Source: a virus | Direction: 5' to 3' (one strand) | IMG/VR virus record: IMGVR_UViG_3300045993_000757 | Location: 1-64,000 of that record | DNA length: 64,000 nucleotides | Part shown: positions 1 through 64,000 of the stretch, piece after piece | How the letters are laid out: each line of letters opens with the position of its first letter | How positions within the stretch are numbered: the first letter of the stretch is position 1 | The notes under the pieces: generated by a model | The model's database searches: none | The model's input: the letters and a program-made list of their open reading frames with translations, nothing else | Told to the model about the DNA's origin: nothing | Translations under genes and position numbers: made by a program

Positions 1-212
1 CGACCGGCGTTGGCGGCGAACCATGCGCGCCGAACTGCGGGTTTGAAGTTCATTTCGACGGCCGTCCTCTTGGACTCCGCTGCTTCCATCTCCTGATCTG
101 CCTCGATCCAGGCGCGCGCATCGGCCAGGAGTGCGGGGTCGGTGAGGATGATTCCGGTCGATTTCTTGGCGGTTTCACTGGTCCGCCCTGCCAACAACTT
201 GGTGAGACTCAT
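1..212 (-). CDS. hypothetical phage protein, runs off the left edge of the window (MSLTKLLAGRTSETAKK...)
   Basis: Manually translated open frame from ATG 212; A/C-rich leader; lies downstream of the promoter at 271-300. Confidence 0.65.
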   Translation of the reverse strand, partial: MSLTKLLAGRTSETAKKSTGIILTDPALLADARAWIEADQEMEAAESKRTAVEMNFKPAVRRAWFAANAG

Positions 213-270
213 TGTTTTATGGGGTTTTGGGATTTCTTGTCGCCTGTGCTTGATGCGGCGGCGACGTGGG

Positions 271-300
271 ATGTGTACGCTTACAACCTGATGGCGTCAA
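271..300 (-). promoter_or_regulatory. early promoter/operator copy 1 (TTGACG-N17-TACACAT)
   Basis: Same -35, 17-bp spacer and TACAnnT pattern as four other copies. Confidence 0.65.
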
Positions 301-589
301 CCGTTTTTGTCGCCCGCATCCTGCGACGTTCGCGGCGAATCGCCTGGGCGATCATCGGCCGGAACGCTGGGGCGTAGTTGGCCAAGTATCGGATGGTGCC
401 GCGATGGGCGGCGAGGTAGCCGCGGAGGAAACCCTCCGACCAGCAGATGTGCTGTCCAGCCAGGATCCGCGCTCGCTCCCTCAGGTAATCGCGATGGGCG
501 GAGGCGTAGATGGCCGCGCCCGTTTTCATAAAGTCGCTCATTTCGAGTGGGGAATCGTACCAGAGGGCGAAGCGTTTAATGGGGTTCAT
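281..589 (-). CDS. hypothetical protein (MNPIKRFALWYDS...)
   Basis: C-terminal part of track ORF 281..748; ATG 589 overlaps the upstream TGA (ATGA coupling). Confidence 0.65.
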   Translation of the reverse strand: MNPIKRFALWYDSPLEMSDFMKTGAAIYASAHRDYLRERARILAGQHICWSEGFLRGYLAAHRGTIRYLANYAPAFRPMIAQAIRRERRRMRATKTVDAIRL

Positions 590-783
590 TTGGGGGAGTG
601 ATGTGATGATGCGATTTCGTTGAGTTCCTTCCAGACGTGAACGACCAGTTGAGCCCAGGAGCATGTCCATGGGGCGCGCGTCCGGATCACCGGCCGGCGA
701 TGGTCGTCGCGCAGGACAACATCGAAACCTTCGCGTGCGATGCTCCAACCGGGCGGCAAGTCGGGGATGGGGATCTTTTTCAC
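586..783 (-). CDS. hypothetical protein
   Basis: Tightly packed between neighbours in a coupled operon. Confidence 0.6.
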   Translation of the reverse strand: MKKIPIPDLPPGWSIAREGFDVVLRDDHRRPVIRTRAPWTCSWAQLVVHVWKELNEIASSHHSPK

Positions 784-784
784 G

Positions 785-1000
785 TCAGGCTTCCATGATG
801 TCCACCCAGTCCGCCTGCTCCAACCGGAGCCGGCGCTCCTGGCAAGGGCGGCAATACTCCTCCGTCGTCACCGGCCCTCCGCAGGAGTCGCAGGTTTCGA
901 CCTGGGGGACGGATGGGAAGGCGCTGAGTTTCTCGCCGATCAGGGCGAACGGTTCATCGACGAATGGAATTTCGGTTTGCGGTGCTTTGTGTTTGGCCAT
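785..1000 (-). CDS. hypothetical Zn-ribbon protein (CxxC...CxxC)
   Basis: CDSC and CRPC motifs; ATG 6 nt after the promoter -10 hexamer (leaderless). Confidence 0.7.
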   Translation of the reverse strand: MAKHKAPQTEIPFVDEPFALIGEKLSAFPSVPQVETCDSCGGPVTTEEYCRPCQERRLRLEQADWVDIMEA

Positions 1001-1005
1001 GGCTG

Positions 1006-1035
1006 ACCTGTACGCTTCAATCTGGTACGGGTCAA
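1006..1035 (-). promoter_or_regulatory. early promoter/operator copy 2 (TTGACC-N17-TACAGGT)
   Basis: Back-to-back with copy 3; directly precedes ATG 1000. Confidence 0.75.
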
Positions 1036-1046
1036 ATCAAAAACGC

Positions 1047-1076
1047 TTGACGTGTAAGCGGTCAGGGTTTACAACT
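1047..1076 (+). promoter_or_regulatory. early promoter/operator copy 3 (TTGACG-N17-TACAACT)
   Basis: Contains GTAAGC-N7-GTTTAC inverted repeat; precedes ATG 1085. Confidence 0.75.
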
Positions 1077-1084
1077 GTCCCCGC

Positions 1085-1672
1085 ATGAGCGAAACCAACA
1101 CGCAAGACAACGAAGTGAAACGGGCGGGGGCGCATGAGCTGATCGGAAAGGTCGGCGCGATCCTGTCAGCCATCGCCAACCGGACCGGAAAGGTCACCCC
1201 TGCAATGGTTGAGGCGCGCGGCCTCATCATCAACTACTGGGCCAGCAAGCTCCCGAAATACGGGCGGTGGCTCTACCGACCCCACGACCAGGGCGAGGGA
1301 AGTCCCGGATTTTTCGTGTGTCACTGTGGGTCGGCCTGGGAACAGCACGGCACGCATGGGGCCGACTTCCATTGCAACGCCTGCGGCCAGGAGTTCAATT
1401 TCGGCGGGCAGGCACTCGCTGACCGTTCCCAATGGGGCGAGGAAACCGGCGAGTCCCCTGCCGAGGTCGCCGCTGCCTTCGGACACGTTGCGCCCGATGG
1501 TCCGGATCTGGCGTCTCTGGAAGCGTTCAGGTCTGACATTGGCGGTATGGTCGCCCCTGAGTTTGGCGACGATTGGTTCGGTCCGTTCGAGGGGGTGCGG
1601 ATCGACGACAGCGGGGCATACGTGGAATGGCCCAACCTCGCCCTATTGCTCGCGAAAGGGGGCGTGCGATGA
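1085..1672 (+). CDS. hypothetical protein with Cys/His cluster
   Basis: 195-aa ORF right after promoter; CHCG...CNAC. Confidence 0.75.
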   Translation: MSETNTQDNEVKRAGAHELIGKVGAILSAIANRTGKVTPAMVEARGLIINYWASKLPKYGRWLYRPHDQGEGSPGFFVCHCGSAWEQHGTHGADFHCNACGQEFNFGGQALADRSQWGEETGESPAEVAAAFGHVAPDGPDLASLEAFRSDIGGMVAPEFGDDWFGPFEGVRIDDSGAYVEWPNLALLLAKGGVR

Positions 1673-1863
1673 GGACGATCGCGTTCGACGAGGTGAGTAC
1701 GATTCGCATGGTGGCCGGAAACGAGAACAAGATCACCTTCGTAATCTGGGACGGATACCTAATGGAGTGGGTGGGCATCGGATGGGTCAGGGAGCGTAAG
1801 GCTACGGCTCAGGATCGCCGGCGCTATCCAAGGGTAGTCGCCAGGAAAGGGGGAGTGCGATGA
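1669..1863 (+). CDS. hypothetical protein (MRTIAFDEV...WVGIGW)
   Basis: ATGA coupling at both ends; AAAGGGGG SD-like sequence. Confidence 0.7.
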   Translation: MRTIAFDEVSTIRMVAGNENKITFVIWDGYLMEWVGIGWVRERKATAQDRRRYPRVVARKGGVR

Positions 1864-2393
1864 GGACAATGCGCGCGCCCGCTGACCTGCGCTGCCCCCG
1901 CGGCATCTCTGAGATCCGCGTGAACCTGATCCGTGAGCCCATCGCCCTCTACCACGCCGACGCCGGACCGGAGCCGGTGTGCGATACGCCGGCCGTGGCG
2001 GTGGGCGCGTTCAACTCTATCGCCCTCGCCGTGCCGGAATGGACATGGGACCGGGAAACCGCGGTCGCCCTGTTCCTGTCCACGAGGCGGCGGATCCTGG
2101 GCTGGGAGATCATCAGTCAGGGATTGCTCGACACCCTGCTTCTGCATCCGCGGGACGTGTTCCGCTCCGCCATCGTCTGCAACGCGCACGCTCTGATCCT
2201 CGCCCACTCGCACCCCAGCGGGGATCCGATGCCGAGCGAGGCGGACGTCCGCGTGACGCGGGATCTGATCCGCGCCGGCCAACTGATCCGGATCGAACTG
2301 ATCGATCATGTCGTCGTCGGGGCCCCTGACCTGCGTCGGCCAGGATGCCGCGGTTGGTCGAGTCTGAAGGAGCTAGGCTACTTTTTAATTTGA
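1860..2393 (+). CDS. radC: RadC-like JAB/MPN domain protein
   Basis: E...LHPRDVF...HSHPSGDPxPSxAD...LIDHVVV JAB motif set. Confidence 0.92.
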   Translation: MRTMRAPADLRCPRGISEIRVNLIREPIALYHADAGPEPVCDTPAVAVGAFNSIALAVPEWTWDRETAVALFLSTRRRILGWEIISQGLLDTLLLHPRDVFRSAIVCNAHALILAHSHPSGDPMPSEADVRVTRDLIRAGQLIRIELIDHVVVGAPDLRRPGCRGWSSLKELGYFLI

Positions 2394-2419
2394 CACGTAA
2401 GCTCAACTAGCTTACAACT
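2390..2419 (+). promoter_or_regulatory. early promoter/operator copy 4 (TTGACA-N17-TACAACT)
   Basis: Perfect -35; perfect GTAAGC-N7-GCTTAC inverted repeat. Confidence 0.8.
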
Positions 2420-2428
2420 GTCCGCGCA

Positions 2429-2509
2429 ATGAAACTCACTGAGCACATAGGGGCGGCAATCTTCTGCGCCGCCCTCGTCGTCATCGCCTTCCTCATCCTC
2501 TGCCTGTGA
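2429..2509 (+). CDS. 26-aa single-TM peptide MKLTEHIGAAIFCAALVVIAFLILCL
   Basis: First ATG after promoter copy 4; one hydrophobic helix. Confidence 0.55.
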   Translation: MKLTEHIGAAIFCAALVVIAFLILCL

Positions 2510-2535
2510 AACATCCACGCAACCTCACTACCCTA

Positions 2536-2751
2536 ATGCACCTCGAAATCACCAACACCGACAACGCCGCCTTTCGAGGCGACGACGAGCCATCCGCGGA
2601 GGCCATGACCGCGGAGGTCGCCAGGATCCTGCGGGTTGTGGCTGGCAAGATTCTTCAAGGCCACACGGAAGGCACCTGCCGAGACATAAACGGCAACCCC
2701 GTGGGCAACTGGGCCCTGGGCCCCGACATGCCGGCCGAGAACGAGGAGTAA
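2536..2751 (+). CDS. small phage protein (TDNAAF...EVARILR...DINGNPVG type)
   Basis: Motif pattern recalled from small phage hypothetical proteins; A/C-rich leader. Confidence 0.75.
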   Translation: MHLEITNTDNAAFRGDDEPSAEAMTAEVARILRVVAGKILQGHTEGTCRDINGNPVGNWALGPDMPAENEE

Positions 2752-2915
2752 CCCATGACAACAACGACATACCAGAAAGCCGCGCCCAACGATTGGGAGC
2801 AGTTGCGCCGGATCTGTGGCGCGTCTCAACACAAGTGCATCGTCAGCCTGAGCCGAGGCGAGGAGGGCGGGAGACGTTCCCCGCAGGCTTTTTGCGCTGT
2901 AAAGCGAAAGGGGGC

Positions 2916-2945
2916 TTGACACGTAAGCGGTGGGGGCGTACAAGT
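2916..2945 (+). promoter_or_regulatory. early promoter/operator copy 5 (TTGACA-N17-TACAAGT)
   Basis: GTAAGC-N7-GCGTAC; ATG 2951 follows (leaderless). Confidence 0.8.
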
Positions 2946-2950
2946 GCGGC

Positions 2951-3205
2951 ATGGCGAACACCACCAGCACCGAAACGAAAGCAACGAAGCGCGCGATCCG
3001 ATACTTCACCACCGCCCCCGGCGCGGATCCTGAAACGCAGATGCGAAACGGATCCTTCATGCGCCAAAGCCTCTTCGGCGTTTCGTGGTTCGCGAATGGC
3101 GACTTCATGGGAATGACGGAGCACACCCCCGAAAGCCTGCTCACCGCGGGCCACACTGAAATCCCCCACGAGATGACCAAGCTGCTCCCTGCCTGCTGCC
3201 GCTGA
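2951..3205 (+). CDS. hypothetical protein
   Basis: ATG immediately after promoter copy 5. Confidence 0.7.
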   Translation: MANTTSTETKATKRAIRYFTTAPGADPETQMRNGSFMRQSLFGVSWFANGDFMGMTEHTPESLLTAGHTEIPHEMTKLLPACCR

Positions 3206-3287
3206 TTCGCCCTCGGTCCCAGGTGCCGCCGGCAACGGTAGGCACTTGAGGCCGGAGGCAATCACGCCGGCCGGAAGCAACCAAAAA

Positions 3288-3515
3288 ATGAAACTCACAT
3301 TCCGCGTATCGTCGGGGACCATGATGACAGGCCCAGGTTACGGGCAACTAGCAACCTACTGGCCAGTTGGGTGGCCTGTAGTCAACGGGCTGTCTAGGCG
3401 GTTCGGAACGGACCTAGGGACGGAGGTGGCAGTGCAGGTTAAACCGTCCTCCTGGCGGCGGAAGGTTCGCCGCGCTTGCAATCGGGCGGGATGGACGACG
3501 GAGGGATCCAAGTGA
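3288..3515 (+). CDS. hypothetical protein
   Basis: ATG after an A-rich leader; GTGA coupling to the next ORF. Confidence 0.55.
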   Translation: MKLTFRVSSGTMMTGPGYGQLATYWPVGWPVVNGLSRRFGTDLGTEVAVQVKPSSWRRKVRRACNRAGWTTEGSK

Positions 3516-3655
3516 ACAAGGGAACCTTCATGCAGCTTCAAACGCCACTGACCGCCAAGTGCGAAGCCTGGGCGGCAGCCAACAACGCCCGCATCGCTCC
3601 GCAAGGGTGGCAGCGCATCGAGGCGGCATCGGGAACATGGGAGGTGGTGTCGTGA
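3512..3655 (+). CDS. 47-aa hypothetical protein (MNKGTFMQLQTPL...)
   Basis: Manual translation; GTGA overlaps at both ends. Confidence 0.5.
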   Translation: MNKGTFMQLQTPLTAKCEAWAAANNARIAPQGWQRIEAASGTWEVVS

Positions 3656-3894
3656 AGCTGCCCGACTGGCTCCCCATCGCCGAAGCCGAACCGTCCCCGC
3701 TTCGAACCGCGCTCCTCTGCGCGGCCTCGTACTTCCGGAACCGCAACCGCCCTGGGCTCCGGAAGTCCCGCAGCCGCCGCGCCGTAGCCGGGTACGTCGA
3801 GACATCGGTCGCCACCAACCGCCGCGAGTCCCTCGCCATGGCCCGCAAATTCATCCGGGACGCCCGCGCCATCCTCGGTCGAGTCGCCCGCTGA
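3652..3894 (+). CDS. basic hypothetical protein
   Basis: GGAGG SD before the GTG; followed by a terminator. Confidence 0.6.
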   Translation: MKLPDWLPIAEAEPSPLRTALLCAASYFRNRNRPGLRKSRSRRAVAGYVETSVATNRRESLAMARKFIRDARAILGRVAR

Positions 3895-3913
3895 CACCCA
3901 GGATCCCCACGCC

Positions 3914-3946
3914 ACCCCGCGCGCCTTCACAGGCCGCGGGGTTTTT
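3914..3946 (+). terminator. intrinsic terminator ending the early operon
   Basis: ACCCCGCG...CGCGGGGT stem followed by a T-run. Confidence 0.75.
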
Positions 3947-3949
3947 GCT

Positions 3950-4600
3950 GTCCAGGCACCGAAACGCCCGAATCCGGACGCCGCCAGCCTCCTGGGCGCC
4001 AATCCTAGCCCTCGGAGCGCAGGGGGGCGCTGTGGTGACCCTCGGGAAAAGCCGCGGTTCGCGCCCTTGGCAGCTGGGCCCATCGACCACGCCGGCCAGG
4101 ATCCCATCCGCTCGCGGCGCCCGCAGGTCCCCATCCGCCCGCAGGTCCCCGCCAGGATCCCGCGGCGCCCGCGGCGCCCGGTCTTCGGTGACGGGCGTGG
4201 GCAGCCGCCAGCGGCACGGATCCCCCAGGTGCGACCGTGACGCAGGTCCCCGGATCCCGGCAGTCCGATGGCGACATCGAACGCGGCAGCCTCGGGGGAA
4301 CACGAGCCGGGGGTGAGCACGGCAGCCGCCGCGTCCTGGCACGATGCCGACCGGCCGGATCGGCAGGCACCACCGCCGCACCGTCGCCGCACCGCCGCCG
4401 CGCGCGATGCCGGGGGCGGGGGGCGGGGCCGTGCGAGGCGCGCTCACGATCGAGTACCCGATCTGTCGGATTCTCTAAGAGTATTTTTTAGGTTATTGCA
4501 AACGGTTTGCATCTGTTGCATTTGCAATGTTCACGCCTGGGGAAAGAGGCACGAGACCAGGGTATCAAGGGTTTAAGCGCCAGCTCTCCCCCGTCCTGGT
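3950..4600. repeat. non-coding GC-rich region with short direct repeats; candidate terminus/packaging region
   Basis: Repeated GGATCCC, CGCAGGTCCCC and CGCGGCGCCC; G-tracts 4412-4428; TGCAAACgGTTTGCA palindrome; IHF-consensus TATCAAGGGTTTA at 4563-4575. Confidence 0.5.
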
Positions 4601-4617
4601 GGTTCGTGCCTCTAAAA

Positions 4618-4851
4618 TCAGTCTGTTTCCGCCCAAACCGGCCCGTTCGGAACGGTGGCCGAGATGGCGTTGAATCGAAGGAACTTCTCGGCGTCGTCCG
4701 AGGTCATTTTGTCGCGTTTCTGGAGGATTTTGACGGCCTTGGGGATGGAAACGACGGCGACGGGGCCGCTTCTTCCGCGCCAAGCCAGGCCGATGACGGC
4801 CTTTTCGAGGCCCTCGGGGATGAGGGCGTTGGGATTGGCGGATCGAATCAT
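4618..4851 (-). CDS. conserved small phage protein (EGLEKAVIG...RDKMTSDDAEKFLRFN)
   Basis: Resembles the common DGFDxAIIG...MxxEEAxEYFxFN phage family; start may instead be 4890. Confidence 0.75.
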   Translation of the reverse strand: MIRSANPNALIPEGLEKAVIGLAWRGRSGPVAVVSIPKAVKILQKRDKMTSDDAEKFLRFNAISATVPNGPVWAETD

Positions 4852-5087
4852 GGGCAGGACGTCAGATTCACCCGGAAGTCGTCGAGGCATAACGGGGAGC
4901 TTTGTGATTGGGGGGTTCCAAAACCGGCGAAGACTTTCCGATATTCTGGATGCAGTTCGGTCATCCTCGTTTTTTCATGGGGGTGGAGATCAGAATGCCA
5001 CCCCCCACCGGAGTCTCACGTTCGGCAGGGGATGGCATTTTCAGGCCCTAGCGGAGTCCGGTTTTGCCCGCCGTCTGGATCCTGAAA

Positions 5088-5336
5088 TCAGTAGGCGGAT
5101 GCCTTGGGTGCGGCGAGATCCTCCGAGGTCACCACGGTGACTTCGGGCGCCTGGGCGTTGATGGCCTCCTGGACGACTCCGAGGATGTCCTGTTGGTAGT
5201 TTCCGGGGAACTCCGAAAGGATCTTGGCGATCTTGATCGAGGCCAGGTCGGCGCGCTTGTTCAGGCGCAGGTTGTTTTCGATGGTCGAAACCAGGATCGG
5301 TTTGGGATCGGCTGGTGTTTTACGGGGTCTTGGCAT
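5088..5336 (-). CDS. hypothetical protein (MPRPRKTPADPK...)
   Basis: C-terminal part of track ORF 5088..5474; the upstream part forms hairpins. Confidence 0.65.
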   Translation of the reverse strand: MPRPRKTPADPKPILVSTIENNLRLNKRADLASIKIAKILSEFPGNYQQDILGVVQEAINAQAPEVTVVTSEDLAAPKASAY

Positions 5337-5508
5337 GGTGCAGTTTTTCCTGGAGCTTGCTGGTCCCGCCGATCGCTCCGTTGTCGGCGGGGGGTGTCCA
5401 GGGTGCGTCCAGCTTGGGATAATCAGGTGTCGAGGCTGCCCCGCCCCGGCCGCACCCTGGGGAATCGTTAGCACTTCTTCTTCCCGCCCTTTTTGGATTT
5501 AGCCATGG

Positions 5509-5934
5509 TCACTCACCTCCCTTCATGCGTTTCCCGGCCGCGGCTTCAGCGATCTGGTACGCACGTTGGCGAGTGACCCCGATGGCCGCGGAAATTTCAC
5601 GGAAGCTTTTCCCGGCTGCGCGCATCGACAGAACCTTCCGCTCGGTCTTGCTCAGTTCTAGCGAGGACTGGGGGACGTAGTTCCGGATGGTCTTCGGGTT
5701 ATCGAGCAGCAGTCCGAGCATGTTTAGGACGTTGGCGGGCGCGGCTGCCCGGCGTCCGTACTGGCGGAGCGTGGTAGGGAGGATGTTGCAGCAGGCGGCG
5801 AACTGGGCGGGGGAAACACCCGTCTTCGAGAGGACGGCATTGATCCCGGCCGAGATGGACATGGGCTGCTTGTTGTCGTCCAGGATGACCGGGTAACCGT
5901 GCTTCGAGAGATGATGATTCAGCGTGATTTTCAT
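5509..5934 (-). CDS. two-HTH DNA-binding protein (XRE-like plus sigma70 region 4/LuxR-like)
   Basis: GVSPAQFAACCNILPTTL and LSKTERKVL..GKSFREISAAIGVTRQRAYQI. Confidence 0.8.
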   Translation of the reverse strand: MKITLNHHLSKHGYPVILDDNKQPMSISAGINAVLSKTGVSPAQFAACCNILPTTLRQYGRRAAAPANVLNMLGLLLDNPKTIRNYVPQSSLELSKTERKVLSMRAAGKSFREISAAIGVTRQRAYQIAEAAAGKRMKGGE

Positions 5935-6305
5935 GCTTCAACTTTCCCAGCGGCTCCGCCTTTCTTCCGGTAGTCGATCTTTGTTCCGGCGGTCATGGCG
6001 GCGAGCTGGATGCGGGCCGTTTCTGACAGATCCTTGAGGATCGTGCGATAGGTTGCGTTCTCATTGCTGCTCAACTCCTGCCCGTTGGCTTCTGCTTTCT
6101 CGTAGAGTTGCTGCAAGCGTTTTGAAATCGTGTCCTTCCTGGCAAGCGTTTCGATCAGCAACACGGCGTAGGCTTCAGCGAACCCGCCCAGCATCATCGA
6201 GCCGCGCTTGGAAAGCCGCTCGAACTCGGCCTCACTGATCTCTCCCGTCATCAGGTGGTGTTTCGAGGCCGATGCTTTTGAGCCATTTTCGGGTCCAGTG
6301 GACAT
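5931..6305 (-). CDS. hypothetical helical protein
   Basis: ATGA coupling downstream; start may be 6251. Confidence 0.65.
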   Translation of the reverse strand: MSTGPENGSKASASKHHLMTGEISEAEFERLSKRGSMMLGGFAEAYAVLLIETLARKDTISKRLQQLYEKAEANGQELSSNENATYRTILKDLSETARIQLAAMTAGTKIDYRKKGGAAGKVEA

Positions 6306-6504
6306 GGGATGCTTCTGCGTTCAGTTCGGCGAATTCCTGGGCCTTCGCCTCCGGCCCTTTTTCCGTGTTGAAGACCAGCTCGCCCGCGAGCGTTTCGATC
6401 GTGTCGGATTCCTCGGCCAGCGAGATACGGAGCAGGTTCCCAAAGTCGCCCGTGAGAGCCTGGGACAGCTTGAGCGTGTCCGCCGATGACATGGGCTGGA
6501 TCAT
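6232..6504 (-). CDS. hypothetical protein
   Basis: Coupled to the upstream ORF. Confidence 0.6.
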   Translation of the reverse strand: MIQPMSSADTLKLSQALTGDFGNLLRISLAEESDTIETLAGELVFNTEKGPEAKAQEFAELNAEASHVHWTRKWLKSIGLETPPDDGRDQ

Positions 6505-6851
6505 GCGCCCTCAGACCAGGGGGACTCGTGAGTCCAGGAAATCTCCATGTCCTTTCCCGGCCGCCAGGGAACCCGATTGATCAAGATGATCTCAGCCCCA
6601 CCCTTGAACGTCCCGTTGAAAGGCCACTCGATGGCAATTCCCGCGTCCCATACCTCGATGCGCCATCCGTAGACCACGGGGGCCCACCCGAACACCGGCT
6701 GGTTCTTCGCCTCGTTCCAAATCTTCAGGTCGCGAAATCGATCGCGCACCTCATGGATCTTGCGCTTTCCATCCGCCATTTTGGCGTCATCGGATCCCAG
6801 GGTCTTTTTCAGTCCCTCGTCCCACAGTTTTTTGAAATCGGTGAATTTCAT
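6501..6851 (-). CDS. hypothetical protein
   Basis: Coupled operon member. Confidence 0.65.
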   Translation of the reverse strand: MKFTDFKKLWDEGLKKTLGSDDAKMADGKRKIHEVRDRFRDLKIWNEAKNQPVFGWAPVVYGWRIEVWDAGIAIEWPFNGTFKGGAEIILINRVPWRPGKDMEISWTHESPWSEGA

Positions 6852-7291
6852 AGCCTCGACTTGAGTTCATCGTTCGTCGCGGCCCGCTCACCGTCAAGCG
6901 AAATTCTCAATGACGACACTTTCCAGAGCGACGGCATCTTGAACGCGACCATCGTGCATTCCGCCTCCGGGTCGGAAGCCTTCACGCCCACCTTGCACGA
7001 GCAGCCATTGGGAAACAGCGACCCGCCATCGACGATCTGGATGACGCCGGTGTTGTCCCCACAGGTCTTGTGCTTCGGATCGTACAGGTCGCACTTCCGG
7101 CACGCGCGCAGCCGTTGCTTCCAAGCCTTCAGTGGGATCCTGGCCCGCCGGTTGAACCGCAGGAACCGCCGCGCCAGGGCCAGCCCCTCAGAGACCACGG
7201 GGGCCCCGATGCCGTACCGGTAGCGGAACCCCCGCCATGCCGCCGCAGCCACCTCGGCGTTTCGCCGCATCCATCGTGTCCAGCGTCTCAC
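6848..7291 (-). CDS. Cys-cluster (CxxC...C...CxC...C) hypothetical protein
   Basis: RLRACRKC...TCG...GCSC...AEC pattern. Confidence 0.7.
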   Translation of the reverse strand: MRRWTRWMRRNAEVAAAAWRGFRYRYGIGAPVVSEGLALARRFLRFNRRARIPLKAWKQRLRACRKCDLYDPKHKTCGDNTGVIQIVDGGSLFPNGCSCKVGVKASDPEAECTMVAFKMPSLWKVSSLRISLDGERAATNDELKSRL

Positions 7292-7506
7292 GGATTTGCC
7301 TTTCTTCCATGGCCGTTGGAAACGTGGGCGCAGTCATCGCAAAGGTGATGGCCACACACGAATCCTCCCAGCGTTTCAGTGCACCCATGCGTGGCCTTGG
7401 CTCCGCACGAGCAACACCTCGCGTCCCGGTGGGAAGAACACCCGTTGGGATTCATCGTCTCAATGCCGCACTCTCCCTCATAGGGAACCTCGTACTTGCA
7501 CTTCAT
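7288..7506 (-). CDS. small Cys/His-rich Zn-finger protein
   Basis: About ten Cys in 72 aa; ATGA overlaps. Confidence 0.7.
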   Translation of the reverse strand: MKCKYEVPYEGECGIETMNPNGCSSHRDARCCSCGAKATHGCTETLGGFVCGHHLCDDCAHVSNGHGRKANP

Positions 7507-8069
7507 GCCTCCACCCTTTCTCCCGGCTCACGGGCCGGGGCCGCGTCCGGAACCGCTGAAGCCACCTTGGCCGCGTCCAGGACGAGTTCTCTGCCAAACG
7601 CCCGAATCCAACCTTCCACCAGCAACCCGCCCACGTCGGGGTCCTCGGCGAACACCACCGGCACGTCGAACCGAACCTCCCAGGTCGCCAGGGATGCCAG
7701 CACGGCCTGGGGCGGCGTGGCGGAGGTGTACTTCCCCGCCTGGATCTCCTCCTCGGTGCCGATGATCAGCAGCCGCTTGAACCGGTAGCCGCGCAGGCGA
7801 ACCAGCTCCCGTTCGAACCGTTGGCGCTCCCGGGTCACACAGCCGACCAGGTCGTTCAGGCTCTTGCGCTCGATGGCGAACAGGTGCTCCCCGCCAACGA
7901 TCGAGTAGTCCCCGCTGACCAGGCCACGAATCACCGTCTTCAGCCCAGGCATGGCCAGGGGTGTTTGCTCGCGGCTGTCCACGATGGCCACGGGGGGCGT
8001 TCGTCCAGGATCGGACAGGAGGATCACCGGGACTCGCCGGGCACGGCCACGGCTGCGAGTGACGATCAC
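7503..8069 (-). CDS. ERCC4 (XPF/Mus81) domain nuclease
   Basis: VDSREQ...GDY...IERKSLNDL catalytic motif. Confidence 0.92.
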   Translation of the reverse strand: MIVTRSRGRARRVPVILLSDPGRTPPVAIVDSREQTPLAMPGLKTVIRGLVSGDYSIVGGEHLFAIERKSLNDLVGCVTRERQRFERELVRLRGYRFKRLLIIGTEEEIQAGKYTSATPPQAVLASLATWEVRFDVPVVFAEDPDVGGLLVEGWIRAFGRELVLDAAKVASAVPDAAPAREPGERVEA

Positions 8070-8557
8070 TTGGCCTCCTTCTTCGGCTTCTTCAGCCGAG
8101 CTTCCCGGCGGGCCTCAGCCTTTTCCTCCTCCTCCTTCCGAACCGCCAGGATCCGGTCATGGGCAACCCGGCAGTTGGGGCAGTCTCCCCGCCGTCCATA
8201 GCCGCGGAATCCGATTTCCGCTGATTGAATCACAGACGAATCGAGATCTATTTCGGTTTCTGTAGTTAAAAACTCGAATGCTTTTCGCTCCCAGGCAGGG
8301 GCATTTTGTGAATCCGGATCGGTTTTGAATCGCAAAACCAATTCAGGTTTTGAGTGTACTCCCACAGACGCCGCCTGGAGTCGGAAGTCGTCATCCTGCC
8401 ACCAAGCGTCCGGCAGGTCATCCCAGGTCGCCATGGCCTCCAGTGCCCAAGGGGGGATTCTGTCGCCAATTTGGAAGACGAAATCAGGGGGTCGATCGAC
8501 CAGCGGAGGCAGGGGGTCTTTTGGCGGCGGTGACGCCAATGACGGGGTAGGCTCCAT
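8066..8557 (-). CDS. hypothetical protein (start uncertain; frame is open to 8866)
   Basis: Globular C-terminal part with CPNC; the N-terminal extension coincides with the candidate origin. Confidence 0.6.
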   Translation of the reverse strand: MEPTPSLASPPPKDPLPPLVDRPPDFVFQIGDRIPPWALEAMATWDDLPDAWWQDDDFRLQAASVGVHSKPELVLRFKTDPDSQNAPAWERKAFEFLTTETEIDLDSSVIQSAEIGFRGYGRRGDCPNCRVAHDRILAVRKEEEEKAEARREARLKKPKKEAK

Positions 8558-8833
8558 ATCCTTAGGATAGGTAAAATAACTATCACCATTATATAATGGG
8601 ACACCATTATATACTGTATCCTTTTTATTTACCTCTTTTTCTAAAGTAGAAGTAGTGTGACACTGTGTCATCGGCTCGGAAGTCTGCTTATTATCAACGA
8701 CTTGAGTGGATGACGGGGTCTGAGATGACCCCGCACCCTGTGTCACCAGCGGTGACGCAGGTGACGCAGATGACGGGGTCTTTCGCTTTTGGAAAATTCC
8801 CGTTAAAAACTTGGTGTTCATAAAGGTGACGCA
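8529..8833. other. candidate replication origin (iterons, AT-rich tract, IHF site)
   Basis: GTGACGCA x3, ATGACGGGGT x3, palindromes CCATTATATAATGG and TGACACtGTGTCA, IHF-consensus TATCAACGACTTG; directly downstream of the primase-helicase. Confidence 0.6.
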
Positions 8834-8881
8834 CCCTTTTTCGAGTGTCGCGGAGTTTATAAGCATGGATCTGATACAAAA

Positions 8882-11128
8882 TCAGGTCCACAAACCGGCC
8901 TCGTTTTCGCCCTCTTGCGGAGGCTGTATCCGCCATGTCCGGCTGTTTTTCGTTCGGATGTACTCGATTCTTTTTGGGAAATTTATCATCAATCTTCGCA
9001 AATAAGTACCGCACGCATTGGGCCAGGAAAGCAGTTTTTCGACTTCCCGCGTGTATTGGGAATCTTTCAAACGCACTAAAAGTGCCTCCGATGTTCCCGA
9101 CCATATCACCGGCGTCATGTCCTTGAAGATCACGTTGTCGATGTACGTGAGGAGCTGGCGCTCAGGGCTCATGTCGATCAGCGCCGACAGAATGCTCGGA
9201 TGCTGCCATGCGGCGACCTGTGTCCGACTGTTGAAGTAATGGGGGTGGTGCTCCTTGGCATACGCCATGTCCAGGGTGTCGATCCGGTCGATGAATGCCG
9301 GCATCTCCTCGCGTAAAACTCGCGTTAGCCACTCGGCCTCACTGACCCCATCCGGCACATCCCTGGGAACTTTCTCCATCTTCAGGATCGTGATCTTGTC
9401 GGCCAATGCCGAGTCGATCACCGGAAGCACGTTGAGGTGCTCAGGCTCGTCGTTGATGCTCATGCTCAACAGCCAGTAGGGGCTCAAGGCGACCCCGCGG
9501 CGGCCCTTGTCGTGGCAGTTGAACGTCCGGCTGAACAACATCGACTTCAGGCACTCGCCCAGGTGCCGGCGGCTGGCCATGTCGGTCTTGGCGGTGTCGT
9601 CTTCGAGCATGAGATGCTCTGCCCCGAACAGCTCGCCGTTGAACGGAGTCTGGCCTTGCAGGAACAGCGTAGGCTTCGCGCTACGGCCCCCCAGACATCG
9701 GCTGATGATCTCCTGGGCCAGCGACTTGCCACAGTCCTTGGGACCGACCAGGACGGGCGATGGCAGGGGGAACCAGAGCTGCTTCAGGATCCGCAGCCGG
9801 GCATAGTGGATGATCGACAGGTAGCGGAAGTATTGCTCCTCGCCCAAGGCGTCGTGGAGGATCTTCTGGATCCGATCGGAGTTCCCCGCCCTCCCTTCGG
9901 GCAGGATGCAGCTATCCGTGACCAGGACAGTCTTCCCGGCCATGTAGTGAAGCCCCGAGGGCCATCCTGCCACAGGGCCCGCGTAGGCAACCGACTCCTC
10001 CCGGATCAGGCGAAGAACCTCCCGGTCGATGGGCGATGGATCCCCGTTCTTGGTGTACTTCTCCATCCCCGAGACGTGCATGGCCAGCTTCACCATGCCT
10101 TCCGTCACGGGGACGAAGTCCATGTTTGCCGCCTGGAGCCACCACGTCCTCCCCCCAGAGTCGAACAGACAGACCGTCCGATCCGGGGGCCGTACCGCCA
10201 AGATCGTGGCCTTGACGACGTCCGCGCCCCTCACGCGCTTCAGGTCGTTGAAGTCGGTGTGGTCCCGATCCGCCGGGAATCCTTCGAAGTCCGGCACGGC
10301 GAGCCCGGCCTGGACCGTCAGCACCGCGGTGTCCGCCTCATCCAGTCCGGGGTTGCTTCCCGCCACATGGCGGTCGTTGTCGGCACAGACGACAATCCCG
10401 GCCGTGGGATACCTGGAGCGGATGGCCCGCGCCACCGACATCAGGTTGTTGGCGTACATCGACGCCGCGACCGGCATCCCGGTGCATTCGTAGATCGTCG
10501 CCGCCGTGGCGAACCCCTCGCAGATGCAGATCACGGGGGCCTGGGTGAATCGGCCGATCGGGAAGAAGTGGCCGGTGATTTTTCCGCCCGGCTGGAAGTA
10601 TTTGGTCTTCCCGCCGAACTTCGGCATGGGCTCGTGGTGAACCGCCTGCATCGACCAACACCGCCCATTCACGTCCACGATGGGGATGAACAGATACGGC
10701 ATCTCCGGCGACATCACCGCGCCGTTGGCCTTGATCCCCTTCTTGACGAGATAGGGGTGTTCGTCCGGGGCCAGGAGGAGCTCTGGCAGGATCACGTCCG
10801 TCAGGGTCTCTGACAGGATCTTGGCCCGCTCCTCCTTCTCCTCGTCGCGCTCCTCGTTGGCCTTGGCGATCTTCTTCTTCTCCGCCTCGGTCAACTCCCG
10901 ACCCACGCCGATCCAGGTCAGGTCGGCCTGGCATCGGTGGCAGCCGGCGTGGCCCCGCAGCACCGGCTCCTCGTGGAACACCGCCCAACCGGCCTCCCCG
11001 GCCCCGCAATGGTGTTTGTAGCGATGGATCTTCCCGTCAACCGGCGGCTCCGTGGGCGGCTCGAATCCATTCTCGACCAGGAATTCGTAAGCCGACTTGT
11101 CCCCCTTGGACGCTGTGGTGAGGATCAT
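8882..11128 (-). CDS. primase-helicase (Zn-binding, Toprim, P-loop helicase)
   Basis: CHRC; ICEGFATA, CADND, DFNDL; GPKDCGKS Walker A; start MILTTASK coupled to the helicase stop. Confidence 0.9.
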   Translation of the reverse strand: MILTTASKGDKSAYEFLVENGFEPPTEPPVDGKIHRYKHHCGAGEAGWAVFHEEPVLRGHAGCHRCQADLTWIGVGRELTEAEKKKIAKANEERDEEKEERAKILSETLTDVILPELLLAPDEHPYLVKKGIKANGAVMSPEMPYLFIPIVDVNGRCWSMQAVHHEPMPKFGGKTKYFQPGGKITGHFFPIGRFTQAPVICICEGFATAATIYECTGMPVAASMYANNLMSVARAIRSRYPTAGIVVCADNDRHVAGSNPGLDEADTAVLTVQAGLAVPDFEGFPADRDHTDFNDLKRVRGADVVKATILAVRPPDRTVCLFDSGGRTWWLQAANMDFVPVTEGMVKLAMHVSGMEKYTKNGDPSPIDREVLRLIREESVAYAGPVAGWPSGLHYMAGKTVLVTDSCILPEGRAGNSDRIQKILHDALGEEQYFRYLSIIHYARLRILKQLWFPLPSPVLVGPKDCGKSLAQEIISRCLGGRSAKPTLFLQGQTPFNGELFGAEHLMLEDDTAKTDMASRRHLGECLKSMLFSRTFNCHDKGRRGVALSPYWLLSMSINDEPEHLNVLPVIDSALADKITILKMEKVPRDVPDGVSEAEWLTRVLREEMPAFIDRIDTLDMAYAKEHHPHYFNSRTQVAAWQHPSILSALIDMSPERQLLTYIDNVIFKDMTPVIWSGTSEALLVRLKDSQYTREVEKLLSWPNACGTYLRRLMINFPKRIEYIRTKNSRTWRIQPPQEGENEAGLWT

Positions 11129-12441
11129 TTGGTGGCGCTTTTGATTTTCGCATAGAACTCCACCGCCTGATCCGAGCAGTACAACCCGCCGAACCAGTCC
11201 TTCAGGAATAGCCCTTCCAGCGTTCGGACACGCGACAGGGCGACGTAAGCCTGGCCGGGCTCGCGCGCGGCCCTGACGTCGATGTAGGCGCGATCCAGCG
11301 TGATCCCCTGGCTCCGGTGCACCGTCATGGCGTAGGCCAGCCTCAGGGGGAACTGGACGTACTCCGCAAACGCTTCCTGGCCTGGCTTGCCATTCTTCCA
11401 AACACGCTTCGACACCATCACCTCGCCCATACGCTCTGTCTCGACGTAGATGAAATCCCGGCTGATCTGCGTGACCTTGCCCGCGGTCCCGTTGACGTAC
11501 ATTCCATCCGGGTCGTTGACGGTCATCATCACCTGACACCCGACCTTGAGGAACAGGTTCCGTGGCGTGAGGAGGTTGTCGGCGATGAACTCTCCGGCCT
11601 TCTGGTCCCCGAAGATTTCACCGACGAACTCCGTGGCCTCGCCGGGAACGTCCTCCAGCATGGCGGTGTTCCACTTGTCCACCATCGAGTTGTGCGTGAA
11701 CAGCCGGGGGATGTTGGCGTCCGGGAACATCACGATTCGGTTGTGAAGGGTCTGGGCCGCTCGGCCGCTCACCTTGGCCACCCGGACCGCGCAGAGAGCC
11801 GAAATGAAGTCGAGCTGGGTTTGGCGGTGGATCTTCTCCAGGAGGATGTTCGTGAACCCCGACTGTTCCCACACGGGATCCGCGAACGCCCAGTCGTAGG
11901 GCTTGGCCTCGCCCTTGCGAACGGGAGCCAACTGAAGGAAGTCGCCCACCGTGATGACCTGACACCCGCCCCACGGCCGGTCGTCGTCGCGCAGTTTCCG
12001 GAACATCCACTCGATGAAGTTGAGCTGCCTACCGCTCAGCATCGAAATCTCGTCGATGACGAGCACCTTGCAGCGGACGATGCGCTCAAACCCGCGGCGG
12101 ATGGACCTGTAAGGCTGGTCGCAGAGCCAGCGAAAGTACGTCTCGTTCGTCTCGTTGGGATCGCGCTGATCGGATCCCGGCCCCAGGAGCATCCCAGTCC
12201 AGCGATGGATGGTCATGCCGCCGATGTTCAGAGCGGCGATGCCCGTGGGGGCGACGATGTCCACGACGTCCTCATGATCCTTGATGAAGTTTCGGATCAG
12301 CGTGGTCTTGCCCGTGCCGGCCATGCCGGACAGGTGGATGTTCTTCCCATCCATGGCGGCTTCTTGGAAGTCCTTGGCAGGATCTCCTTCGGGAACGGGA
12401 ACTGGCGGCGGTTGGTTCGGATCTTCGGTGGTGATTTTCAT
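11125..12441 (-). CDS. Pif1/RecD-like SF1B DNA helicase
   Basis: GMAGTGKT, APTGIAA, IDEISM, GDFLQL, AMTVHRSQG, YVALSR. Confidence 0.95.
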   Translation of the reverse strand: MKITTEDPNQPPPVPVPEGDPAKDFQEAAMDGKNIHLSGMAGTGKTTLIRNFIKDHEDVVDIVAPTGIAALNIGGMTIHRWTGMLLGPGSDQRDPNETNETYFRWLCDQPYRSIRRGFERIVRCKVLVIDEISMLSGRQLNFIEWMFRKLRDDDRPWGGCQVITVGDFLQLAPVRKGEAKPYDWAFADPVWEQSGFTNILLEKIHRQTQLDFISALCAVRVAKVSGRAAQTLHNRIVMFPDANIPRLFTHNSMVDKWNTAMLEDVPGEATEFVGEIFGDQKAGEFIADNLLTPRNLFLKVGCQVMMTVNDPDGMYVNGTAGKVTQISRDFIYVETERMGEVMVSKRVWKNGKPGQEAFAEYVQFPLRLAYAMTVHRSQGITLDRAYIDVRAAREPGQAYVALSRVRTLEGLFLKDWFGGLYCSDQAVEFYAKIKSATK

Positions 12442-12452
12442 AGGTTGCAGAG

Positions 12453-12485
12453 AAAAAAAGGCCCCCCGGATTGCTCCGGAGGGCC
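12453..12485 (-). terminator. intrinsic terminator after the SSB-like gene
   Basis: GGCCCTCCGGA-GCAA-TCCGGGGGGCC-TTTTTTT. Confidence 0.85.
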
Positions 12486-12538
12486 GTTACGGAGGCGGTT
12501 AAGGCCAACTTCGAGTACAGACCCGACATGGCTTCATT

Positions 12539-13285
12539 TCAGTAAGGAATGGTGGAGTCGTCTTCCTCAACTTTGGCCTTCGACTTCTGGGCGACGTACC
12601 ACTCCAGGGCGGCGACGAGGCGCTTGTCGTCCGCGGTGGCCTTGGCGTTATCCTTGGCTCCCGGCATCCAAAGCTCGGCGAGCTTATCCAGGCTGGCCGG
12701 ATCGACCTCGCGCAGCTCGTGGCCGCTGTGCTTCCCGATGTGGATCTTGGTCTTCGAGTGATCCACCGGGGCAGCCGCCGCGGCGGACTGCTGACCGCCG
12801 GCGGGCTTGGGTGCCTCGGTCTTGTGATAGTTCGAGTCCTGTTTCGGGCGATCCTTCGTCCGTTTGTACTCCCCGGACGGTTTCACGGCGTCCGCCAGAT
12901 TCTTCAGCGGGGTGCAGCTCGCGATGTTGGCGTAGACCTTGTCGTCCTTCTCGACCTGGGAGATGACGACGAAGCAGTTCATGCCAATGAGGGATTCCGT
13001 GTCGAACCCTTCCAGCTCCTCTTTGGTCAGGTCCCGACCGAACAGGGCCTTCAGGAACTTCCGGAAGTTGGCCTTCTCGTTGAGGCTGGGGGCGAATCCG
13101 TTGCTCCAAGCGCACCAGTGCTTGCCCTCCTCGTTCAATTCCGCCGTTTCGAACACGACGCGGAACTGGTCCTGCTCGCCGAACTTGGTCTGAACCTTCT
13201 TCGGCTCGGTGACATCGACGATGACGGCCGGGCCCTGATAGTCGGGATGGGGTTGGAAGTCCTTCCCCTGTTTGGTAATAATCAT
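12539..13285 (-). CDS. SSB-like phage replication protein (NGO0469-like) with C-terminal IGKH domain and acidic tail
   Basis: SLNEKANFRKFL...GRDLT.EELEGFD.ESLIG...YANI pattern; ends EEDDSTIPY. Confidence 0.75.
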   Translation of the reverse strand: MIITKQGKDFQPHPDYQGPAVIVDVTEPKKVQTKFGEQDQFRVVFETAELNEEGKHWCAWSNGFAPSLNEKANFRKFLKALFGRDLTKEELEGFDTESLIGMNCFVVISQVEKDDKVYANIASCTPLKNLADAVKPSGEYKRTKDRPKQDSNYHKTEAPKPAGGQQSAAAAAPVDHSKTKIHIGKHSGHELREVDPASLDKLAELWMPGAKDNAKATADDKRLVAALEWYVAQKSKAKVEEDDSTIPY

Positions 13286-13500
13286 TTGACAGTCCTTGAT
13301 GTCTGATTTCCACTCCGCTCGGTGGTTTTTTTCAGTTGCAGAGCCCGGCCGAGCGGATCGGCCGGGTTTCTTCATTTCTCGGGCGCCAAATCCACAACTT
13401 GGCGCGTTTTCAATCTCCCGACCCGGTCGCGCGCTGTCAAGCTCGTTAAAGATTTCACTTTTTCGTTGCGCGCCCCAGCCCAGTCATCAATGGTTTCCGA

Positions 13501-13710
13501 ATGACAACCCGAGCAAAGCCGGACGGGAAAAGGAAAAATGACGTGATGCTTGTTTCATACAGGATCTCGAAGCAAACCATCCAACGGGCTGCGATGATTT
13601 CGAAGCGGTGGGGATGGAATAAAAGGACAACGATTGAGCGGGCGCTGGCTTTTGCGGCTTCACACCCCGACTTCTCGCCTCTGACATCCGATCCGGAGGC
13701 TGCCAAGTGA
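13501..13710 (+). CDS. ribbon-helix-helix-like DNA-binding protein
   Basis: VSYRIS beta strand followed by two helices; small and basic. Confidence 0.65.
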   Translation: MTTRAKPDGKRKNDVMLVSYRISKQTIQRAAMISKRWGWNKRTTIERALAFAASHPDFSPLTSDPEAAK

Positions 13711-14168
13711 GCACGTCTCTCACTAAGTACGAGTGCGAGCAGGGGCTCGACAAGCTAGGCGAGGCCGAGGCGCTGCTGGCCATGGTTGAATCCATTCCCG
13801 ATGCCAAGCAGATCGCCAACCAAGCCGACGCCATTCGTCTCTACATGAAGAAGGCCAACCTAGGACTGGCAAACCAGAACCGCGCCGCCGCTATCGCCAT
13901 CAAGGCCAGAAAAAAGGCCGGGGAGATAGCGAAGACAATCGAACGCAAGCTTAACGCTCCGCACAAAAATGCTACCGCAGCCGGTTGCGGCAGCGAAAAG
14001 ACACCACTCCAGAAGGCCCGAGAGGAAGCGAAGGTATCTGAGCGTACTCTGGAAAACTGGCAAACCCTCGCCACTGAAACCACGGATGCCGAGATCGACG
14101 AAGCCGCGCACGAAGCTTTGGAAACCCAACCCAGAACTCCAGTTTCAGCAAGTGATCGCGCTGTATGA
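13707..14168 (+). CDS. phage helical protein resembling the N-terminal module often fused to phage DNA methylases
   Basis: AKQIANQADAIRLY...AAAIAIKARKKAGE pattern; possible frameshift near the 3' end. Confidence 0.7.
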   Translation: MSTSLTKYECEQGLDKLGEAEALLAMVESIPDAKQIANQADAIRLYMKKANLGLANQNRAAAIAIKARKKAGEIAKTIERKLNAPHKNATAAGCGSEKTPLQKAREEAKVSERTLENWQTLATETTDAEIDEAAHEALETQPRTPVSASDRAV

Positions 14169-14213
14169 CCTCGCGCTCGTTGCATCGACAACCAGAAAGT
14201 CAGGAAAATCTAA

Positions 14214-16106
14214 ATGAGACTCACCAAAATCACCGGTCAAAACGTCAAAGGCCGAAACTTCGACATCGAACTGAGCCCCGCCACGCTCCTTTGCGGCGGG
14301 AACTTCGCCGGCAAGAGCGCCGTCATCGCTGCCATCCGCTTCGGCATGGCCGGATACCTACCGCCCCCGGTTGGAAAGCTGCCCAGCAGCATCTACGCCG
14401 CGCTCGCGGGAAACCCTGAGGATGCCGGTCAACTCTCCGTGACGGTTCACACCATCATGGACAACCAGGGGAGGCTCCCGATGAGCTACGAGACCCGCCT
14501 GGTGAAGACCGCGCGCGGCGGCGTGTCCACCGTCGGCGGCATTCCTGGTCAAATGGCCCTCCCGTCCGTGCTCGTGGATCCCAAAACCTTCTTCGCGCTG
14601 TCCGGCCCGGCCCGAGTTCAGGCCATATTCGAGGCCTGCGACGTGAAACTGGAGCCGGCGATTATCGCGGCGAAGATTCAGACCGCGGCCCCCACGACCT
14701 TCCCCGTCGCTCGCCGCACGGTGGTCATCCGGTCGGCGATCGACCGCTCCAAGGCCCTTAGCGCGGCTCACCCGCCCCATATCGCGCTCGGAAAGCTGAT
14801 CGACGAGCAGAAGGAGCTCCTCAAGAACGTCAAGGCGACCGGCAAGACCCAGTCCGCCGTCATCCAGGCGATCAACTGGGAGGGCGAAGTGCCCATGGAC
14901 GTGTCCGAGTACCTCGCCGAGGCTCTCCAGGCCCAAAGCGCGGCCGAGCGCGCGGAGTCGGACCTTCTCAAGCAGGCCCATGCGGCCAAGGACTGGGTCT
15001 CCAAGCGTTCCAGGCTCGATTCCGACGTTGCCAAGCTCCAGGCGGACATCGAACTGAACACCTGGGACCAACCGCCCGTCCCGTGGTCCGATTCGGAGGA
15101 GATTTCCTTGGTCGGGCACAAGCGCGAGCTTCAAAACCTTGTGATCCTGAATGCTCGGAAGCAGTCCAAGCGTGAATCCTTGCAGGCTCGTATCCGCCAG
15201 CTTCGAACCCCGACCCAGGGCGCTCCCAAGTGCCCGATCTGCGGTGGGCCGGCGGCGGACGCTCTTGACGACGCAGAACTTGAGCTGTCGTCCATCGGTC
15301 CCGACTACGACCTGGAGCCGTTCCAGAAGCTCATTGCCACCCAGGAGGCCCGGAAGAAGAAGGCCGGCGAGGACGCGATCCGGTTCCAGCGCGACTTCTC
15401 CCTCGTCTCCAAGCTGACGGATCAGATCAGAACCCTGAAGTCTGGATGGGCTCAGGAAGGTCCGCTCGCGCCGTCGCCCGGGGAACTCGCCGCCGCATCG
15501 TCGATCGTCAAGAAGCGCCAGAACGCCGTCCTCTTGATCCGCGAGTCCGCTGTCCGTTGGGAAGCCTACCAGCAGACGTCCTCCAAGCGGGAGGCGGCTG
15601 AGAAGGCGATGCTCGAACTGACGTGCGACGAGGCGGTCCTGGCCTCGATCATCGACGTGCTCCGTACCTTGATGAAGGACGTGGTCGAGACGGCCTTCAC
15701 CAGCGTGCTGGCCTATGCCCGCCACTTCACGGACGGGATCCTCAACTCGCCCCTGGAGTACATCGAGGAACTCGGCCGGCGCGTTTCGGCCGCAGATAGG
15801 GCCATGGGCTGCACGGCCCCCATCGGATCCTGGATCAGCCACGAGTCGTTCAGTGGCACTGAGGAGGCCATCGCCTACGCCGCGTTCTCCGTGGCCATCG
15901 CCATGAAGTCGCCGTTCCGGCTGGTCGTCATCGACGAGCTGGGCCGGCTGGAGCAGGTCACGAAGGACAAGCTCATGGTCCGGATGGCGGAACTGGTGAA
16001 GGCCGGGAAGATCGACCAGTTCATCGGCGTGGACACGCTCTGCCACGACTACGACGGATTCACCACGGTCCGGCTTTCGGATCCTTCCGTTTCCTTCCAT
16101 GAGTAA
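14214..16106 (+). CDS. Rad50/SbcC-like ABC ATPase
   Basis: GGNFAGKS Walker A, coiled coil with CPIC Zn hook, FSGTEE signature, VVIDE Walker B. Confidence 0.9.
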   Translation: MRLTKITGQNVKGRNFDIELSPATLLCGGNFAGKSAVIAAIRFGMAGYLPPPVGKLPSSIYAALAGNPEDAGQLSVTVHTIMDNQGRLPMSYETRLVKTARGGVSTVGGIPGQMALPSVLVDPKTFFALSGPARVQAIFEACDVKLEPAIIAAKIQTAAPTTFPVARRTVVIRSAIDRSKALSAAHPPHIALGKLIDEQKELLKNVKATGKTQSAVIQAINWEGEVPMDVSEYLAEALQAQSAAERAESDLLKQAHAAKDWVSKRSRLDSDVAKLQADIELNTWDQPPVPWSDSEEISLVGHKRELQNLVILNARKQSKRESLQARIRQLRTPTQGAPKCPICGGPAADALDDAELELSSIGPDYDLEPFQKLIATQEARKKKAGEDAIRFQRDFSLVSKLTDQIRTLKSGWAQEGPLAPSPGELAAASSIVKKRQNAVLLIRESAVRWEAYQQTSSKREAAEKAMLELTCDEAVLASIIDVLRTLMKDVVETAFTSVLAYARHFTDGILNSPLEYIEELGRRVSAADRAMGCTAPIGSWISHESFSGTEEAIAYAAFSVAIAMKSPFRLVVIDELGRLEQVTKDKLMVRMAELVKAGKIDQFIGVDTLCHDYDGFTTVRLSDPSVSFHE

Positions 16107-17775
16107 GCTCAAATGCCACGTCACCTTCATGCACACGAGCGTTACCCCTGAGACGCTTCGGATGCTCGCCCTCTGCGTCACTTTCGCATCAAGGCATTAC
16201 CAGGTGGTCGTAGTGACGAACCTCACCAAAATTCTGGATCCCCTCGGAATGCCCTGCGACATCAAGCAGAGGGATTACACTTTGGCGGTTCCCTGGTCGG
16301 TCCACAAAATCAGAACGTACTCCGAGGCCGAGGGATCGGATCCATTCATCCATATCGACTCTGATGTCTTCCTGGTTGATCCGCTTCCTAACGATGTCCT
16401 TTCGGCCAACCTGTTTGCTCAAAGCCTTGAGGGCGACAAGCACTATCAAAACATAGAATTCATGCCTAAGGACTGGAAGGAGAACTACCTTCCAGTGCCA
16501 TTCAGGGCTTTCAACTGTGGCGTCTTCGGTGGGAACCCCGCCAGCGTCCGGGGGTTTGCCGCGGTGGCCATGGCTGCGTCCAGGGACTGCGGATCGGGGA
16601 TTCCCGCCACTTGGTGCGAGCAGGCTGTTCTTGGACGGTTCGATTGCAAAACGCTCTTGGATGTGTCGGACGAGACCGGAGAACCCATCGAGAACGGCGT
16701 TGGATACATCCACTTGATGGAGTCCAAGCGAAGACCGGACCAGCAGGACAGGGTTAGGGCCAGGTTGGAACAAGAGAATCCAATCGTAGCAGCCAGGCTT
16801 GACCCACCTAAGCCTGGTGTCGCCTCGGCTGGAAAGGTGAAACCCAACGACATCCTGGATTTCTACAAGAGAGCGCGGCCCGCTGCTCGGCCGATTCGGT
16901 TTGAAAGGTATTCCCCAGAACAGGTTACACTCACGGTGAGTCCGATGGGCCTTGGCGATGTCACGATCTTGACCGACATCGAGCGATGTGCGGCATCCGT
17001 TGGAAGGAAAGCTTACATCGCCAAGCGCGAGAGCGAAACATTTCGCACGGTGGTGAAGTTCTGCCCATCTCATTCCGGGAAACGAACGCCCTTGATGGTT
17101 TGTCTGACCGAGGCGTACTTGAAAAGCGGATGCGGACCAGGTCACCTGATTCAGAGAGCCCAAAGAATGTTTGAGCTTCCTGTGGACCCGGTTCCAAGGG
17201 GGAACATTCTGGTCCCAGGACGGTTTCATCGTCACAATAACCGGATCAGCATTCACGCAACTCCAGGTACTCATGTGGACTGGCAGCGGGAACTGCTTCA
17301 CCCGCGCGCTCGATCCCTTTACCCCGACACCATCAGCGCAATCTACGATCTCGCGGGGGATAAAAAGTTCACCCTGGTCGAAGTGGGAAGCAAAAGATGC
17401 CTGGACCACCGTCGAATTGAAGACGGAACGGGTGGCGGGATCGAGAATATGTTCCGGATCATGACGGAGTGTGAATATCACATCGGGATACTTTCGGGTC
17501 CGGCGCACGTCGCCGCCGCCATGGGGCTCAAACTCATCTTGGTCATCAATTTTCCGGAACCTGAAAAGCTGATGCTACCGAACCTCGTGGATATGGGGAT
17601 TGTCGAGGAGGAGTGGATCCCCCCCCAGGCGTGCGTCCTGCACCAGGATCACGACTCCCGACACTGGCCTCTTTTGACCCCAAAATCTTTGCGATCCGCG
17701 GTCGCCGGAGAAGTCTACCCCTACTGGGATAATTCCATCCTCCACGAGCTTTCAGGTTTTCCAGGCTTTCAATGA
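16099..17775 (+). CDS. two-domain glycosyltransferase (GT-A/DUF6734-like plus GT9-like)
   Basis: PFIHIDSDVFL DxD; GLGDV and HIGILSGPAHVAAAMG GT9-type motifs. Confidence 0.75.
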   Translation: MSKLKCHVTFMHTSVTPETLRMLALCVTFASRHYQVVVVTNLTKILDPLGMPCDIKQRDYTLAVPWSVHKIRTYSEAEGSDPFIHIDSDVFLVDPLPNDVLSANLFAQSLEGDKHYQNIEFMPKDWKENYLPVPFRAFNCGVFGGNPASVRGFAAVAMAASRDCGSGIPATWCEQAVLGRFDCKTLLDVSDETGEPIENGVGYIHLMESKRRPDQQDRVRARLEQENPIVAARLDPPKPGVASAGKVKPNDILDFYKRARPAARPIRFERYSPEQVTLTVSPMGLGDVTILTDIERCAASVGRKAYIAKRESETFRTVVKFCPSHSGKRTPLMVCLTEAYLKSGCGPGHLIQRAQRMFELPVDPVPRGNILVPGRFHRHNNRISIHATPGTHVDWQRELLHPRARSLYPDTISAIYDLAGDKKFTLVEVGSKRCLDHRRIEDGTGGGIENMFRIMTECEYHIGILSGPAHVAAAMGLKLILVINFPEPEKLMLPNLVDMGIVEEEWIPPQACVLHQDHDSRHWPLLTPKSLRSAVAGEVYPYWDNSILHELSGFPGFQ

Positions 17776-18536
17776 AGCCACCCGCCATCATCTGGTCACC
17801 CGAAGCCCCGGTGGCCTCAGTTCTCATCGCCAGCTACAAGCGAACAGAGATCCTTCAGGGGACCATCGACTCCATCTTCGACACCGCATCCGATCCGGCA
17901 AAGGTCGAGGTCATCGTCCGAATCCATCTATCCGACCGATCCACCATGGAGTGGGCGATGAGCCAAGATCGTGTTAGGATCCTGGCTGGCGGGGACGATC
18001 GTGGATACAACAGCATGGACGTTTTCATGAACTCTGTCGCTGCGCTCGCGACGGGTGACTGGCTCATGCTTTGGTCCGACGAGAACCGGATCAAGACGAA
18101 GGGGTGGGATTCCGTGTTGAGCAAGGTCGATGCGTCAGCCCCGCTCTACCTTTATCCCAGGACGAAGCACTTCGGGGGCGGAAGAATCCCCATAGTTTCC
18201 AGGGCCCTCTATTTCGCCCTCGGCCACAACGGCCACACGTACTTCTCCGACACCTACTTGGACTCGCTGTGCCATCTGGCCGGCATTGTTCGACCAGTGG
18301 ACTTCGACACGGAGATGATTCCGGGTTTGGATCACGTCAACAAGCGAGACCCGGAGCAGCGCAGGGAGGCCATGATTGAGTTTTACAGCTCCTTCAACAA
18401 GTGGCGTTGGGAGATGGACAAACGGAAGCTTGGCGTTGCCCTGGGAAAGGATCTTGGGGATGCCGCCCTGTTCACGTTTGAGGATAAGGCCCAACTTCTT
18501 TCGACTGCGGTTCATACTCCGATCTGGGCTGGTTGA
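17772..18536 (+). CDS. GT2-family glycosyltransferase
   Basis: SVLIASYKR...EVIV...ATGDWLMLWSDE. Confidence 0.85.
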   Translation: MKPPAIIWSPEAPVASVLIASYKRTEILQGTIDSIFDTASDPAKVEVIVRIHLSDRSTMEWAMSQDRVRILAGGDDRGYNSMDVFMNSVAALATGDWLMLWSDENRIKTKGWDSVLSKVDASAPLYLYPRTKHFGGGRIPIVSRALYFALGHNGHTYFSDTYLDSLCHLAGIVRPVDFDTEMIPGLDHVNKRDPEQRREAMIEFYSSFNKWRWEMDKRKLGVALGKDLGDAALFTFEDKAQLLSTAVHTPIWAG

Positions 18537-19990
18537 AGATTGGACATTGCGTGTCCAACCTTCCACTGGACAAATTTGTCGCGGGGGACATTATTGGCCG
18601 CGTGTCCGACTCCATTGGCAATCCGACCCCAGGGGTGGAGATCACCCAGCTTCCGACGCCCGCTCAACTTCCGTCATCGCCGTTGTTCGCCAACCCGATG
18701 CCGAATCTTCCGGATCCTGAGAAGGAACGGCTGGAGATTCTGAAGGCGTTCGGGTTCCAGATCGACACCAGCTCGACCACCCCGGCCCTTCCGCCCGTCC
18801 CGAGCGCGCCCGCAGCCCCCGATGCCCCGGCCGTTCCCGCGCCCACCGCCACGCCTTCCCCCGCGGCTTCCGCTACGCCCACACCCCCGGCGACCCCCAC
18901 TCCAGCCGCTCCGGCCGCTCCTCGCGAGCCCAAGCGCCTTCCGACCCCCGCGGAGATCGCTGAGAAGGCCATCAAGGAAGCGGCCGAGCGGCTGGCTGGA
19001 AAGCCCGCCGAGGTGCCTGCCGAGCCCGCTGCGGAGCCTGAAGATCCCGAGCTGAAGACCCGTCTCTCGGCGCTCAAGCTCCTTCAGGAGGATCCCAAGT
19101 ACGCCAGTCGGGACATCGAGAAGGAGTACACCGGCTACCTGGGGAAGCTTTCCGATTACGAGAAGGAGTGGACGAAGGCTCATCCCAAGGAGGAGTTCGA
19201 CCTCGACAGTTCTGAGCATGACTCCTGGCGCGAGAAGCACGAGCCCGAGATCGCCGAGGACGACATCCGCGCTGCGGAGATTGAGGTGAAGACCCTTCGT
19301 CGCATCGAGGAGCGCGAGGCCAGGAAGAACGAGGACGTGTTCGCCGGGCAACTCGTTTCCCAGGCCGGATCGGACGCTGCATCCGCCGTCGTGGAGATGC
19401 TTCAGTTCGCCGGGCCGGGTCCCGATGGCAAGCCGGTGACGGACCTCGACACCCTGGATAAGACGGATTGGGTGGCGGCGGTCGTCGCCCAGAATTACGT
19501 CCCCCAGGCGGCGGCTCTGTCGGCCACCATCACCACGCTCCTGACGCCAGGATCCCCGGTGAAGTACGACGCGACGAAGGCCGAGCATCGCGAGATTGCC
19601 CGCCAGGTTCAGCATTACGAGACGGAGATCCTCAAGCTGCCTGGGAACCAGCGGCTCGACGGACAGGGTCGCCTCTACGCCACGGAGGCCGAGTACGTTC
19701 GTCTCCCGGCGACGGAGCGGGCGAAGCGGTGGACGTTCCGATATTCCCCCACGGAGATGCGGGCCCTGGTCCTGAACGACATTCGGACTACCATGAAGGA
19801 GCATTACGACCGAGTGAAGGCGCGCTCGGCCACGCCGGCGGTGGCTCCCCAGTCTGGGACTCCTCCTGTCACCGGCGTTGTCGCGGGACAGTCTCCTCCG
19901 GTTCGACCGCCCTCTGGTGGGTCCGGCCCAGGCTCAGTCCCGACGTCCACGACGCCTTCGACCACCCGAAAAATCTCCTTCTGGGAGTGA
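18533..19990 (+). CDS. putative scaffolding protein (Pro/Ala-rich plus acidic helical)
   Basis: Composition and position near TerL/MCP; start may be 18698. Confidence 0.55.
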   Translation: MKIGHCVSNLPLDKFVAGDIIGRVSDSIGNPTPGVEITQLPTPAQLPSSPLFANPMPNLPDPEKERLEILKAFGFQIDTSSTTPALPPVPSAPAAPDAPAVPAPTATPSPAASATPTPPATPTPAAPAAPREPKRLPTPAEIAEKAIKEAAERLAGKPAEVPAEPAAEPEDPELKTRLSALKLLQEDPKYASRDIEKEYTGYLGKLSDYEKEWTKAHPKEEFDLDSSEHDSWREKHEPEIAEDDIRAAEIEVKTLRRIEEREARKNEDVFAGQLVSQAGSDAASAVVEMLQFAGPGPDGKPVTDLDTLDKTDWVAAVVAQNYVPQAAALSATITTLLTPGSPVKYDATKAEHREIARQVQHYETEILKLPGNQRLDGQGRLYATEAEYVRLPATERAKRWTFRYSPTEMRALVLNDIRTTMKEHYDRVKARSATPAVAPQSGTPPVTGVVAGQSPPVRPPSGGSGPGSVPTSTTPSTTRKISFWE

Positions 19991-20385
19991 ACGGCGAGGT
20001 CACACCGCGGGTTTTGGTCCTGGTCTGCCCCCTGAGCATCAAGAACCAGGCGGCAGCATCGGGGCTTTCGACCAAGCAATTCCGAAGGCTGACGCGCCAG
20101 TCCTGGGACAAGTGGCGGATCGGAAGCGCCGAGAACTGGTGTACGGCCTGCGGAGTATCGCTGTTCAATCTGACGCTGACCCCCAAGCTTTCGGCCAACG
20201 TGGCAGACTGGAAATCAGAAGACCCCGAAATCGTCGCCGCCTTCAAGGACGTGTGTACCGCTCGGATTCCTGGCATTCGACTCTCCATCCGGAAGCTGCG
20301 TGATTACGCGAGCATGATCGAGGCGGCGGCGAAGCCACACCGACCACAACCAGAGAAGGGCCCTTCGTGTGGACTCCCCGACTGA
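19987..20385 (+). CDS. HTH-like protein upstream of TerL (possible small terminase)
   Basis: GTGA-coupled start; QAAASGLSTKQFRRL; position only. Confidence 0.5.
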   Translation: MNGEVTPRVLVLVCPLSIKNQAAASGLSTKQFRRLTRQSWDKWRIGSAENWCTACGVSLFNLTLTPKLSANVADWKSEDPEIVAAFKDVCTARIPGIRLSIRKLRDYASMIEAAAKPHRPQPEKGPSCGLPD

Positions 20386-21929
20386 CCGAGATCCAGAAGG
20401 AGTTCTACGAGGACGGGCATCGGATGCGGATGGCCTACGGGGCTCGAGCGTCAGGGAAAACCTGGGCCGTCGAGCACACCGTGATGAAGCATTTGTGGCG
20501 CTTCAACGCCAGGGTAGCCGTCATCACAAAGACCACCCGCCAGGGATCGCTCGGGGTGTGGCCCGAACTGACCGGGATCATCTTCGACGAGTGGGTGGAT
20601 TCGAAGGTCGGCAATTCGGTCGCTGACTTCGGCTGGTCCGAGAAGCCGCGGCGGGATCCGATCACCAAGATTCACCGGGCTGCGATTCACAATCGCCACG
20701 GTCGATCCAGTGAACTCGTGTTGTTCCCGATCGAGCACGCCAATGAGGCGCTGGAGAAACTGCTGTCCACCCAGTTTTCAGCCATTTGGATTTCAGAAGG
20801 ACATCTCTACGACGACCGATCCATCTTCGACACCGCCCTTGCCCAGCTTCGGCTTCCGAGCGTTCCATTCAAGGAAACGCTCCTCCTGGTAGACACCAAT
20901 CCCCCGGAGACGGGCACCAGCCATTTCCTGCACGACATTTTCTTCAAGGAGCGATGCCGCGAGGAGTGGCCCGAGTATTACACCCAGGAAACTATCGACG
21001 CTTTCAGGGAACGCCAGAAGCAGTTAGGAGTGTTCCGTTTCCCCATCGAATCCAACACGTTCCTCGATCCCGGGCTCAAGGCGCAGATCATTGCACAGTA
21101 CGCGCATGACCCATTTGCCTACCGACGATTTGTTCTGTCCGAGTGGATCGACGGCGTCGTCTCGGGCGTCTTTCAGAACGTCTTCTCTCGACAGCGGCAC
21201 GTCATCGGGAATGCCGACGCGCGCGATCCTGAGGAGTGGCAGATCATCCCACCGGTCCAGACCGTGGACGCCGTCCTGGAGGGTGGTAATCCGCTCCTGA
21301 TCTGCGGCTGGGATATCGGCGAGGTGAACCACGCCTGGGGGTGCCTGCAACCGGTCTACGTGGGGGATACGATCCACTTCCGGGTGCTCGACGAGCTGGT
21401 CTACACGAAGTCCGAGCTTTCCGTGGAGGAGTTCACGGCCCTGGTGATGGAGCGGATGAAGGCCGTGGAGACGATGGCGGGCTTCAAGGTCGAGTGGCGG
21501 CATTACTCTGACTCGTCTGCGTTTGAGTTCCGGGCGGCGATCCGCAGATCTGACCTCCCCCTGGACTCCGACATGACGGACGCGGCCTTGGTCATGGCCC
21601 GGTCAGGGGGCGAGATCGTGCTGGAAGGGAGCGCCCAGGTGAAGAAGCCGGGCTGGCAACGCCGCCGCGTCAACTTCCTGTCTCAACTCCTCCGCCAGGA
21701 CAGGTTGGTCGTCTCGGCCAACTGCAAGATCGTCGTGGCGATGTTCTGCGGCTTGAGGAAGGCAGCCGAGAACTCCAAAAACGGCCCGTATCTAGACCCG
21801 GCCCAGATCGAGAAGCACCCGTTCGACGCCCTGTCCTACGCGATTTCCATGTATTCCCTTGAGGAGATCCTGGAGGGAAACAAGCCGTCTGAAGTAGCCA
21901 CTCGAAGCCCCTCGATGATCATGGCCTGA
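20367..21929 (+). CDS. terL: terminase large subunit
   Basis: GARASGKT, WISEG Walker B, DTNPP coupling motif, GWDIG and HPFDALSY RNase H nuclease. Confidence 0.93.
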   Translation: MWTPRLTEIQKEFYEDGHRMRMAYGARASGKTWAVEHTVMKHLWRFNARVAVITKTTRQGSLGVWPELTGIIFDEWVDSKVGNSVADFGWSEKPRRDPITKIHRAAIHNRHGRSSELVLFPIEHANEALEKLLSTQFSAIWISEGHLYDDRSIFDTALAQLRLPSVPFKETLLLVDTNPPETGTSHFLHDIFFKERCREEWPEYYTQETIDAFRERQKQLGVFRFPIESNTFLDPGLKAQIIAQYAHDPFAYRRFVLSEWIDGVVSGVFQNVFSRQRHVIGNADARDPEEWQIIPPVQTVDAVLEGGNPLLICGWDIGEVNHAWGCLQPVYVGDTIHFRVLDELVYTKSELSVEEFTALVMERMKAVETMAGFKVEWRHYSDSSAFEFRAAIRRSDLPLDSDMTDAALVMARSGGEIVLEGSAQVKKPGWQRRRVNFLSQLLRQDRLVVSANCKIVVAMFCGLRKAAENSKNGPYLDPAQIEKHPFDALSYAISMYSLEEILEGNKPSEVATRSPSMIMA

Positions 21930-22175
21930 TCACATCCCCATCTTGCTCATCATCCCGCCGACTCCGGCCGGAGCAAGGGCCCCGAGTGCGGGGTTGGAGG
22001 AGCCGGGGATGGGAGACGAGGATTCCGGGGATTCATTGGCATCTGACTCCTCAGGTGCCGTGGAGACTTCGACCGAACCATCGGGATTGGCCTTTCCCAC
22101 GGTGATCATGACTTGATCGCCTTCCATTTCGAGTCCGAGATTCTTGGCACAATCCGCCGGGAGAGTCGCTGTCAT
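21930..22175 (-). CDS. small hypothetical protein antisense to the head operon
   Basis: GGGAGA SD-like sequence; stop abuts the TerL stop; fills the TerL-MCP gap. Confidence 0.6.
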   Translation of the reverse strand: MTATLPADCAKNLGLEMEGDQVMITVGKANPDGSVEVSTAPEESDANESPESSSPIPGSSNPALGALAPAGVGGMMSKMGM

Positions 22176-22296
22176 GGTCCAAGTCTCCCTCAGACATCAC
22201 CCCTCAGGAATGGGACTTTTTTGACCCACAACGGTGGGTGGCACGGGTCATTTATGTCCCATTTCACGACGCGCTGAAAGTTATAGACTCGCCTCC

Positions 22297-24069
22297 ATGA
22301 GTAATGGATTTGCCGAAACGTGTCAGGTCGCCATCCAGAACACGTATGCAACGTGCGGCTCTGTCACCCGCGCTAAGATCGCCCCTCTCAGTCCGACTGC
22401 CATCAAAGCCCTTTTCTACGGTTCCGACATCGGGGTCGGTCATGAAGGCGCTGGAAACCAGGAGGGCTGGAACGAAATCAAGTCCCTCCTGAAGCATCAG
22501 ATCGAGATGCAGGCGTGCGGCATTCGCCGATCCCCCCTGTATGACTGGCTGATGTCCTCGAACAAGCCCGGCCAGGGACGCCTCGTGAACGTCCACCGCG
22601 CCGCGCGCGGTCCTTCGCTCATCGCCCCCTTCATCCTCGGTCGCCAGCAGTCGATGTGGAATGCGGATCACTGGGCGCTCGTGGCCAACGTAGCCGGGAA
22701 CGCCTATTCAGGCGGGGCTCCGTTCACCATCGCTCCCTCCCTTTCCACGAACAGGGTTATCACCGTAGAGTCTTCCTTCGGCGGAACCATGGAGCTTCAC
22801 GCCGACTATTTCATCCCCGACAAGCGGATTCACGTCATGGCTCGAGGGTCTGGCGGCGCCCTGACGGTGACCCAGTGGAAGATCATCCAGGCTGCTGTGA
22901 ATGTGGCGGGAACCGGAATTGACGTTGAGGTGAAGCTCGACCAGCCGAATCAGACCGAGTCGGGAACTCTCGCTACCGCGGCATTTTTGCAGAACACAAC
23001 CGCAACGAGCGGCGTGGTATTCCTCGGCATCAACAACATCGCGGATGTTGAATACTGGTGCCGAAACATGCTGAACGTGAACACCACCAAGCTGGTGCCG
23101 TTCTGGTATCAGACCCGACGACTGACCCGCTGCGTCGATGAGAAGTACGAGGAGTTCCTGAAGCACATGATGGACAACAACGAGTGGTACTCCATTTTTG
23201 GGGACCTCCCGTTGGCTGAGCGCAACCGCCAGGACGAGGCCCGCGATCAGGTCGAGTGGATGAATGCCTTCTTCTTCGGGGAGCGCATCTCGAACAAGCA
23301 GAACCTCGACAACTGGGGTCAACTCGAAGCGATCAATACGGCGACGTCTTCCACTATCGGGATCGATGGGCAGGGCGACTTCATGGGATTCCGGGCCAAC
23401 ATGATCGGAGTCCTACCCCAGTTGAAGGCTTGCAATCGGTTCATCGATAACCAGGGAAATGCTGCGGGCTTTCCGATCAACACGTTCCTCGAGCACGACG
23501 TTTGGGACATCGTTCGTGCCCGTCGAAGCCAGAACAGGCCCTCGAACGAAATCGACATCTACACGGACGAGACCACGGCCGACGAGTTCATGCAGGCGTT
23601 CATCGCCTACTCGAAGGTAAAGACCGGTGACATCGCCAGGATTAACATCGAGCAGGGCTTCAGCGAGTGGGGATTCCCGTTCCGACGGTTCCGCCTCTAC
23701 AAGCCGATGGGCGTGTCGGTCAACCTCATCACCGACGATTTCTTCAACGATCTCGCGACGGCGGCTGGGTATAGCACCAGTGGCGCGGCACCGCATGGCG
23801 CCGGAGCCTCCGGGCTTGGCAAGTTCATGATGATTCTCGACATGGGCAAGAACGGGACGATCTATCCCGCGATCCTTTCCACGAACCGCAAGCAGTACAC
23901 GGTGGGCGACATCAACGACCTGTCGAAGATCGACAAGACCTACTCCTGCGTGATGGAGAATCCTCGCCAGCGCAAGACTCTCACATCGACCACCACGACC
24001 GCGGTTGTCGAGTGCCCCGCGAATTCGCTCGTCGTAGCGAACTTCGACAAGATCGTCTCGGGCGTCTAA
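22297..24069 (+). CDS. major capsid protein (SU10/DUF5309-like, with insertion domain)
   Basis: FWYQTRR...EWMNAFFFGE...MIGVL...final ECP pattern; downstream terminator; TAGACT 7 nt before the ATG. Confidence 0.75.
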   Translation: MSNGFAETCQVAIQNTYATCGSVTRAKIAPLSPTAIKALFYGSDIGVGHEGAGNQEGWNEIKSLLKHQIEMQACGIRRSPLYDWLMSSNKPGQGRLVNVHRAARGPSLIAPFILGRQQSMWNADHWALVANVAGNAYSGGAPFTIAPSLSTNRVITVESSFGGTMELHADYFIPDKRIHVMARGSGGALTVTQWKIIQAAVNVAGTGIDVEVKLDQPNQTESGTLATAAFLQNTTATSGVVFLGINNIADVEYWCRNMLNVNTTKLVPFWYQTRRLTRCVDEKYEEFLKHMMDNNEWYSIFGDLPLAERNRQDEARDQVEWMNAFFFGERISNKQNLDNWGQLEAINTATSSTIGIDGQGDFMGFRANMIGVLPQLKACNRFIDNQGNAAGFPINTFLEHDVWDIVRARRSQNRPSNEIDIYTDETTADEFMQAFIAYSKVKTGDIARINIEQGFSEWGFPFRRFRLYKPMGVSVNLITDDFFNDLATAAGYSTSGAAPHGAGASGLGKFMMILDMGKNGTIYPAILSTNRKQYTVGDINDLSKIDKTYSCVMENPRQRKTLTSTTTTAVVECPANSLVVANFDKIVSGV

Positions 24070-24106
24070 ATCTGTAGAAGAAATCCTCGCGGATCTTCGA
24101 TTGCTT

Positions 24107-24146
24107 GCGCCCGCGGGGTAATTCAACCTGCGGGCGCTTTCATTTT
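24107..24146 (+). terminator. terminator after the MCP gene
   Basis: GCGCCCGCGGG/CCTGCGGGCGC stem followed by TTTCATTTT. Confidence 0.75.
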
Positions 24147-24632
24147 ATGAGATATTTCGCTTCCAGGACCGCCGAAAACCCGCTTTACACCCAGGGAGGG
24201 CCCATCATTCGCTGGCCTCAACCGGCCGGTTCGAATGAAGGCATGATCGAGGTTAACGAGGCGGATCCCCGAAACGCCGCCTCGATCAAGAGTCTGGAAC
24301 TTTGCATCGTGACCGGAACGGGCGGAGACATTCGCGAGGTCACTGTTTCTGAGTTCCAGGAATGGCAAAAAAAAACGAGTGGACTCCCGCGACACAAACC
24401 GCAACGGGACGAATACTCCGCCGGACCAATGAGGGACACATCGTCGTCCCGGCCCAAAACTTCAAACGCGCCAGTTGCTGCGGCCATCGCTGAGTCGGTT
24501 CAGCCCGCACCAGAAGCCACGGTTTCCGCGGCTGCACCGCTCCCTGCGCCCCCGCAGCCGGTAGCTGGGCAGCCTGCCAAGCCTGTTGTACTCTCTATCC
24601 CGACTCGGCGGCGGGGGGCTGTGGTCACCTGA
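24147..24632 (+). CDS. hypothetical protein
   Basis: ORF between MCP and adaptor; disordered C-terminus. Confidence 0.65.
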   Translation: MRYFASRTAENPLYTQGGPIIRWPQPAGSNEGMIEVNEADPRNAASIKSLELCIVTGTGGDIREVTVSEFQEWQKKTSGLPRHKPQRDEYSAGPMRDTSSSRPKTSNAPVAAAIAESVQPAPEATVSAAAPLPAPPQPVAGQPAKPVVLSIPTRRRGAVVT

Positions 24633-24635
24633 TGA

Positions 24636-26996
24636 ATGACGTTCGCGCAACTCAAGTCCAAGCTCCTCGGAACCAACGATGCCCCCGGACTCGCGTTTCC
24701 ACTCGGAACGCCTGAGAACCTTCGCCCCCAGTGCGAAGCGTTCATCGTTGAAGCTCTGATCGAGATCCAACGGTACATCCCCTGTTGGCAGACCGGGCAT
24801 TACGACGTCCACCGGGCTTCGGAAGTCATGGTTTCGAATGGGTGCTCGGTCATTACGTGCCCCACGGGTCAGATTTCCGAGGTCTTCACCATCACGACGT
24901 CCGACGATGGATCTGGATGGGAGCATCCGATACCCTATGTCCCTGTCGATCTTCAGTATCTTCGCCGATGGATGGGGCGATTCCGGTCTTCATTCCGGTT
25001 TATGGGGCAGGAGTTCACTTCGGCGATGGCCGGTAGCGGTTATCGCCTCCCCTCCGTAGCTGACAACTCCCCTTTCGGTCGCGCGCTCTCCGGGGTTTGG
25101 TCGATCGACAAGCTCTCGAACCGACTGATCATCGCCCCGTGGCTTCAGTCCGACGAAAGCGTTGTCGTCGCCTGGACGGGCATCAAACGAACCTGGTCCG
25201 ATGCGGATGTCGTCTCGGACAACCCCGACTTCATTCGTCTGGTCAAACTCTGGCTCTTGCAGGAGTTCGGGCGACACTGGGCCTCGAGCGATTTGGCCAC
25301 GCGCGTCGATACCTGGGCCACCGCCCAGGCGGACTCCATCGTTGAGTGCCAGCACAATCAGCAGCTTCCTATGCGCGGCGGATCGCCTGAAGAAGTCGAG
25401 GCTGCGAAGGCTTTCTACTCCGCCAATCCTCCCGTGGTCCCCGTGGAGACAACCTTCGAAGATGTCCCGACTCGAATCTGCTTCGTGGGAGACACGGGAA
25501 CTGCGGATGCCAACGCCGAGGCTGTAGCTGCCCTTGTGGAAGCTCAGAACCCCGACTTGGTGGTGCTCCTGGGCGATGTGAAGTACCCTCCCAACTCCGC
25601 CGAGACGGCCCTTGCTCCGTATTCCACATTGATCGGATCCGGAAAGTTGGTCACCGCTCTTGGAAACCATGACCTGGACGGAGACGCCGGAGCATCGGTC
25701 CTGGCGGTGGTCAACAATCCCGGCAACGAGCGATATTTCAGCGTGCGAGCGGGCCCCGTCGAGGTATTCGTGATCAACGACGGCCTGAACACCGCGGGGG
25801 CCTACGTTGAGGAGGATGGGAGTTTCATGGGGTCGGTCCAGTGGGCGGCGATCAAGGGCATGATTCTGAGGAGCTGCGCCGCATTCAAAGTCGTGGTCCT
25901 GCATCACGCTCCGTTCACGAGTGGCACTCGATACTCCCCAGGGTTGCTTCAGATGCGTTGGGTGTCAGACCTGGAGGTTCATGCGGTCATCGCTGCCCAC
26001 AGTCACAATTACGAGCGGGGAGACTGGCGCGGCCGGCAGCACTTCGTGGTGGGCACTGGTGGTGGCTCGCCTCAGGATGGGTTCGTGGATTCTCCCGACC
26101 CTGAATCCAAGGAGAGAATCACGGGGTTTGGAGCACTTTTGCTGAGCGCCACCAAGACTGAGGCTAAATTCGAATTCCTGGACCTTGGAGACGTTGTCCT
26201 GGACACGATCACCATCAAGGGATGGCCGACTTACGCTTTGCTTTCGGAATCCCCCACGCTTCCTCCGGATTGGTCCGTGGGTCTTCCGCTGGCTCCAGTT
26301 TTCAGGTTGAGCCCGGCTAGCCAGCGCGTGTTCACCGGAAGCGTGGTGTCAATGCACGTGGTTGTTGCAGGAACCCCTCCCATATCACTTCAGTGGAAGG
26401 AAGATGGAATTGCAATTCCGGGAGCCACGTCACTGTCCTATTCCCTGACGGCTTCCAGGACCGCATTTTACACGGTTGTCGCCACCAACATTTACGGATC
26501 CTCCGAAAGCTCACCTGGCATGGTGCTTCTCGACGTTTTGGCCCAGACCACATTCGCCACGGTTGCCGACATGACGGCTTCGAACCCGCTATCTTGGGCC
26601 ACAGCGGAATGCGAGAACAATGCCCCCGGAGACGACTATATGTCGTTCTGGATTCGGTCTGGGGACGAGACCCGACTTCCCAACGGGATTGATATTCTTC
26701 AGTCGAATGGGCCCGTAAATCCCGGGATTAGTCTGGTTCGCATTTTCGTTCGCGAACCCAGTGGCGGCGTGGTTTTGCCTGGGCCCGGACTTCCTCCGTA
26801 CACCGTGGATGTCCCCGTGGTAGTTGCCACCATCGAGGATCTTCAGAATTCCATCTTCACGGCGCCTCTCGTGTGGGTTGGAGATGAGTCCAATCCTATT
26901 GTGTTCCGACAGGGAAATACCAACGACCTTGATGACGGGGTTAACGGCGTCCTCAATCGGTCGGGAATTCACTACGACCGCATTCAATTTGTATGA
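24636..26996 (+). CDS. putative head-tail adaptor fused to metallophosphoesterase, Ig domain and two tailspike-type modules
   Basis: MTFAQLK adaptor-like start; GDTG, GDVKY, GNHD, HHAP, AHSHNYER; GTPPISLQW...YTVVATN Ig domain. Confidence 0.75.
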   Translation: MTFAQLKSKLLGTNDAPGLAFPLGTPENLRPQCEAFIVEALIEIQRYIPCWQTGHYDVHRASEVMVSNGCSVITCPTGQISEVFTITTSDDGSGWEHPIPYVPVDLQYLRRWMGRFRSSFRFMGQEFTSAMAGSGYRLPSVADNSPFGRALSGVWSIDKLSNRLIIAPWLQSDESVVVAWTGIKRTWSDADVVSDNPDFIRLVKLWLLQEFGRHWASSDLATRVDTWATAQADSIVECQHNQQLPMRGGSPEEVEAAKAFYSANPPVVPVETTFEDVPTRICFVGDTGTADANAEAVAALVEAQNPDLVVLLGDVKYPPNSAETALAPYSTLIGSGKLVTALGNHDLDGDAGASVLAVVNNPGNERYFSVRAGPVEVFVINDGLNTAGAYVEEDGSFMGSVQWAAIKGMILRSCAAFKVVVLHHAPFTSGTRYSPGLLQMRWVSDLEVHAVIAAHSHNYERGDWRGRQHFVVGTGGGSPQDGFVDSPDPESKERITGFGALLLSATKTEAKFEFLDLGDVVLDTITIKGWPTYALLSESPTLPPDWSVGLPLAPVFRLSPASQRVFTGSVVSMHVVVAGTPPISLQWKEDGIAIPGATSLSYSLTASRTAFYTVVATNIYGSSESSPGMVLLDVLAQTTFATVADMTASNPLSWATAECENNAPGDDYMSFWIRSGDETRLPNGIDILQSNGPVNPGISLVRIFVREPSGGVVLPGPGLPPYTVDVPVVVATIEDLQNSIFTAPLVWVGDESNPIVFRQGNTNDLDDGVNGVLNRSGIHYDRIQFV

Positions 26997-29900
26997 AAAC
27001 CATTCCTCTGCTGGCGCTTCTCCTCATAACCGCAATCTCGGCAATGGGGCAGGGCGCGGCGAGGGTGGTGCCGACGCTCGCGCGGCTTCTTCAGATTAAT
27101 CCCTACGCGGTAGCCACGGGAGACGTCCTCGCCTACGAGGTCATCTCCCCGACCACGAGTACATCGTGGGGAGCCCCGCGAGTGGCCTTCTGGACTCCTG
27201 CCGCCACCCTCGCCCCGAACGGAACCAACGTGTTCCCCTCGCCCTTCGGCGGGCGCTGGGTGTTCATGGACAAGGACGACCCCATCCAGAATGCCTCCTG
27301 GTATGGATTCCCCAACCTGTACGCCATCGACAGCCACGGGAACCTGACGCTTGGGAATACCAACGTCGCCGGGAAGCTCTCCTCCCTGGATGCAGCCGTC
27401 CAGAACCGGGCCTTCCTCGTCCACTTCCACGACGCAGCCGACGTGAACTCTGGGCGGTTCACGGCCAACCGGCTGGGGAATGGAACGCCCACCACGAACA
27501 CCTTCCTCCGCGGTGACGGGGAATGGGCAATCATCACGACCAACGGAACGTCGATCGGCGCGGGCGGCTCGAGCATGACCGTCAAATCAGTCACCGTGAC
27601 GAACCTGACCGACAGTCCGGCACTGGGTTGGTCTATCGTCGGACAGGAGGCCTCGCCCTACATCCTCTCGGGAGCGCACATCACCAATGCGTTCCTCCCC
27701 GGGGCGACGGTGGGGAGCAGTCTGACCGCGCTCGATCTCGGAACGGACACGGGCCCATTCGGGCTGCTCTACGAGATGATGGGGAGAAGCGTGATCTCTG
27801 GGCGGGTGATCGCCATGGATGCCCCCAAAGCGCGGACAGTCCTGGACGCAGCCTGGGCCAAGCACACCCACACCAGCTTCCAAAACCTGACCATCCTGGA
27901 CCAGCTGTGGATCCAGTCCCTCAACGTCCTGACCAAGTTCAGCGAAGTAGACGTCAGCCTCACCCAACGCCAGGGCGCGAGCCCGTACTTAACGAACGTG
28001 GTCCAGGACACGCAGACGAACTTCTTCTTCGCCGGAGACAACCACGACTACCGGGCGGTGACCACGAATGCGATCCCGGGGCTGATCGGAGACCTGGCCA
28101 ACCTGGGGGCGCATCGGGTCTTCGTGAAGGGACTGGCCACAACGAACTTCGACGACATCGACCTCACTGTCGTCTCCGGGATTCGGGGATACACCAACGG
28201 CATTGGCTGGCGTGTGGTGAATGGAACCGCGACCCCTTTCATTAAGTCCAACGCGGTGCTGCACAACCCGCAGTTCGCTATCATCAACAGCCCCACCACG
28301 GTCAAGCAGCTGATGCAGCTTGGTGGCGTCACAAATCTTCACGTCCCCTATTTCAGTTCGACCCCGCCCATCGGCTCCGCGTCAGACACCAACACGATTC
28401 AGATGCGGTCTACGGACTTCGGCACGATTATCACCAACGCGAACCTGGCCTACATCACCAACGTCGTCCTGAGGACGGGCTCCGACATGACCGGGGACCT
28501 TAACCTCCTCGGAGGCGCGAATCTCTCGGTCGGTGGGAATACCACCAACCACGCCACGGTCGTGCTGGGAAACCTCACCGTCTCGGGAACGACCACGCTC
28601 TCGAACAATCTCTCAGCCCCCTCGATCACTCTCGGCGGCGCGACGCGCACGAGCTTCGACCAGCTTCAGACCGGCGACGTGATCCTCACGAACATCCTGG
28701 CGAATGCCTCAGGATCGAACTTCTGGGCCGGTGACCACACGTATAAGGCGATCACCACGAACATGATCCAGGGTCTGGTGGGCGACATCGCCGCAGCAGG
28801 GACCTATCGGGTGGCCGTGAAGGGGACGGTGATCACGAACATCGATGATGTTGGGGCGGGCGCAACGGCCAGCGTCGGATGGGTGATAACCAATGGCACG
28901 GCGACAGCGCGAGTGAAGGCTGGGGCGATCATTCGCACCCCACGGCTCGCGATCAACGATTACCCCGCTGGGGCCCAATCACTTCTCCTATCCGGAGGCG
29001 TCACGAATCTCGGCATCGCGTACTTCACCTCTCGTGGATCTGTCACGCCAGACGACGACAACCCGCTCACCATTCGGGCGACCGACCTCGGGACCATCAT
29101 CACCAACGCCGGCTTGGCCTACGGGGTCAACTACCTCCCCATCATCGGAGGCACGCTCACGGGACCTCTCACAGTCCCTAGCGTGACCGTGCAGGACTCC
29201 GCCACAGTGAACGGGGATCTCCTGGTCACTGGAGGCGCCGGGCTGCTTCATATTTACGCCGGAAGCATCCAGTTCACGGACACGAGCTTGGTCACCTCCT
29301 GGAACCAGGTGCAGGGCGGCTCTGTGATTCTGACGAACATCCAGGCGAACGCCGCCACGAATGCCTTCTGGGCGGGAGACCACGTCTACCGGGTGGTCAC
29401 GACCAACATGATTCCCGGGCTCAACGCCATGTTCGGACGGGACATTGACGGGAGCAACGTGGTGTCCGGCTACGTGCCCGTCGCACGGCTGGGCTCCGGA
29501 AGCCCCACCACGAACACGTTCCTGCGCGGGGACGGATCCTGGGCGGCCCTCACGACCAACGGCAGCGTTACCGCGGGGACGACCAACGCCATTTGGGTGA
29601 AGGGCAACTACGTCACCAACTTCCTCGACGGCCCGAACGTCTCCTTCGCGATCAGCGGGCAGCAGGCCTTCCCATACATTCCGATCGGCGCCTCGGTCAC
29701 CAACCTCAACTCCGTCGGAACGCTCACGAGCGCCGCCATCACCGCCAGCGGGGACATCACCGCCGCGTCGAGCACCCTCTCGGCGAACTCGGTGCAGGCG
29801 AACAGCCTGCTCACCAAGGCCTCCATCCACTCGGTGAACGACACGGCCTCTCCCTACCTCGCCTTCTTCGACAACGACCCCACGTCGCTCCAGCGCACGC

Positions 29901-32581
29901 TGTACGCCGTTCCCATGGCGGGCCTGTTCACGAACGTACCCAACCTCCAGGTCAAGGGGAGCCCGGTGACCAACCTCCTCGACACGGGCTCTCAGATTCA
30001 GTGGACCGTCACGGGGAAGACGGCCACGCCCAGCATCCGCTCCGGGGCGCATCTGACCAACATGATCGCCCAGACCCCGCTCATTGAAACCTCCGTGAAC
30101 AGGGCGGGCTTCGTCTCCACGCTCGGATCCTTCGGCGTCGAGAACACGTCGCTCCTCTTCGTCAACGGCATCACCGGAACGAACTCGGCGGCCTCCATGC
30201 AGGCGGTGGATCTGGGCACGATCGTGACCAACGTGGGGCTGGCCTACGCGACCAACTACGTGCCCAAGACGGGCGGCACGTACACGGGCAGTCTGATCCT
30301 CTCCAACGCAGCCAACCTCACCCTCTCGAGCGGGAACCTCCTGGTGGGCGGCAACGCCACGGTGACGAGCAACCTCACGGTCACCCAGAGCATCACCCTG
30401 GGATCGACCCGGACGAGCTTCGATCAGTTGCAGACCGGCAACCTCATCCTCACGAACGTCCTCGCGACCGTCGATCCTACGAACTTCTGGGCGGGTGACC
30501 ACACCTACCGGCCGGTGACGACCAACGCCATCCCCGGGCTCGTGCGTGATATCCTGAGCTTCCACCCCATGACGGTGGAGAGCCAGGTCGCGACGAACAT
30601 CTTCGATCCCATCGCGGCCACGAACAACATCGGGTGGACACTCTACGGGCAGCAGGCTCTCGCCTTCGTCAAACCGGGGAGCCGGCTGACCCAGAACGAG
30701 CTCATCCATCCCACCATGCAATCGACGGTCGATGCGGCCGGGTTCAACACGATCCTGACCACGGTGGGCGCGGCGAACACCTACATCCCGTTCTACCTGA
30801 CTGCCGCTCCGGGGATCTCGGCGAACCCCCTGGAGGCCGTGGACCTTGCCAGCGTGGTCTCTGGGCTGGGACTGGCCTACGCGGGCGACTACCTCCCCCT
30901 CACGGGTGGCGAGTTGTCAGGCGACCTGACGGTGCGGAGCTCACTCTACGTGACCGGGGATACGCTCCTGAATGGGAGCCTGGATGTCCCCGACATCTCG
31001 ACGTCGCTCATTCACTTCAATGACGGAACCTCCTTGAGCAGCATGAACCAGGTGCAGGGAGGATCCTCGATCCTGACCAACATCCAGGGCACAGCCGACC
31101 CGTCCTGGTTCTGGGCGGGCAACCACGTCTATAAGGCGGTGACGACCAACATGGTCCCGGGCTTGGTCGGGGACGTGGCCAACCTTCAGACCTCGATCAA
31201 CCGGCGACAGCTTGGAAGCCTCGTCCTGACGAACGTCTCCAACCTCACGGGGGGCACGTCCAACAACTTCTTCGCCGGGGACGGGGTGTTCAAGACGATC
31301 ACCACGAACATGATCCCCGGTTTGGTGCAGGACATTCTCAATGCCGCGGCTTTACCGGTTGGAGGCGGAGGAACGTGGACGAGCGTCGGGGTGAATGGGG
31401 AGTACCGGAACCAGTGGGATCTCGTGGATAGTCCCTCCATCGTGTGGGACAAGTCCGTCCCGCCACTCTTCGTCTACCAGACTCGCCCGATAATCAAACC
31501 GACTGGAGTGCTTCCGTTGCATCTCCATCCGACCACGGTCGCTTTGTTCGCGTTGGTTGATCATAATCACGTGGGTTTCAACGGAGAGCTCTGGCTCAGT
31601 GACTCGACCATAACCAGGCCCTCATTTACGACGGTCATAGGAAAGTCTGCGAGTGCGTCCTCTCTATACGGGACAGCATTAGGCGCTTCAGTCACCGTGA
31701 CGGGCACGGAAGGATCGAGCTTTGGGGCTGCTTCGGTAGTCACCGCAGCTCGAGGCACGGCGCTCGGGACGGCTGCATTGACGACCCACCCAGAAAGCAC
31801 GTCTGTCGGGTATGCCGCCGTGACGACTGCCGCAAATCAGATACGGCTTGGAAGAGAATCAGAGACAGTTTCCATACCTGGACTCTTGCAGATCGCCGGC
31901 ACCACGACCATCGGATCCACGAACGTCGCCCTAGCCATTGCCGGGAAGGCGGACCTGGGCCACGACCACCCGGCGTCGGCCATTGTTTCGGGAGTGATGG
32001 ATCCCGCTCGGCTGGCATCCTCGGGCACTCCAAGCGGATCCACATTTCTGCGCGGAGACCAGACGTGGTCGGTCCCATCTGGGAGTCCGTCCTTCGTGGC
32101 TTCAGGTGTAAGCGTTGGGGTAAACATCACTGGTTCTTTGCTCCTAGGAGTGCGTTCTGGAGAGACGCTCACGTTTGCAGCCAACACGCTCGCGAATAAA
32201 CTGATCCACGTTCAGGCGATGGGCACGTGGAGTACAGCGACGTCGAATTGGTCGGGTAACGAGATGAAGATCGTTATAGGGGGCTTCTCGTATAAGTACA
32301 CTACCGTCGAGACCGGATCCGAGGAGTTCACCAATGAGAACTGGAAGTTCGACGTTTTCATACCGGCAAGCCAAGTGTCCTCAACGTGGGGCACGTTCGA
32401 CAGGAGAACCGACAGGCCTAACGGAAGCGTACTCGGGTTCAAGACGTGGGTATCCGAGTCAGCTGCGGGGACGGGGAGCATCACGCTTACCAACCCAAAC
32501 ACTTTCGATTTGTATTTCACCAACGGGGCCCAGTCGATGAACGACGTAACCTGTACCCGAGTGGTAGTCACCATCCTCTGA
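26993..32581 (+). CDS. giant repetitive tail fibre/adhesin with Sec signal peptide (1862 aa)
   Basis: MKTIPLLALLLITAISAMG-Q; TFLRGDG and NFWAGDHxY repeats; TGGxxTG motifs; YadA-head-like repeats near the C-terminus. Confidence 0.8.
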   Translation: MKTIPLLALLLITAISAMGQGAARVVPTLARLLQINPYAVATGDVLAYEVISPTTSTSWGAPRVAFWTPAATLAPNGTNVFPSPFGGRWVFMDKDDPIQNASWYGFPNLYAIDSHGNLTLGNTNVAGKLSSLDAAVQNRAFLVHFHDAADVNSGRFTANRLGNGTPTTNTFLRGDGEWAIITTNGTSIGAGGSSMTVKSVTVTNLTDSPALGWSIVGQEASPYILSGAHITNAFLPGATVGSSLTALDLGTDTGPFGLLYEMMGRSVISGRVIAMDAPKARTVLDAAWAKHTHTSFQNLTILDQLWIQSLNVLTKFSEVDVSLTQRQGASPYLTNVVQDTQTNFFFAGDNHDYRAVTTNAIPGLIGDLANLGAHRVFVKGLATTNFDDIDLTVVSGIRGYTNGIGWRVVNGTATPFIKSNAVLHNPQFAIINSPTTVKQLMQLGGVTNLHVPYFSSTPPIGSASDTNTIQMRSTDFGTIITNANLAYITNVVLRTGSDMTGDLNLLGGANLSVGGNTTNHATVVLGNLTVSGTTTLSNNLSAPSITLGGATRTSFDQLQTGDVILTNILANASGSNFWAGDHTYKAITTNMIQGLVGDIAAAGTYRVAVKGTVITNIDDVGAGATASVGWVITNGTATARVKAGAIIRTPRLAINDYPAGAQSLLLSGGVTNLGIAYFTSRGSVTPDDDNPLTIRATDLGTIITNAGLAYGVNYLPIIGGTLTGPLTVPSVTVQDSATVNGDLLVTGGAGLLHIYAGSIQFTDTSLVTSWNQVQGGSVILTNIQANAATNAFWAGDHVYRVVTTNMIPGLNAMFGRDIDGSNVVSGYVPVARLGSGSPTTNTFLRGDGSWAALTTNGSVTAGTTNAIWVKGNYVTNFLDGPNVSFAISGQQAFPYIPIGASVTNLNSVGTLTSAAITASGDITAASSTLSANSVQANSLLTKASIHSVNDTASPYLAFFDNDPTSLQRTLYAVPMAGLFTNVPNLQVKGSPVTNLLDTGSQIQWTVTGKTATPSIRSGAHLTNMIAQTPLIETSVNRAGFVSTLGSFGVENTSLLFVNGITGTNSAASMQAVDLGTIVTNVGLAYATNYVPKTGGTYTGSLILSNAANLTLSSGNLLVGGNATVTSNLTVTQSITLGSTRTSFDQLQTGNLILTNVLATVDPTNFWAGDHTYRPVTTNAIPGLVRDILSFHPMTVESQVATNIFDPIAATNNIGWTLYGQQALAFVKPGSRLTQNELIHPTMQSTVDAAGFNTILTTVGAANTYIPFYLTAAPGISANPLEAVDLASVVSGLGLAYAGDYLPLTGGELSGDLTVRSSLYVTGDTLLNGSLDVPDISTSLIHFNDGTSLSSMNQVQGGSSILTNIQGTADPSWFWAGNHVYKAVTTNMVPGLVGDVANLQTSINRRQLGSLVLTNVSNLTGGTSNNFFAGDGVFKTITTNMIPGLVQDILNAAALPVGGGGTWTSVGVNGEYRNQWDLVDSPSIVWDKSVPPLFVYQTRPIIKPTGVLPLHLHPTTVALFALVDHNHVGFNGELWLSDSTITRPSFTTVIGKSASASSLYGTALGASVTVTGTEGSSFGAASVVTAARGTALGTAALTTHPESTSVGYAAVTTAANQIRLGRESETVSIPGLLQIAGTTTIGSTNVALAIAGKADLGHDHPASAIVSGVMDPARLASSGTPSGSTFLRGDQTWSVPSGSPSFVASGVSVGVNITGSLLLGVRSGETLTFAANTLANKLIHVQAMGTWSTATSNWSGNEMKIVIGGFSYKYTTVETGSEEFTNENWKFDVFIPASQVSSTWGTFDRRTDRPNGSVLGFKTWVSESAAGTGSITLTNPNTFDLYFTNGAQSMNDVTCTRVVVTIL

Positions 32582-32585
32582 ACTC

Positions 32586-35500
32586 ATGAAGACGATCACC
32601 ATCATAATCCTGTCCCTGATTGGGATAGTCGGGAACGCAGCGCAGCGATTCACCCCCCTCGTCACCGCCGACAATGTCGGATCCCTGACGATCACAGTCC
32701 CCGTCACGGGACAATCCGTCGTCGTGCTGGGGCAGACCAATCCATTCGACGCGCCCCTGAGGATCGCCAAGAACTACCCAGCGGGCGTCTTCGTAGTCGA
32801 TGGCGTCACGAACCTGACCGCGATCGGAGACAGCGTGTGGCACCTCGTGCCGTTCAGCCTGATCAGCAACCCGAACCTTCTGGCCATCTACAGCCTGACC
32901 GGAGGGACCGCCTCGAACTTCTTCCGGGGTGACGGGGCGTTCCAGCAGGTCGGGACCAATGACATCCCCGGCCTCGCTCGGGACCTGGGCAACATCACGG
33001 CCTCCATCGGATCCTTCCAGCCCGTCTCAGGAGTCCTTTCCAACGCCGCGGCAGGAGGCTCACCCACGAACTTCTTCGCCGGGGACGGGGTCTACAAGCC
33101 GATCTCGACCAACTACATCGCGGGGCTCGTCTTGGACATGGGCAACCTCGCGCAGGCGATCCTGGCCCGCCAGCCGGCCTCGGTGGCGCTGTCGAACCTG
33201 ACGGCCAACCCCAGCCTCTACCAGAGCACCAACGTATTCCTGACGGGGATCAGTGCGGGTGGGGCCTCCACCAACTTCCTCGCCGGGGATGGGGCCTACA
33301 AGGCGCTCTCGACGAACTACGTCCAGGGCTTGGTGGGAGACGTGGCGAATCTCAACTCCGCGCTGTCCACACGTCAGGCTGGCTCCGTGGCTCTCTCGAA
33401 TCTCACGGCGAATCCAAACCTGTACCAGGCCAGCAACTCAGCACTGACCACAGTGGTAGCTGGCGGCACTTCCTCGAATTTCTTCCGCGGCGACAAGGTC
33501 TACGCCCAGGTCACCACCAACGACATACCCGGGCATACGGCTAACATGGCCAACCTCCAGACGTCGATCAGTGGTCGTCAGGCCGGGTCCACTGTCCTGA
33601 CCAACGTGGCCGCCCTCACCAGCGGAACCTCGTCCAACTTCCTGCGGGGCGATGGCGCATTCGCTCAGGTCACCACCAATAACCTTCCGGGCCACAACGC
33701 GGACATGGCCAACCTTCAGGTCGCCATCAATGCCCGGCAGGCCGGATCCACCGTCCTGACCAACGTCGCGGCTCTGACCAGTGGCACATCCTCGAACTTC
33801 CTGGCCGGGGATGGGACCTTCAAACAGGTCGTCACCAATGCGATCCCTGGCCTCGCCGGAGACCTTTCCAACATCAACGTGGTGGTCTCTCTCAAGCAGA
33901 TCGGCTCCGCAGCCCTGTCCAATCTCACGGCCAATCCGAATCTGTACCAGTCGAGCAACTCCACCCTGACGACTGTCGTCGCTGGGGGAACGAGCTCGAA
34001 CTTCTTCCGTGGAGACAAGACCTACGCGCAGGTCACGACCAACGACATCCCGGGGCACAACGCTGACATGGCAAGCCTCAACTCCTCGCTCGCCCTGACG
34101 CAGCTTGGATCCGCGGCGCTCTCGAACCTCACGGCGAACCCCAACCTATACCAGGCGAGCAACTCCGCACTGACCGACCTATCGATTGGCAACGGTTCCT
34201 CGCTAACGAACATCGGCAACGCCGGCACGAACTACGTGCTGAAGACAGGCGGCACGATGACGGGAACGCTGATTGCCACGGCGGTCAAGACAGCGGACCT
34301 CTTAGGGGGAACTTCGGTGAGCGGTGGAACGAACGTCCTGGAAGTAATGAATGGCACCGCTACGAACCACAACTCGATTGCGATTGGAGTGAATTCTAGC
34401 ACGGGTGCGTACACGAATACGATGGCTATAATGGGAGCACAGCCAAACGGGAATAACAGTTTCTGGGTTGGTGGCACAACAACCTACACCACCCTTTTAT
34501 CGGGGCCTGTCTATATGGCTGGAAGTTCCACTTTGATTTCTGCCGGTGCGATAAAGTTGGACGGTGGAACTCCTGGCAGCGGCGCGAGTCGATCATTTGC
34601 ATGGCGTGGACGGGCTACCAATAACGACGCCGCAGCCTTCGGCCAACTTGCCAGCACCGAGACATGGACCAACGCCGTCGCCCTTGGGAGTGAGAGCACG
34701 AACACGGCGAACAACCAGATCATGCTGGGATCGACCTATGACACGGTAGTCGCTCCGAATCTTCTTTCGGTGGGCACGATCTCAGGAAGCGGCGCGGGCC
34801 TCACGAACGTGGCGATGCGAGGGCTAGGGCAGCCCGAGGCAAGCGGGGTATCGTTCACTTCGGGAACTCGAGTTTCAGGAGCAGCACAATCGATTGGCAC
34901 GAATGCCTGGTCGGTATGGTCCAGGATAAAAGTTCCCATTTCAATTTGGTCAGGAACGCCAGAAAAGATTATTTGGAAGGCCAGCCAAGATGGCGTGGTA
35001 TTCGGAACCAACAGCCTGATGGTAGAGTTCCGAGCCGGCGATCTGCGTATTTACAAGCACAGTTCATCCGCTGGAGGAAATTACAGATTGGCCACGTGGA
35101 CTGGTCTCCGAACTCAATACGACAACCAGATCATAGACCTTGTAATAGTTAAGGGTTCCTATACGAATCCTCCATCGCTGTACGTAAATGGAACTAACAT
35201 AGCTTTCTCAACAGAGTCATCGACTGGTACGGCATCCGTTACTAACTGGGCAGAGCATGTGGCATGGGAGGGTTTCTCGGTGGGAGGAGGAGACCCCGCG
35301 TTGAGCGGTGGAACATATAACGGCACAATCTACAGAACGGCAGTATTCAACAGAGCACTATCCCAAGACGACGTTACTTCTTTGGTCAACAATGGAATAG
35401 CACCCGAGGATCAGTGGGGAAATTCTGACGCACCGATAATATCCCCAAATCCATCCAGGCTGAATGGCGGGTTCGAGACAAATAGTCTTAATTCCAGTGG

Positions 35501-37013
35501 AACCTGGGCTGCGGGTGGATCCACGGGAGGAGAATCAATATCTATAGATACGAGCGGGACCAACTCATACAGCGGATCAAACGCTGCCCAGTTCGTTTTC
35601 ACCTCATCCCAAGGCTCTTGGATCGCAGCGGATAATGCGTCCACAAATATATCCTTGGTTGGAAAAAGAAATCGAGCGTCCTATTGGATTAAACAATCTC
35701 AATCGTCCACAAATACGGCAGCCATATTCAAGCTGACCACCGCCGGGACAGCAACGCAGAGAGCGGTGTCAGGCGTCGTTACGACTAATTGGACACAGGT
35801 CTCAGCGGAGTATGTATCTGTCACAGCTGCCGTGTCCGAGGCTGTCTTCATAAGTTCTATGTCCGGTTCCCAAAATGGCACTTTCTTTGTGGATGATGTC
35901 GAGATTGTCCGCATCGGAGCCATCCTCGATCTAGACTTCACGGGCGGATACGGAACCACAGTTCCGGACCGATCGAGCAACCTGCTCATCGCGACAAATT
36001 ACGGCGGGGTGAGCTACACGCTGCCAACGAGAGCTGTGTACCTCCCAACGGTAGTATCGGCTTCCGGAAGCATTACAGTATCTTCCAATGTGGCTGCGGC
36101 GACGGCAACCCTCGGATCGCTTACCCTCACGAACGCTGCGACAGGGAGCGGAACTTTCCCACAAATCTGGTACTACACAAACTCCCAGACCGCCACGTGG
36201 ACGAATCCGCCCGGCGCTCGACTCATCGAGGTTTTCGCTTGGGGTTCGGGTGGTGGAGGAGGTTCTGGACGGCGCGGACTCACGAACACGATTCGCACGG
36301 GTGGCGCGGGTGGCGCGAGCGGAAATTACTCCTACGCTTTCTTCCTTCCTGCGGACCTAACGTCAACGGTCGGGGTTACCAACGGAGCGCACGGCGTGGG
36401 GGGTGCCGCTCAATCGACGGCGAGTTCAAACGGAAGTGCTGGTACTGCTGGCGGAATCACTTCATTCGGGAATTACTGCGCGGCATCGGGTGGTGGTGGT
36501 GGTGCGGCGGGAAACACCACAACAACGGCTGGTGGAGCTGCTAGTACGGTGTTCCTACTAACCATCGGAGGTACTGGCGGCGACGCATCGGCAACGGGAG
36601 GAAACGGAAGCGCTGCCTCGTACCAAGGGCTTGTCCATCATTTGTTCGCTCAGGGCGGTGGAGGAGGTGGCGGAAACAGTGTCGCGAATGTGATCGGTAA
36701 CGGAGGAAACGGCGGAACCGGTGCGCGAATCAACATCCCGTCCGCGTTGAATGGTGTCGGCGGAACATCGGCGGGTCAGGCCGGTACTGCTGGCGCGAGT
36801 TCTGGCAACAATTCCACATTTGCTGGTGGCAGCGGAGGCGGTGGAGCTGGTGGCGGGAATTCTGCGGCGGGTGGAGACGGTGGAAACGGAGGCTCTCACG
36901 GAGCGGGTGGTGGAGGAGGAGGAGCAGGTACGGATGCAACTGGTGTGACCGGAGGTGCATCAGGCAAGGGAGGAGACGGAGCAGACGGACTGTTAATCAT
37001 CATCGCAAGGTAA
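32586..37013 (+). CDS. second fibre with Sec signal peptide; LamG-like, CBM-like and Gly-rich domains (1475 aa)
   Basis: MKTITIIILSLIGIVGNA-A; NFxxGD repeats; LYVNG...FNRALS; NGGFE...VDDVEI; WGSGGGGGSG...GGDGADG. Confidence 0.8.
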   Translation: MKTITIIILSLIGIVGNAAQRFTPLVTADNVGSLTITVPVTGQSVVVLGQTNPFDAPLRIAKNYPAGVFVVDGVTNLTAIGDSVWHLVPFSLISNPNLLAIYSLTGGTASNFFRGDGAFQQVGTNDIPGLARDLGNITASIGSFQPVSGVLSNAAAGGSPTNFFAGDGVYKPISTNYIAGLVLDMGNLAQAILARQPASVALSNLTANPSLYQSTNVFLTGISAGGASTNFLAGDGAYKALSTNYVQGLVGDVANLNSALSTRQAGSVALSNLTANPNLYQASNSALTTVVAGGTSSNFFRGDKVYAQVTTNDIPGHTANMANLQTSISGRQAGSTVLTNVAALTSGTSSNFLRGDGAFAQVTTNNLPGHNADMANLQVAINARQAGSTVLTNVAALTSGTSSNFLAGDGTFKQVVTNAIPGLAGDLSNINVVVSLKQIGSAALSNLTANPNLYQSSNSTLTTVVAGGTSSNFFRGDKTYAQVTTNDIPGHNADMASLNSSLALTQLGSAALSNLTANPNLYQASNSALTDLSIGNGSSLTNIGNAGTNYVLKTGGTMTGTLIATAVKTADLLGGTSVSGGTNVLEVMNGTATNHNSIAIGVNSSTGAYTNTMAIMGAQPNGNNSFWVGGTTTYTTLLSGPVYMAGSSTLISAGAIKLDGGTPGSGASRSFAWRGRATNNDAAAFGQLASTETWTNAVALGSESTNTANNQIMLGSTYDTVVAPNLLSVGTISGSGAGLTNVAMRGLGQPEASGVSFTSGTRVSGAAQSIGTNAWSVWSRIKVPISIWSGTPEKIIWKASQDGVVFGTNSLMVEFRAGDLRIYKHSSSAGGNYRLATWTGLRTQYDNQIIDLVIVKGSYTNPPSLYVNGTNIAFSTESSTGTASVTNWAEHVAWEGFSVGGGDPALSGGTYNGTIYRTAVFNRALSQDDVTSLVNNGIAPEDQWGNSDAPIISPNPSRLNGGFETNSLNSSGTWAAGGSTGGESISIDTSGTNSYSGSNAAQFVFTSSQGSWIAADNASTNISLVGKRNRASYWIKQSQSSTNTAAIFKLTTAGTATQRAVSGVVTTNWTQVSAEYVSVTAAVSEAVFISSMSGSQNGTFFVDDVEIVRIGAILDLDFTGGYGTTVPDRSSNLLIATNYGGVSYTLPTRAVYLPTVVSASGSITVSSNVAAATATLGSLTLTNAATGSGTFPQIWYYTNSQTATWTNPPGARLIEVFAWGSGGGGGSGRRGLTNTIRTGGAGGASGNYSYAFFLPADLTSTVGVTNGAHGVGGAAQSTASSNGSAGTAGGITSFGNYCAASGGGGGAAGNTTTTAGGAASTVFLLTIGGTGGDASATGGNGSAASYQGLVHHLFAQGGGGGGGNSVANVIGNGGNGGTGARINIPSALNGVGGTSAGQAGTAGASSGNNSTFAGGSGGGGAGGGNSAAGGDGGNGGSHGAGGGGGGAGTDATGVTGGASGKGGDGADGLLIIIAR

Positions 37014-37018
37014 AAATT

Positions 37019-37480
37019 ATGCCAATCCAAGCACTCTCACTATACACGGACAAGCAACTCATCGGGCTCTCGACGGACCAACTCGCCGAGTCGATCCGAC
37101 TTCAGGCTGCTCTCCAAGGGATTCAACCTCCTACGGAGGTATTTGTCATCGACCCCCATCCGGTTGGCTACTTGCTTAAGGGCGAGGCAACCAGGGCCGC
37201 GGTTAACATCCTGGGCATCACCCAGGAATACAATGGCGACCTCACGGCAGATGGCCCCGTTGCCACCGTGACCAGTCGGTTTCTGAGGCCCGCAGATCCG
37301 GATGCGTTCAACGCGATTCGTGACGCCGGCCTCGCCCGGTTCGCCGAGGCGCAGATCAGCGTTCCAGCGGGTAACAAGCTCATCGTGAAGCGTGATGCCT
37401 ACCTTGCGCTGGCGGGCGGGGATGTTGCCAAGGCTCAGGCGTTCTGGGCGCTGGGAGAGTCGAAACCTTGGCCCCCCTGA
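37019..37480 (+). CDS. hypothetical protein (possible fibre chaperone)
   Basis: Directly follows the fibre gene. Confidence 0.65.
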   Translation: MPIQALSLYTDKQLIGLSTDQLAESIRLQAALQGIQPPTEVFVIDPHPVGYLLKGEATRAAVNILGITQEYNGDLTADGPVATVTSRFLRPADPDAFNAIRDAGLARFAEAQISVPAGNKLIVKRDAYLALAGGDVAKAQAFWALGESKPWPP

Positions 37481-37482
37481 CG

Positions 37483-37785
37483 ATGAAAACTCTCGCCCTC
37501 CTCTCCACGCTCCTCTCCATAGGCTGCACCTCGGTGACCAAGAGCATCGTCACGGAGATCCACTGGACGGATGGGAAGCGGACGTTCAGCTACACGTCCC
37601 CGAAGGACACCACGGTCTCGAGGGTTCATTTCGACACGGTCACGGGGGTGTTCATTTTGAGCAATCTCTCCACTCAGGTGGACCAGGGGATCGTTCAGGC
37701 GGCAGCCACGGCTCGGGCAAATGATTCTCTGGTACTCCTTGAGGCCTTGAAGCTTGCGGCAGAGGCTGCTCGAAAAGCACCATGA
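37483..37785 (+). CDS. lipoprotein (possible spanin component)
   Basis: MKTLALLSTLLSIG-C lipobox. Confidence 0.7.
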   Translation: MKTLALLSTLLSIGCTSVTKSIVTEIHWTDGKRTFSYTSPKDTTVSRVHFDTVTGVFILSNLSTQVDQGIVQAAATARANDSLVLLEALKLAAEAARKAP

Positions 37786-38327
37786 GTATTTCTACGATAT
37801 TCGCCGACATCGCTAATACACCCATCCTGCACGATCCTGTGGAAATGGGTGCATGGACTGCGATGATCGGATTGTTCGCCACCCTGGGGAAGATGGCGCT
37901 GACGAAGATCGACAGGATGATCGTCCTGGTGATCAAGACGCAGGAGAAGCAGGTCCAGGATCAGAAGGAGGCCGCGAACGGACTGGTTGTCCGGCATGCC
38001 GAGCAACTCGAGCAGCTGTCGAAGGCCCACCGGGATCAGACCGAGAGGATCGCCAAGGAGCATGCGGCCGGCATCGAGCGCATGGCCGAGGCGCACGCGA
38101 GCCAGGTGGAGGTCCTCACGGGCGTGACGATCGAGAACAAGACTGCCATGACCGCCCTCCTTGTGCAGATCGACAGGTACACCCGGGAGATGCGGGAGAT
38201 GCGGGGCGTCATGACTGACGTGCGTGACGTCATCGCACTCTGCCCCGGGGGCAGCGAGGCGATTTCCCGCCGGGATCGACGAGACGCTCGGAACCATGAA
38301 AAGTCACCTGAGAAAGAACCTCTATGA
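37782..38327 (+). CDS. single-TM plus coiled-coil protein (holin- or spanin-like)
   Basis: N-terminal hydrophobic segment followed by a long coiled coil. Confidence 0.6.
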   Translation: MSISTIFADIANTPILHDPVEMGAWTAMIGLFATLGKMALTKIDRMIVLVIKTQEKQVQDQKEAANGLVVRHAEQLEQLSKAHRDQTERIAKEHAAGIERMAEAHASQVEVLTGVTIENKTAMTALLVQIDRYTREMREMRGVMTDVRDVIALCPGGSEAISRRDRRDARNHEKSPEKEPL

Positions 38328-39451
38328 GCTGCGATAACCCTGGTCCCCTGAAGATCCCCGGAACCGTCGTCGTCTCGGAGTGCAATCAGGAGACGACAGC
38401 GGAATGCTCTGCGTCAGCAGAGTCCTGCCGAAATCCGCTTTACGCCTTCGATCATCCCACGGAATGCGGATGGCTTGGGATCTCCCGCATCGAACTCGTT
38501 CCTCCGAATCAGACGGTCATCAAAGGCCGTGCGGGGGTGGTCACGGTCAACGTGAAGTTTTCAGACGGCCGGGTGGCAAACGTGACCGACGAGTCCACCA
38601 TCGGATCCAGCCAGCAGACGGTGGCACGCTACGCCGGGGGAGGCCTGGTGGAAGGGGTTAGCGCGGGAACGTCAGCCTTGGTGGCAAGCTGGAAGGGGCG
38701 GACGGCCACGGGTCAGATCAAGGTGGTTGAGGCTGCCTGCGTGGACACCAGGCCCATCGACCTGGTTCTCGTCATGGATGACCTGGCTGTTCTCCTGGGG
38801 CAGCAGATCCGGTTGATCACCGGGGAAATCGTCCAGGTTCCGTTCAAGCGGATCCCATCCAGCGAGAACGATCTTCCGTGGGGGGCTTGGGCCTTCCTGG
38901 AGTCGATGGACCTGATCGACGTGTCGATCCCCAACGGAAACCGGACAGGGAATGACCGCCTCTGGGACGGCTTCCAGTGGGTGAACACCTTCACCAAGAG
39001 CGCCATGATTGGGGCCATCGCGCAGCAGCCTTCAGGATTCACGGGGTACTCGGGCGCTGATGCCGCTTCCCGAATCCTCGCCGCTACGTCCATCGTGCTC
39101 ACCGGCCGGCCCACCGCCCGAAAAGCCATTCTGCTGGTCTCCACCGGGTCTGATGGAGCGGACGCTTTCGCCTGTACCCAGACGGGTGGGATCCTGGGAG
39201 CCGCGGCAGTTGCTCGAGCAAATGGCGTGGAGCTTTTCGTCGTCACCCCGCTATCGCCTTCGGACGAAGCCTACAGCTTCTGCAATTTCCCCATGAAGTC
39301 CTACGATGTCTTAGCCCAGGCGGCGACGACGGACTGCCACTTCTTCCCCGCGGGCGGCGGTGGATCACCCAGGAGCGTGGGTGAGATGCTCCTGGATTCC
39401 TGCACGGGGCTTTGCTCGTCCGGATCGGGAGTCGGCCTTTACTTGCTCTGA
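38324..39451 (+). CDS. Cys-rich virion protein with Big_2 Ig domain and vWA-like domain
   Basis: FSDG...NVT...SS..VA...GLVEGVSAGTS Ig domain; PIDLVLVMD...RKAILLVSTG...ANGVELFVV vWA. Confidence 0.75.
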   Translation: MSCDNPGPLKIPGTVVVSECNQETTAECSASAESCRNPLYAFDHPTECGWLGISRIELVPPNQTVIKGRAGVVTVNVKFSDGRVANVTDESTIGSSQQTVARYAGGGLVEGVSAGTSALVASWKGRTATGQIKVVEAACVDTRPIDLVLVMDDLAVLLGQQIRLITGEIVQVPFKRIPSSENDLPWGAWAFLESMDLIDVSIPNGNRTGNDRLWDGFQWVNTFTKSAMIGAIAQQPSGFTGYSGADAASRILAATSIVLTGRPTARKAILLVSTGSDGADAFACTQTGGILGAAAVARANGVELFVVTPLSPSDEAYSFCNFPMKSYDVLAQAATTDCHFFPAGGGGSPRSVGEMLLDSCTGLCSSGSGVGLYLL

Positions 39452-39454
39452 AGA

Positions 39455-41755
39455 CTAAGAATGGATGATCACCTGTCCGGGATTGGGCTCGCTGGTCTTT
39501 TGGTCCACGTAGGACTTGAGCTTGTCCAGCTCGCCGGTGGTGTCCTGTTCGATCTTCTTGGCGATCTCAGCCGTCTGCTGCTCGCTCTCGGCCACCTTCT
39601 GCTCGATGAACTGCTTCACCTGGTCGGCCAGGCCCGCGAGCTGGTGCTGAACGAACGCCTGAACGGCCGGGGCGATCTGCGACTCCGCGGTGCCAGGCAG
39701 CTTGATCCGGAACGACTTCGGGAACTGGAGGCATTCGAGCGCCTCGTTGACCATGCGGATCGTATTCTCCGGCGGGAGGGTCTGGGCGATGGGCGAAGCC
39801 ATGAAGCCCTGGAGGAACTGGAGCATCTGCCCGCCGATGGTCGTCCAAGGGATTCGGTTGGGGCCGTCTCGTTGGGCCACGTAGTGCTCCACTCGGAGCA
39901 TGGACATCGGGGCCTTGACCATGATCCCGCCGGCGTTGTCCTGGAGCATCTCGAACCCGGCGTCCTTGATTCTCTGGAAGTTCTCTGAGGTCATGAATGC
40001 GTAGGCTGGCATCGTCGAGTTCTGGGAGAAGAACGTGAACAACTGCCGTTTCCAGGCTTCGAAGGTGAAGTCGAACCAGGCCGCGATGTACTCGAACCGG
40101 TTCGACGTGGAGGTGTGGATGGCTCGGATTTCCTCGGCGCTCTGCTCGTGGCTCGCGGAGGAACCGGCCTCCTGGTCGCTCATGCCCACCACCCGCTGCA
40201 TGAGAGAGACGAGCTGGTTCAACAGGTTGATGTGCTGGGCGACATCGAGCTGGGGGAATCGATAGCTCTTGAAGATCGAGTCCACCGACGTCTGCTGGCG
40301 GAGAAGCTTCTTTCCGCTGAACCCCCAGAATACGAGTTTCCGGTAGAGCTTCTCGCCGGGGTTCTCCAGGTCGCGCTTCACCTCGATGGGATCGATGGCG
40401 TCCTTGTCGAACATCGTCACGTTGGCGAGGTTCTGCTTGGCCGACAGGATCCCCTGGGTGAGCAGGTTGGAGGCGTGATCCTGGAACGGCATGAGTTCCA
40501 CCATGAGTCCCTGCTGGATGGCCCGGTTACCGATCGGCTCGTACAGCCAGATGACGCCCGGCCGGTCGCACAGGGCCGTGACGTAGAGCGGGGTATCATC
40601 GCTAGCCAGGACGACTCGGAACCAAATGTCCGCGTCCGGCATCGACGGATCCTCGAGCTCCTTGCGCGGGTTGAACTTTTCGAAGTGCTCGGTGATCCAG
40701 ATGGGCTGGTCGTCCTCGGCCGCGGTGTACCATGCGGTTCCTTGATCGAGCCGTCGCTCCCGGTCCAGGCGGGAGAACCAGTCGTTGTTCGCCCCGGCGC
40801 TCATTCGGCATTGCCCGGTCGTCTGGAAGTAAGCCTGCCACTTGGGGTCAGCGAATCGATCGCTTCGCGCGATGCGGTTCAGGTTCCACCAACTCGGCTG
40901 GTTCCGGACGTTCCCGAAGGTGGTGATGCGCCAGTAGCCGACGTGGGTCACGCCGCAGTCGTTGTTGAACGTCCAGGCTGGCCAATCGATGTCGTAGTAG
41001 GAACGGGATGGATGCGGCAGGATGTAGCGCAGCCCCTCCTTGCCGACGCGCGGTCCCTCGTCGAGGTAGTCCATCTCGTGGAACCATTCCTCGGCGATGA
41101 GCATGAGCTGTTGCCCGTACATCGCGGCCCCCTGGACGGCCTCGCAGAATGTCTGCGAGTAGCCGAACTCCCGGTTTCCTGTCTCGATGCGTTGCGTGGT
41201 GATCTCGGTTCGAAGTCGATTTTCGTCTGACATCCAGGCCGGCTCGTACTTCATGAGCGGCACGGACAGTCGCTCGTTCAGGATGCGGCTAATTCGCATG
41301 AGCAGAGTGCTGCGAGCCAGAGTGAGATGGATCCCGTAGAAAACGGGCAGGTTCAGCAGGGTGTTCCCGGTTTCCTTGCCTGTCTTGGGGTCCTTTTCCC
41401 GTGAAATCAGGTGGGTCATGCCCCATTTGTTCGCCGCTGAGATGGCGTCCTCGTCGCCGTTGAGTTCCTGGAGGTCGCGAATGAGGCCGACGAGGGTTTG
41501 GGATGTCTGGGAGAATCCAGCGTCCCAGGCTCGATCGATAGCTCCATAGAGACGGAATTGTCCCAAGTTGAAATCGCGTCCCTGTTGGGCCCTGGCTCGC
41601 CATCGAGCGATGAGACGTTTTTCTGGGAGTCCGATTTCTTTTCCCTCGGGAGGATCGAAACGGGCGCGGAGGGATGAAGCGTCCAACTTTGAGGCGGCTA
41701 TCGCCTTTGACGAGATCACCTGGCGAGCTTGACACCTTGGACAAATAATGTCCAA
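39455..41755 (-). CDS. portal protein (inverted relative to the structural operon; start may be GTG 41719)
   Basis: Size; AVQGAAMYG, LMPFQD..SNL, VGMSDQEAG....SAEEI P22-like portal pattern; Q-rich C-terminal coil. Confidence 0.75.
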   Translation of the reverse strand: MDIICPRCQARQVISSKAIAASKLDASSLRARFDPPEGKEIGLPEKRLIARWRARAQQGRDFNLGQFRLYGAIDRAWDAGFSQTSQTLVGLIRDLQELNGDEDAISAANKWGMTHLISREKDPKTGKETGNTLLNLPVFYGIHLTLARSTLLMRISRILNERLSVPLMKYEPAWMSDENRLRTEITTQRIETGNREFGYSQTFCEAVQGAAMYGQQLMLIAEEWFHEMDYLDEGPRVGKEGLRYILPHPSRSYYDIDWPAWTFNNDCGVTHVGYWRITTFGNVRNQPSWWNLNRIARSDRFADPKWQAYFQTTGQCRMSAGANNDWFSRLDRERRLDQGTAWYTAAEDDQPIWITEHFEKFNPRKELEDPSMPDADIWFRVVLASDDTPLYVTALCDRPGVIWLYEPIGNRAIQQGLMVELMPFQDHASNLLTQGILSAKQNLANVTMFDKDAIDPIEVKRDLENPGEKLYRKLVFWGFSGKKLLRQQTSVDSIFKSYRFPQLDVAQHINLLNQLVSLMQRVVGMSDQEAGSSASHEQSAEEIRAIHTSTSNRFEYIAAWFDFTFEAWKRQLFTFFSQNSTMPAYAFMTSENFQRIKDAGFEMLQDNAGGIMVKAPMSMLRVEHYVAQRDGPNRIPWTTIGGQMLQFLQGFMASPIAQTLPPENTIRMVNEALECLQFPKSFRIKLPGTAESQIAPAVQAFVQHQLAGLADQVKQFIEQKVAESEQQTAEIAKKIEQDTTGELDKLKSYVDQKTSEPNPGQVIIHS

Positions 41756-41799
41756 CCCCCGCTCTTGCGGTTTCGGGCCTGGGAGAGTTCAATCCCCGC

Positions 41800-42891
41800 A
41801 TGGCGGCTGCCCCGATTCTTCCAGGAGATGTTTGTGCGCTTCGAGTCTCCACGACATCGAGTCCATGCGTCAAAGCGACTTCGGCGCAGCAAACCACGAA
41901 CGCATTGTGTTCGCTTGTCACCTGGATGATGAATGCGGACGGAACTGTCTCGGATCTTTTCAAGGAATGGGCCGGGACTGGTGGCGGAGGAACGGGTGGA
42001 ACATCTGAACTTGCTGCTCCAAGTGGAGTCACGGCAAGCAGCGACCGAACGACGGACATTAAGGTTCAATGGTCGAGCGTTTCTTCGGCTACGAACTACA
42101 CAGTCTACCGAGGAACCAGTTCTGATCCTGCAACCATGTCGATCATCGCCGGGCCGATCACCGAATTGTCTTACTTGGACACGAGCGCGGCATCTCACGT
42201 TGGAACTCATTATTTCTACTCCATAAAGGCATCAAGCTCCGTTTTGAACAGTGGCTTTTCAGCGGTGGCCGAAGGAGTTGTTCCCACGAGCGCAGGAGGG
42301 TCTAGCACGGTGACAGATTATCAGAATCCAGGAACTCTTAGGACAGTCGTCGTCCCATCGGGTGTTAGCGTAATGGAAATTCAGATTTGGGGAGGTGGTG
42401 GTCCCGGTGGAACGGAACCATCAACCGGCATAGACAGTTGGATTCCGGCGGGGGCTCCACCGTTCCTTTTTGGGGGAGGGGGATCTAGCGGGGCTTTTAT
42501 TCAGATCACAGGAGTTTCGGTTACTGTCGGACATACTTTCATCCTAGACGTGGGTGCGTCCGGAGAATCATCGATGATCTACGATACGACCTTCGGAAGC
42601 TCCACCTTCGCCTACGCTTCGGGGGGGAATTCCGGTGGAAATGCTACCCGGAGTTCAGTTCCGGGATCCGGCGGAGCTTCTCCTGTAACATCTGGAGAAA
42701 ACTTTCTTGGATCCGGAACTATGGATACTGTTACCCCAGCCAATCCTGGTACAGATGGAAGTGCTACTGCTGGAATTGGAGGAGCAGCGATTGCCTTTGG
42801 TGGTATATCGGCAGGAGCCGGAGGGAATGGTTCCAAAGGAGGAACCATACTCCCTGGCAAGGCGGGACGCATCAAGGTGATCTTTACGTGA
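41800..42891 (+). CDS. FN3 plus glycine-rich domain virion protein
   Basis: APSGVTAS...VQWSSV...YTVYR...YFYSIKA; IWGGGGPGG...GRIKV. Confidence 0.8.
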   Translation: MAAAPILPGDVCALRVSTTSSPCVKATSAQQTTNALCSLVTWMMNADGTVSDLFKEWAGTGGGGTGGTSELAAPSGVTASSDRTTDIKVQWSSVSSATNYTVYRGTSSDPATMSIIAGPITELSYLDTSAASHVGTHYFYSIKASSSVLNSGFSAVAEGVVPTSAGGSSTVTDYQNPGTLRTVVVPSGVSVMEIQIWGGGGPGGTEPSTGIDSWIPAGAPPFLFGGGGSSGAFIQITGVSVTVGHTFILDVGASGESSMIYDTTFGSSTFAYASGGNSGGNATRSSVPGSGGASPVTSGENFLGSGTMDTVTPANPGTDGSATAGIGGAAIAFGGISAGAGGNGSKGGTILPGKAGRIKVIFT

Positions 42892-44651
42892 GCACCACCG
42901 CCATCAAGTCCGAGAAGCCTTTCCCGTGGCCGAACATGACGGCCCCCATGGACTCGCGATCTCAGCCCGATCGCGTTCCGTGGGGAAGGTGGCGTTACGT
43001 TCTGAACTCGCGCGCGGTCGAGAAGGGCAGAGCTTGCCGCCGCGAAGGATGGCAGCGTTTCGGCCACCAGACAGGACATCCCAACTGCGATCTTCATGAC
43101 CAGCACGGGGTCAATCAGCGCATCCATTCAGTCTTCGCGTACAAGTCCCCGGGCCGAACGGACTCCGGGAACCGACTCTACGCCGCTGCCTCCACGGAAA
43201 TCTGGGAGAACCGAGTCGATGGCGGATGGAATAATGTCGGCCATGCCCTCCCGACCGGAGGCGATTGGTGCTTCACGAGCCTCAACGACATCGTCATCGC
43301 CGCCAACGGAACCACGGTTCTCTGGCACCGGGCCGACTTCGAGCCCTTCGCGGAGATCCCATCCCTGGCCACAATCGGGCTGACGGGAGCCGCGGTTTGT
43401 TGGACCTACGAGGGGGTGATCTTTCTCGCCGACGTGGTCATGGACAACACGGTTGTCGGAAATCGAATCGTGTGGGGTGACCTTGAGTCCATCGAGTTCG
43501 AACCCACCACCAGCAGCATCGCCGGATTCAAGGACCTCGAACCAGGAGAGCGTGTTCTAGCCGCGGTTCCAACGGGCACGACTTACACCATCTTCACGAC
43601 GCACGGGGCATGGCGCCACGGGGTGGTCGATGGGGAGTTCGTGTTCCAACAGCTCTACCACTCGAAGACCAGGGACGCCTGCGCGGTGGGGAGGCACGCC
43701 ATCGTTACGAATCGGGAGATCGCCTACTTCATCGCCACGGACGGCATCTACGCCATGTCCACCTACAGCCCGGCTCCCGAGTGGTCGGAGTGGATGAACC
43801 AGGGGCTTCCCACGAGCTTCCTGGCGGACGGTCATTGCGTGATCAGCGCATCTGGATACGACCCGATCCGAAACGAGGTGCTGTTCAGCTCGGAAGATGC
43901 GGGGCTCACCTACGTCATCAACACCCGTCAGACATCCACTTCCCTGATCGACCATGCCTTCATCGCCATGACCCAGGCGGACATGGATCGCGGTCAAGAT
44001 GTGGCTTCGTGGTGGGTTTCAGCCGGCATCTGCACCGCCGCGGAAGTGGATGCCAAATATCCAGTGGGCCCACGAGACGATCCCAGAATTCACCCCGCCG
44101 TCACGGGAACCGCGGATGGATGCGCTCCGTTCGATGCTCCATGCGACGATTGCGCGGTGTCACCTGAGTTCGTTTTTGTGTCGGCGGACGACAACACGCT
44201 GAAGGTGATCGACGAATCGTTTTACGCCCGTGAAATGTGGAACGGAACGGGCTGGGATCTTGAGGGATACCAGACCCGATTCGTGACGGGCAGCGTGAAC
44301 TGGGGAACCGACGTCCTCAAGCGGGTGAACAAGGTCACGGTGGACTTCACCGCCCAAGCCACGGACGTTCCCATCGAGGTCCAGCTCGTGGTGGGCACGT
44401 CATCGTCCCCCATCGATCCGATTTCAACCTACCGACCGGCCGCGAGACTGTTGCGCCTCACCAAGCGAAAGCTGGAAACCCCCAAAACCCCCGGGTCCGA
44501 TTCTCCCCACATCCAACCTCTTCAGTGGATTTTCATGGTGGACGCTCGGTTCATCAGTCTCGAAATCAAAACCGAGGTAGTGACGGGGGGCGCTTCCTGC
44601 TTCTCGAATCTCCTGGCTCATGCCGCCCAAAGCCCCAACAGCGCCACCTGA
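42888..44651 (+). CDS. tail nozzle/stabilisation protein (P22 gp10/T7 tubular B-like)
   Basis: Beta-rich; YFIATDGIYAM and GYDPIRNEVLF patterns; position. Confidence 0.65.
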   Translation: MSTTAIKSEKPFPWPNMTAPMDSRSQPDRVPWGRWRYVLNSRAVEKGRACRREGWQRFGHQTGHPNCDLHDQHGVNQRIHSVFAYKSPGRTDSGNRLYAAASTEIWENRVDGGWNNVGHALPTGGDWCFTSLNDIVIAANGTTVLWHRADFEPFAEIPSLATIGLTGAAVCWTYEGVIFLADVVMDNTVVGNRIVWGDLESIEFEPTTSSIAGFKDLEPGERVLAAVPTGTTYTIFTTHGAWRHGVVDGEFVFQQLYHSKTRDACAVGRHAIVTNREIAYFIATDGIYAMSTYSPAPEWSEWMNQGLPTSFLADGHCVISASGYDPIRNEVLFSSEDAGLTYVINTRQTSTSLIDHAFIAMTQADMDRGQDVASWWVSAGICTAAEVDAKYPVGPRDDPRIHPAVTGTADGCAPFDAPCDDCAVSPEFVFVSADDNTLKVIDESFYAREMWNGTGWDLEGYQTRFVTGSVNWGTDVLKRVNKVTVDFTAQATDVPIEVQLVVGTSSSPIDPISTYRPAARLLRLTKRKLETPKTPGSDSPHIQPLQWIFMVDARFISLEIKTEVVTGGASCFSNLLAHAAQSPNSAT

Positions 44652-45337
44652 TGCCATCCCTGAATTCACCAGCTCTGAGCGCATCGCCGACCACGGCTCC
44701 TCGCCCACCGTCTCTTGCCGACCTGTACACCGACAATGTTTCGGGAGGTCTAACGAGCGTGTTCCAGGCATGGGACACCGCTTTTCAGCTCTACGTGGAC
44801 AATACCAAGATCGCGTCCGCTGTGTCCGCAACTCCGCCTCTTATGGGCGGTCCCTTGATGACTCCGTCGCAGATCGACGCCAAGAAAGCATCTGCGATTG
44901 GAGCCAGTGACCGCGTCCTCGGTTGGGCTCGGCTGTGGTTTCCCAAGGATGATGGGAGTCGATCTTCCTTCGTGGCCTTGAACACATCCGTTTCGGCATC
45001 GGGCTGGCCCATCGCGATTCTCTATGACAGGACGAATCCAAATGGTGTGGTGACCATCCAGTGGAAGCTCGGGAAGGATCATCTTGAATACCTGAAGATC
45101 CCCAAGAACCGCGTGAACACACCCGGGCTTGATGATCCTCATCTTCGAGTTTGGTTACTCCCCGCATCCCAAGACACGTTGTACGACGTCGTTGTTCGCA
45201 ACCGAGGGTTTCGATCCAGCCTGGTGACCTCTCCTACGGGGGCCACCGTCGCCGGGAATTGGGTGTACACCACCTGGCTCGAGGACAAGGCGGGCAAGAA
45301 CATTCCGATCCACTCCATTTACGCCGAACTCATCTGA
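44651..45337 (+). CDS. hypothetical virion protein
   Basis: TGATG coupling to the upstream gene. Confidence 0.65.
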   Translation: MPSLNSPALSASPTTAPRPPSLADLYTDNVSGGLTSVFQAWDTAFQLYVDNTKIASAVSATPPLMGGPLMTPSQIDAKKASAIGASDRVLGWARLWFPKDDGSRSSFVALNTSVSASGWPIAILYDRTNPNGVVTIQWKLGKDHLEYLKIPKNRVNTPGLDDPHLRVWLLPASQDTLYDVVVRNRGFRSSLVTSPTGATVAGNWVYTTWLEDKAGKNIPIHSIYAELI

Positions 45338-45340
45338 CCT

Positions 45341-46066
45341 ATGGCCGCAACATCCTGGACCACGCTGCCGTCCGCATCCAAGAACCCCACCGCCACCGGA
45401 GCCGCAGCGATCCCCGACTACTTCGGCACCGCGCAGAACTCGCCGGAGCAGATCATCCGGCTGGCCAAGATCCCCGGGGCGGATCCTTCCATCTACCAGC
45501 AGTTCCAGGATGCCAACACGCTGCGAGACACGATCAACACGCATCTCGGCACCTACTTCGATGCCCTGAGCAAATCCCAACCGTCCTACGACACCGCGGC
45601 GCAACAGGACCAAACGGAGCTCTCGAACCTTTTCAGCCCCCAGGGATACCAGTCGGATCTGTCCGGTATTCGAGCGCGCCGGACAGCGGCGCTCTCCAAT
45701 CTTGGCCAGTACCTCTTTGGAGACCTTCGCCGATCGCTGTCCATGGGACGGGTGGGCGGGGCTGGGGGCGCGGGTCTCTCGTCCTACCTTGCCAGAATGG
45801 CCGCGGGTGAGGCCGGGAAAATTCAAGCGAACCAACTTCTCGATTCCACGACACAGCAACGGACGGACCTCGCTTCCCTCATGGCAGCCCGGCAGGGATC
45901 CGTTGGGAAATCATCGACGTTGCTCGATTCCAGTCTCAACCGACTGCTTTCTCCGATCGATGTCTCGGCGAAGGCGAACAGTGTCTACGCGAACGCCATC
46001 CAGCAGGCGATTCAACAGGCGCTCTTGAACTCCATGATGGGCGTCGGAGCCCAGAAAACCCAATGA
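45341..46066 (+). CDS. putative internal virion/ejection protein
   Basis: A/Q/S/G-rich and helical; position. Confidence 0.6.
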   Translation: MAATSWTTLPSASKNPTATGAAAIPDYFGTAQNSPEQIIRLAKIPGADPSIYQQFQDANTLRDTINTHLGTYFDALSKSQPSYDTAAQQDQTELSNLFSPQGYQSDLSGIRARRTAALSNLGQYLFGDLRRSLSMGRVGGAGGAGLSSYLARMAAGEAGKIQANQLLDSTTQQRTDLASLMAARQGSVGKSSTLLDSSLNRLLSPIDVSAKANSVYANAIQQAIQQALLNSMMGVGAQKTQ

Positions 46067-47901
46067 CCGCCATCGAAGCCATGCGCCTTTCCCTGGCGCA
46101 CAATCTTGGGTCCGCGCGCAACACTCTCGCGCCCGGACTGGAACTTCCCGCTTACACGACGGGCATGGATCCCAACGTGTGGTCGTCGCGCATCCAGGCG
46201 ATGAGTTTGTCCCGGCTTCAGCCGGCGGGGTTCGCGACGTCCCAGTACAAGTTCCAGAATACTCCGGGATCATTCGACTTCGGGGCCCCCACAGTTTCCA
46301 ACGCGCTCATGGTTCCCAAGACGGACCTCGAGAAACAGCAAGCTATCCAGTCGCTCATGTCTGTCATGGCTCCCGCTCCGAGATCCCCATCTGCCGGCGG
46401 AAGCTCCGCGGATTTTGGAAGTGGGACCTGGCTGTTCGGGAATGACTTCGGCGGACTTCAGTCGGCCTTCCTCGCCAGCGCAGCCCAGGACGAGGCGGCG
46501 CGAGCGGCCCGTGTTCGCGAGGCCCAGAACCAGGCTCAACTGAATCTCACGGCCCAAGCCCAGGCCCAGGATCGAGCGATGAGGCAGCAGGCGGCGCAGC
46601 AAGCCCTCAAGCAGTCTGACTTCCAGAACATGATGTCTCTGGCCGGGCTCTCCGAAACGTCTGGCCAGCACACGTTTGAGGATCAGCTCAACCTGATGAA
46701 GCTGACCGGAGCCAACATGGACGCCGAGCAGATGTCGAAGCTGGGCACGGACTCCATCATGGCCCAGTTCGACGCTGCCACGAAGCAGCAGAACGCCACG
46801 AGCGGGTTCAACGATCATGTCCAATCGATGGTCAACGCCTACAACGACGCCACCACCGGGGAGAAGATCGGTTTGACCATGCACAACGGGGTGTTGGTTC
46901 CATCGGTCTCCAAGGGAGACGCGGGCGGTACGAAGCTGATCAGCGACCTGTATTCCAGCCCAGCCTACGCGGCGATCACCGACGCCCAGAACGCGGTGAC
47001 CAAGGCCCAGGCGGACTATGCCAAGCTCGCGTTCGTGAAGAAGGCCAGCACGGGGCTCATGCCATCCTCGATGCCCGCCAGTGGCTTACCGGTGAACCCG
47101 ATCCTCCAGAACGCCCTCCAGCGGTACGGGGTGAATCTGGGTGGCGTGGCTCCGCGCACGGCAACGGCTGTGGCTTCCTCGGCCAGGAGTGGGGCCACCC
47201 CTTTCATCCTGCAAGATCAAGCGGCGGCTCGTGGGGCGGCGCAGGCGGCATGGAATGCCCAAGGTGTGCCCCCCGCGGCGTGGCAGGATGGCATTGGAGA
47301 GCTTCCATTTGGGGCAAATGTGGCAGCACCCGCAGCTACCCCGAGAACTTATGTTCAATACGTCCCCGGATCCGGAGATCAGATTGCTCCTTCATCCTAT
47401 GCCACAGGGGTGACTGGTGCAGGCGGTGGGGGGGACATACGCCTTCCCAATTCCGGCGGATCAACTCCCGGTTCGATTCAGCTTTCGGACGGGACCGTGG
47501 TCACCGCCACGCCATCTATTCCTTATTCTCCATATAGCCCGGGTTATTCCCCAGGAGTGTCTGGTGCTGGCGGAGGTGGGAACATTCAACTTCCAGTATC
47601 GTCATTGAATGGGACTTCTGCGGCTTCCATAGAGTGGACGCTTCGACAGGCTTTGGGAGAGTTCCCGGGAACATCGTCTCAACTCGCGCCTATCTCTCCC
47701 GAACAGCGCGCCGCCGCCATCGCCGCCTACCTTCAGGCGGGCGGTGTCCCATGGTGGCCGGGTGGGATGCAGGGGGCCCCGTACCCCGGCCTTTCAAACT
47801 CCGCGATTCTTCCATCCATCGTTCGTCCCGCCGCGCCGATTTCAGGCAATCCGTTCCGATACATTCTTCCGCCCCCTTTGCCGACGTCATTCCGAGGCTG
47901 A
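46063..47901 (+). CDS. putative internal virion/ejection protein
   Basis: Q/A-rich coils; Pro/Gly-rich tail with duplicated GVxGAGGGGxIxLP. Confidence 0.6.
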   Translation: MTAIEAMRLSLAHNLGSARNTLAPGLELPAYTTGMDPNVWSSRIQAMSLSRLQPAGFATSQYKFQNTPGSFDFGAPTVSNALMVPKTDLEKQQAIQSLMSVMAPAPRSPSAGGSSADFGSGTWLFGNDFGGLQSAFLASAAQDEAARAARVREAQNQAQLNLTAQAQAQDRAMRQQAAQQALKQSDFQNMMSLAGLSETSGQHTFEDQLNLMKLTGANMDAEQMSKLGTDSIMAQFDAATKQQNATSGFNDHVQSMVNAYNDATTGEKIGLTMHNGVLVPSVSKGDAGGTKLISDLYSSPAYAAITDAQNAVTKAQADYAKLAFVKKASTGLMPSSMPASGLPVNPILQNALQRYGVNLGGVAPRTATAVASSARSGATPFILQDQAAARGAAQAAWNAQGVPPAAWQDGIGELPFGANVAAPAATPRTYVQYVPGSGDQIAPSSYATGVTGAGGGGDIRLPNSGGSTPGSIQLSDGTVVTATPSIPYSPYSPGYSPGVSGAGGGGNIQLPVSSLNGTSAASIEWTLRQALGEFPGTSSQLAPISPEQRAAAIAAYLQAGGVPWWPGGMQGAPYPGLSNSAILPSIVRPAAPISGNPFRYILPPPLPTSFRG

Positions 47902-47904
47902 CCC

Positions 47905-50900
47905 ATGCCCAAATATCCGCTGACCTTGCCGAACGGACAGTCGTTCGACATCGACTCGCCGAACGAGCTGTCCCAGTCCCAGCTCGCCGAAGCCCAGGGC
48001 CAGCTCATGGCCCAGTTTGGACAGGCCCAGCCCGACCCGACTCCGGTCGCCGAACCGTCGTTGTCCAATAACGCCTTCGATCCGATCGGTGCGGTGCGCG
48101 ATGCCATTGGACAGGAACTGCCTCCGCCAGAGTTCGGCGCCATGGATGTCCCTGGGGCGGCAGTTCGATCCACCATGGGTCAACTCGGTCAGGGGATGTT
48201 CAAGATCGGGCTTGGAGCCATGGGTCTGACTACGGGCCCATTGGTTGATGTGCTGACGGGAAACACACCCTTCCAGCAGAACCCAAGCTGGGAAACCCTG
48301 GGAGAAACGCTCAATCCCGCGAAGTCCTACGCCCGGTTTAAGCGCGGCGCCATGGCGCAGAATATAAATGACCTAGCGCGTTCTTCGGTCCCCGTCTGGG
48401 AAAGGCAGAACGATCCTTCCATCGCCCAGCCCACAGGGTTCACGAAGTCAGCCATCGATTTCACGGGGGGCGTTGCTTCCTCCGTCATCATGTCCCTTCC
48501 CGCCATGGTCACCGGGATCCCCGGGCTCATCGGGATGTCCATGGCCACGTTCGATCCGGCCTTTGAGGAGGCCCAGTCGAAGGGCGCAGGCGACACAAAA
48601 GCTTTCGCGCACGCCGTCCTTTCCACGGCGTTCGAAGCGGGATCCGAATACGTCGGATCGGCCTGGGCCAAGACCGCCCGGATGATGGAAACGATGCCGT
48701 ACCTACCGCCGACCGTGCGGAAGTACCTGTTCCAGGCAGAGCGAGGCCCCGTGGAGGATGCCGCCAAGGAAGCTGCCAGGAGTTTCTGGGGGACACTCGT
48801 TGGCACAGCCAGCAGGAAGGACGGGATCCACCTCGGCACCGCGACGATGGAAGGGCTGGAGGAAGTCTTCAGCACCGTGGCCCAGCGCATGAGCGCGGCC
48901 ATGCTCTACGACCCGACCCAGATCACGAACATCGGCGACCTGATGATGGACGCCGGGATGTCGTTCCTGGGCGGTGCCGCGGCGGGTGTGGCCTTCACCC
49001 CGCTGGAGCGCCGTGTCGCGCGCCAGAAGGTCGGCGAGGCGATGCGGAGCGGTGTCTTCGAGCAGTACCGCACGGCCCTGGAAGCCGCCAAGAAGGACGG
49101 CGCGTACCGACCTGAGGACCAGAAGGTCGTCAACGAGGCGGTCACCGGCCGTCGCCTGATGGAGCTTGGGGCTCTCTGGGGCAACACCGACATGGTGGCC
49201 AAGGGGAAGGAACAGCTCGCCGCCGCCACCACGCCCGAAATGGCAGCCGCCACGGAGGCGGAGGTGAAGAAGGCCGCGGAAATGTTCCACGCCGTCCAGA
49301 CCCCGGAAGGAGCGGCGACGGCTCACAAGCTGGCGGTCGATCAGTTCGGTGCGGACAGTCCCCAGGCGAAGAAGATGGCCGAGCTAGTGAATCAGGCCAA
49401 CGAGCACCGGCTGGACATCGCCCGTGCCCAGGCCGTGCAAACCTCCGGCCCCGGCATGAAGTCGGAGGAGTGGGCCAAAGTCGTCACCCAGGAAGGTCTT
49501 TCGCCTGACCGCGTCGAGCTGCACGCCAGCCAGGGATTCCGCGACAACGAGACGGGTCTTCCCACCGAAAATCCCAAGGATTCCCAGGGCCGTCCCAATC
49601 AGGAGCAGGAAGGCTACGTCGATCCGCAGACCGGCAAGATCCACATTTACCAGGGGTCCATCCTGGGCGACATCAACGCCGGCCGGGGATCCCGCCGCGT
49701 CCGCCAGCGTGAGCACTTCCGCCAGGTGTTGCGGGAGGAGGCCGCGCACACGGCGCTTCAAACGCCCCTGGGCCGGAGCCGCCTCAACGCCTACGTCGAG
49801 CACCTTAAGGCGAACGACTCGAAGGCCTACCAGGCGATCGTGGACACGCTGGCAAGGCAAGGATACCACCCCGACATCATCCCCGAGGAGTACGTCGCCA
49901 AGCTCTACCGGCAGCAGTCCTGGTTCCAGCAGAAGGTCGATGACTTCATGCTGGCCCTGCACCGTTGGACCGGCATCGGGAAGCTGAATCACGTTCGCGC
50001 CGGACGCTTGCTGATCCGCAGTCTCGTGGAGCATTCCCGGCAGGGGAACCTTCGCGGGAACGCCGGCGCTTTCCAGCCTGCCAACGCCGCCGCCGATGTC
50101 CGCCAGCAGGAGTCGCGGCTGGACATGGCCAGGATCCGCGCCCTGAACACGGAGGAGGCCAAGGTCATCGCGTCCGGACACGCCGCGATACTGACCCAGC
50201 CCCAGCTAGAGCAGGCGATCCGCGACCTGACGACGCGCTTGGAACTCATGAACCGCCAGGGGATCGGCGGCATGGTCAAGCTGGAGACGGAGCGCGTCCT
50301 GAAAGCGGCCAAGGACGAGTTTGTGGCCCGCGAGAACGTCCGGCGTCAGGCCATCCTGAACCAAGCGACCGCGCCCGTGCAGCCGCCGACGCCCAACACG
50401 CCCCAGGGCGGCACGGCACCTTTCGTTCCGGTCATCGACCAGCAACCCCCGACACCACCCCCCAATGCCCCTGATCAACAGCAGCAGCAAACAGGCAGTC
50501 AGCCAGAACATCCGAACGGAAATGAAGGCGGGCAAGCCCCAGAAGCAGGCAATAGCAATAGCCCTGGCAGTCCAGCGGAGAGCGGAGCAGAAGCGCCGAA
50601 TCCGGAAGAAAGCAAGGTAGCCAGCTACGTTCCGCCGGAGAACCCCGGCCACATTGCTGCCGACCTTTCGACCAAGGTTCAGCAGGGGGATTTGACGCGC
50701 GACGAAGGAACCGCGCTGTCGATCAAGTTTGGGGTCCAGGGCGAGTTCGATCAGTTCATGGCCCTGATCGACAAGGTCGCCGCCCGCGAGGCTTCTGGAG
50801 AGGCTCAGGCGGAACGCGAGGCGCGCAAGGCCAAGATCGACAACATCGTCTCCCGGCTGCTCGTGGGCGATGAGGTGGACGGTGGCATTCTGGAGTCCAT

Positions 50901-53900
50901 CGAACCCAGGGCGGAAGACGACCACTGGTTCGTGGTCCGTCACCCCGGAGGAACGACATCCGCATCCAACGTCCCGCCGATCATCGGCAAGATGTTCGAC
51001 CCGGCCTGGGTCCAGTCCATTGAGTCCCGGAAGCTCACGCGCGAGAAGGTGCTGAAGGCGGAGGAGCTGAAGAAGAAGATCAAGGGCAAGGAGAAGCCCC
51101 AGGATGCTCGGGAACAGGCGGCGGCAGAGGCTCGTGCCAAGAAGGAGGCGTTCGAGCGCGCCGAGGCTGAACGCAAGGCCAAGGAAAAGGCGGACCAGGA
51201 TGCGGCCCGCAACGAGTTCGAGTCGGCTTTCCAGCAGGCGAAGGCCCTGGCTCCTGGCGACAAGGTTGGAAAACGAGTCGTCCAATCCAACAACACCGAG
51301 ACCACGGACATCCAGTTCGAGGGCGAGAACACCCCCGAGGACTACGAGAACGTCGCCGTCTTCATCATGGACGGAAACGACGTGGTGAAGGCTTCAACGC
51401 CACCGCCGGCCGCAGGCAAGACGTTCAAGGTGGGCGACCGAGTTCAGTGGATGGACGGGAAGATCACAAGGACTGGCGTCGTCCGTGAGCAAACCGCCAT
51501 CGGGGTATCAGTCAACGACGATGACTCGGGCAGGAACTACCTGCTGGCTTCGAGTGACTTGACTGAACTCAGTAAGCCCGTTTCGGACCAACCCCAAGCC
51601 CCCGCGATCATCGAGGCGTGGAAGAAGGGGAAGCGAGAACTGGCCCAGCAACTCGCCGATCGACTGCCCGAACCCGGTGACACATGGGCGTTCCGGACTT
51701 CCGACACCGGAAACCTGGCTGGGTATGGTGCCGGGGATTCCACCTTCACCCGAGACCTGACGGTGCGTGGCAAGCCTCTGTGGCAATGGATCAACGAGGC
51801 CCAGGCAGATACCCTTCCGAAACCCGGATCCAACGCCCAGGAGAACAAGCCGGCCGCAGGGATCACCGCGGACAACCTGCACAAGCAGAACCTCCGGATG
51901 TTCACGGGCATCCTGAAGCCCATCATCGAACGTGTCCGAGGAATCTTCGATCGCCTTGAACGGGGGAAGAAAGTCTCCCAAGATGACCATTCGTTCCTCA
52001 GTCGGTACAGGGCTTTTGCCACCGAGAAAGTTAGGTCTCTGAATGAGGGGTTTGGGGATGTCCCCGCGGAGAGCATCGCTCAGAAGTACACCGATGACTT
52101 CGAGGGCATTGCCTTGGCCCGAGATTACACCAAGGCCCAACTGGAGGTGGAAAAGAGGCACCTCACCAAGTTTGGGCAACTGTTTCCGACGGGATCCGAA
52201 ACAGGGAACATCATCTCAGGACTTCTGGGCCGCGTCATGGAAGCGATCAATCGCCATGATGGTGTCCCGATTCCTCGCCTCGCATCCAAGATTCCCAAAC
52301 GTCCTATCCGCAAGCCCTCGACCCGCGAGCGTGCCCCCGACCTGATCGACCTCCTGATCGACACCGTGGGGAAGATCGACCCCAAGCTGATCAAGGAGGC
52401 CAATCCAGACTTCAAGCCCACGGGCGCGGCCCGCCTGCTGTTCAGCCCCAAGGGAACTCCAGCCGACCAGGCCATGCACGCCGTGGTGGGACAGATGGGC
52501 GTCACGGCCGACATGAGCATCGACCAGTTCGCCGAGGCGATAACGGCGGCTGCCAATGGCAGGAAGGCCACACGCAAGGGCTGGGCGGCGGAAGGGGCCC
52601 AAAACGACGCGGATGCCAAGCGCGCCCTGGCGTTCCATGCGTTCCTGGATAAAGAACGCCCGTCAGGTCTTAGCGTCTCCGAGTTGAAGATGGGCGACAG
52701 CTTCACGGTGGACGGAGATCCTTTCTCCGTCATCGGGGTGGAGTACGGCGAGGATGGAGGGCCTTTCTCGGTTACCCTGGACGGCGGGAAGAAGTGGGGG
52801 ACCCAGGTTGTCGATGGGAAGAAACCAGTCACGGTTGATGACGGAAGCTTCGCGGGCGTGAACGGCCCCATTGAGCCGGAGACCAGCAAGCTCCCGTCCG
52901 AAATCGCGGACGAGATTCGTCGAGTGGTTGGATTCATCCAGGAGGTCAGGAACTACCTCAATTCCCAGCTTCAGTGGAAAGACAATCACAGCCGCTTTGT
53001 CGTGGAGGAATACCTCAAGGACAACGCTCAGGCCATCGAAGCCGCTCAGAAGACCATTCAGGAATTCAGAGACGTTGCTCCGACTCACAACATCGACGCC
53101 GAGCTCGTCATCGAGGAACTCGGCGGAGTTCCTGACATCACGCTTCCCCCTGAAAAACCTGCGGGCATCCCAGGCTTCTTCGACGCCATCGAGTCCGACG
53201 AGGACCGGATCGCCCGCGAGCGCAACGAGGCCGAGCAACGCCGCGCCAAGGCCGACGCCGACAAGCTCCGCGACCTGGCCAACAAGCCGCTCAAGGGAAC
53301 TGCTGGCGACCTGGGGCAGGGGGCCCTGTTTGCGGAACCCGGCGACCAGGACTTGTTCGCCCCGCCGCCGGCCGACGTTCAGCCCAAGCGCAAGGCCATG
53401 GACGCGATCCAGGCCAAGGTGGACGCCCAGGACGCCACCAAGCGCGCCAAGATCGAGGAGCTGAAGAAGCGGCTGAAGCCGAACATGGGCGGAGAAGACA
53501 TCACGCCGTTCTCCCTCAAGGAGCTTTCTCCCCAGACCAAGAACGACCTGATCGAACTGTCGGGGCTCTACCTGAGCAGCGACATCGTCTCCTTCGCCGA
53601 GTTCTCAACCAAGCTCATCGACGACTTCGGGGACAGCGTTCGTCCCTGGCTCCAATTCGCCTATGAAAGCTCTCGGTTCTCTCCTGGTGCGACTTACAAG
53701 GGATCAATGGACCCGGCTGATTGGGTCGAACAACTCGCCAAAAAATATGACTCAGGTGCCACTCCGGATCTGGAATCAGATCGCTTCCGAACAACAGGAC
53801 AACCTGGACCCGATCGCGGTCCAACTGTTCAGCCTGAAAACCTCGGACCAGCTCAACCTGGTGATCGACCTGTGGCACCAGGAGATTCGCAAGCTGACAC

Positions 53901-56900
53901 CGGAACCCCTGGTGGCGTCAGCGATCGTGGCGATTCTACCACTGATGCGCGCCCAGCGGGCGGTGAACGCCTTCCTGAGCCAGCGGCCAGCCCTGTCGTG
54001 GAACGTCCGGCAAGCCATCCCGGAACTCAACGGCCTGGACGAAGCGGTGGAACTGGGCGTGCTCGAGTATCGGCTGCGGCGCAATCAGACCTTGGATCTC
54101 CGGAAGCTCCTGTCGTCGCCCCAGACGTGGCAACTCCTCCGCCCGATTTTGGAGCGTACCCCAGCGACAACCCCGTCGCCGACCAAGCCGACGCCAACGC
54201 CCGATCCTACCCCTGGCTCTCCGCCGATCCCGGCAACATAGAGAGCACGCTTCCGATGCTGTTCCCCAGCCAGCGGAAGAACGTCTTCCTGGCGGAGCGG
54301 CGGTTCGCGGAGACCCCGGTGGCAGCCACGCACGCCTCGGGCACCGGCCTGGGCGATCCCAAGCGCGGGATCCTGTTCACCGATGGCACCGGCACCGGCA
54401 AGACCTACTCCGGGGCAGGCATCGTCAAACGCTTCCTCATGCAGGGGAAGACGCGGATCCTCATCGCGGTCCCGAACGCCAACATCATCGAGGCGTGGAA
54501 GTCGGCGATGAAGGACTTGGAGATCCCGCACTTCGTCCTTCCCGACACCAGCACCGCCGCCAAGGGCGTCACGCTGACCACCCAGGCGAACCTCCGAAAC
54601 AACGCCGAGCTCGCCAAGCAGGACTTCGACCTGGTGGTCATCGACGAGTCTCACAACCTCCTGTCCAACGAGGCGGGTGAGGCGAACGCGGGTCTTCGGT
54701 CCTTCCGGATGGTGGCCAACCACCCCGACAGCGTGGAGCGAAAGGCCACGAATGCCATCATCGGGCCTGCCCCGGTCCAGGCGGACTACGCAGGCGGAGG
54801 TGATTTCGCGGCTGCCCTTCACCAGTGGGACCAAAAGCGCATCGACAACATGGCGAAGATCAGCGCCGAGGTGAAGCGGATCAACGAACTGAACACCAAG
54901 GCGCTCTTTCTTTCAGCTACGCCATTCGCCTACCACACCTCGCTCATCATGGGCGACGGGTTCCTCTACTCCCTGCCCGACGACAGTCAGCGAACCGGAT
55001 ACAATCAGCCCAAGGGATTCGACCGGTTCCTCGCCGAGAACCTGGGATGGCGGATGCGAACTGGGAAGCTGAACAAGCCCAGCGCAAACGTGGACACTTC
55101 GGTCATGGAGATCCAACTCCACGACCTGTTCGCCAAGCGCGGGGCCATGCACGGCGTCTCGCTCGATGTTCCCCAGGACTACAGCCGGGAGTTCGTCCTG
55201 GTCCGACCGGCCGCAGCGCAGAAACTCGATGATGGGTTCTCGTTCTTCCGTGGCGGCGAGTCGTACCAGCAGCAGTACCCGATCCTCAATAAGGTCTTCA
55301 ACGAGCTCTGGGACTACAACCACGTCGCCCAACTCCTCGAAGCATTGAAGATGGACTCTGCCATCGAACGCATCCGCCAGCACGTTGCCATGGGCAGGAA
55401 GGTCATCCTGCTCCACAGCTACCTGAAGGCGAAGATCCATGCCCACCCCTTCCGGTTCGAGACCTACCCGCCGGAATTCCTGATGGCTTTCAACGGGGCG
55501 GATCTCAAGGCTGAGATGGACCGTTTCCGGAACGATCATGCCGAGTGGGCCAACATCGTCATGCCCGACTCTGAGCTTTCGTTGGAGAAGATCCGCCGCG
55601 AGTTCGGAGACTCCGTGGTCTTCAACAACGGCAAGGAGGCCCCCCGAAGTCGTGTCGAGGCGGTGATCGACTTCAACCGCGACGGTGGCGGCGTGAATCT
55701 CCTGGTCGGTCAGCTTCAGGCGACCAAGGAAGGCGTCTCGCTCCACGACAAGAGCGGGAAGCACCAGCGCGTCATGATGATGGTCGCGCTGCCCATCCGA
55801 CCCACCGATGCCATCCAGGCCGAGGGTCGCGGTTACCGGATCGGAGTGAAGACCGACGCCATCAACGAGTACATCGTGCTCCACACGATGATGGAGCGGT
55901 TCGCCTTCGCCTCGAAGATCAACGAGCGCGCGGACACCGTGGAAACCCTGGCCCTGGGATCGGACAGTCGAAACCTTCGCGACCGATTCCGCGACGGCTA
56001 CCTCAATGCCATCGACGCGGATCCCAACGACCAGCAGGGCAAGGGAAGCAAGGAGGCCGACCGCCGCGCCGAGACGATGTCGGACTTCGACCGGGCCGTG
56101 TCCTTCTACTTCGCCCGCACGAAGAAGAACTCCCGGACCAAGAGCGCCGAGGGGCTGGACTACTACCCCACGCCGGAGCCGCTGGGGCTCAAGATGGTGG
56201 AATGGGCTGACCCAAGCGCCGGGGACGCCCTGCTGGAGCCTTCCGCCGGCCACGGGGCCATCGGCCAGTGGTTCCCCAACATCGGCCAGCACGCCTACCT
56301 GGAACCCTCCGCCGAGCTTCGCAGCGAGCTGGGAATCAAGGTGAAGGCGGGGACCGTCTACTCGACGACGTTCGAGGACTACCACATCACGAACAAGTTC
56401 GACGAGATCGTGATGAACCCGCCGTTTGGTCGGGCGGGGGCCACGGCGTTCGCGCACCTCGCCAAAGCTTTCCGACATCTGGTAATGGGCGGGCGTATCG
56501 TCGCCCTGGTTCCCGATGGGGCCAACACGAACGACAAGATCGTCGAACTCCTAAGGGCCGGGAATGATCCCACGGGGCACTATGACGGCCGAGTGTTGCG
56601 GGCGGACATATCGCTTCCTTCGTCCGTGTTTGAACGGGCCGGGACCAGCGTTCGGACTCGCCTGCTGATCTTCGATACGCCGACCTATTCCGATCTCCAC
56701 TCCGGCCACCGGATCGGAGAAGGGCTTGAGAACCTGTTCCCGCCCACGTTCACGACCAAGATCGAGGCCAACACCATCCAGGAGTTGTTCGACCAGATCC
56801 GCGACCTGGACGTTCCGGCGCGAATCCGGAAGCCCAAGCCCGCCCCAAGCAATCCGCTGACCACACGGGACGCCATCATCCAGACGACATCCCAGGGCCC

Positions 56901-59900
56901 CGGCGTCGTTCCCACCCGCCAGCAGTCCACCACACCCCAGCTTCCTCCGTTGTTCAAGCTGGGTCAGACGACGCACGCGAAGAAGGGGATCCAGTTGTTC
57001 GTCGCCACGCTGACCAAGAGCTTGAGCGATGCGAACTTCTCCGTAGTCAACCGGATCGCCAAGAAGCACGACGGATACTACTCGGGGTACAACAAGGCCA
57101 ACGCGATCCCAGGATTCCAGTTCGACGCCGCGGATCAACGAGACGATTTCGTCGCCGAGGTTGAGCGGGCACTCCGACCTCCCGACGAATCCACTCCGAC
57201 CTACTCCCTGAAGGCGCGCGATCCGTTTGAGGTCAACGACATCACGCGCACCCGCGGGGCCATCATGGCTTCCATCGGAGTGCCGCACGTCGCGGATGCC
57301 ATGACGATGACCCCCGACGAGTTCGCCGCCGGGAAACATCCGACTGTCCTGGGGTTCTCTGGCAAGTCTCTATGGCAAGCCATCAACAGCGGGGATCCCA
57401 CCCTTTCGGCGTTGCTCCGTTCGCCCGCCTATTCGCTCAAGGTCCGTCCGGTGCAGTCGGACCTGTTCGACCGGGAGACGACGCGGAGCATCGCCCAAGC
57501 CTACACCTCGGCGGGAACGTCGCTGCCGAACAACCGCCCCGCCCTGTTCTCGGTGATCGACAACGGGGACGGGTGGAAGGCGCAGAGTCGAAACATCGAC
57601 TTCGGGGCCGGGAAGTCCTTGTGGATGGACGACGCCCTCAAGAGCCGGGGCGTGGAGAACCTTCGGTACGATCCATTCAACGAGGCCTCCGCCGTCAATG
57701 AGGCCACCGTCGATTCAGCTCTCCGCGCCCCGGCCGACACCTTGACCGTCGCCAACGTGCTCAACGTGGTCGCGCCGGAGGCTGCGTTGGATGAGACCAT
57801 CCGTCAAACCGCCCGCCTGCTGAAGCCGGACGGCAAGGCGTACTTCTGGGTCCACTTCGAGAACGGCAAGAAGTCCGGCGTTCCCCGCGGTCGCCCCGAC
57901 TCCTGGCAATGGCACCATAAGGCCGAGTGGTACGTCCCACACCTGAGCCGCTTCTACGGAAAGGTCGAGACCATCGGCCAGAACATGATCGTGGCCTCGC
58001 AGCCGATCCCCGTGGTGGGCGAATGGTCGCCGTCCGCGGAAGGGCCCACGTTCAGCCTCAAGCCGCGCGCCTACGACCTCACGCCGAACGGTGGGAATCC
58101 CATGGTGCCGCGCATCGGCTACCTCACCGGGAAGCACAGCGCCAAGATCCTCGCTCGCGCCCAGGCCCGCGGGGACATCGGGGCCCTGATTACGCCGACA
58201 TCGTCGCACTCATTGGACACGGCCCGGTCCTACCCGTTCTACGCCGTGGACAATGGCGTGTTCGGTAAGGCCGGGTTCAACGAGCCCAAGTTCAACGCCC
58301 TCCTGAACAAGATCCAACCGGGCGATCCCAAGGTCTTGTTCGTCGTGGCCCCCGATGTCCTGGCCCACCTTCCCAATGGCCAGGTGGTCGGGGATGCCGC
58401 GGCGACCATCGAGCGGTTCAAGGATTGGGGCCCTCGGATCCGGGAGCGCGGTCTTCCCGTGGCTTTCGTGGCCCAGGACGGGCTGGAGGATCGGTTCAAC
58501 GACATCCCATGGGACGGTATGGACGTGCTGTTCATCGGCGGGTCCACGGGCTGGAAGCTGGGCGAGTTCGCCGATCCGGAGCGCCGGCGGCGGTGGGAGT
58601 ATGTGATGGGCGAGGCGCACAACCGCGGCATCCCGATTCACATGGGGAGGGTGAACTCCAACGAGCGCCTGACGGGCCACGCCGTGGACATGGCTGCGTC
58701 CACCGCGGACGGGACCCTCCTGGCGTTCGGGGAGGACATCAACTTGCCCAGGCTCGAATCATGGCTGGATCAGTTGAACCACGGGGGGCTGTCTTACGCG
58801 GCTCGGAACATGACGGAGTTGGGAAGATTGCCCACGAGGCGGGAGATTATCGACTTGGCCAGTGATCGGAATCTTGCCTATGAAACCCTCGGGGCATTTG
58901 AGCCCGCCCTGGACGAGATCAACGCCACGCGCAACGAACTTGGGCTGCCCCCAATCGCACCCCGCCAGTTCGATCCGGGCCAAGCTGAGTTCGGTTTCTC
59001 GCTGAAAAAGCCAGTCCGGATGTTCCGCAGCTACGCCGAGTTGGAAACGGGGGCTCTCCAGTTCGAGTCCTGGCGCGACTGGTACTCGGCCGACAAGGCG
59101 AACATAGACTCTATGTTCGGTAAGGATGCCCCGCTGTTCGCACAGGTTCTCGCTGCCACGTCCATCCAGACTGAGGTTCCCGATAATGTCGGTCGAGCCT
59201 TGCGCGCCTACATTGAGATGATTCAGGGAGCGCCATTCACTGGTCAGATCCCATCGGCTAGGGTCAATTTGGAGCGAATCCGGGATGGAGAGTCGATCCG
59301 TGGCCCCAAGATAGAACCTTTTGCTCGGGCCATCATGGGCGATGAAAGCGCGATCGCTGTTGACAGGCACGTCATCCGCGCGATCTTCGGCGAGGACGCG
59401 GTCGCTACTCCGGCACTCATAAGAAAGGCACAAGATGTCATTCGCAAGATTGCGGCGAAACACGGGTGGACTCCTCGGCAAACCCAGGCCGCAGTCTGGG
59501 CTTGGAAAATCAATCTCAACGGGAAAACCCCCCAACGATACCTCGACTCCCTCACTCCCGATCGCTTCGCTAGCACAATCCGTGGATCAGGAGTTGAAGG
59601 ACTCGTTCGATCGCGCACGAATTTTGGACAGGGAACTCAAGCAGGCGTTGGGACCGGGGCGGCAGACACCGGATCCGGAGTTCAAACGGGAAATGAAACC
59701 CCCGCTTACAGCCTAAAGACCCCGCCCGATCACCGGCCGCTCGCGGAGGACATCAACGCTTTCCGCACCGAGTTCCCCACGGCCCCGCCGATCGTCGTCA
59801 ACCAGGACGATGCCGCGCGCGGGGCCCGGTTCGAGAATGGCGAGATCGTGGTCGCTGAGACCATGATGCCCAGCAGCCGCACCGGTCGCCGGGCGGAACT

Positions 59901-62900
59901 CCTGGCGGCTCTCTCAGACGCCGGTCGGCTGAACATTCCCCAGGGATTCTGGGATCGAAGCTGGAAGGGTCTTGTCGCGGCTTCCCCCGTCCTCATCGAG
60001 GAGACACGCAAGTCCATTGGCGGGAACATCGACACCCAAGAAGGCCGCAATGCCATCCTGGCTGAGTTGGTGAAGCGGACATCAAAGTCCTCCGCCCCCG
60101 TGGGATTCGTGCGTTCGGCCCTGGCGTTCTTCCGTGGCCTCGACCAGACGAAGACCCCGGCCTACATCATCGCGGCCATGCAGCGGACGCTGGACCGGGT
60201 GACCGACCAGTTCACGCCACACCAGGCGGGGCCGCAGGGCGAGGCGGACTTCGGACCCACCGACACGCTCCACCAGTACATCGGCGGTCTCAACCGCGAC
60301 GGATCACAGCGGGCGAGTGGCGTTCAGGAACAGGTCTTCGCCGACCAACACTTCGCCCTTTGGAACTCCTTCGAGCCTGAGCTTTCCCGCATGGAGGCGC
60401 GGCTCTCCGATCTTCAGACGGGGCTCCTGGAGGACCACCAGTTCGAGAGTGTCCGCCAGCGGATGCAGCAGATCGCCGACACGGTCCTGGCAACGAACAT
60501 TGCGAACCACCGGCGCGCGGCCCTGAACATCGCCGCCGATGACTTCATCGACCAAGTCCAGGAGGTGAATCCTGACCTCCTCACCCGCGAGGACATCGAG
60601 AACCACAGCATCTATCTCAACGAGGTGAAGGCCCGGCGAGCCATGTCGCTCATGCAGAACATCGAGCGGAACAAGGCGACTCGCGATTACCTGACGGACA
60701 ACCTGCCCCAGTACCCGATTCAAACCCTGAACCGCCGCATCTCCCGGCAGCAGATCCGCCTGTCTGACATCGAGCAGAACCACCCCGAAATGTACGCTCG
60801 TGCCTCCGAGTTGAAGTCGCGGGTGGAAGGCGATCCCGCGGCCCGCGCCGCCGCCGATGCCATTTCCGACCCGGCCATCCAGGAGTGGGTCGAGGTCATC
60901 CATCAGATCCGCGAGAGCGGGACCCAGCCGCGCGCCCTGGCAGCCATGCCGGTGGCCATCCAGAATTCCGCCGCCGTCGCCGCCGGGGTGTTCCAGTACA
61001 AGGCCAGGGCCATGCGGCGGGAGCTGGGGGATCGCCTGGTTCGAACGACCGACACCGCCCTTCGCGCCCTCAACAAGCTCGTCGAGGAACGGCGCAATTC
61101 CCGGCAGAAGGAAGGTCAGATCGAAGTCGCCATGGTGGAGATGATCCAGGCGGCACGCGGGGACGCCGGGGCCAGCGGTGGCCTCTACACCCTGGAGGAA
61201 GCCAAGCGGATGCGGGACATCGGGGACCGCGCCATCGCCCGGTTTGCTCGATTCCTGGGGGCTTCAGATCCCGGAACGCTGCCGGCTGAGCTTCGGGATG
61301 CCTTCATCGAGGACAACCTGATGTCCATCGGGATCGACCCGGCGACCCTGAGCGGGCCCAACTCGTTCGATCTCGACCGGATCGCCACCGATGCCGGGAT
61401 CTCGCGGGAAGCCTTCCTTCAGATCATGGAACTGGCGCGCACCTCGCGCCCCTTCCAGAACATGGTGGTCGCCCTGGCCGACGAGGCCGACGAGCGCGCT
61501 GAGACCAGCATCCTCAACGCCATCCAGCGGCTCCAACGGGTCCGCAACGAAGTCCTGAGCCGCCCCAGGGATCCGGTGGACACCACCGGCCTGACCCCCA
61601 AGGAGGCGCGCATCGCCATCGCCCGATCCGAACGTGCCATCATCCGGCAGGCGAACCAGGAGGCGCTGCTCTCCGCGGCCCCGTTCCTGCGCTCCCTGAA
61701 GCAGCAGACCCTCGAACTCAAGCAGTCGAACCGGTCGATGGACACGCAGATCGAGCGGTTGGAACGCGAGCTTCAGACGATCCAGAACCTCTCCGACATG
61801 GCCAACGCCGTGGACGGAGCGGCCCACGAGCTGGCCCCCGACAACTTCGGGGTGGCCGAGATGGTCTACCAGACTTCGGACGGCGTCTTCATGGCGGAGT
61901 TCCTGACGGCGGAAGGAACCCAGCCCGGCGTCCGGGTCAGCCCTGGCGAGGAGTATTCGGCCGAGAAGATCATGGAGATCATCCTCTATCGGGACGCGGC
62001 CCTGCGCGCCATCGCTGCCAACGTGAACCCGCCGGAGATCACGCGCGGCTTGGAAGTCGCCGTGGACATGGTCCTCCCGCTGATCGACGCCAACTCGACC
62101 CCCGGATCCATCGGAAAGACCCTGTCCCCGAACGGCCTGTCCGAACAGTGGACGAAGTATCCCATGGGCGTTCGAGCCGCGATGCCCCGCTTGATCCCCG
62201 GCATTTCCGGCCGGCGACTGGCGGAATCCATGGCCACCTACGCCCGTGTCGGAAGCAAGGTCACCGCCATCCTCAACAAGTACCACGCCCGCCGCGTCCA
62301 GTTGCTCAAGGCGGCGATGGACTCGATGAACCTGTCGCCCACGGACGAACTGGCGCGGTCCTCGTTCCGGCAGGTTTACAGCGAGGTGGCCCATCGCCTG
62401 CGCGAACACGGATCCAACGTGGCTCCTGGCGATCAGACGTTCTCCGGAAATCACGGATCCATCGTGACCCCGGAGCTGATCACCCTCCTCCGGTACGACC
62501 GTGAAATCTTCAGGGCCGTCCAGGACATCGTGGAAAGCCTGCCCTACGGCGGCATCCGCGAGTCCATCCCCGGCATGGATGTCCGCCTCATTCGCCCCTC
62601 GGCCGAGACCGGCGACGTGGGCCTGGCCCGGTCAGTGAACAAGGACTTCGAAGTCCCCCTGGCTCGCGCCTATTCCGCCGCAGTCACCCTGGCGACGAAC
62701 CAGCAGAAGGTCACCGGACAGAACGTGATCCCCGACATCACCGCGTTCTGGGACATGAATCCGCACCACATCCTGTTCCACATCCTGGACGCTGGGCGGA
62801 ACGACCTGGCCTTCGCTCGCAATCCGCAGCTTGTGGCCTTGGAGAAGCGATACGCGGCCGACATCCGCGCCGGCCGGGCCCAGGCCCCCAGGACGGTGCA

Positions 62901-64000
62901 GCAGGTCGTGAATGCCCTGACCGCCCTGGCCGGGGGAAGAATCCCGCCCGCGACCGTGGCCAAGCTGTTCAACGAGGAGCTGAACCGTTACGGCAAGGTC
63001 GCCCTGACCCGGAACTCCCTGGAATCCGAGGCCCCCAAGCGTTCCGAGGGGGTTCACATCGGCGAGGATGACACGAACGAGTTCTCGTCCCCCGCGGCGA
63101 AGCTCATCTACCCCTCCGACTTCTACGAGTACGGGGCCAACGGGATCGACATCCGGCAAGCCGTGGAGCGCATGGCGGACCGGGCCCAGGTGGCCATGCT
63201 CGCGGCCATGGAGGATGCCGCCAAGACCCTGAACTCCATCGTCAGCCGCCTCCAAGGTCCGATCCAAGGCATCACGTCCGAGGATCATGACATCGTCCGT
63301 TGGTCCACGCCCAACATGGACAAGTCCACCCTGTTCAAGCGGGTCGCCGCGGCCATCGAGGTGCTCAACGACCGGGCGCGGATGCTGCGCGCCGAGAAGG
63401 CCAAGCTGATCGACACCGGGGTATCCCCTGGAACGCTCGTTCAGCTCATGCGGGCCAACTTCCCCATGATCCTGAGCTGGCCGCGCGCCATGCTGACGAA
63501 CGTGGTGGGTGGGCCCATCGCCTCCGTCTACACCATGGCCGCGGTCTACGGCCGGCCGGCCGCGGTGCTGTTCGCCGCCCTGAATTCCATCGGAAGCATG
63601 GCCACGCTGGCATCCGAGTCGTTCCTGTGGACGGCGAAGAAGCTGGGATTCGATGTCACGGGGGGATCGAGCCCCAACTCCTTCCTTTCGAACCGCGCCG
63701 AGGCTCTGGACTGGCTGGAGTCGGTCGGCCTGGGCGTCACCTCGTACTCCCATGCCGAGATCCAGGAGTTGCAGTCCTATATGCAGGGGCCGGGCCTGAA
63801 GAAGGCGTTCTTCCGCGGGGCCCTGAAGGTCGGGGCCGCAGTCGAGAATGTCCTGGGGCAACACGTTGGCGTCTCCGCCGGCGACCGTATCCTGAACCGG
63901 TTCGCCGCCCAGATCGTCGTTCCCATGACCCTTTGGCGGCTGAAGAAGTTGGCCCTGCGCTGGCAGCAGCGACTTGCCAAGATGGATGTGGTGGCCGGGC
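47905..64000 (+). CDS. giant DarB-like polyvalent ejection protein, >5,360 aa, runs off the right edge
   Basis: Frame 1 translated by hand without stops from ATG 47905 (MPKYPLTLPNG) to about 60.2 kb; the track lists no closed frame-1 ORF anywhere downstream. Motifs: DGTGTGKT/DESH/SAT/QAEGR helicase, LEPSAG/NPPF MTase, DFGAG/NVLNV MTase, DNG/APDV/HMGRVNS/ADGT, LAATS/GPKI/VDRH. Confidence 0.9.
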   Translation, partial: MPKYPLTLPNGQSFDIDSPNELSQSQLAEAQGQLMAQFGQAQPDPTPVAEPSLSNNAFDPIGAVRDAIGQELPPPEFGAMDVPGAAVRSTMGQLGQGMFKIGLGAMGLTTGPLVDVLTGNTPFQQNPSWETLGETLNPAKSYARFKRGAMAQNINDLARSSVPVWERQNDPSIAQPTGFTKSAIDFTGGVASSVIMSLPAMVTGIPGLIGMSMATFDPAFEEAQSKGAGDTKAFAHAVLSTAFEAGSEYVGSAWAKTARMMETMPYLPPTVRKYLFQAERGPVEDAAKEAARSFWGTLVGTASRKDGIHLGTATMEGLEEVFSTVAQRMSAAMLYDPTQITNIGDLMMDAGMSFLGGAAAGVAFTPLERRVARQKVGEAMRSGVFEQYRTALEAAKKDGAYRPEDQKVVNEAVTGRRLMELGALWGNTDMVAKGKEQLAAATTPEMAAATEAEVKKAAEMFHAVQTPEGAATAHKLAVDQFGADSPQAKKMAELVNQANEHRLDIARAQAVQTSGPGMKSEEWAKVVTQEGLSPDRVELHASQGFRDNETGLPTENPKDSQGRPNQEQEGYVDPQTGKIHIYQGSILGDINAGRGSRRVRQREHFRQVLREEAAHTALQTPLGRSRLNAYVEHLKANDSKAYQAIVDTLARQGYHPDIIPEEYVAKLYRQQSWFQQKVDDFMLALHRWTGIGKLNHVRAGRLLIRSLVEHSRQGNLRGNAGAFQPANAAADVRQQESRLDMARIRALNTEEAKVIASGHAAILTQPQLEQAIRDLTTRLELMNRQGIGGMVKLETERVLKAAKDEFVARENVRRQAILNQATAPVQPPTPNTPQGGTAPFVPVIDQQPPTPPPNAPDQQQQQTGSQPEHPNGNEGGQAPEAGNSNSPGSPAESGAEAPNPEESKVASYVPPENPGHIAADLSTKVQQGDLTRDEGTALSIKFGVQGEFDQFMALIDKVAAREASGEAQAEREARKAKIDNIVSRLLVGDEVDGGILESIEPRAEDDHWFVVRHPGGTTSASNVPPIIGKMFDPAWVQSIESRKLTREKVLKAEELKKKIKGKEKPQDAREQAAAEARAKKEAFERAEAERKAKEKADQDAARNEFESAFQQAKALAPGDKVGKRVVQSNNTETTDIQFEGENTPEDYENVAVFIMDGNDVVKASTPPPAAGKTFKVGDRVQWMDGKITRTGVVREQTAIGVSVNDDDSGRNYLLASSDLTELSKPVSDQPQAPAIIEAWKKGKRELAQQLADRLPEPGDTWAFRTSDTGNLAGYGAGDSTFTRDLTVRGKPLWQWINEAQADTLPKPGSNAQENKPAAGITADNLHKQNLRMFTGILKPIIERVRGIFDRLERGKKVSQDDHSFLSRYRAFATEKVRSLNEGFGDVPAESIAQKYTDDFEGIALARDYTKAQLEVEKRHLTKFGQLFPTGSETGNIISGLLGRVMEAINRHDGVPIPRLASKIPKRPIRKPSTRERAPDLIDLLIDTVGKIDPKLIKEANPDFKPTGAARLLFSPKGTPADQAMHAVVGQMGVTADMSIDQFAEAITAAANGRKATRKGWAAEGAQNDADAKRALAFHAFLDKERPSGLSVSELKMGDSFTVDGDPFSVIGVEYGEDGGPFSVTLDGGKKWGTQVVDGKKPVTVDDGSFAGVNGPIEPETSKLPSEIADEIRRVVGFIQEVRNYLNSQLQWKDNHSRFVVEEYLKDNAQAIEAAQKTIQEFRDVAPTHNIDAELVIEELGGVPDITLPPEKPAGIPGFFDAIESDEDRIARERNEAEQRRAKADADKLRDLANKPLKGTAGDLGQGALFAEPGDQDLFAPPPADVQPKRKAMDAIQAKVDAQDATKRAKIEELKKRLKPNMGGEDITPFSLKELSPQTKNDLIELSGLYLSSDIVSFAEFSTKLIDDFGDSVRPWLQFAYESSRFSPGATYKGSMDPADWVEQLAKKYDSGATPDLESDRFRTTGQPGPDRGPTVQPENLGPAQPGDRPVAPGDSQADTGTPGGVSDRGDSTTDARPAGGERLPEPAASPVVERPASHPGTQRPGRSGGTGRARVSAAAQSDLGSPEAPVVAPDVATPPPDFGAYPSDNPVADQADANARSYPWLSADPGNIESTLPMLFPSQRKNVFLAERRFAETPVAATHASGTGLGDPKRGILFTDGTGTGKTYSGAGIVKRFLMQGKTRILIAVPNANIIEAWKSAMKDLEIPHFVLPDTSTAAKGVTLTTQANLRNNAELAKQDFDLVVIDESHNLLSNEAGEANAGLRSFRMVANHPDSVERKATNAIIGPAPVQADYAGGGDFAAALHQWDQKRIDNMAKISAEVKRINELNTKALFLSATPFAYHTSLIMGDGFLYSLPDDSQRTGYNQPKGFDRFLAENLGWRMRTGKLNKPSANVDTSVMEIQLHDLFAKRGAMHGVSLDVPQDYSREFVLVRPAAAQKLDDGFSFFRGGESYQQQYPILNKVFNELWDYNHVAQLLEALKMDSAIERIRQHVAMGRKVILLHSYLKAKIHAHPFRFETYPPEFLMAFNGADLKAEMDRFRNDHAEWANIVMPDSELSLEKIRREFGDSVVFNNGKEAPRSRVEAVIDFNRDGGGVNLLVGQLQATKEGVSLHDKSGKHQRVMMMVALPIRPTDAIQAEGRGYRIGVKTDAINEYIVLHTMMERFAFASKINERADTVETLALGSDSRNLRDRFRDGYLNAIDADPNDQQGKGSKEADRRAETMSDFDRAVSFYFARTKKNSRTKSAEGLDYYPTPEPLGLKMVEWADPSAGDALLEPSAGHGAIGQWFPNIGQHAYLEPSAELRSELGIKVKAGTVYSTTFEDYHITNKFDEIVMNPPFGRAGATAFAHLAKAFRHLVMGGRIVALVPDGANTNDKIVELLRAGNDPTGHYDGRVLRADISLPSSVFERAGTSVRTRLLIFDTPTYSDLHSGHRIGEGLENLFPPTFTTKIEANTIQELFDQIRDLDVPARIRKPKPAPSNPLTTRDAIIQTTSQGPGVVPTRQQSTTPQLPPLFKLGQTTHAKKGIQLFVATLTKSLSDANFSVVNRIAKKHDGYYSGYNKANAIPGFQFDAADQRDDFVAEVERALRPPDESTPTYSLKARDPFEVNDITRTRGAIMASIGVPHVADAMTMTPDEFAAGKHPTVLGFSGKSLWQAINSGDPTLSALLRSPAYSLKVRPVQSDLFDRETTRSIAQAYTSAGTSLPNNRPALFSVIDNGDGWKAQSRNIDFGAGKSLWMDDALKSRGVENLRYDPFNEASAVNEATVDSALRAPADTLTVANVLNVVAPEAALDETIRQTARLLKPDGKAYFWVHFENGKKSGVPRGRPDSWQWHHKAEWYVPHLSRFYGKVETIGQNMIVASQPIPVVGEWSPSAEGPTFSLKPRAYDLTPNGGNPMVPRIGYLTGKHSAKILARAQARGDIGALITPTSSHSLDTARSYPFYAVDNGVFGKAGFNEPKFNALLNKIQPGDPKVLFVVAPDVLAHLPNGQVVGDAAATIERFKDWGPRIRERGLPVAFVAQDGLEDRFNDIPWDGMDVLFIGGSTGWKLGEFADPERRRRWEYVMGEAHNRGIPIHMGRVNSNERLTGHAVDMAASTADGTLLAFGEDINLPRLESWLDQLNHGGLSYAARNMTELGRLPTRREIIDLASDRNLAYETLGAFEPALDEINATRNELGLPPIAPRQFDPGQAEFGFSLKKPVRMFRSYAELETGALQFESWRDWYSADKANIDSMFGKDAPLFAQVLAATSIQTEVPDNVGRALRAYIEMIQGAPFTGQIPSARVNLERIRDGESIRGPKIEPFARAIMGDESAIAVDRHVIRAIFGEDAVATPALIRKAQDVIRKIAAKHGWTPRQTQAAVWAWKINLNGKTPQRYLDSLTPDRFASTIRGSGVEGLVRSRTNFGQGTQAGVGTGAADTGSGVQTGNETPAYSLKTPPDHRPLAEDINAFRTEFPTAPPIVVNQDDAARGARFENGEIVVAETMMPSSRTGRRAELLAALSDAGRLNIPQGFWDRSWKGLVAASPVLIEETRKSIGGNIDTQEGRNAILAELVKRTSKSSAPVGFVRSALAFFRGLDQTKTPAYIIAAMQRTLDRVTDQFTPHQAGPQGEADFGPTDTLHQYIGGLNRDGSQRASGVQEQVFADQHFALWNSFEPELSRMEARLSDLQTGLLEDHQFESVRQRMQQIADTVLATNIANHRRAALNIAADDFIDQVQEVNPDLLTREDIENHSIYLNEVKARRAMSLMQNIERNKATRDYLTDNLPQYPIQTLNRRISRQQIRLSDIEQNHPEMYARASELKSRVEGDPAARAAADAISDPAIQEWVEVIHQIRESGTQPRALAAMPVAIQNSAAVAAGVFQYKARAMRRELGDRLVRTTDTALRALNKLVEERRNSRQKEGQIEVAMVEMIQAARGDAGASGGLYTLEEAKRMRDIGDRAIARFARFLGASDPGTLPAELRDAFIEDNLMSIGIDPATLSGPNSFDLDRIATDAGISREAFLQIMELARTSRPFQNMVVALADEADERAETSILNAIQRLQRVRNEVLSRPRDPVDTTGLTPKEARIAIARSERAIIRQANQEALLSAAPFLRSLKQQTLELKQSNRSMDTQIERLERELQTIQNLSDMANAVDGAAHELAPDNFGVAEMVYQTSDGVFMAEFLTAEGTQPGVRVSPGEEYSAEKIMEIILYRDAALRAIAANVNPPEITRGLEVAVDMVLPLIDANSTPGSIGKTLSPNGLSEQWTKYPMGVRAAMPRLIPGISGRRLAESMATYARVGSKVTAILNKYHARRVQLLKAAMDSMNLSPTDELARSSFRQVYSEVAHRLREHGSNVAPGDQTFSGNHGSIVTPELITLLRYDREIFRAVQDIVESLPYGGIRESIPGMDVRLIRPSAETGDVGLARSVNKDFEVPLARAYSAAVTLATNQQKVTGQNVIPDITAFWDMNPHHILFHILDAGRNDLAFARNPQLVALEKRYAADIRAGRAQAPRTVQQVVNALTALAGGRIPPATVAKLFNEELNRYGKVALTRNSLESEAPKRSEGVHIGEDDTNEFSSPAAKLIYPSDFYEYGANGIDIRQAVERMADRAQVAMLAAMEDAAKTLNSIVSRLQGPIQGITSEDHDIVRWSTPNMDKSTLFKRVAAAIEVLNDRARMLRAEKAKLIDTGVSPGTLVQLMRANFPMILSWPRAMLTNVVGGPIASVYTMAAVYGRPAAVLFAALNSIGSMATLASESFLWTAKKLGFDVTGGSSPNSFLSNRAEALDWLESVGLGVTSYSHAEIQELQSYMQGPGLKKAFFRGALKVGAAVENVLGQHVGVSAGDRILNRFAAQIVVPMTLWRLKKLALRWQQRLAKMDVVAG
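50465..50620 (+). CDS. nested +1-frame gene: 51-aa basic protein MPLINSSSKQAVSQNIRTEMKAGKPQKQAIAIALAVQRR...
   Basis: Matches the common small phage protein pattern MPLKKG.S...S.NI..E..AGKPQKQAVAIAL; G/C-ending codons in this frame. Confidence 0.85.
   Translation: MPLINSSSKQAVSQNIRTEMKAGKPQKQAIAIALAVQRRAEQKRRIRKKAR
53747..54241 (+). CDS. nested +1-frame gene: 164-aa helical protein MTQVPLRIWNQIASEQ...
   Basis: Amphipathic sequence with G/C-ending codons where frame 1 is disordered; A-rich leader; alternative start 53663. Confidence 0.75.
   Translation: MTQVPLRIWNQIASEQQDNLDPIAVQLFSLKTSDQLNLVIDLWHQEIRKLTPEPLVASAIVAILPLMRAQRAVNAFLSQRPALSWNVRQAIPELNGLDEAVELGVLEYRLRRNQTLDLRKLLSSPQTWQLLRPILERTPATTPSPTKPTPTPDPTPGSPPIPAT
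59582..59716 (+). CDS. possible nested +1-frame 44-aa ORF (MDQELKDSFDRARILDRELKQAL...)
   Basis: Helical pattern where frame 1 is G/T/S-rich linker; stop TAA lies within CTA-AAG. Confidence 0.4.
   Translation: MDQELKDSFDRARILDRELKQALGPGRQTPDPEFKREMKPPLTA

Follow-up and report, generated by a model that had tools for sequence, protein, structure and literature searches.

Both giant tail-fibre genes of an uncultured pond/wetland bacteriophage encode proteins that open with a canonical, conserved export signal, and we consider it probable (roughly three chances in four), judging from the sequences, that these fibres are exported via the Sec pathway. The genes lie within the window, i.e., the whole stretch of DNA analysed here (64,000 nucleotides), which is part of a complete virus genome of 75,109 bp. 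The original prediction had proposed that the fibres are exported and possibly glycosylated after export; the export part stands, at sequence level, with conserved and canonical signals on real phage fibres, while the glycosylation part does not. The DNA was detected in metagenome runs from ponds and wetlands, and several of these may represent the source sample; no RNA run was among the sequencing runs listed for it.

The N-terminus of fibre 1 reads MKTIPLLALLLITAISAMG ahead of the predicted cut, followed by QG, and that of fibre 2 reads MKTITIIILSLIGIVGNA, followed by AQ (Table 1). Each n-region carries a charge of +1 (K2 in each), each hydrophobic core is uncharged (15 residues in fibre 1, 12 in fibre 2), and both fibres have small residues at -3/-1 of the predicted cut. 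Hence, the n/h/c signal peptides originally read on both ORFs are borne out, as the ORFs are as described and charge, core, and -3/-1 residues all fit. Such a combination of a positive residue, a 12–16-residue core, and an AxG/AxA site is recognised by SRP/SecA and signal peptidase I in any bacterium. A single fixed signal rule was passed by 3 of 59 genes (the two fibres and the lipoprotein gene at 37483), against a background of 7 of 435 six-frame ORFs. Among relatives, h-regions comprise 12–16 residues (mean Kyte-Doolittle 2.0–3.1), and cores of this length fall short of what stable anchoring in a membrane requires; the abundance of Leu and Ile in them led us to reject a weakly hydrophobic anchor of the SAR type. 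Twin-arginine motifs and lipobox cysteines were absent from the N-termini of the fibres and their relatives when read by eye. Tat export was rejected for want of a twin arginine, and the single K/R in the n-region fits the Sec rather than the Tat route. AF2 models place a helix at residues 4–19 in fibre 1, with a low-confidence break at 16–20, and at residues 3–16 in fibre 2.

Table 1. Positions of the fibre genes, their parts, and nearby genes in the window.
Feature	Position	Strand	Basis
786-aa protein: calcineurin-like phosphoesterase, Ig domain, C-terminal module	24636..26996	+	Metallophos E 8.5e-11, Ig_3
Fibre 1 (P0001, 1862 aa)	26993..32581	+	ORF, translation
Fibre 1 predicted Sec/SPase I signal peptide	26993..27049	+	Residues 1-19, cut between AMG and QG, n/h/c features
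Fibre 1 mature N-terminal domain, residues 20-130	27050..27382	+	Family alignment; Q20, G21, R24 invariant
Fibre 2 (P0002, 1475 aa)	32586..37013	+	ORF; Gly_rich_2, phrog_863, phrog_754, phrog_8859
Fibre 2 predicted signal peptide	32586..32639	+	Residues 1-18, cut between GNA and AQ; alternative 1-19, between NAA and QR
Fibre 2 mature N-terminal domain, residues 21-93	32646..32864	+	Fold as in fibre 1
Fibre 2 repeat region, 7 copies of NF(F/L)xGDGxYxxxTNxIPG	32919..34145	+	Motif count
Fibre 2 glycine-rich distal domain	36180..37010	+	PF21722 residues 1199-1319; phrog_8859 residues 1156-1466
Small lipoprotein-like gene (MKTLALLSTLLSIGC...), adjoins fibres	37483..37785	+	Only gene besides the fibres to pass the signal rule
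Signal-less Gly-rich comparison protein	41800..42891	+	No hydrophobic N-terminus

The signal is retained in 13 of 13 fibre 1 relatives and in 9 of 9 fibre 2 relatives (8 of 8 N-domain homologues plus P0039), the latter including short forms of 205–215 aa. All relatives found thus keep the hydrophobic N-terminus, the loss of which in homologues the original prediction had named as counter-evidence. Signal peptides of the fibre 1 family span 17–22 aa, with G or A at -1 in all 13 members and A, S, G, or T at -3 in 12 of them; a fitting cut site is present in 9 of 10 proteins of the fibre 2 family, P0039 being borderline. Of 15 proteins (the fibre 1 family plus the two fibres), 14 have an n-region charge of at least +1, the exception being P0009 with 0; a positive n-region was also read in every relative of fibre 2. 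The signal is less conserved in sequence than the domain that follows, with pairwise identities of 0.34 versus 0.55 in the fibre 1 family and 0.29 versus 0.43 in the fibre 2 family, and signal peptides usually drift more in sequence than the adjacent mature domain.

These extensions could also be artefacts, that is, mis-called starts or chance hydrophobic stretches upstream of real proteins that begin further down. An in-frame ATG does occur at codon 18 of fibre 1 (Met18), just before the predicted cut, and neither fibre start has a clear Shine-Dalgarno motif. Nonetheless, such an artefact is very improbable. Relatives have F, I, L, or H at codon 18, there is no start codon near the fibre 2 cut, and neither fibre family has a conserved downstream start. 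Both starts abut the preceding stop (the fibre 1 start codon overlaps the stop of the preceding gene as ATGA, and fibre 2 begins 4 nt past the fibre 1 stop), an open, Met-Lys/Arg-initiated hydrophobic extension is found in 22 relatives, and Shine-Dalgarno motifs are rarely used genome-wide (11 of 46 genes versus 12.5% at random positions). True starts downstream, likewise named beforehand as counter-evidence, are therefore contradicted by gene packing and by the replacement of Met18.

The bodies of both proteins are fibre-like, as originally described, with the motif NF(F/L)xGDGxYxxxTTNxIPGL in seven copies in each; fibre 2 also matches Gly_rich_2 (PF21722) at E 1e-8, as well as the tail families phrog_863 and phrog_754. 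Fibre 1 itself matched only phrog_10464 (unknown function), and weakly, while its 13 homologues (1046–2481 aa) carry the Pfam YadA head repeat (PF05658), DUF5907, and Fibritin_C; the Laminin_G_3 call rests on a precomputed match of the homologue P0018. The claimed absence of a C-terminal TM or autotransporter barrel also agrees with what was found in either fibre. Searches of Pfam/NCBIfam gave no match to a YadA-like C-terminal anchor barrel or to a C-terminal hydrophobic family in either fibre, and no match at E <= 0.01 to a T9SS C-terminal sorting domain (P0001, P0002, P0003, P0008, and P0012). Export by a T9SS or autotransporter route was rejected on the basis of these searches.

Structural comparison of the N-domains, based on models of moderate confidence (pLDDT 65 and 72), matched residues 22–93 of fibre 1 to 14 solved phage tailspikes (Z 5.8–9.2, rmsd 2.0–2.8 Å, with one tailspike alignment at 6.3 Å and the next unrelated match at Z 3.2); the best match had a Z of 9.2 and an rmsd of 2.0 Å over 68 residues. 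When the fibre 2 N-domain was compared, without Foldseek, with 48,161 PDB representatives, the top 15 matches were 14 phage tailspikes or tail fibres and the tailspike-like bacterial protein WceF (Z 4.6–7.4). BFVD matches of the fibre 1 N-domain were likewise tail fibres and tailspikes, and hhalign aligned the fibre 2 N-domain with the fibre 1 family at E 1.2e-4, the register being kept all the way from the signal. In both fibres, the tailspike N-proximal fold begins 2–5 residues past the predicted cut. In solved phage tailspikes, this domain precedes the beta-helix or opens the chain, and it stands at the chain N-terminus in Kp7 gp52, K2-2 TSP, and the K1 lyase (ranges 9–15 onwards). With a tailspike-type domain directly behind the cut, the two proteins are therefore identified as true phage receptor-binding proteins; we read them as genuine fibres of "secondary tailspike" design, in which a small N-domain leads into an extended shaft of repeats that ends distally in variable tips of lectin-like or Gly-rich type. 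The 205–215-aa proteins mentioned above have the fibre 2 N-domain together with the signal, and hence this module is not restricted to fibres.

Sequence-level similarity of the fibres to solved tailspikes was absent from tblastn searches of 50,697 isolated phages and from PDB sequences. PDB sequence searches with the fibres gave no match at all, solved MAT tips included, and the ESM Atlas returned only sub-threshold tail-fibre look-alikes. Within the 50,697 isolated-phage records, tblastn found no counterpart of the N-terminus of fibre 1 or of the repeats and the distal half of fibre 2. Scanning IMG/VR with fibre 2, or with the alignment built on fibre 1, likewise yielded no relatives.

Secondary or branched tailspikes (Kp7 gp52, K2-2 TSP, and the NTUH-K2044-K1-1 K1 lyase) share the N-proximal fold, several of them at the very N-terminus, as do CBA120 TSP2/TSP4, Acinetobacter phage Fri1 gp49, and AM24. 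Kp7 gp52 is a Klebsiella phage type II tail fibre, and the comparison set consists of podo- and myophages. Conserved proximal parts, swapped distal parts, and a place among late-module genes are common to these proteins and the fibres described here. To our knowledge, however, those podo- and myophage tailspikes have no signal peptide and are assembled in the cytoplasm, and their bodies are beta-helix depolymerases, whereas those here consist of fibre repeats, lectin-like modules, and Gly-rich tips. The receptor-binding protein pIII of filamentous phages carries a Sec signal peptide and becomes part of the virion outside the cytoplasm. The fibres resemble pIII in being receptor-binding proteins with a Sec signal; inoviruses, however, assemble by membrane extrusion, whereas the virus here is a tailed, head-packaging phage, since it encodes a terminase and a portal.

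Export signals on fibre-shaped proteins are also known from bacteria. Trimeric autotransporter adhesins (YadA) are long, Sec-exported trimeric fibres whose head repeats recur in the fibre 1 homologues, but the C-terminal beta-barrel anchor of that family is absent here. WceF of Pantoea stewartii, a trimer with the tailspike fold, shares the N-proximal domain of the fibres (Z 6.5) and has an N-terminal export signal; this exopolysaccharide-modifying enzyme is exported pre-folded by way of a Tat signal (PDB 6TGF; PMC7949094), whereas the fibres, with one K/R and no twin arginine, would use Sec. The MAT (mosaic adhesive trimer) proteins of Bdellovibrio bacteriovorus begin with a signal peptide and, directly behind it, a conserved beta-rich N-domain of ~130 aa; they continue as a trimeric shaft that resembles phage tail fibres and end in tips that are mosaic and can be exchanged (Caulton et al. 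2024, PMC10769870). Likened by architecture alone, they share with the fibres the order of signal, N-domain, shaft, and tips and the lack of a recognisable outer-membrane anchor; MATs, encoded on the chromosome of a predatory bacterium, are displayed on its own surface, whereas the fibre genes lie beside the terminase and portal in a complete phage genome.

Regarding the host, a lipoprotein gene and a 2-TM holin-like gene speak for a diderm, and together with the Shine-Dalgarno counts they indicate a diderm with weak Shine-Dalgarno use. Fibre 1 relatives have Q at +1 of the predicted cut in 13 of 13 cases (invariant Q20), and about half of the fibre 2 family has Q at +1 or +2. R24, at +5 from the cut, is invariant in the fibre 1 family; this counts against export, as an Arg close after the cut can slow Sec export in E. 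coli. Under the Bacteroidetes Q-rule, Gln is the residue directly after the SPase I cut (Bochtler et al. 2018, PMC5837995). The predicted cut may accordingly hint at a Bacteroidota host, although the invariance of Q20 could be structural rather than a product of the Q-rule. No tRNA genes were found in the phage genome, and its large terminase, searched by tblastn against the 50,697 isolated phages, matched only a Bacillus phage at 24% identity. A related locus, L007, is contained in a MAG labelled "Rhodoferax"; this MAG has no terminase match, and the label is doubtful because of the weak Shine-Dalgarno use.

The original prediction also held that both fibres are rich in TN dipeptides and N-x-S/T sequons. 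For TN this is correct, with 49 in fibre 1 (z 8.7 over shuffles, matching a hand count of 45–50) and 39 in fibre 2 (z 7.3), an excess that stems from the fibre repeat motif. Sequons, in contrast, are at composition expectation (27 versus 27.2 in fibre 1, 25 versus 27.1 in fibre 2; z about 0), and D[ST][AILVMT], the motif for O-glycosylation in Bacteroidetes, falls short of it (4 versus 8.2 and 2 versus 4.7, respectively). Enrichment of N- or O-glycosylation motifs was therefore rejected, and the idea of glycosylation after export is without support. In the signal-less protein at 41800, TN and sequon counts are both at expectation; further signal-less candidate tail proteins are encoded at 42888 and 46063. 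Disulfide-dependent periplasmic folding was rejected as well, cysteine making up 0.1% of the fibres.

The lack of such cysteine and glycosylation signatures of extracytoplasmic life would suit an alternative in which the hydrophobic N-termini do not export the virion pool and the fibres attach in the cytoplasm, the N-terminus being removed by a cytoplasmic protease of phage or host, tethering the protein transiently to the inner membrane face, or aiding assembly or trimerisation. Cytoplasmic assembly is, as far as we know, universal among studied tailed phages. We nevertheless regard this alternative as quite unlikely, given that the charge, core, and cut pattern is canonical and that staying in the cytoplasm would need a mechanism of active avoidance. 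Poor sequence conservation combined with a kept physico-chemical pattern and cut site also argues against a specific structural contact, and positive charge before the core favours an N-in/C-out orientation with the body exported (positive-inside rule). A precedent for such retention may come from phages of Porphyromonas gingivalis, in which proteins with predicted Sec/SPI signals expose Gln at +1, in keeping with the Q-rule, and the signal peptides of capsid proteins have been interpreted as prohead-protease substrates and not as signals for export (Matrishin et al. 2023, PMC10367356). Besides the capsid proteins, that set includes spanins and five genes whose function is not known; its members were taken to modify the envelope, and, unlike the case described here, it names no tail fibre or receptor-binding protein (PMC10367356).

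The fibre genes are located inside a late block, flanked by the large terminase (20367–21929) on one side and a weak P22-portal match (39455–41755) on the other, which upholds the location in the structural block of what is now seen to be a complete phage genome. As a pair they take up 13% (10 kb) of the 75-kb genome, which looks lytic. The 786-aa protein encoded directly upstream lacks a hydrophobic N-terminus, and its stop overlaps the fibre 1 start (ATGA). Its residues 594–782 are homologous (E 9e-27) to a signal-less 259-aa protein that, in a second locus (L008), is encoded directly 5' of a signal-bearing fibre. The order of signal-less module protein, signal-bearing fibre, and second signal-bearing protein recurs in L007 and L008, the two other contigs whose gene order was read, which have different backbones. 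Comparison of the fibre N-termini with the upstream protein was not significant by BLASTP (hhalign E 0.15), and a complex prediction for its C-terminal module with the fibre 1 N-domain scored 0.00, which is uninformative either way.

These surroundings also bear on whether the exported fibres are virion components at all. They may instead act as non-virion factors on the envelope of the infected cell, anchored by the N-domain, either masking receptors (superinfection exclusion, or protection of progeny from debris) or serving as surface adhesins like the Bdellovibrio MAT. Several observations fit this role: the signal and N-domain also occur on short non-fibre proteins, the genome holds other, signal-less candidate tail proteins, and a small exported lipoprotein gene adjoins the fibres, recalling T5 llp, which adjoins the T5 receptor-binding gene. 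The architecture, with a beta-rich N-domain of about 110–130 aa behind the signal, moreover matches that of 21 surface-displayed MAT fibres (Caulton et al. 2024, PMC10769870). We nonetheless judge an envelope role somewhat unlikely, as 13% of the genome is devoted to these genes in the late block between large terminase and portal, and the ATGA overlap couples translation of fibre 1 to that of a signal-less module protein, which accompanies the fibres in other phages too. Furthermore, the N-domain fold is that of virion-bound tailspikes, and signals for outer-membrane translocation or anchoring (barrel, T9SS C-terminal domain, lipobox) are lacking.

The reading that we favour, tentatively, is that the Sec-exported fibres join the virion late. 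The unfolded nascent chain would pass through SecYEG across the inner membrane of a diderm host, and signal peptidase I would cut at AMG/QG in fibre 1 and near NA/AQ in fibre 2. The freed N-terminus, possibly pyroglutamate if the host belongs to the Bacteroidota, would lie immediately before the tailspike-type domain, and the fibres would trimerise in the periplasm. More speculatively, they might meet the DNA-filled particle, built in the cytoplasm, only after holin action has breached the inner membrane, with the outer membrane as yet intact, and might dock through their N-domains, perhaps onto the co-travelling upstream protein. This proposed partner is itself signal-less. The whole chain, from Sec precursor through cleavage and periplasmic trimer to docking after holin opening, is possible rather than probable. 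Rather doubtful still is its generalisation to a two-compartment assembly, in which heads and core tails would be cytoplasmic, and Sec-exported, periplasm-folded fibres would be attached between holin opening and outer-membrane rupture, a span of seconds. Signal-less socket protein and signal-bearing fibres would then form a portable unit, common to unrelated phage backbones with one type of freshwater diderm as their host. We know of no studied tailed phage that assembles its fibres anywhere other than the cytoplasm.

In textbook accounts, the fibres of tailed phages are both folded and attached in the cytoplasm, and our literature searches found no report of signal peptides on the tail fibres of tailed phages. 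Conservation of an export signal on receptor-binding proteins across whole uncultured lineages would point to one of two unrecognised things, namely an assembly route with periplasmic fibre maturation and joining at lysis or a class of phage-encoded, fibre-shaped envelope factors. Either would affect the annotation of receptor-binding proteins in metagenomic phages, the expression of fibres for engineering (with or without leader, and in the periplasm instead of the cytoplasm), and the prediction of host range.

Both giant fibre proteins begin with N-termini that fit Sec signal peptides, as the original prediction had claimed. Fibre 1 (1,862 aa) opens with MKTIPLLALLLITAISAMG, with QG behind the predicted cut, and fibre 2 (1,475 aa) with MKTITIIILSLIGIVGNA, followed by AQ; both combine a single positive charge with an uncharged hydrophobic core (15 and 12 residues, respectively) and small residues at -3 and -1. 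In any bacterium, Sec and signal peptidase I act on an N-terminal positive residue, an uninterrupted hydrophobic core of 12-16 residues and an AxG or AxA site. A genome-wide rule (n-region net positive, core hydropathy sum ≥22, core ≤18 residues) was met by only 3 of 59 genes, namely both fibres and a small lipoprotein-like gene at 37483-37785, against a background of 7/435 six-frame ORFs. The start codon of fibre 1 shares an ATGA with the upstream gene's stop codon, and fibre 2 starts 4 nt past the fibre 1 stop. A search for true starts further downstream found an in-frame Met at fibre 1 codon 18, where relatives have F, I, L or H, and, in fibre 2, no start codon close to the expected cleavage position.

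The signals are also present throughout the relatives recovered. Fibre 1 residues 1-330 retrieved 13 proteins (1,046-2,481 aa, contigs up to 74 kb), all with a Met/Val-Arg/Lys start, a 12-16-residue hydrophobic core and, behind the cut site, an invariant Gln-Gly; these signals span 17-22 residues, with G/A at -1 in 13/13 and A/S/G/T at -3 in 12/13. An exhaustive HMMER search with fibre 2 residues 1-110 yielded eight true N-domain homologues, three long (903-1,402 aa) and five short (205-215 aa), every one with a signal-like N-terminus. The same holds for P0039, a ninth protein, which is related to the fibre 2 body and differs in its N-terminus. Signal peptides usually retain their cut site and physico-chemistry while their sequence is free, and the lower pairwise identity of the signal than of the domain behind it (0.34 vs 0.55 and 0.29 vs 0.43 in the two families) follows this pattern. 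Since none of the 13 and 9 relatives lacks a hydrophobic N-terminus and no downstream start is conserved, neither possibility counts against the original prediction. The signal is real and conserved, and it is very improbable that it is an artefact.

The bodies of both proteins are phage-fibre-like, as described originally. The motif NF(F/L)xGDGxYxxxTTNxIPGL occurs seven times in each; a Gly_rich_2 domain lies at the end of fibre 2, which also matches tail PHROGs, and the homologues contribute matches to Fibritin_C, DUF5907, YadA head repeats and Laminin_G_3. In AlphaFold models of both N-termini, of moderate confidence (pLDDT 65 and 72), the signal is helical, and a weak linker at the predicted cut leads into a small beta domain. 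Residues 22-93 of the fibre 1 model matched solved structures of 14 phage tailspikes or tail fibres (Z 5.8-9.2, rmsd 2.0-2.8 Å, 6.3 Å in one alignment; next unrelated chain Z 3.2), with a Foldseek probability of ~1 but E ~0.1. For fibre 2, 48,161 PDB representatives were searched independently of Foldseek, and the top 15 comprised 14 phage tailspikes or tail fibres and the tailspike-like WceF (Z 4.6-7.4). Every match falls on the small domain preceding the beta-helix, a domain that opens the chain in Kp7 gp52, K2-2 TSP and K1 lyase. Compared by hhalign, the N-domain families of fibres 1 and 2 are in register along an alignment that takes in the signal (E 1.2e-4). Together, the repeat motifs, family matches and N-domain fold indicate real phage receptor-binding proteins, and the models suggest that the predicted mature N-terminus of both would be the onset of a tailspike-type proximal domain.

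The fibre genes belong to a conserved, portable three-gene module, whose arrangement recurs on two contigs with different backbones, L008 (19 kb, 54.5% G+C) and L007 (8.6 kb, from a MAG labelled Rhodoferax). L008 encodes a signal-less, free-standing 259-aa homologue of the C-terminal module of the upstream 786-aa protein (residues 594-782, E 9e-27), then a signal-bearing 2,485-aa fibre 1 homologue, then a 207-aa protein with a signal and the fibre 2 N-domain, and further signal-bearing ORFs downstream. On L007, the fibre 1 homologue precedes a signal-bearing protein related to the body of fibre 2. The homologues P0003 and P0016, from 26,876-bp contigs of one source, are probably encoded on a single contig. 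The late block of L008, which belongs to an unrelated phage, has four more ORFs with signal-like N-termini (4708-5214, 15357-15980, 15977-17524 and 17982-19061); one follows a capsid-like gene, one (515 aa) matches a head-decoration PHROG (E 8.5e-7) and one combines a lipobox-like LLAC with a CBM_4_9 match.

We estimate a probability of about three in four, judging from the sequences, that at least part of the fibre protein is exported via Sec; that the hydrophobic N-terminus leaves the virion pool unexported is distinctly unlikely. The conserved signal supports the export originally proposed, but not the accompanying glycosylation. The strong excess of TN dipeptides (49 and 39; z 8.7 and 7.3) stems from the fibre repeat motif, whereas N-x-S/T sequons, also claimed to be abundant, match composition (27 vs 27.2 expected in fibre 1, 25 vs 27.1 in fibre 2), and the Bacteroidetes O-glycosylation motif falls below expectation. 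The cysteine content of 0.1% gives no pointer to disulfide folding. Family searches found no autotransporter barrel in either fibre, as first noted, and no T9SS C-terminal or other sorting domain; Tat export was rejected as the twin-arginine motif is absent.

Tentatively, folding of the exported fibres might take place in the periplasm, with attachment to particles following once holin action breaches the inner membrane. In favour of this order of events are the tailspike-type domain that cleavage would leave at the N-terminus, the translational coupling to a signal-less module protein that also travels with the fibres, and the share of the genome (13%) spent on them. Exported fibres could instead act on the infected cell's envelope in a receptor-masking or adhesive role, an alternative considered only slightly less probable; the architecture, identical to that of Bdellovibrio MAT fibres (PMC10769870), the adjoining lipoprotein gene and the sharing of signal and N-domain by short proteins that are not fibres lend weight to it.

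The genome, rated complete, comprises 75,109 bp with 127-bp terminal repeats and 61.4% G+C; the window is its first 64 kb. Metagenome runs from ponds and wetlands contain near-identical DNA. No relatives were found among isolated phages or in IMG/VR, and most genes lack family matches. Between the large terminase and the portal match, a plus-strand block encodes 611-aa, 175-aa and 786-aa proteins, the two giant ORFs and several small genes. The gene pair right after the fibres, without a match in family searches, may represent either a spanin-like pair or an exclusion lipoprotein of the Llp/Cor type; a probable lysis cassette lies distant from the fibres.

Features of the phage genome (record coordinates)
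Feature	Position	Strand	Details
RadC-like protein	1860-2393		JAB domain, E 2.6e-31; early region, as are the next two
ERCC4 nuclease	7503-8069
Toprim-domain protein	8882-11539		885 aa
DUF6734 protein and GT2-like glycosyltransferase gene	16099-18536		E 6.6e-14; GT2 match weak; just 5' of packaging genes
Large terminase	20367-21929		phrog_2 E 7e-20; Terminase_6N
Upstream protein	24636-26996	plus	786 aa; calcineurin-like phosphoesterase (E 8.5e-11), Ig domain, C-terminal module
Fibre 1	26993-32581	plus
Fibre 2	32586-37013	plus
Lipoprotein-like gene, then 181-aa protein	37483-38327		MKTLALLSTLLSIGC...; second protein with weakly hydrophobic N-terminus and long charged helix
Portal	39455-41755	minus	P22-type, weak match
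Single giant ORF	47905-64000		5,932 aa; runs on to 65703; 24% of genome
Probable lysis cassette	66336-67100		72 aa, two TM segments (holin-like); 126 aa, one TM and charged tail

The lipobox gene beside the fibres and the two-TM holin-like gene (66336-66554) suggest a diderm host. A core Shine-Dalgarno motif precedes 11 of 46 genes (12.5% at random positions), a sparseness that fits hosts with little Shine-Dalgarno use, fits Rhodoferax poorly and suggests that the bin label of L007 is doubtful. Every member of the fibre 1 family has Gln at +1, as do many of the other signal-bearing proteins, which agrees with the Bacteroidetes Q-rule of Gln at +1 of the cut site (PMC5837995), although as a host clue this sequence pattern is only a lead.

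A literature search found no report of a tailed-phage fibre with a Sec signal. The nearest cases in print are the signals described by Matrishin et al. (2023), WceF and the MAT fibres. In the Porphyromonas phages of Matrishin et al., capsid, spanin and unknown genes carry signal peptides, some obeying the Q-rule, whereas here the signals are on receptor-binding fibres; WceF is a bacterial tailspike-like enzyme exported by Tat, unlike the fibres. The proteins described here are phage receptor-binding fibres made as predicted Sec precursors.

Follow-up and report, generated by a model that had tools for sequence, protein, structure and literature searches.

The question raised by this locus is whether a short ORF, lying entirely inside a giant phage gene and read in another frame, is a gene in its own right, and if so which of the two reading frames is the older. 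The window, i.e. the whole stretch of DNA analysed, comprises 64,000 nt (positions 1 to 64,000 of IMG/VR virus record IMGVR_UViG_3300045993_000757) of a 75,109 bp genome, and the giant ORF (nt 47905-65703) extends beyond it. A first-pass annotation of the window had described a recognisable phage gene overprinted in the +1 frame of this ORF, and had suggested that linkers of the polyvalent protein act as landing pads for independent genes. The features discussed below are collected in Table 1.

Table 1. Giant ORF, nested genes and associated features (positions in the window unless stated otherwise).
Feature	Position	Strand	Remarks
Giant polyvalent-protein ORF	47905..63999 in window, on to 65703 in genome	+	5,932 aa; helicase, N6-adenine methyltransferase, second methyltransferase, DUF7178
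Pro-rich host-frame linker	50365..50463	+	directly upstream of nested gene (translation)
G/T-poor leader	50445..50464	+	95% A+C, predicted unpaired; candidate Shine-Dalgarno-independent internal initiation site
Host-frame 'shadow' of nested gene	50464..50619	+	giant residues 854-905; low-complexity Q/G/E/P/S/N linker
Nested small gene	50465..50620	+	51 codons + TAG; phrog_2423 / DUF6496-like basic helix-loop-helix protein; +1 frame of giant ORF
Second nested +1-frame gene	53747..54241	+	just upstream of helicase-methylase module

The giant host ORF

Polyvalent proteins carry many unrelated enzymatic domains on one giant phage polypeptide, and the host ORF is of this kind. Pfam and PHROG searches of the giant protein recovered a ResIII helicase, methyltransferases and DUF7178, together with PHROG matches to giant proteins. 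The same searches gave nothing useful for the N-terminal 853 aa, the next 961 aa or the five upstream ORFs, so a MuF-like N-terminal module of the giant protein is not demonstrable. A PDB sequence search with the N-terminal module was empty, a word-based protein search with giant residues 500-1300 found nothing, and the flanks and C-terminal part of the giant protein had no related loci among viral contigs. Two relatives, P0003 (5,906 aa) and P0004 (3,651 aa), are each encoded by one ORF and share N- and C-terminal modules with the giant protein, P0003, from a 60,862-bp ENA contig, being the closest (~48% identical). Giant residues 712-1174, including the Pro-rich linker, align to neither of them. 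Over the nested zone the host frame reads ...PDQQQQQTGSQPEHPNGNEGGQAPEAG..., just as in the earlier description of a disordered linker in frame 1, and its GC3 drops from ~0.9 to 0.5, with a GC of 0.74-0.77 at host position 1.

Identity of the nested ORF

The ORF at nt 50465-50620 is complete from ATG to TAG, and its translation is identical to the peptide that had been reported for the +1 frame. Its size is by itself weak evidence, as alternative frames of the same strand hold 19 ATG-initiated ORFs of 51 aa or more within the giant ORF. The HMM search that had been proposed as a check matched the peptide to phrog_2423 over essentially its full length (E = 1.8e-20; residues 1-49 on profile positions 1-49 of 52), a score for the predicted product that is far above chance level; a chance ORF was rejected on this match. 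In a phrog_2423 search of the whole genome this was the single copy (E = 2.5e-21). Compared with an alignment of 55 sequences, the peptide departs at no invariant or near-invariant column; it keeps the core residues P2, N15, I16, E19, G23, P25, Q28, A29, A31 and I32 and the basic C-terminal tail, and the motif GKPQKQA(V/I)AIAL, attributed in the first-pass annotation to free-standing small basic phage proteins, proves to be this invariant core. The locus thus holds an intact phrog_2423 member entirely inside the giant ORF, as had been claimed.

An AlphaFold2 model of the small protein (pLDDT 90.7) has helices at residues 9-21 and 26-50, and a homodimer prediction scored 0.01. A Pfam search with the protein (P0001) gave no match at E up to 10, and the gathering threshold of DUF6496 (PF20106) was not reached; two homologues, P0041 and P0057, exceed the DUF6496 cut-off of 24 (26 and 31 bits) with their C-terminal halves only. 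No analogue of the small protein emerged from PDB searches by sequence or by fold, and blastn of nt 49800-51300 against phage records found no match. The exact 51-aa peptide does not occur in a collection of 15 billion proteins, in keeping with the expectation that gene callers would miss it. Third positions of the small gene are 75% G/C, 25% A and 0% T, so the G/C-ending codons noted earlier are roughly correct, and the codon-position GC pattern shifts to the small frame over this ORF only.

Small homologues of the nested protein number 280, with up to 85% identity. Free-standing homologues (43-58 aa) number in the hundreds, and free-standing copies adjoin portal, MuF-like and protease genes; one carries the database annotation 'virion protein', and some family domains are fused to the N-terminus of a prohead protease. 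Literature searches on DUF6496 found no description. The nested protein resembles known proteins of phrog_2423, a family that overlaps Pfam DUF6496 (e.g. Bcep781 gp02, SP6 gp51 and the PB1-like 'virion protein'), in invariant residues, length, basic tail, full-length HMM match and predicted helix-loop-helix fold. Their genes, however, stand alone between other genes, whereas the present copy lies entirely inside another reading frame. About 6% of the 160 family loci fetched likewise do not stand free, and the nested position is a layout variant of phrog_2423, not a ground for exclusion from it.

Start region

The 20 nt upstream of the nested ATG belong to the top 0.01% of 20-mers in the genome for A+C content, and are unpaired in the minimum-energy fold. 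The leader had been described as A/C-rich like those of the phage's other genes; the richness stands (95%), but the likeness does not, as A+C averages 0.54 at 22 other gene starts, with the genome as a whole at 0.51. ATG 50465 lacks an upstream Shine-Dalgarno motif, as do most genes of this phage. A sigma-70-like promoter was not detected near the nested gene. The leader is a candidate internal initiation site, from which the small gene may be translated in the present phage.

Relatives, recurrence and frame-specific selection

As P0004 and its 74-kb contig lack the nested gene, giant proteins of this type can do without it. In P0003, the host-frame peptide at aa 800 is compatible with a family member in the +1 frame, with a score of 110.9 bits compared with 2.3 for the next-best position elsewhere, these being best-case values derived from the protein sequence. 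On the same best-case basis, small-protein identity at this site reaches 36/51 (elsewhere 11.1 +/- 2.8, maximum 23), and the peptide leaves room for a Met at position 1 as well as for a stop at codon 52. Host-frame identity is 14/51 (27%). The first-pass annotation had made its claim depend on free-standing homologues, and on the +1 frame not being interrupted in relatives that conserve frame 1. Such homologues are abundant, and P0003 is compatible with an intact copy at a site where the host frame is poorly kept.

The arrangement recurs. At least 9 of the 160 fetched family loci are nested in larger ORFs (595 to 2,264 aa or more), and in these the host codon always begins one base before the small-gene codon. 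Their shadow peptides align with one another, and a profile of shadow peptides recovers at least 208 proteins between 101 and 2,000 aa long, the majority 1,000-2,000 aa, many with ART-PolyVal, DUF7178 or PF18814. An embedded family ORF is possible in 120 of the 120 shadow-bearing proteins listed (97-132 bits). The independence of the nested lineages was judged by nearest-neighbour identities over 40 residues only. The cultured Tunturiibacter phage Tunturi_3 has the same nested gene, within gp128, and the UFOVP175-type host protein has no close homologue in any cultured phage. All nested copies retain the Met-Pro-Leu start of the family, and their ATGs are preceded by AAGGAG, GGAGG or A/C-rich leaders, the Shine-Dalgarno distance being right in many.

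Substitutions between loci L028 and L079 fall on host codon positions 1, 2 and 3 in the numbers 33, 24 and 78 in the flank, compared with 10, 4 and 2 in the nested zone. Between L017 and L028 the nested zone has 23, 6 and 2, and the identity of the small protein is 0.86 versus 0.51 for the host frame. Changes in this clade thus shift from third positions of the host frame in the flank to third positions of the small frame in the nested zone. The small frame of the L017 clade is under purifying selection; for the present lineage, purifying selection on the small frame would follow from the best-case reading of the P0003 protein. The host frame is under selection too, as seen in the scarcity of T at small-gene third positions: 0-4% in nested copies, 18% in free-standing copies and 10% in free-standing copies from loci of GC >=0.58. 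The host frame stays open because nested copies are nearly without T at these positions.

Sequences on the two sides of the nested gene have different histories in some relatives. L028 and L121 are 99% identical upstream of it and 19% downstream, and the downstream modules differ immediately past the gene, which marks a mosaic breakpoint. L144 has an overlapped layout and looks like an intermediate of a fusion route.

Alternative explanations

One objection is that an indel in the assembly masks a stop codon and that there are truly three separate genes. A C-run immediately upstream of the ATG and a third-frame TGA across the start (ATGCCCCTGA) would suit this, but Logan contigs from four runs show 0 differences from the nested stretch, and one of these runs is riverine, lies outside the flagged possible sources and has a contig that spans the nested ATG. 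As independent assemblies give the identical sequence, an assembly indel is unlikely, and it was rejected; P0003 and at least 208 other proteins are likewise called as single ORFs through the shadow, and the avoidance of T at third positions indicates a host frame held open by selection, so that an artefact is hardly credible. Within-population variants were not seen in the matching Logan contigs. The same C-run, with a +1 frame that is open for 36 codons upstream of the ATG and a domain known in fusion to other proteins, could also be read as programmed +1 frameshifting, which would give an N-terminal module ending in the basic domain and no independent small protein. This is very unlikely: the family Met-Pro-Leu start is present in every nested copy, a suitably spaced Shine-Dalgarno motif precedes many of them, known fusions carry the domain at the N-terminus and not the C-terminus, and inspection by eye found no canonical slippery heptamer.

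It is also improbable, if somewhat less so, that the small gene is a silent relic, recently carried into the giant ORF, untranslated and too young to have decayed. The missing Shine-Dalgarno motif and the absence of the gene from P0004 agree with such a history, but P0003, for all its divergence from the giant protein, can still accommodate a family member at the corresponding position, where its host frame is only 27% identical, nested copies of another clade are under purifying selection in the small frame, and the invariant residues, ATG and stop are all retained. The conserved element might, finally, be the DNA or RNA itself (a recombination junction or RNA structure), its protein-like look being historical. 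Since downstream modules switch right after the nested gene, the conserved DNA may be a crossover site; substitutions are, however, concentrated at small-frame third positions with amino acids retained, as expected of selection at the protein level, and the local RNA fold is ordinary (z = -1.3), which leaves an element of this kind about as unlikely as frameshifting. A role as junction is compatible with a role as protein.

Proposed arrangement and origin

The best explanation, to which a probability of roughly 80% is given, is dual coding: the stretch would specify a linker of the giant protein and also an older, separately translated small gene under selection for its amino-acid sequence. 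The giant virion protein would be translated straight through the nested stretch, reading it as a stop-free, hydrophilic and flexible linker between a conserved N-terminal module and variable enzyme modules. On the same late mRNA, ribosomes would start independently at ATG 50465, possibly aided by the unstructured, almost purely A/C leader, Shine-Dalgarno sites being absent from most genes of this phage, and would produce a separate, very basic helix-loop-helix protein of 51 aa. As to its role, our best guess is that this small basic protein resides inside the head or in the virion, where it would act together with the packaged DNA and proteins. Selection would act on the amino-acid sequence of the small gene, the older partner, and on the host frame only for openness and hydrophilicity.

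The origin was most likely the absorption of a free-standing head-module gene into the giant ORF, either through fusion of the flanking genes across it or by recombination, and the conserved nested DNA may at present serve as a junction for the exchange of downstream cargo modules. 'Overprinted', in the sense of a new gene inside an old one, then probably inverts the order of events: the small gene is a member of an old and widespread family, and the linker is the derived reading, being the gene of that family read one base earlier.

A second nested gene

Another +1-frame gene (nt 53747-54241) lies in the same giant ORF. Host-frame GC3 over nt 53626-54186 is 0.44. The product matches +1-frame ORFs within CDSs of 3,292 aa and 3,162 aa in Vibrio phages 1.232.O and D274 (pairwise E = 7e-12 and 4e-13), whose host frames do not align there, and the predicted gene is conserved as a nested gene in these phages. 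A protein-atlas search with the product gave no usable match. The P0003 value, best-case and from the protein sequence, is 0.64 in the zone, with 0.49 and 0.74 in the flanks. A third nested candidate (nt 59582-59716) had no family match.

Conservation of the second gene in nested form makes the landing-pad idea plausible, but insertion into a linker is indistinguishable from a fusion of neighbouring genes. It is a tentative proposal, rather short of an even chance, that giant polyvalent virion proteins are generally built with nested small genes, which would supply independent proteins, linkers and crossover points for cargo modules. If this were true, the two nested genes in one ORF, each conserved in nested form in distant phages, would be the first known cases of a concealed layer of unannotated genes.

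Significance and comparison with known systems

Gene callers allow one gene per stretch, and the nested gene is consequently missing from the protein set of this genome and from the GenBank annotation of Tunturi_3. Should the nested copies be translated, the largest virion protein of hundreds of phage genomes would conceal an unannotated one, and the small protein, if made, may matter for the packaging or delivery of injected anti-defence proteins. The arrangement also suggests how, in concrete terms, the modules of polyvalent proteins might be shuffled. Bench tests are feasible, as phage records give hosts or isolation sources for Tunturi_3 (with the nested gene described here) and for Vibrio phages 1.232.O and D274 (with the second).

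The closest parallel in layout is the Rz/Rz1 spanin pair of phage lambda, in which one gene, complete and with a start of its own, is fully contained in a larger gene on the same strand, in another frame; in related phages the two occur as separated, overlapped and embedded genes, and both are obligate partners in lysis. The nested gene described here is embedded as Rz1 is in Rz: its ORF is complete from start to stop codon and runs in another frame of a gene whose reality is backed by its domains and relatives. A similar layout series is formed by the free-standing copies, the overlapped L144 and the nested copies. It differs in that the host is a polyvalent virion protein and that the nested gene comes from a usually independent family, unlike the obligate partners Rz and Rz1.

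The host itself resembles P1 DarB and the polyvalent proteins of phages and conjugative elements (Iyer et al. 2017; PMC5512222) in being a giant multi-domain ORF with helicase, methyltransferase and DUF7178, and other nested-gene hosts carry ART-PolyVal. A term search of the text of that paper for out-of-frame genes within polyvalent proteins came up empty, and literature searches likewise brought up no account of genes nested in such proteins. Overprinted genes of small viruses, such as phiX174 B in A and E in D (PMC8227390), share with this locus the use of one DNA stretch in two coding frames under asymmetric constraint. Classically it is the nested gene that is young, whereas here it appears old and widespread and the host-frame linker derived. 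The usual story would thus be reversed, with an old gene supplying the linker to a newer fusion.

A family gene nested within the giant ORF

The window comprises the first 64 kb of a genome of 75,109 bp that has direct terminal repeats and is rated complete. The small ORF proposed by the first-pass annotation is present and its translation is the expected peptide; it lies within a polyvalent-protein ORF (see table). Its size alone is unremarkable, as the genome has 62% GC and the giant ORF contains 19 further ATG-ORFs of 51 aa or more in alternative frames of the same strand. Across the whole giant ORF, the GC content at codon positions 1, 2 and 3 is 0.64, 0.46 and 0.81. Over the nested ORF, the third-position value (GC3) of the host frame, that of the giant ORF, drops to 0.44 – 0.5, while GC at host position 1 (position 3 of the small gene) goes up to 0.74 – 0.77; the usual pattern resumes on either side. 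The host frame is here rich in Q, G, E, P, S and N, and is preceded by a Pro-rich stretch. An assembly error behind the nested layout was rejected, as contigs assembled from pond, wetland and riverine metagenomes (four sequencing runs) cover nt 49000 – 52500 with 0 differences and no sequence variants among them. One 151-nt contig, whose run carries no flag as a possible source, spans the C-run and the nested ATG.

The window peptide matches phrog_2423 (E 1.8e-20, profile positions 1 – 49 of 52), is the only copy of that family in its genome, and retains every invariant and near-invariant position of a 55-sequence alignment. By tblastn, the small-gene family was found in 471 phage records, and the matches listed include the annotated small genes Bcep781 gp02, SP6 gp51 and the PB1-like 'virion protein', the last of which is located downstream of portal and head-morphogenesis genes and upstream of the prohead protease. 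A large protein collection held 280 homologues of 28 – 90 aa, with identities of up to 85%. The window peptide has no direct Pfam match; in two homologues the C-terminal half passes DUF6496. AlphaFold2, used with the family alignment, confidently predicts a helix-loop-helix (pLDDT 90.7); no PDB analogue was found, and matches in a viral structure library were family members only, some of them fused to the N-terminus of a prohead protease. The nested ORF is a true member of this family within a real giant ORF. Since free-standing relatives belong to head modules, sometimes as fusions with prohead protease, our best guess is that the product is a putative head-internal or virion-associated helper in nucleic-acid binding or packaging.

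Nested genes and the ORFs that enclose or match them
Feature	Position	Strand or frame	Size	Remarks
Nested ORF	50465-50620	+; +1 frame of giant ORF
Giant ORF	47905-65703		5,932 aa	encloses nested ORF
Second nested gene	53747-54241	+1 frame, ORF open from 53663		just upstream of helicase-methylase module
Vibrio phage 1.232.O (MG592596.1)			host CDS 3,292 aa	'N-6 adenine-specific DNA methylase'; pairwise E 7e-12 to second nested protein
Vibrio phage D274 (OZ196038.1)			host CDS 3,162 aa	pairwise E 4e-13 to second nested protein
Tunturi_3 small gene (PP885686.1)	L165 3001-3165		54 aa	unannotated, nested in gp128
L005 spanning ORF			at least 595 aa
L017 spanning ORF			1,846 aa
L028 spanning ORF			2,033 aa
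L079 spanning ORF			1,662 aa
L113 spanning ORF			1,799 aa
L121 spanning ORF			at least 1,452 aa
L122 spanning ORF			at least 2,231 aa
L161 spanning ORF			1,361 aa
L162 spanning ORF			2,264 aa

Recurrence of the nested layout

The nested layout recurs widely. Among 160 fetched loci of the family (80 viral and 80 metagenome contigs, given L-numbers), the frame with codons one base ahead of those of the small gene stays open throughout that gene in 26, and the other forward frame in 7. A large ORF encloses the small gene in nine, always with the frame relation seen in the window. The L017 host protein carries DUF7178, as does the giant protein of the window, and an ART-PolyVal match in L122 falls marginally under the Pfam cut-off (30.8 vs 31.2 bits). 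A profile of the shadow peptide (the host-frame reading of the nested gene) matches at least 208 proteins of 101 – 2,000 aa, a lower bound because proteins above 2,000 aa were outside the search. Many of these carry PF18760 (ART-PolyVal), PF23802 (DUF7178) or PF18814, and 120 of the 120 matches listed could contain an embedded family ORF that starts with Met (97 – 132 bits). In the cultured Tunturiibacter phage Tunturi_3, the annotated gp128 (222 aa) encloses the small gene in the same frame relation, and GC by codon position flips across the small gene; this phage offers a cultured system for testing the nested gene.

Large ORFs upstream of the small gene (loci L005 – L164) are very diverse: 47 were scanned, giving ART-PolyVal in three, Phage_Mu_F in one, a PurD-like ATP-grasp in one, and a few terminase domains.

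Selection on the two frames

Substitutions in the L017 clade were tallied by host codon position, comparing the nested zone with the 600 nt upstream. Upstream they fall mostly at host-frame third positions, whereas in the nested zone they fall mostly at host position 1, i.e. position 3 of the small frame. Counts at host positions 1, 2 and 3 are 33, 24, 78 (flank) and 10, 4, 2 (nested zone) for L028/L079, 4, 1, 41 and 2, 2, 0 for L028/L121, and 90, 85, 104 and 23, 6, 2 for L017/L028. Between L017 and L028, identity is 0.86 for the small protein and 0.51 for the host frame. T occupies 0 – 4% of small-gene third positions in nested copies (0% in the window, and 0% in L162 despite its 42% GC), and 18% in free-standing copies overall, or 10% where locus GC is at least 0.58. 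A T here would be the first base of a host codon for a stop or for an aromatic or hydrophobic residue, so its avoidance keeps the host frame open. Both frames are therefore constrained, in different ways: in the relatives, selection preserves the amino acids of the small protein and an open host frame.

Relatives of the giant protein

When the residues around the nested site were used in a full HMMER scan against 1.8 billion representatives, only three relatives of the giant protein were recovered. Two of these, P0003 (5,906 aa, about 48% identical, from an ENA assembly) and P0004 (3,651 aa, about 36% identical), share with it an N-terminal module (about residues 55 – 712) and C-terminal modules, each in a single ORF, which shows that the giant ORF encodes a real, contiguous protein. 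Residues 712 – 1174, which include the nested gene, do not align to the relatives. For both proteins, the +1-frame residues allowed by each adjacent pair of host residues were scored, as a best case, against the family matrix by dynamic programming. The window protein, as control, peaked at residue 854 with 145.5 bits (next best in the protein 22.6), and P0003 at residue 800 with 110.9 bits (next best 2.3), where position 1 could be a Met and codon 52 a stop. At best, P0003 could match 36/51 residues of the window peptide there, compared with 11.1 +/- 2.8 elsewhere (maximum 23), and the host frames are identical at 14/51 of those codons. A +1-frame family member would thus fit P0003 at residue 800, a best-case reading made from protein rather than DNA. 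P0004 showed no clear peak (7.1 bits; next best not applicable), and the small gene is absent from its locus and from the entire 74-kb contig.

Module junctions and origin

The nested gene marks a mosaic boundary. Protein identity between L028 and L121 falls from 99% upstream of it to 93% within the nested zone and 19% downstream; the pair L079 and L122 shares 98% upstream and 23% downstream, and L028 and L122 78% and 87%. These sequences diverge at, or immediately past, the stop of the small gene. In the window, the gene lies between the conserved N-terminal module and the region without alignment to relatives, after which blocks follow in altered order. In L017, L028, L079 and L122, a host-frame ATG, absent from the window, occurs 5 nt past the nested stop, after a G-rich tract (host peptide ...R(Y/F)MP...); it may represent the former start of a downstream gene that was once separate, or a restart site.

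Nested small proteins mostly have free-standing ones as their closest relatives (nearest-neighbour comparison, of low resolution with 40 residues), suggesting that nesting happened several times or that exchange was repeated. P0004, which joins the N- and C-terminal modules without the small gene, fits its insertion or loss. The layout of L144, in turn, fits an origin in which neighbouring genes were fused through the small gene. This locus is an overlapped intermediate: upstream of the small gene (nt 6001 – 6165), a 1,153-aa ORF with the N-terminal module of the L017 clade reads through it and ends 26 nt later. Overlap is also partial in L125 (nt 5006 – 5152), where the small gene is reached after 70 codons of a 1,085-aa open frame and is directly followed by an ATG in its own frame.

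Start signals

Shine-Dalgarno motifs are missing upstream of most genes of the window phage (e.g. starts 14214, 20367, 46063 and 47905), suggesting a host that initiates translation without one. The leader of the nested gene is 95% A+C, within the top 0.01% of 20-mers in the genome, and is predicted to be unpaired. Its A/C-richness had been noted in the first-pass annotation, but the likeness claimed to other genes did not hold, as the other gene starts of this phage are not A/C-rich. Elsewhere, the nested ATG is preceded by AAGGAG in L005, GAAAGGAAAG in the L028 group, GAAGGAG in L161 and AAGGAGG in Tunturi_3 (GGAGG 6 nt before the ATG), and in L162 by a leader almost entirely of A/C. The small gene of the window phage is probably translated by internal initiation, giving an independent basic protein.

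A second nested gene and a third candidate

The wider idea of independent genes hidden in the giant ORF gains support from a second nested gene. Host-frame GC3 falls to 0.44 over nt 53626 – 54186, and the protein matches 135-aa +1-frame open stretches within giant methylase/polyvalent CDSs of Vibrio phages 1.232.O and D274, the host frames showing no comparable similarity at this site. A third candidate (nt 59582 – 59716, a 44-aa GTG-ORF) shows a less marked compositional flip and matches neither Pfam nor PHROG. Lowered host-frame GC3 (0.40 – 0.56) is also seen at nt 51925 – 52047, 52183 – 52311 and 59170 – 59346, as it is at this candidate.

Comparison with known systems

Overprinting has been reviewed (PMC8227390). 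Literature searches turned up no account of genes lying out of frame within polyvalent proteins, and a term search of the paper defining these proteins (PMC5512222) returned no mention of them. Nested phage genes are already known, such as Rz1 in Rz and the phiX174 overlaps. The present case differs in that the nested gene is an old one that mostly stands alone, and that the giant virion proteins which enclose it read its alternative frame as a linker.

Follow-up and report, generated by a model that had tools for sequence, protein, structure and literature searches.

A gene nested in the +1 frame of a giant DarB-like phage gene and the possible role of its product at the adjacent helicase

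The locus analysed here raises the question whether one stretch of phage DNA encodes two proteins in two overlapping frames and, if so, what the smaller of them does. The window, a stretch of 64,000 nt comprising positions 1 to 64,000 of the IMG/VR virus record IMGVR_UViG_3300045993_000757, carries most of a giant gene for a multidomain protein. In a preliminary description, an open reading frame located in the +1 frame of this gene, immediately before its helicase-methylase module, had been taken for the gene of a real helical protein. Database searches, comparison of related loci and structure modelling were here used to follow up this suggestion.

Two reading frames on the same DNA

Terminase and tail genes are located upstream of the giant gene. 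Pfam matches to the ResIII helicase (2.2e-10, 3.7e-11), to a methyltransferase and to DUF7178 were found in the giant protein, with the Methyltransf_23 and MTS matches below their cut-offs. An SF2 helicase and a methyltransferase are thus encoded in one polypeptide within a phage late operon, as defines a polyvalent, DarB-like gene, and the giant genes of relatives are annotated as 'DarB-like antirestriction'. The features of the locus are as follows:

47905–64000 (window part), plus strand: giant polyvalent (DarB-like) gene, continuing to position 65703 of the 75,109-bp record; 5,932 aa.
53530–53689, plus strand: upstream ordered helical domain in the giant frame (…SFAEF…VRPWLQFAY…), common to phage Skulduggery and some, but not all, relatives.
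53690–54219, plus strand: disordered linker of the giant protein in the giant frame, assigned from composition and AF2, on DNA shared with the nested gene.
53727–53746, plus strand: leader of the nested start, A-rich and without a Shine-Dalgarno (SD) sequence.
53747–54241, plus strand: nested gene of 164 codons plus TAG, shifted by +1 against the giant frame; its product is a small helical protein and belongs to a new family.
53747–54157, plus strand: conserved core of the nested protein, residues 1–137 with ten helices, from alignments A1 and A7 and predicted secondary structure.
54158–54238, plus strand: T/P-rich C-terminal tail of the nested protein, the last ~27 residues, absent from the family conservation, pLDDT 70–84.
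54220–55989, plus strand: SF2 helicase core with Walker A GTGTGKT, DESH, SATP and QxEGRxxRxGQ (ResIII 3.7e-11, alignment A6), the predicted partner of the nested protein.

The nested ORF begins with the ATG at 53747, directly behind an A6 run, and ends with the TAG stop at 54239–54241, in frame +1 relative to the giant ORF 47905–65703. The third frame contains 7 stops within the 120 codons in which the nested ORF is open, so that this openness is not due to chance. The giant-frame peptide of about 53690–54220 is rich in G, P, R, D, S and T (78% polar and 10% hydrophobic residues), whereas the +1 frame peptide is amphipathic with 38% hydrophobic residues, which bears out the swap of order and disorder between the frames that had been proposed beforehand. 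The decay of the +1 frame into T/P repeats near 54150 was likewise found; family members do not conserve the resulting tail, which seems to have arisen as a by-product of the renewed constraint on the giant frame.

The base composition switches between the frames as well. The GC content at codon positions 1/2/3 is 0.65/0.45/0.81 for the giant ORF overall; counted in the giant frame, it is 0.72–0.84/0.54–0.72/0.38–0.40 in 53700–54149, which is the usual pattern shifted by +1 and confirms the earlier observation that third-position GC tracks the nested frame across 53700–54150. In the first 16 kb of the ORF, the part within the window, there is no other long stretch where position 3 of the giant frame is the lowest in GC. 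The same switch to the +1 frame is present in Pseudomonas phage Skulduggery. Independent pond and wetland assemblies contain a sequence identical to the window with 0 differences, and a sequencing frameshift was therefore ruled out.

The fold predictions for the two products of this DNA differ accordingly. For the +1 frame product, AF2 gave a pLDDT of 92.9 and a pTM of 0.80, whereas the giant frame of the same DNA, modelled on alignment A8, reached a pLDDT of 53.6 and a pTM of 0.14 and had no secondary structure. Over the nested DNA the giant frame is hence a disordered spacer only. In distant relatives the in-frame linker is disordered as well, and the helical sequence is not in frame there.

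The translation signals give a divided picture. In the window phage no SD sequence precedes the nested ATG, as is the case for most of its other genes, and the A-rich leader is all that is present; the AUG lies in an unpaired loop of the minimum-energy fold, which is itself not significant (z = -0.92). A scan of 53000–54600 for promoters and terminators found none. Among the relatives, SD-like duplexes of -6 kcal/mol or below precede the ATG in 61% of 28 loci versus 10.6% of random positions (p=3.6e-9), and two loci (L007 and L014) carry a stop directly 5' of the nested ATG. Of the translation signal sought since the preliminary description, most relatives thus show SD-like sites, the window phage an A-rich leader only.

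Family of the nested protein and selection on both frames

A database search with the nested protein yielded 74 homologous clusters at E<1e-3. Most members are 120–140 aa long (~125 aa), align from residue 1 and stop near residue 125–140. The start methionine is conserved across the family; residues M1, W9, N10, A13, P65, A72 and P92 are near-invariant, and the core motifs are MxQVPxxIWNxIA, PLLxExxAI, LRxALPE and EAxxLAxxEYRL. The window protein contains no Cys, and most family members have 0–1 Cys, none of which is conserved. The family is mildly acidic with a median pI of 5.2 and therefore not a typical DNA binder. No family entry was found for the nested protein by Pfam and PHROGs searches, and 0 of 40 family members match Pfam TnpV (PF14198) even at E<=5. 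Structure searches were equally sparse in matches: Foldseek against the PDB and BFVD gave none better than E 0.97, the wide VIA-align search gave a best Z of 4.5 to helical bundles, which is uninformative, and the ESM Atlas gave no usable match. A search for a published description of the nested gene found none.

The nested arrangement is kept in nearly all of the loci compared. The small ORF lies within a long ORF, shifted by +1, in 30 of 30 full-length viral, genome and GenBank loci (8/8, 9/9 and 8/8 loci, plus 5/5 GenBank phages retrieved by way of the helicase) and in 22 of 23 metagenome loci, some of which duplicate earlier viral contigs. In these ~50 loci the third frame over the nested span contains 7–17 stops, and the two-frame layout persists over a GC range of 39–69%. 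The giant frame is open in all intact loci, and remnants of nested copies occur only where the giant ORF itself is broken. The carriers are tailed phages that infect Proteobacteria and other Gram-negatives and whose helicase has the GTGTGKT motif; six of them are cultured phages (Klebsiella ZX1, Serratia Parlo, Pseudomonas Skulduggery, Ruegeria 45A6 and two Vibrio phages), and the nested gene is annotated in 0 of the 6. For one family member (P0045) the genomic context was sought in viral contigs and not found.

Closely related loci were compared for their substitutions. Loci L026 and L028 differ at 0/122, 1/122 and 18/122 of the small-frame positions 1, 2 and 3, while in the flanks 24–28% of the giant-frame third positions differ; the pattern is the same for L004 versus L013 and for L015 versus L016. 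Moreover, in 45 of 45 pairs the alignment score of the +1 frame exceeds that of the giant frame, the mean BLOSUM scores being 169 versus 65. Judged from these substitution patterns, the +1 frame of the nested region is under purifying selection, and selection maintains both frames. The conservation on which the preliminary description had made its reading depend is thereby found, as is the real helical protein that it had postulated: the product of the nested frame is a folded helical protein of ~14 kDa whose family is widespread and unannotated, and 53747–54241 is very probably a real translated gene.

Proposed role of the nested product at the helicase

A link of the nested gene to the enzyme module had also been suggested. 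In 23 of 27 loci the Walker A motif is located 172–213 codons 3' of the nested ATG, while the upstream domain varies, and the end of the nested gene invariably precedes the first conserved SF2 helicase motif by ~20 codons. The distance to the helicase is thus fixed as expected, but a gene enclosed in another is held there physically, and its constant position does not count as separate evidence that the two are functionally coupled. Whether the search starts with the helicase or with the small protein, the same 8 GenBank records are returned.

The complex of the nested protein with the SF2 helicase was modelled with ipSAE values of 0.70/0.70/0.69, the best control reaching 0.00. The ipSAE mark is reached by 58 of 80 solved complexes versus 2 of 110 mismatched pairs in the benchmark, a calibration that is only roughly valid for a complex modelled from self-made alignments. 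The partners have a pLDDT of at least 86, and at least 83% of the contacts agree between runs. The modelled site is the ATP/DNA cleft of the helicase, where the QVP N-terminus and the LRxALPE/EYRL motifs of the nested protein are predicted to touch the P-loop and motifs II, III and VI. On the helicase side, conserved catalytic motifs are over-represented in the interface (p=1.5e-5); the interface on the small protein is not more conserved than its remaining residues (p=0.30). On this model, the nested protein probably binds the helicase core. The earlier idea of an inhibitor or chaperone of the adjacent enzyme fits the predicted complex, and an inhibitor or safety catch is a tentative reading of it, as a static model cannot separate inhibition from activation.

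The following mechanism is proposed. Ribosomes would initiate internally at the conserved AUG on the giant late mRNA and produce a separate polypeptide, which would dock in the cleft separating the two RecA lobes of the neighbouring helicase, in contact with its P-loop and with motifs Ia, Ib, II, III, V and VI. Within the producing cell, the docked protein would deny the helicase-methylase module access to ATP and DNA, and the giant protein would lose it upon packaging or ejection. Such shedding would explain why the protein is a separate chain and not an in-frame fusion like all other domains.

Alternatively, the nested product may be real but serve the helicase-methylase module as an accessory subunit that it cannot do without, as an assembly chaperone or as a packaging adaptor; it would then activate the module or travel with it, instead of blocking it and remaining in the producer cell. 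This is rather unlikely, although the same evidence for a real gene and the predicted binding to the helicase core are shared by it, and in phage P1 the packaging of DarB requires small separate proteins, with ulx adjoining darB. The predicted footprint on the P-loop and motifs II, III and VI is the ATP site, with which an active state is hard to reconcile; a co-travelling subunit would be expected as an in-frame fusion like the other domains; and there is no similarity to P1 Ulx in a comparison of alignment A1 with Ulx by hhalign (probability 0.12%, E 0.49), by which a relationship of the two proteins was rejected.

Less probable still is a product that is real but independent of the helicase, for instance a host-directed effector or regulator, whose position in the linker is historical because it was overprinted when neighbouring genes fused. 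The giant gene contains a further nested +1 ORF (50465–50620), which belongs to phrog_2423, a group of free-standing small phage proteins, so that overprinting of unrelated small genes does occur there; relatives of this ORF were sought among the collected loci and none were found. Furthermore, nested genes move with difficulty, for which reason a conserved position alone proves little, and one database member (P0061, from a Bacillota MAG) is annotated as a stand-alone protein of 557 aa. Against independence stand the perfect co-occurrence of the small protein with this helicase clade in GenBank phages, the complex model, which passes while all controls remain at 0.00, and the restriction of remnant copies to broken giant ORFs.

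The reading in which there is no separate gene, and a chance open frame, compensated frameshifts or sequencing errors, or programmed ribosomal frameshifting account for the observations, can draw on the 61% GC of the genome, where long spurious ORFs are common, and on the A6 run abutting the ATG, but it is highly improbable and is refuted as far as sequence analysis reaches by the persistence of the two-frame layout at 39–41% GC, the selection on the +1 frame, the conserved start Met with SD-like sites and an upstream-abutting stop in some loci, a giant frame that stays open in all intact loci although a frameshifted reading would not need it, the disordered and not helical in-frame linker of distant relatives, and the identical sequence in independent assemblies.

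Taken together, the findings are best explained if the nested gene is translated separately into a regulator, and probably an inhibitor, of the helicase-methylase module beside it, a function suggested by the complex model. This concerns a gene family that standard annotation has missed, without a Pfam or PHROG entry and unannotated in its six cultured carriers, and a clean case of dual coding, in which an ordered protein and a disordered spacer share their DNA in a deep phage clade. Injected helicase-methylase modules are poorly understood, and a predicted direct partner of the helicase ATP cleft, possibly an inhibitor, provides a testable handle, the more so as substitutions exist that would inactivate the nested gene and leave the giant protein unaltered. 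The presence of two nested genes in one ORF suggests how giant polyvalent genes grow. In a broader and doubtful extension, such genes in phages and conjugative elements might grow by read-through of small genes lying in another frame, and those surviving in linkers might be cognate safety-catch inhibitors of the adjacent module, made as a separate chain and left in the producer cell, so that the module becomes active only after injection. If true, delivered phage enzymes would be subject to a logic like that of immunity proteins, one that annotation overlooks since it is encoded in a second frame.

Comparison with known systems

DarB of phage P1 is a virion-associated helicase-methylase anti-restriction protein with small separately encoded partners (Ulx, DarA, Hdf and DdrA), and the giant protein resembles it in both respects. 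However, the helicase precedes the methylase in the giant gene of the window, which is the reverse order, and P1 ulx is a separate downstream gene and not nested. No homologue of the nested protein was found in any frame of P1 positions 1–25,000, which include darB.

In phage lambda, Rz1 is embedded in Rz in the +1 frame of the same strand, and the two products form a physical pair; Rz1 belongs to the lysis system and is a short, proline-rich lipoprotein of the outer membrane. The locus described here shares with Rz1/Rz a complete gene in the +1 frame and on the same strand that lies wholly inside a phage gene, and its product is likewise predicted to pair with that of the surrounding gene. 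It differs from Rz1 in that the nested product is predicted to be a folded cytoplasmic protein of ten helices; the lipobox Cys that characterizes an embedded o-spanin of the Rz1 type is absent, as the window protein has no Cys and hence no lipobox. Unlike Rz, the surrounding gene encodes a polyvalent protein of 5,932 aa, and the overlapped segment is a disordered linker.

A similar division of order and disorder is known from hepatitis B virus, a eukaryotic reverse-transcribing virus in which the polymerase spacer is overprinted on preS/S. In both cases an ordered frame lies over a tolerant disordered spacer of a large multidomain protein. The proteins are unrelated, however, and in the phage the predicted target of the nested product is the neighbouring domain of the very protein in whose gene it is encoded.

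A dual-coding segment in the giant gene

[quoted passage not shown] The giant ORF, with 5,932 codons, closes a late operon that includes terminase and tail genes; its relatives are labelled in GenBank as 'DarB-like antirestriction', 'PLxRFG protein' or 'N-6 adenine-specific DNA methylase'. The overlapping reading frames are:

47905..65703, + strand: giant ORF with a ResIII-type SF2 helicase, methyltransferase signals and DUF7178
53663..54241, + strand: open frame of the nested ORF (ATG at 53747) in the +1 frame of the giant ORF

The preliminary description had reported that order and disorder are exchanged between the frames from ATG 53747 and that third-position G/C follows the +1 frame, and both observations were recovered. 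From about 53690 to 54220 the giant frame is rich in G, P, R, D, S and T (78% polar, 10% hydrophobic), whereas the +1 frame of the same DNA encodes an amphipathic stretch that ends in a T/P-rich tail. The GC content by codon position is 0.65/0.45/0.81 for the giant ORF overall and 0.72-0.84/0.54-0.72/0.38-0.40 in 53700-54149, i.e. the usual pattern displaced by one base; in no other long stretch of the first 16 kb of the ORF, the part inside the window, does giant-frame position 3 have the lowest GC. Since independent assemblies are identical in the nested region, an indel error as source of the +1 ORF was excluded. The observation of the nested ORF was confirmed.

Substitutions were compared among related loci fetched from viral, genome-contig and metagenome data. 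In the close pair L026/L028 the flanks differ chiefly at giant-frame third positions (27.5% upstream, 24.4% downstream), and in the nested region 0/122, 1/122 and 18/122 differences fall on small-frame positions 1, 2 and 3. As read from these substitutions, selection in the nested region protects the +1 protein and tolerates residue changes in the giant frame; the pairs L004/L013 and L015/L016 behave in the same way. For each of the 45 pairs formed by 10 loci, the +1 frame gave the better alignment (mean BLOSUM 169 versus 65 for the giant frame). The giant frame is open in every locus and the third frame contains 7-17 stops, therefore both frames are maintained. The segment is dual-coding, with the ordered small protein as the constrained reading and the giant linker as a tolerant spacer.

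Conservation and predicted structure of the small protein

A complete HMMER search, run with the 140-aa core of the nested protein against 1.84 billion representatives, yielded a family of 74 clusters at E<1e-3. Most of them measure 120-140 aa and align over residues 1 to about 125; the family has a near-invariant Met1 and the motifs MxQVPxxIWNxIA, PLLxExxAI, LRxALPE and EAxxLAxxEYRL. The family is mildly acidic (median pI 5.2), and neither Pfam nor PHROG contained a matching family. A long ORF encloses the small ORF in its +1 frame in 8/8 IMG/VR, 9/9 genome-contig and 8/8 further IMG/VR loci, as well as in 22 of 23 full-length metagenome loci, a set in which some entries duplicate earlier viral contigs; the sole non-nested metagenome locus is a 1.9-kb fragment. 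Because the GC content of loci with the nested ORF spans 39% to 69%, the open +1 frames are not a GC artefact. The nested ORF was identified in all five GenBank phages examined from the helicase side (hmmsearch E 1e-33 to 1e-39) and is annotated in none of them, and tblastn with the copy of Klebsiella phage ZX1 retrieved exactly the same 8 records as with the helicase region. In Pseudomonas phage Skulduggery, whose giant protein has 30% identity in the region, the disordered in-frame linker and the codon-phase switch are also present, and the +1 ORF starts with MYQVP..WNKIA. In the plasmid database the nested gene occurred in a single record, NZ_CP083940.1 (31750-32103, inside an 'LPD38 domain-containing protein'), a 57.7 kb 'plasmid' of Comamonas thiooxydans whose size and non-mobilizable status hint that it is the genome of a phage or phage-plasmid.

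From the family alignment, AlphaFold2 predicted a ten-helix globule (pLDDT 92.9, pTM 0.80), in agreement with the helical protein proposed earlier, versus pLDDT 53.6, pTM 0.14 and no secondary structure for the giant-frame reading of the same DNA and loci. No neighbour stood out in a structural search with the model. Taken as a whole, the nested gene is very probably real.

Three loci (one genome-contig, two metagenome) hold nested-ORF remnants of 32-34 aa, two of them in clearly broken giant ORFs. In the remnants the N-terminal 18 residues are joined to the C-terminal ~14 and the interior is deleted:

L020:8001-8096, in a Pseudomonas thermotolerans prophage, giant ORF truncated to 542 aa
L058:743-, in a 1.2-kb fragment
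L059:2311-, giant ORF truncated to 597 aa, Walker A just 83 codons 3' of the remnant

Fusions of the family domain to other sequence occur in two database members. P0061 (MBP2641197.1, Bacillota MAG, 557 aa, annotated stand-alone) has the domain at its N-terminus, ahead of acidic repeats; in P0045 (Logan contigs) it precedes a 'GARSF..YA..VRPYLKSWY' domain, which lies directly 5' of the linker in the giant protein of many relatives.

The ordered +1 frame with its genome-like codon phase and the disordered giant frame suggest that the small gene is older and the linker the overprint. This idea is supported by the phrog_2423 match of a second ORF:

50465-50620, + strand: second nested ORF, +1 frame of the giant gene, 51 aa, basic

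The match is full-length (E 1.8e-20) to free-standing small phage proteins, to which PHROG assigns no function. The ORF coincides with a local codon-phase shift and, judged by sequence, probably represents another genuine nested gene; the flanks of the fetched loci yielded no copy.

Putative translation start and link to the helicase

In most loci SD-like purine tracts are located 5-12 nt 5' of the ATG, and 61% of 28 loci can form an anti-SD duplex of at least -6 kcal/mol in strength, compared with 10.6% of positions drawn at random from these loci (p=3.6e-9). Read-in from upstream in the +1 frame was excluded in L007 and L014, because a stop codon directly precedes the nested ATG. The window copy, L008, L021 and L022 have an A-rich leader in place of the SD. 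Most genes of the window phage (61% GC) lack a Shine-Dalgarno sequence, and A/C-rich leaders occur in several of them, a possible sign that the host uses SD sites only weakly. As no promoter-like site was found near the nested gene, expression presumably occurs from the giant mRNA, where internal ribosome initiation on the late transcript would release a separate small protein.

In 23/27 loci the nested ATG is followed after 172-213 codons by the Walker A motif GTGTGKT. The nested stop lies ~20 codons 5' of NIRETLPxLxPxQ, the first conserved motif of the helicase; the domain 5' of the linker varies between lineages. A TPFSLK motif, of a type flagged earlier as possible domain-boundary or cleavage marks, is located at 53509-53526, ~75 codons 5' of the nested ATG. 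If the giant protein were cut there, linker and helicase would be on one released fragment.

Modelling of the 590-aa helicase core (21-row alignment) with the small protein (20 rows) placed the latter on the helicase with ipSAE values of 0.70, 0.70 and 0.69 versus 0.00 for all three controls, partner pLDDT of 86 or higher and no less than 83% of contacts common to the runs. In calibration the ipSAE mark was reached by 58 of 80 solved complexes, compared with 2 of 110 for mismatched pairs, counts that are only roughly valid here due to the use of own alignments; the score is unlikely to reflect a memorised structure, because no like complex is known. The predicted helicase footprint comprises the P-loop (54-63), motifs Ia and Ib (85-99, 121, 123), DESH (143-154), SATPFAY (232-238), motif V (504-507) and motif VI (540-542), and is enriched in conserved columns (p=1.5e-5). 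On the small protein, the modelled interface consists of the QVP N-terminus, LRxALPE, E99 and the EYRL helix, residues not significantly more conserved than the rest of the protein. Binding of the small protein to the helicase is a prediction of the complex model.

According to the model, the small protein would occupy the inter-lobe cleft of the adjacent helicase and most likely keep ATP and DNA from binding up to the packaging or ejection of the giant protein. All other functions of the giant gene are fused in frame and the small protein is kept separate, which argues that it must be separable from the delivered protein. The proposal of a real helical protein tied to the adjacent module is supported by +1 conservation, confident fold and complex model; of the roles suggested for it (chaperone, inhibitor or packaging adaptor), helicase inhibitor is the preferred, if tentative, one.

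Comparison with known systems

The literature searches returned no account of nesting within DarB-like or polyvalent genes, and overlapping frames are not mentioned in the survey of polyvalent proteins (PMC5512222). No homologue of the small protein was found in any frame of positions 1-25,000 of P1, a range that includes darB; P1 Ulx is unrelated to the nested small protein.

Follow-up and report, generated by a model that had tools for sequence, protein, structure and literature searches.

In the last part of the window (the whole 64,000-nucleotide stretch of phage DNA analysed here), at position 47905, a single open reading frame begins that runs past the window's end. In the full genome record, a complete phage genome of 75.1 kb, its product has 5,932 amino acids. 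The late gene block to which it belongs also carries the large terminase and tail-fibre-like genes. The middle third of this giant protein holds, in order, an SF2 helicase, an N6-adenine methyltransferase, a class-I SAM-dependent methyltransferase, a TGT-like barrel and DUF7178. The initial annotation had assigned these five domains to one frame, and all of them were found where it had placed them, together with each motif it quoted. A homologue of 5,906 amino acids (P0002) matches the giant protein domain by domain, and the five-domain fusion recurs in metagenomes; we found no description of it in the literature.

Table 1. Features of the giant open reading frame, with motif start positions in the window.
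Feature	Position	Strand	Evidence and remarks
Giant polyvalent-protein ORF	47905–64000 in window, continues to 65703	+	Last gene of long same-strand block
SF2 (ResIII/DExH-type) helicase	54220–55980	+	PF04851 (ResIII) E 2.3e-10; motifs I, II, III, VI located (motif I GTGTGKT 54385, DESH 54643, SATP 54913, QAEGRGYR 55816)
N6-adenine DNA methyltransferase	56140–56680	+	PHROG phrog_15406 E 3e-31, phrog_6263 E 8e-18; YYPTP 56161, EPSAGHG 56236, NPPF 56416
[YF]SLK (YSLK), candidate processing site	57202–57213	+
[YF]SLK boundary motif, directly ahead of second methyltransferase	57430–57441	+
Second class-I SAM-dependent methyltransferase (Methyltransf_23-like)	57500–58000	+	PF13489 E 3.8e-5; IDFGAG 57595, YDPF 57667, NVLNV 57754
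[YF]SLK (FSLK), boundary of second methyltransferase and TGT-like domain	58051–58062	+	Kept as RFSLKPRA in homologue P0004
Compact TGT/DpdA-superfamily TIM barrel (phrog_15826), without zinc subdomain	58114–58785	+	VDNG 58246, APDV 58348, AQDG 58471, GGSTGWK 58537, HMGRVNS 58639, ADGT 58705
[YF]SLK, boundary of TGT-like domain and DUF7178	58996–59007	+
DUF7178, HhH-GPD DNA-glycosylase-like fold	59074–59502	+	PF23802 E 1.3e-11, over cut-off; RGPKI (K104) 59299, VDRH (D122) 59359
[YF]SLK, directly past DUF7178	59707–59718	+	Kept as AYSLKTP in homologues P0002 and P0003

The first two enzyme calls were borne out by a Pfam ResIII match for the helicase, by matches to PHROG DNA-methyltransferase families for the first methyltransferase and by the motifs located in each. 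Taken as one module, these two domains align end to end, at 39% identity, with the 'DarB-like antirestriction protein' of Serratia phage Parlo. The second methyltransferase is likewise confirmed, as a class-I enzyme: its motifs are present, in the ESM Atlas it lies closest to clusters of viral Methyltransf_23 proteins (0.96), and it matches PF13489 (Methyltransf_23) at 23.9 bits, under the 27-bit Pfam cut-off. In L019, a Methyltransf_23 domain also stands ahead of DUF7178.

Judged from profile and fold comparisons, the segment that follows the second methyltransferase belongs to the TGT/DpdA superfamily, as had been proposed. It matches phrog_15826, a large uncatalogued family, with E 2.7e-43 in a PHROG profile search, and is a confident TIM barrel. 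When this family was compared with a phage DpdA family by hhalign (96.9%), the invariant Asp motifs aligned; with residues numbered from position 58105, D49, D84 and H179 pair with the invariant D37, D73 and H155 of the DpdA family. The full set of invariant residues comprises D49-N50, P83-D84, Q124, G146, K151, H179-x-G-R182 and D202-G203. Of these, D49, D84, Q124, G146 and D202 do not vary across 40 sequences, and each is located at the C-terminal end of a strand. On the basis of motif order, we take D49, D84 and D202 to be the equivalents of D102, D156 and D280 in Z. mobilis TGT. Neither an unrelated fold nor a lack of the catalytic Asp residues was found. Against canonical TGT, the hhalign match is not significant (E 0.09); in this co-linear, non-significant alignment, ADGT pairs with FDCV of TGT. 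Searches with PF01702 (TGT) and PF20314 (DpdA4; DUF6610) gave no match at E values up to 10. Because Sonali gp87, a DpdA adjoining QueC/D/E and FolE, likewise goes undetected with these two models, the curated models appear to have low sensitivity for phage DpdAs. No sequence match was found in the PDB. The domain ends about 25 residues past D202, at a length of about 220 amino acids, and the zinc site of TGTs (the Cys3-His subdomain) is absent, there being no cysteine in the domain or in the whole protein. The initial annotation regarded a TGT-like domain in such a protein as unusual, a view that does not hold for metagenomes, where giant proteins account for about 38 of the top 150 cluster representatives.

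DUF7178 folds as an HhH-GPD glycosylase, two-lobed and helical with a helix-hairpin-helix, and carries an invariant Lys/Asp pair, in agreement with the original call. K104 and D122, spaced by 18 residues, are invariant in 14 close homologues, each directly before a helix, and presumably correspond to K120 and D138 of EndoIII. PF23802 was the only model found; PF00730 gave no match, and neither the single sequence nor a profile had a sequence match in the PDB. DUF7178 is confined almost entirely to giant phage proteins. Among relatives, the TGT-like and DUF7178 modules turn up in varied combinations with ART-PolyVal and with toxin domains; fusions of the TGT-like domain to ART-PolyVal, Ntox46 and DUF7178 speak for kinship with the polyvalent proteins. 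The fold relatives of DUF7178 include the queuine-salvage hydrolase Qng1 (DUF2419). One 651-residue protein (P0020) consists of two domains, TGT-like and DUF7178.

Two features of the giant protein concern its fate in the cell. It contains no cysteine in 5,932 residues, compared with 0.92% across the other genes of the phage (P about 1e-24); giant homologues have 0–2 cysteines, whereas free-standing homologues have 1.65 per 100 amino acids. In addition, the motif [YF]SLK occurs six times, against 0.09 occurrences expected from shuffles. The lack of cysteine and the [YF]SLK motifs on either side of the domains each point to processing and to a destination outside the cytoplasm. We infer packaging and injection from where the gene lies, from the avoidance of cysteine and by analogy with the family; for polyvalent proteins whose genes accompany packaging genes, incorporation into the virion has been predicted (PMC5512222).

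An enzyme of the DpdA type would need a 7-deazaguanine. The initial annotation saw no deazaguanine synthesis genes in the window, and this holds for the whole complete phage genome, in which no QueC, QueD, FolE, TGT or YhhQ was found. As the phage has no preQ0 synthesis genes, the base would have to be taken from the host or imported. Among 79 genomic loci of phrog_15826 members, 14 (about 11 independent genomes, from Actinomycetota, Chloroflexota and one archaeon) have a co-directional PF02592 (YhhQ/QPTR) gene directly adjoining a free-standing member. Most of the 79 loci have no transporter, and none has QueC, QueD, FolE or DpdA2 near the family member. A YhhQ/QPTR gene likewise adjoins the family member of mycobacteriophage Phegasus (gp53, E 1.6e-64), and Longispora and Dactylosporangium carry a cassette of YhhQ and a small TGT-like protein with no canonical TGT. 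Sonali combines the phrog_15826 family with a full preQ0 cluster. PF02592 comprises the transporters of preQ0, preQ1 and queuine (PMC5372724, PMC11130926), and its adjacency to free-standing members, a pairing that is new here, argues for a salvaged 7-deazaguanine substrate. For DpdA-only phages, Hutinet et al. had already suggested that the precursors derive from the host (PMC6884629), and the adjacency seen here strengthens the idea that the base originates outside the phage. Known DpdA-only phages have little or no modification, with 0.02% of Gs in phage 7-11 and none in Orion (PMC6884629).

In the reading that we favour, with a probability of roughly 55%, the giant protein is delivered by the virion, its TGT-like domain acts as a salvage-type DpdA that marks phage DNA together with the two methylases, and the HhH-GPD domain cleaves a base in DNA. 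The protein would be built into the virion and exit the cytoplasm with the DNA, the [YF]SLK sites around each enzyme looking as though they were placed for its release by proteolysis. The TGT-like domain would break the N-glycosidic bond of guanine by means of the Asp pair D49 and D202, hold the base through D84, Q124 and the GG backbone, and insert a preQ0- or preQ1-like 7-deazaguanine, which the host would supply, as the phage neither synthesises nor imports it. Its target would be DNA, not RNA or protein. With the methylases, it would protect the phage genome from restriction by marking it, on entry or shortly before it is packaged, and the HhH-GPD domain would flip and cleave a base. Several results weigh against this reading: the missing matches to Pfam TGT models and to the PDB, the non-significant alignment with canonical TGT, the near-equal fold scores of unrelated barrels, the absent zinc site, the family loci that have no precursor genes and mostly no transporter, the lack of a packaging domain, and the scant modification of known DpdA-only phages. 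The phage probably brings ready-made DNA-rewriting enzymes along with its genome, their activities being predicted ones.

It is also conceivable, if somewhat unlikely, that the giant protein is not ejected but modifies progeny DNA late, before packaging, or that it is structural or scaffold-like with inconsequential enzyme cargo. The giant protein showed neither a packaging domain, whether MuF, portal-binding or of another kind, nor any strongly hydrophobic segment; late expression would be sufficient by itself, and known 7-deazaguanine insertion is post-replicative (PMC10516641). A purely cytoplasmic enzyme, however, would poorly explain the total avoidance of cysteine in the giant but not the free-standing homologues, and the predicted packaging of polyvalent proteins also speaks against this alternative.

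Less probable is a true TGT-family enzyme with a target other than DNA, that is, host tRNA or protein-linked or free deazaguanine, acting for instance by interference with Dpd restriction or with type IV CBASS deazaguanylation. The best solved structural match of the TGT-like domain is indeed Cap10, a TGT-family enzyme remodelled for protein-linked 7-deazaguanine (PMC11996544), but it leads unrelated barrels by just about 2 Z units. The small protein of Longispora and Dactylosporangium could serve tRNA, since it accompanies YhhQ where canonical TGT is missing, and polyvalent proteins carry many effectors aimed at the host, ART-PolyVal and Ntox46 among them. Yet TGTs use zinc and C-terminal parts for tRNA, both of which are missing here, the neighbouring domains in the giant protein are DNA enzymes, and the closest sequence-profile relative is a DpdA family located beside preQ0 genes.

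A more far-reaching proposal, which we consider doubtful, makes the TGT-like domain and DUF7178 a self-sufficient base-swap unit acting at entry. The HhH-GPD domain would free 7-deazaguanine from host queuosine nucleotides or deazaguanine-marked DNA, and the zinc-less barrel would put the freed base into the incoming genome before any phage gene is expressed, disguising it from, or disarming, 7-deazaguanine-based immunity (Dpd, type IV CBASS). Finally, a generic TIM-barrel enzyme (aldolase, phosphodiesterase or glycosidase) that merely resembles TGT is very improbable: PdxJ and HpcH aldolases are the top PDB matches in Foldseek, unrelated barrels come nearly level with TGTs in the fold search and no Pfam TGT model matches, but the hhalign match with its aligned Asp motifs, viral fold matches that are mostly queuine tRNA-ribosyltransferases and the repeated operon-like adjacency to a queuosine-precursor transporter all argue against it.

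To our knowledge, every phage 7-deazaguanine system characterised to date relies on separate genes expressed after infection. If the favoured reading is true, a DpdA-type enzyme in the virion, accompanied by methylases and a glycosylase-like domain, would chemically re-mark phage DNA on arrival with host queuosine precursors. Two uncharacterised families gain testable functions, phrog_15826 as a minimal DpdA of the salvage type with YhhQ as its partner, and DUF7178 as an enzyme of the HhH-GPD class; the small size of both makes them handy for enzymology and possibly useful as DNA-editing tools. Cysteine avoidance may serve as a simple sequence marker of ejected phage proteins.

Compared with known systems, the TGT-like domain shares with phage DpdA (DpdA1–DpdA4; PMC6884629, PMC10516641) the superfamily fold and the DxG, xD and D-[GS] motifs, and DpdA-only phages likewise encode their enzyme without preQ0 synthesis genes. 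It differs in its small, zinc-less form, in escaping PF01702 and PF20314, in an identity of about 16% to the nearest DpdA family and in being one domain of a cysteine-free polyprotein, whereas DpdA is a separate early or middle gene. No isolate phage carrying phrog_15826 appears in the 2019 supplementary tables of Hutinet (PMC6884629). P1 DarB, an antirestriction protein that is packaged in the virion, also joins an N6-adenine methyltransferase with the same motif type to an SF2 helicase in one polypeptide, from a late or virion gene setting, and the motif set of the first methyltransferase aligns to its N-terminus. The label 'P1 DarB-type' is nevertheless an analogy: BLASTP returned short motif matches only (best E 0.012), DarB has its methyltransferase (91–184) before its helicase (844–1517), the reverse of the order here, and the giant protein, a predicted virion component, has 2.6 times the length of DarB and carries three more enzyme domains. 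Like the polyvalent proteins of Iyer et al. 2017 (PMC5512222), it unites several unrelated enzyme domains, five in this case, and is encoded with packaging genes; it has no Pfam-detectable MuF, ART or zincin hallmark domain, and in the main text of that survey TGT-type domains and glycosylases go unmentioned. DUF7178 differs from the HhH-GPD glycosylases (Ogg2 Tm1821, EndoIII, Mag1, MutY) and from Qng1/DUF2419 in having no PF00730 or PDB sequence match. With YhhQ/QPTR and TGT salvage (Zallot 2017, PMC5372724; PMC11130926), finally, the free-standing members have in common a transporter–transglycosylase pair. The phage of the giant protein is itself without the transporter. The pair occurs in phages and probably other mobile elements, with the minimal phrog_15826 family, rather than bacterial TGT, as the partner.

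The five domains proposed by the initial annotation (an SF2 helicase, an N6-adenine methyltransferase termed MTase 1, a second methyltransferase termed MTase 2, a TGT/DpdA-like barrel and an HhH-GPD/DUF7178-like domain) were all located in one open reading frame, with every quoted motif in frame at its assigned position. The frame encodes 5,932 residues, and its stop lies past the window end; the source genome is complete (75,109 bp with 127-bp terminal repeats), and the window is its first 64 kb. The giant gene closes a long plus-strand block in which gaps are small or negative and which also encodes the large terminase and tail-fibre-like proteins. Because a metagenomic homologue of 5,906 residues (P0002) parallels the giant protein module for module, we regard the frame as a real gene. 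Family searches of the N- and C-terminal thirds gave no match. In the structural block, a 786-aa protein joins a calcineurin-like metallophosphoesterase (E 8.5e-11) to an Ig-like, Hoc-like domain.

Coordinates of the features discussed, in window numbering
Feature	Position	Strand	Evidence or remark
Large terminase	20367-21929	+	phrog_2 and Terminase_6N; same block as the giant gene
Metallophosphoesterase/Hoc-like protein	24636-26996		structural block
Two genes just upstream of the giant gene	45341-46066, 46063-47901		Cys-free
Giant gene	47905-65703	+	stop past the window end
TGT-like segment	58114-58785	+	phrog_15826 (functionally unannotated family), E 2.7e-43
DUF7178	59074-59502	+	Pfam match above threshold

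The identity of the TGT-like domain was addressed by profile and structure comparisons. Pfam and NCBIfam searches of the segment returned nothing beyond noise (for example, rSAM_mob_pairA at E 0.24), the family profile gave chance matches only against PDB sequences, and a single-protein scan of genome contigs gave no matches. At the sequence level, the decisive link to DpdA is an hhalign match to the gp87 family of Arthrobacter phage Sonali (96.9% probability, E 1.6e-10, 144 columns), a DpdA directly adjoining QueC, QueD, QueE and FolE; the alignment pairs DNG with DSG, PD with LD and HMG with HGL. Alignments by hhalign of A1 (the TGT-like family) and A2 to canonical TGT, represented by the single Escherichia coli protein or by a four-species alignment, were not significant and were used for motif order alone, which is co-linear (DNG/DSGG, AQDG/IIQG, GGS/GGL, HMG/LMG and ADGT/FDCV). 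The Pfam models for TGT (PF01702) and DpdA4 (PF20314) had zero matches in Sonali and Mycobacterium phage Phegasus, missing the bona fide DpdA of Sonali as well. Across a 40-member alignment, D49-N50, P83-D84, Q124, G146, K151, H179-x-G-R182 and D202-G203 (numbered from position 58105) are invariant, and in an AlphaFold model (pLDDT 95.3) the domain forms a TIM barrel with all of these residues at the C-terminal strand ends. The TGT zinc site is absent from the domain. Unrelated barrels fall within the same score range in a fold search with this model; in a viral structure library, the named fold matches are mostly phage queuine tRNA-ribosyltransferases. We conclude that the domain represents a distinct, minimal TGT/DpdA-superfamily branch with a putatively intact catalytic set. 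Sonali (L001) itself encodes both a small TGT-like protein, gp81 (8995-9612), and the DpdA with its QueC/QueD/QueE/FolE cluster, gp87-91 (11982-15408); since one phage carries both, the two transglycosylases are probably not redundant.

HMMER, run in full against 1.8 billion cluster representatives, identified 1,758 related clusters, the majority being free-standing proteins of about 210-250 aa. The initial annotation considered a TGT-like domain unusual in such a protein; this does not hold for metagenomes, where about 38 of the best 150 cluster representatives are 600 to 6,000 aa long. Free-standing copies in isolate phages are labelled 'DpdA-like tRNA-guanine transglycosylase' by SEA-PHAGES annotators. 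The 'DarB-like antirestriction protein' of Erythrobacter phage ZS04 (ZS04_101), a candidate fused homologue, proved to be a 213-aa free-standing copy (L030:15914-16555), its name probably having been inherited from giant homologues. At several planctomycete and actinobacterial loci a TrwC relaxase-helicase (for example, L049:922-3609) is found close to the free-standing TGT-like gene, and the family therefore also moves on conjugative elements.

In an alignment built from viral contigs, DUF7178 is likewise part of large ORFs, from 1,600 to more than 2,600 aa in length. Its model (pLDDT 92.7) places K104 (G-x-K-I) and D122 (V/I-D-x-H), both invariant in 14 close homologues, 18 residues apart and each at the opening of a helix, a geometry that we take to be that of the Lys-Asp pair of EndoIII/Ogg. 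Searching PDB sequences with the DUF7178 profile produced chance matches only, and no mention of the domain was found in the literature searched. DUF7178 and the TGT-like domain are not obligately paired, for none of 25 viral DUF7178 loci has the latter within 4 kb; conversely, DUF7178 is present in only 4 of the roughly 38 giant TGT-like carriers among the best 150 representatives. MTase 2 scores 23.9 bits against Methyltransf_23, under the Pfam threshold of 27, and the clusters closest to it in the ESM Atlas consist of viral Methyltransf_23 proteins (0.96). In another giant protein (L019:14-2362), a Methyltransf_23 domain directly precedes DUF7178, and in the window (57500-59502) the Methyltransf_23-like MTase 2 and DUF7178 are separated by an inserted TGT-like domain; these arrangements hint at a methylase-glycosylase pairing.

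The absence of deazaguanine-synthesis genes, first reported for the window, extends to the full phage genome, where no QueC, QueD, FolE, canonical TGT or YhhQ was found. Among 79 bacterial and archaeal loci with a TGT-like domain (69 free-standing copies, 3 inside giant ORFs), none had QueC, QueD, FolE or DpdA2 within 6 kb; a search for Que genes beside family members gave two weak radical-SAM matches. Neighbour clustering revealed a directly adjacent, co-directional PF02592 gene at 14 of the 79 loci (about 11 independent), from Actinomycetota, Chloroflexota and one Bathyarchaeia MAG. PF02592 (COG1738) is the YhhQ/QPTR family, which transports preQ0, preQ1 or queuine (PMC5372724, PMC11130926). 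In Phegasus, whose host genus has been reported to lack any Q or preQ0 genes, the 'hypothetical protein' gp53 (L002:6430-6987) belongs to this family (E 1.6e-64) and sits directly upstream of the TGT-like/DpdA-like gp54. The pairing of transporter and transglycosylase genes provides strong contextual evidence that the TGT-like family handles salvaged 7-deazaguanine. The chromosomes of Longispora sp. (L035) and Dactylosporangium sp. (L076) contain no PF01702 TGT anywhere and both have a YhhQ plus TGT-like cassette, which may represent either a DNA-modification pair of a mobile element or a non-canonical route of tRNA salvage. Four near-identical 39-kb contigs (L037-L040), each with a 493-aa YhhQ-containing ORF and a TGT-like gene, were binned into MAGs of differing phyla (Dehalococcoidia, Gammaproteobacteria and Stappiaceae) and so are probably a single mis-binned phage or plasmid. 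Salvage agrees with Hutinet et al. (PMC6884629), who proposed that phages of the DpdA-only type draw on host or imported precursors; as those authors found little or no modification in two such phages, the expected modification level is uncertain.

Several features indirectly favour delivery of the giant protein into the host. The gene belongs to the late block of virion genes, related modules accompany domains characteristic of polyvalent proteins (ART-PolyVal and toxins), and such phage proteins are predicted to be capsid-packaged (Iyer et al., PMC5512222). Counting against ejection, neither a MuF or zincin domain nor strong hydrophobic (membrane) segments were found in the giant protein. 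In line with ejection, none of its 5,932 residues is cysteine, compared with a Cys content of 0.92% across the remaining genes of the phage (P about 1e-24); giant homologues have 0-2 Cys each, and free-standing TGT-like homologues average 1.65 per 100 residues. Cysteine is likewise missing from the products of the two genes immediately upstream, and tail-region proteins of 1,862 and 1,475 aa have one Cys apiece. Six copies of the motif [YF]SLK were counted (at 53509, 57202, 57430, 58051, 58996 and 59707) where 0.09 would be expected; they flank MTase 2, the TGT-like domain and DUF7178, and the homologues P0002-P0004 keep the motif. This pattern suggests candidate cleavage sites, which would have Lys at P1 and at which the protein may be processed into separate enzymes; no gene for such a protease was identified.

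The helicase carries motifs I, II (DESH), III and VI (ResIII, E 2.3e-10); its NCBIfam match to DpdE, scoring 26 bits where the cut-off is 500, reflects generic SF2 similarity. MTase 1 has the motif set YYPTP, EPSAGHG and NPPF and matches PHROG DNA-methyltransferase families (E down to 3e-31). The observation of a DNA-modification toolkit is confirmed, and its interpretation is largely right; the putative mechanism, base exchange or excision delivered with the genome at entry, is plausible. Neither a TGT-type nor a glycosylase domain is named in the main text of the census of polyvalent proteins by Iyer et al. (PMC5512222), the 2019 DpdA supplementary tables (PMC6884629) list none of the isolate phages in which the small TGT-like family was identified, and in the literature searched a single paper contains both 'DpdA' and 'polyvalent protein', each treated separately. 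A Serratia phage Parlo protein named 'DarB-like antirestriction protein' aligns end to end with the helicase-methylase module at 39% identity, whereas P1 DarB itself matches the giant protein in short motifs alone (best E 0.012) and has the methyltransferase before the helicase, the reverse of the order here; the 'P1 DarB-type' likeness is therefore one of analogy. Overall, the giant protein falls among known kinds, DpdA and polyvalent proteins.
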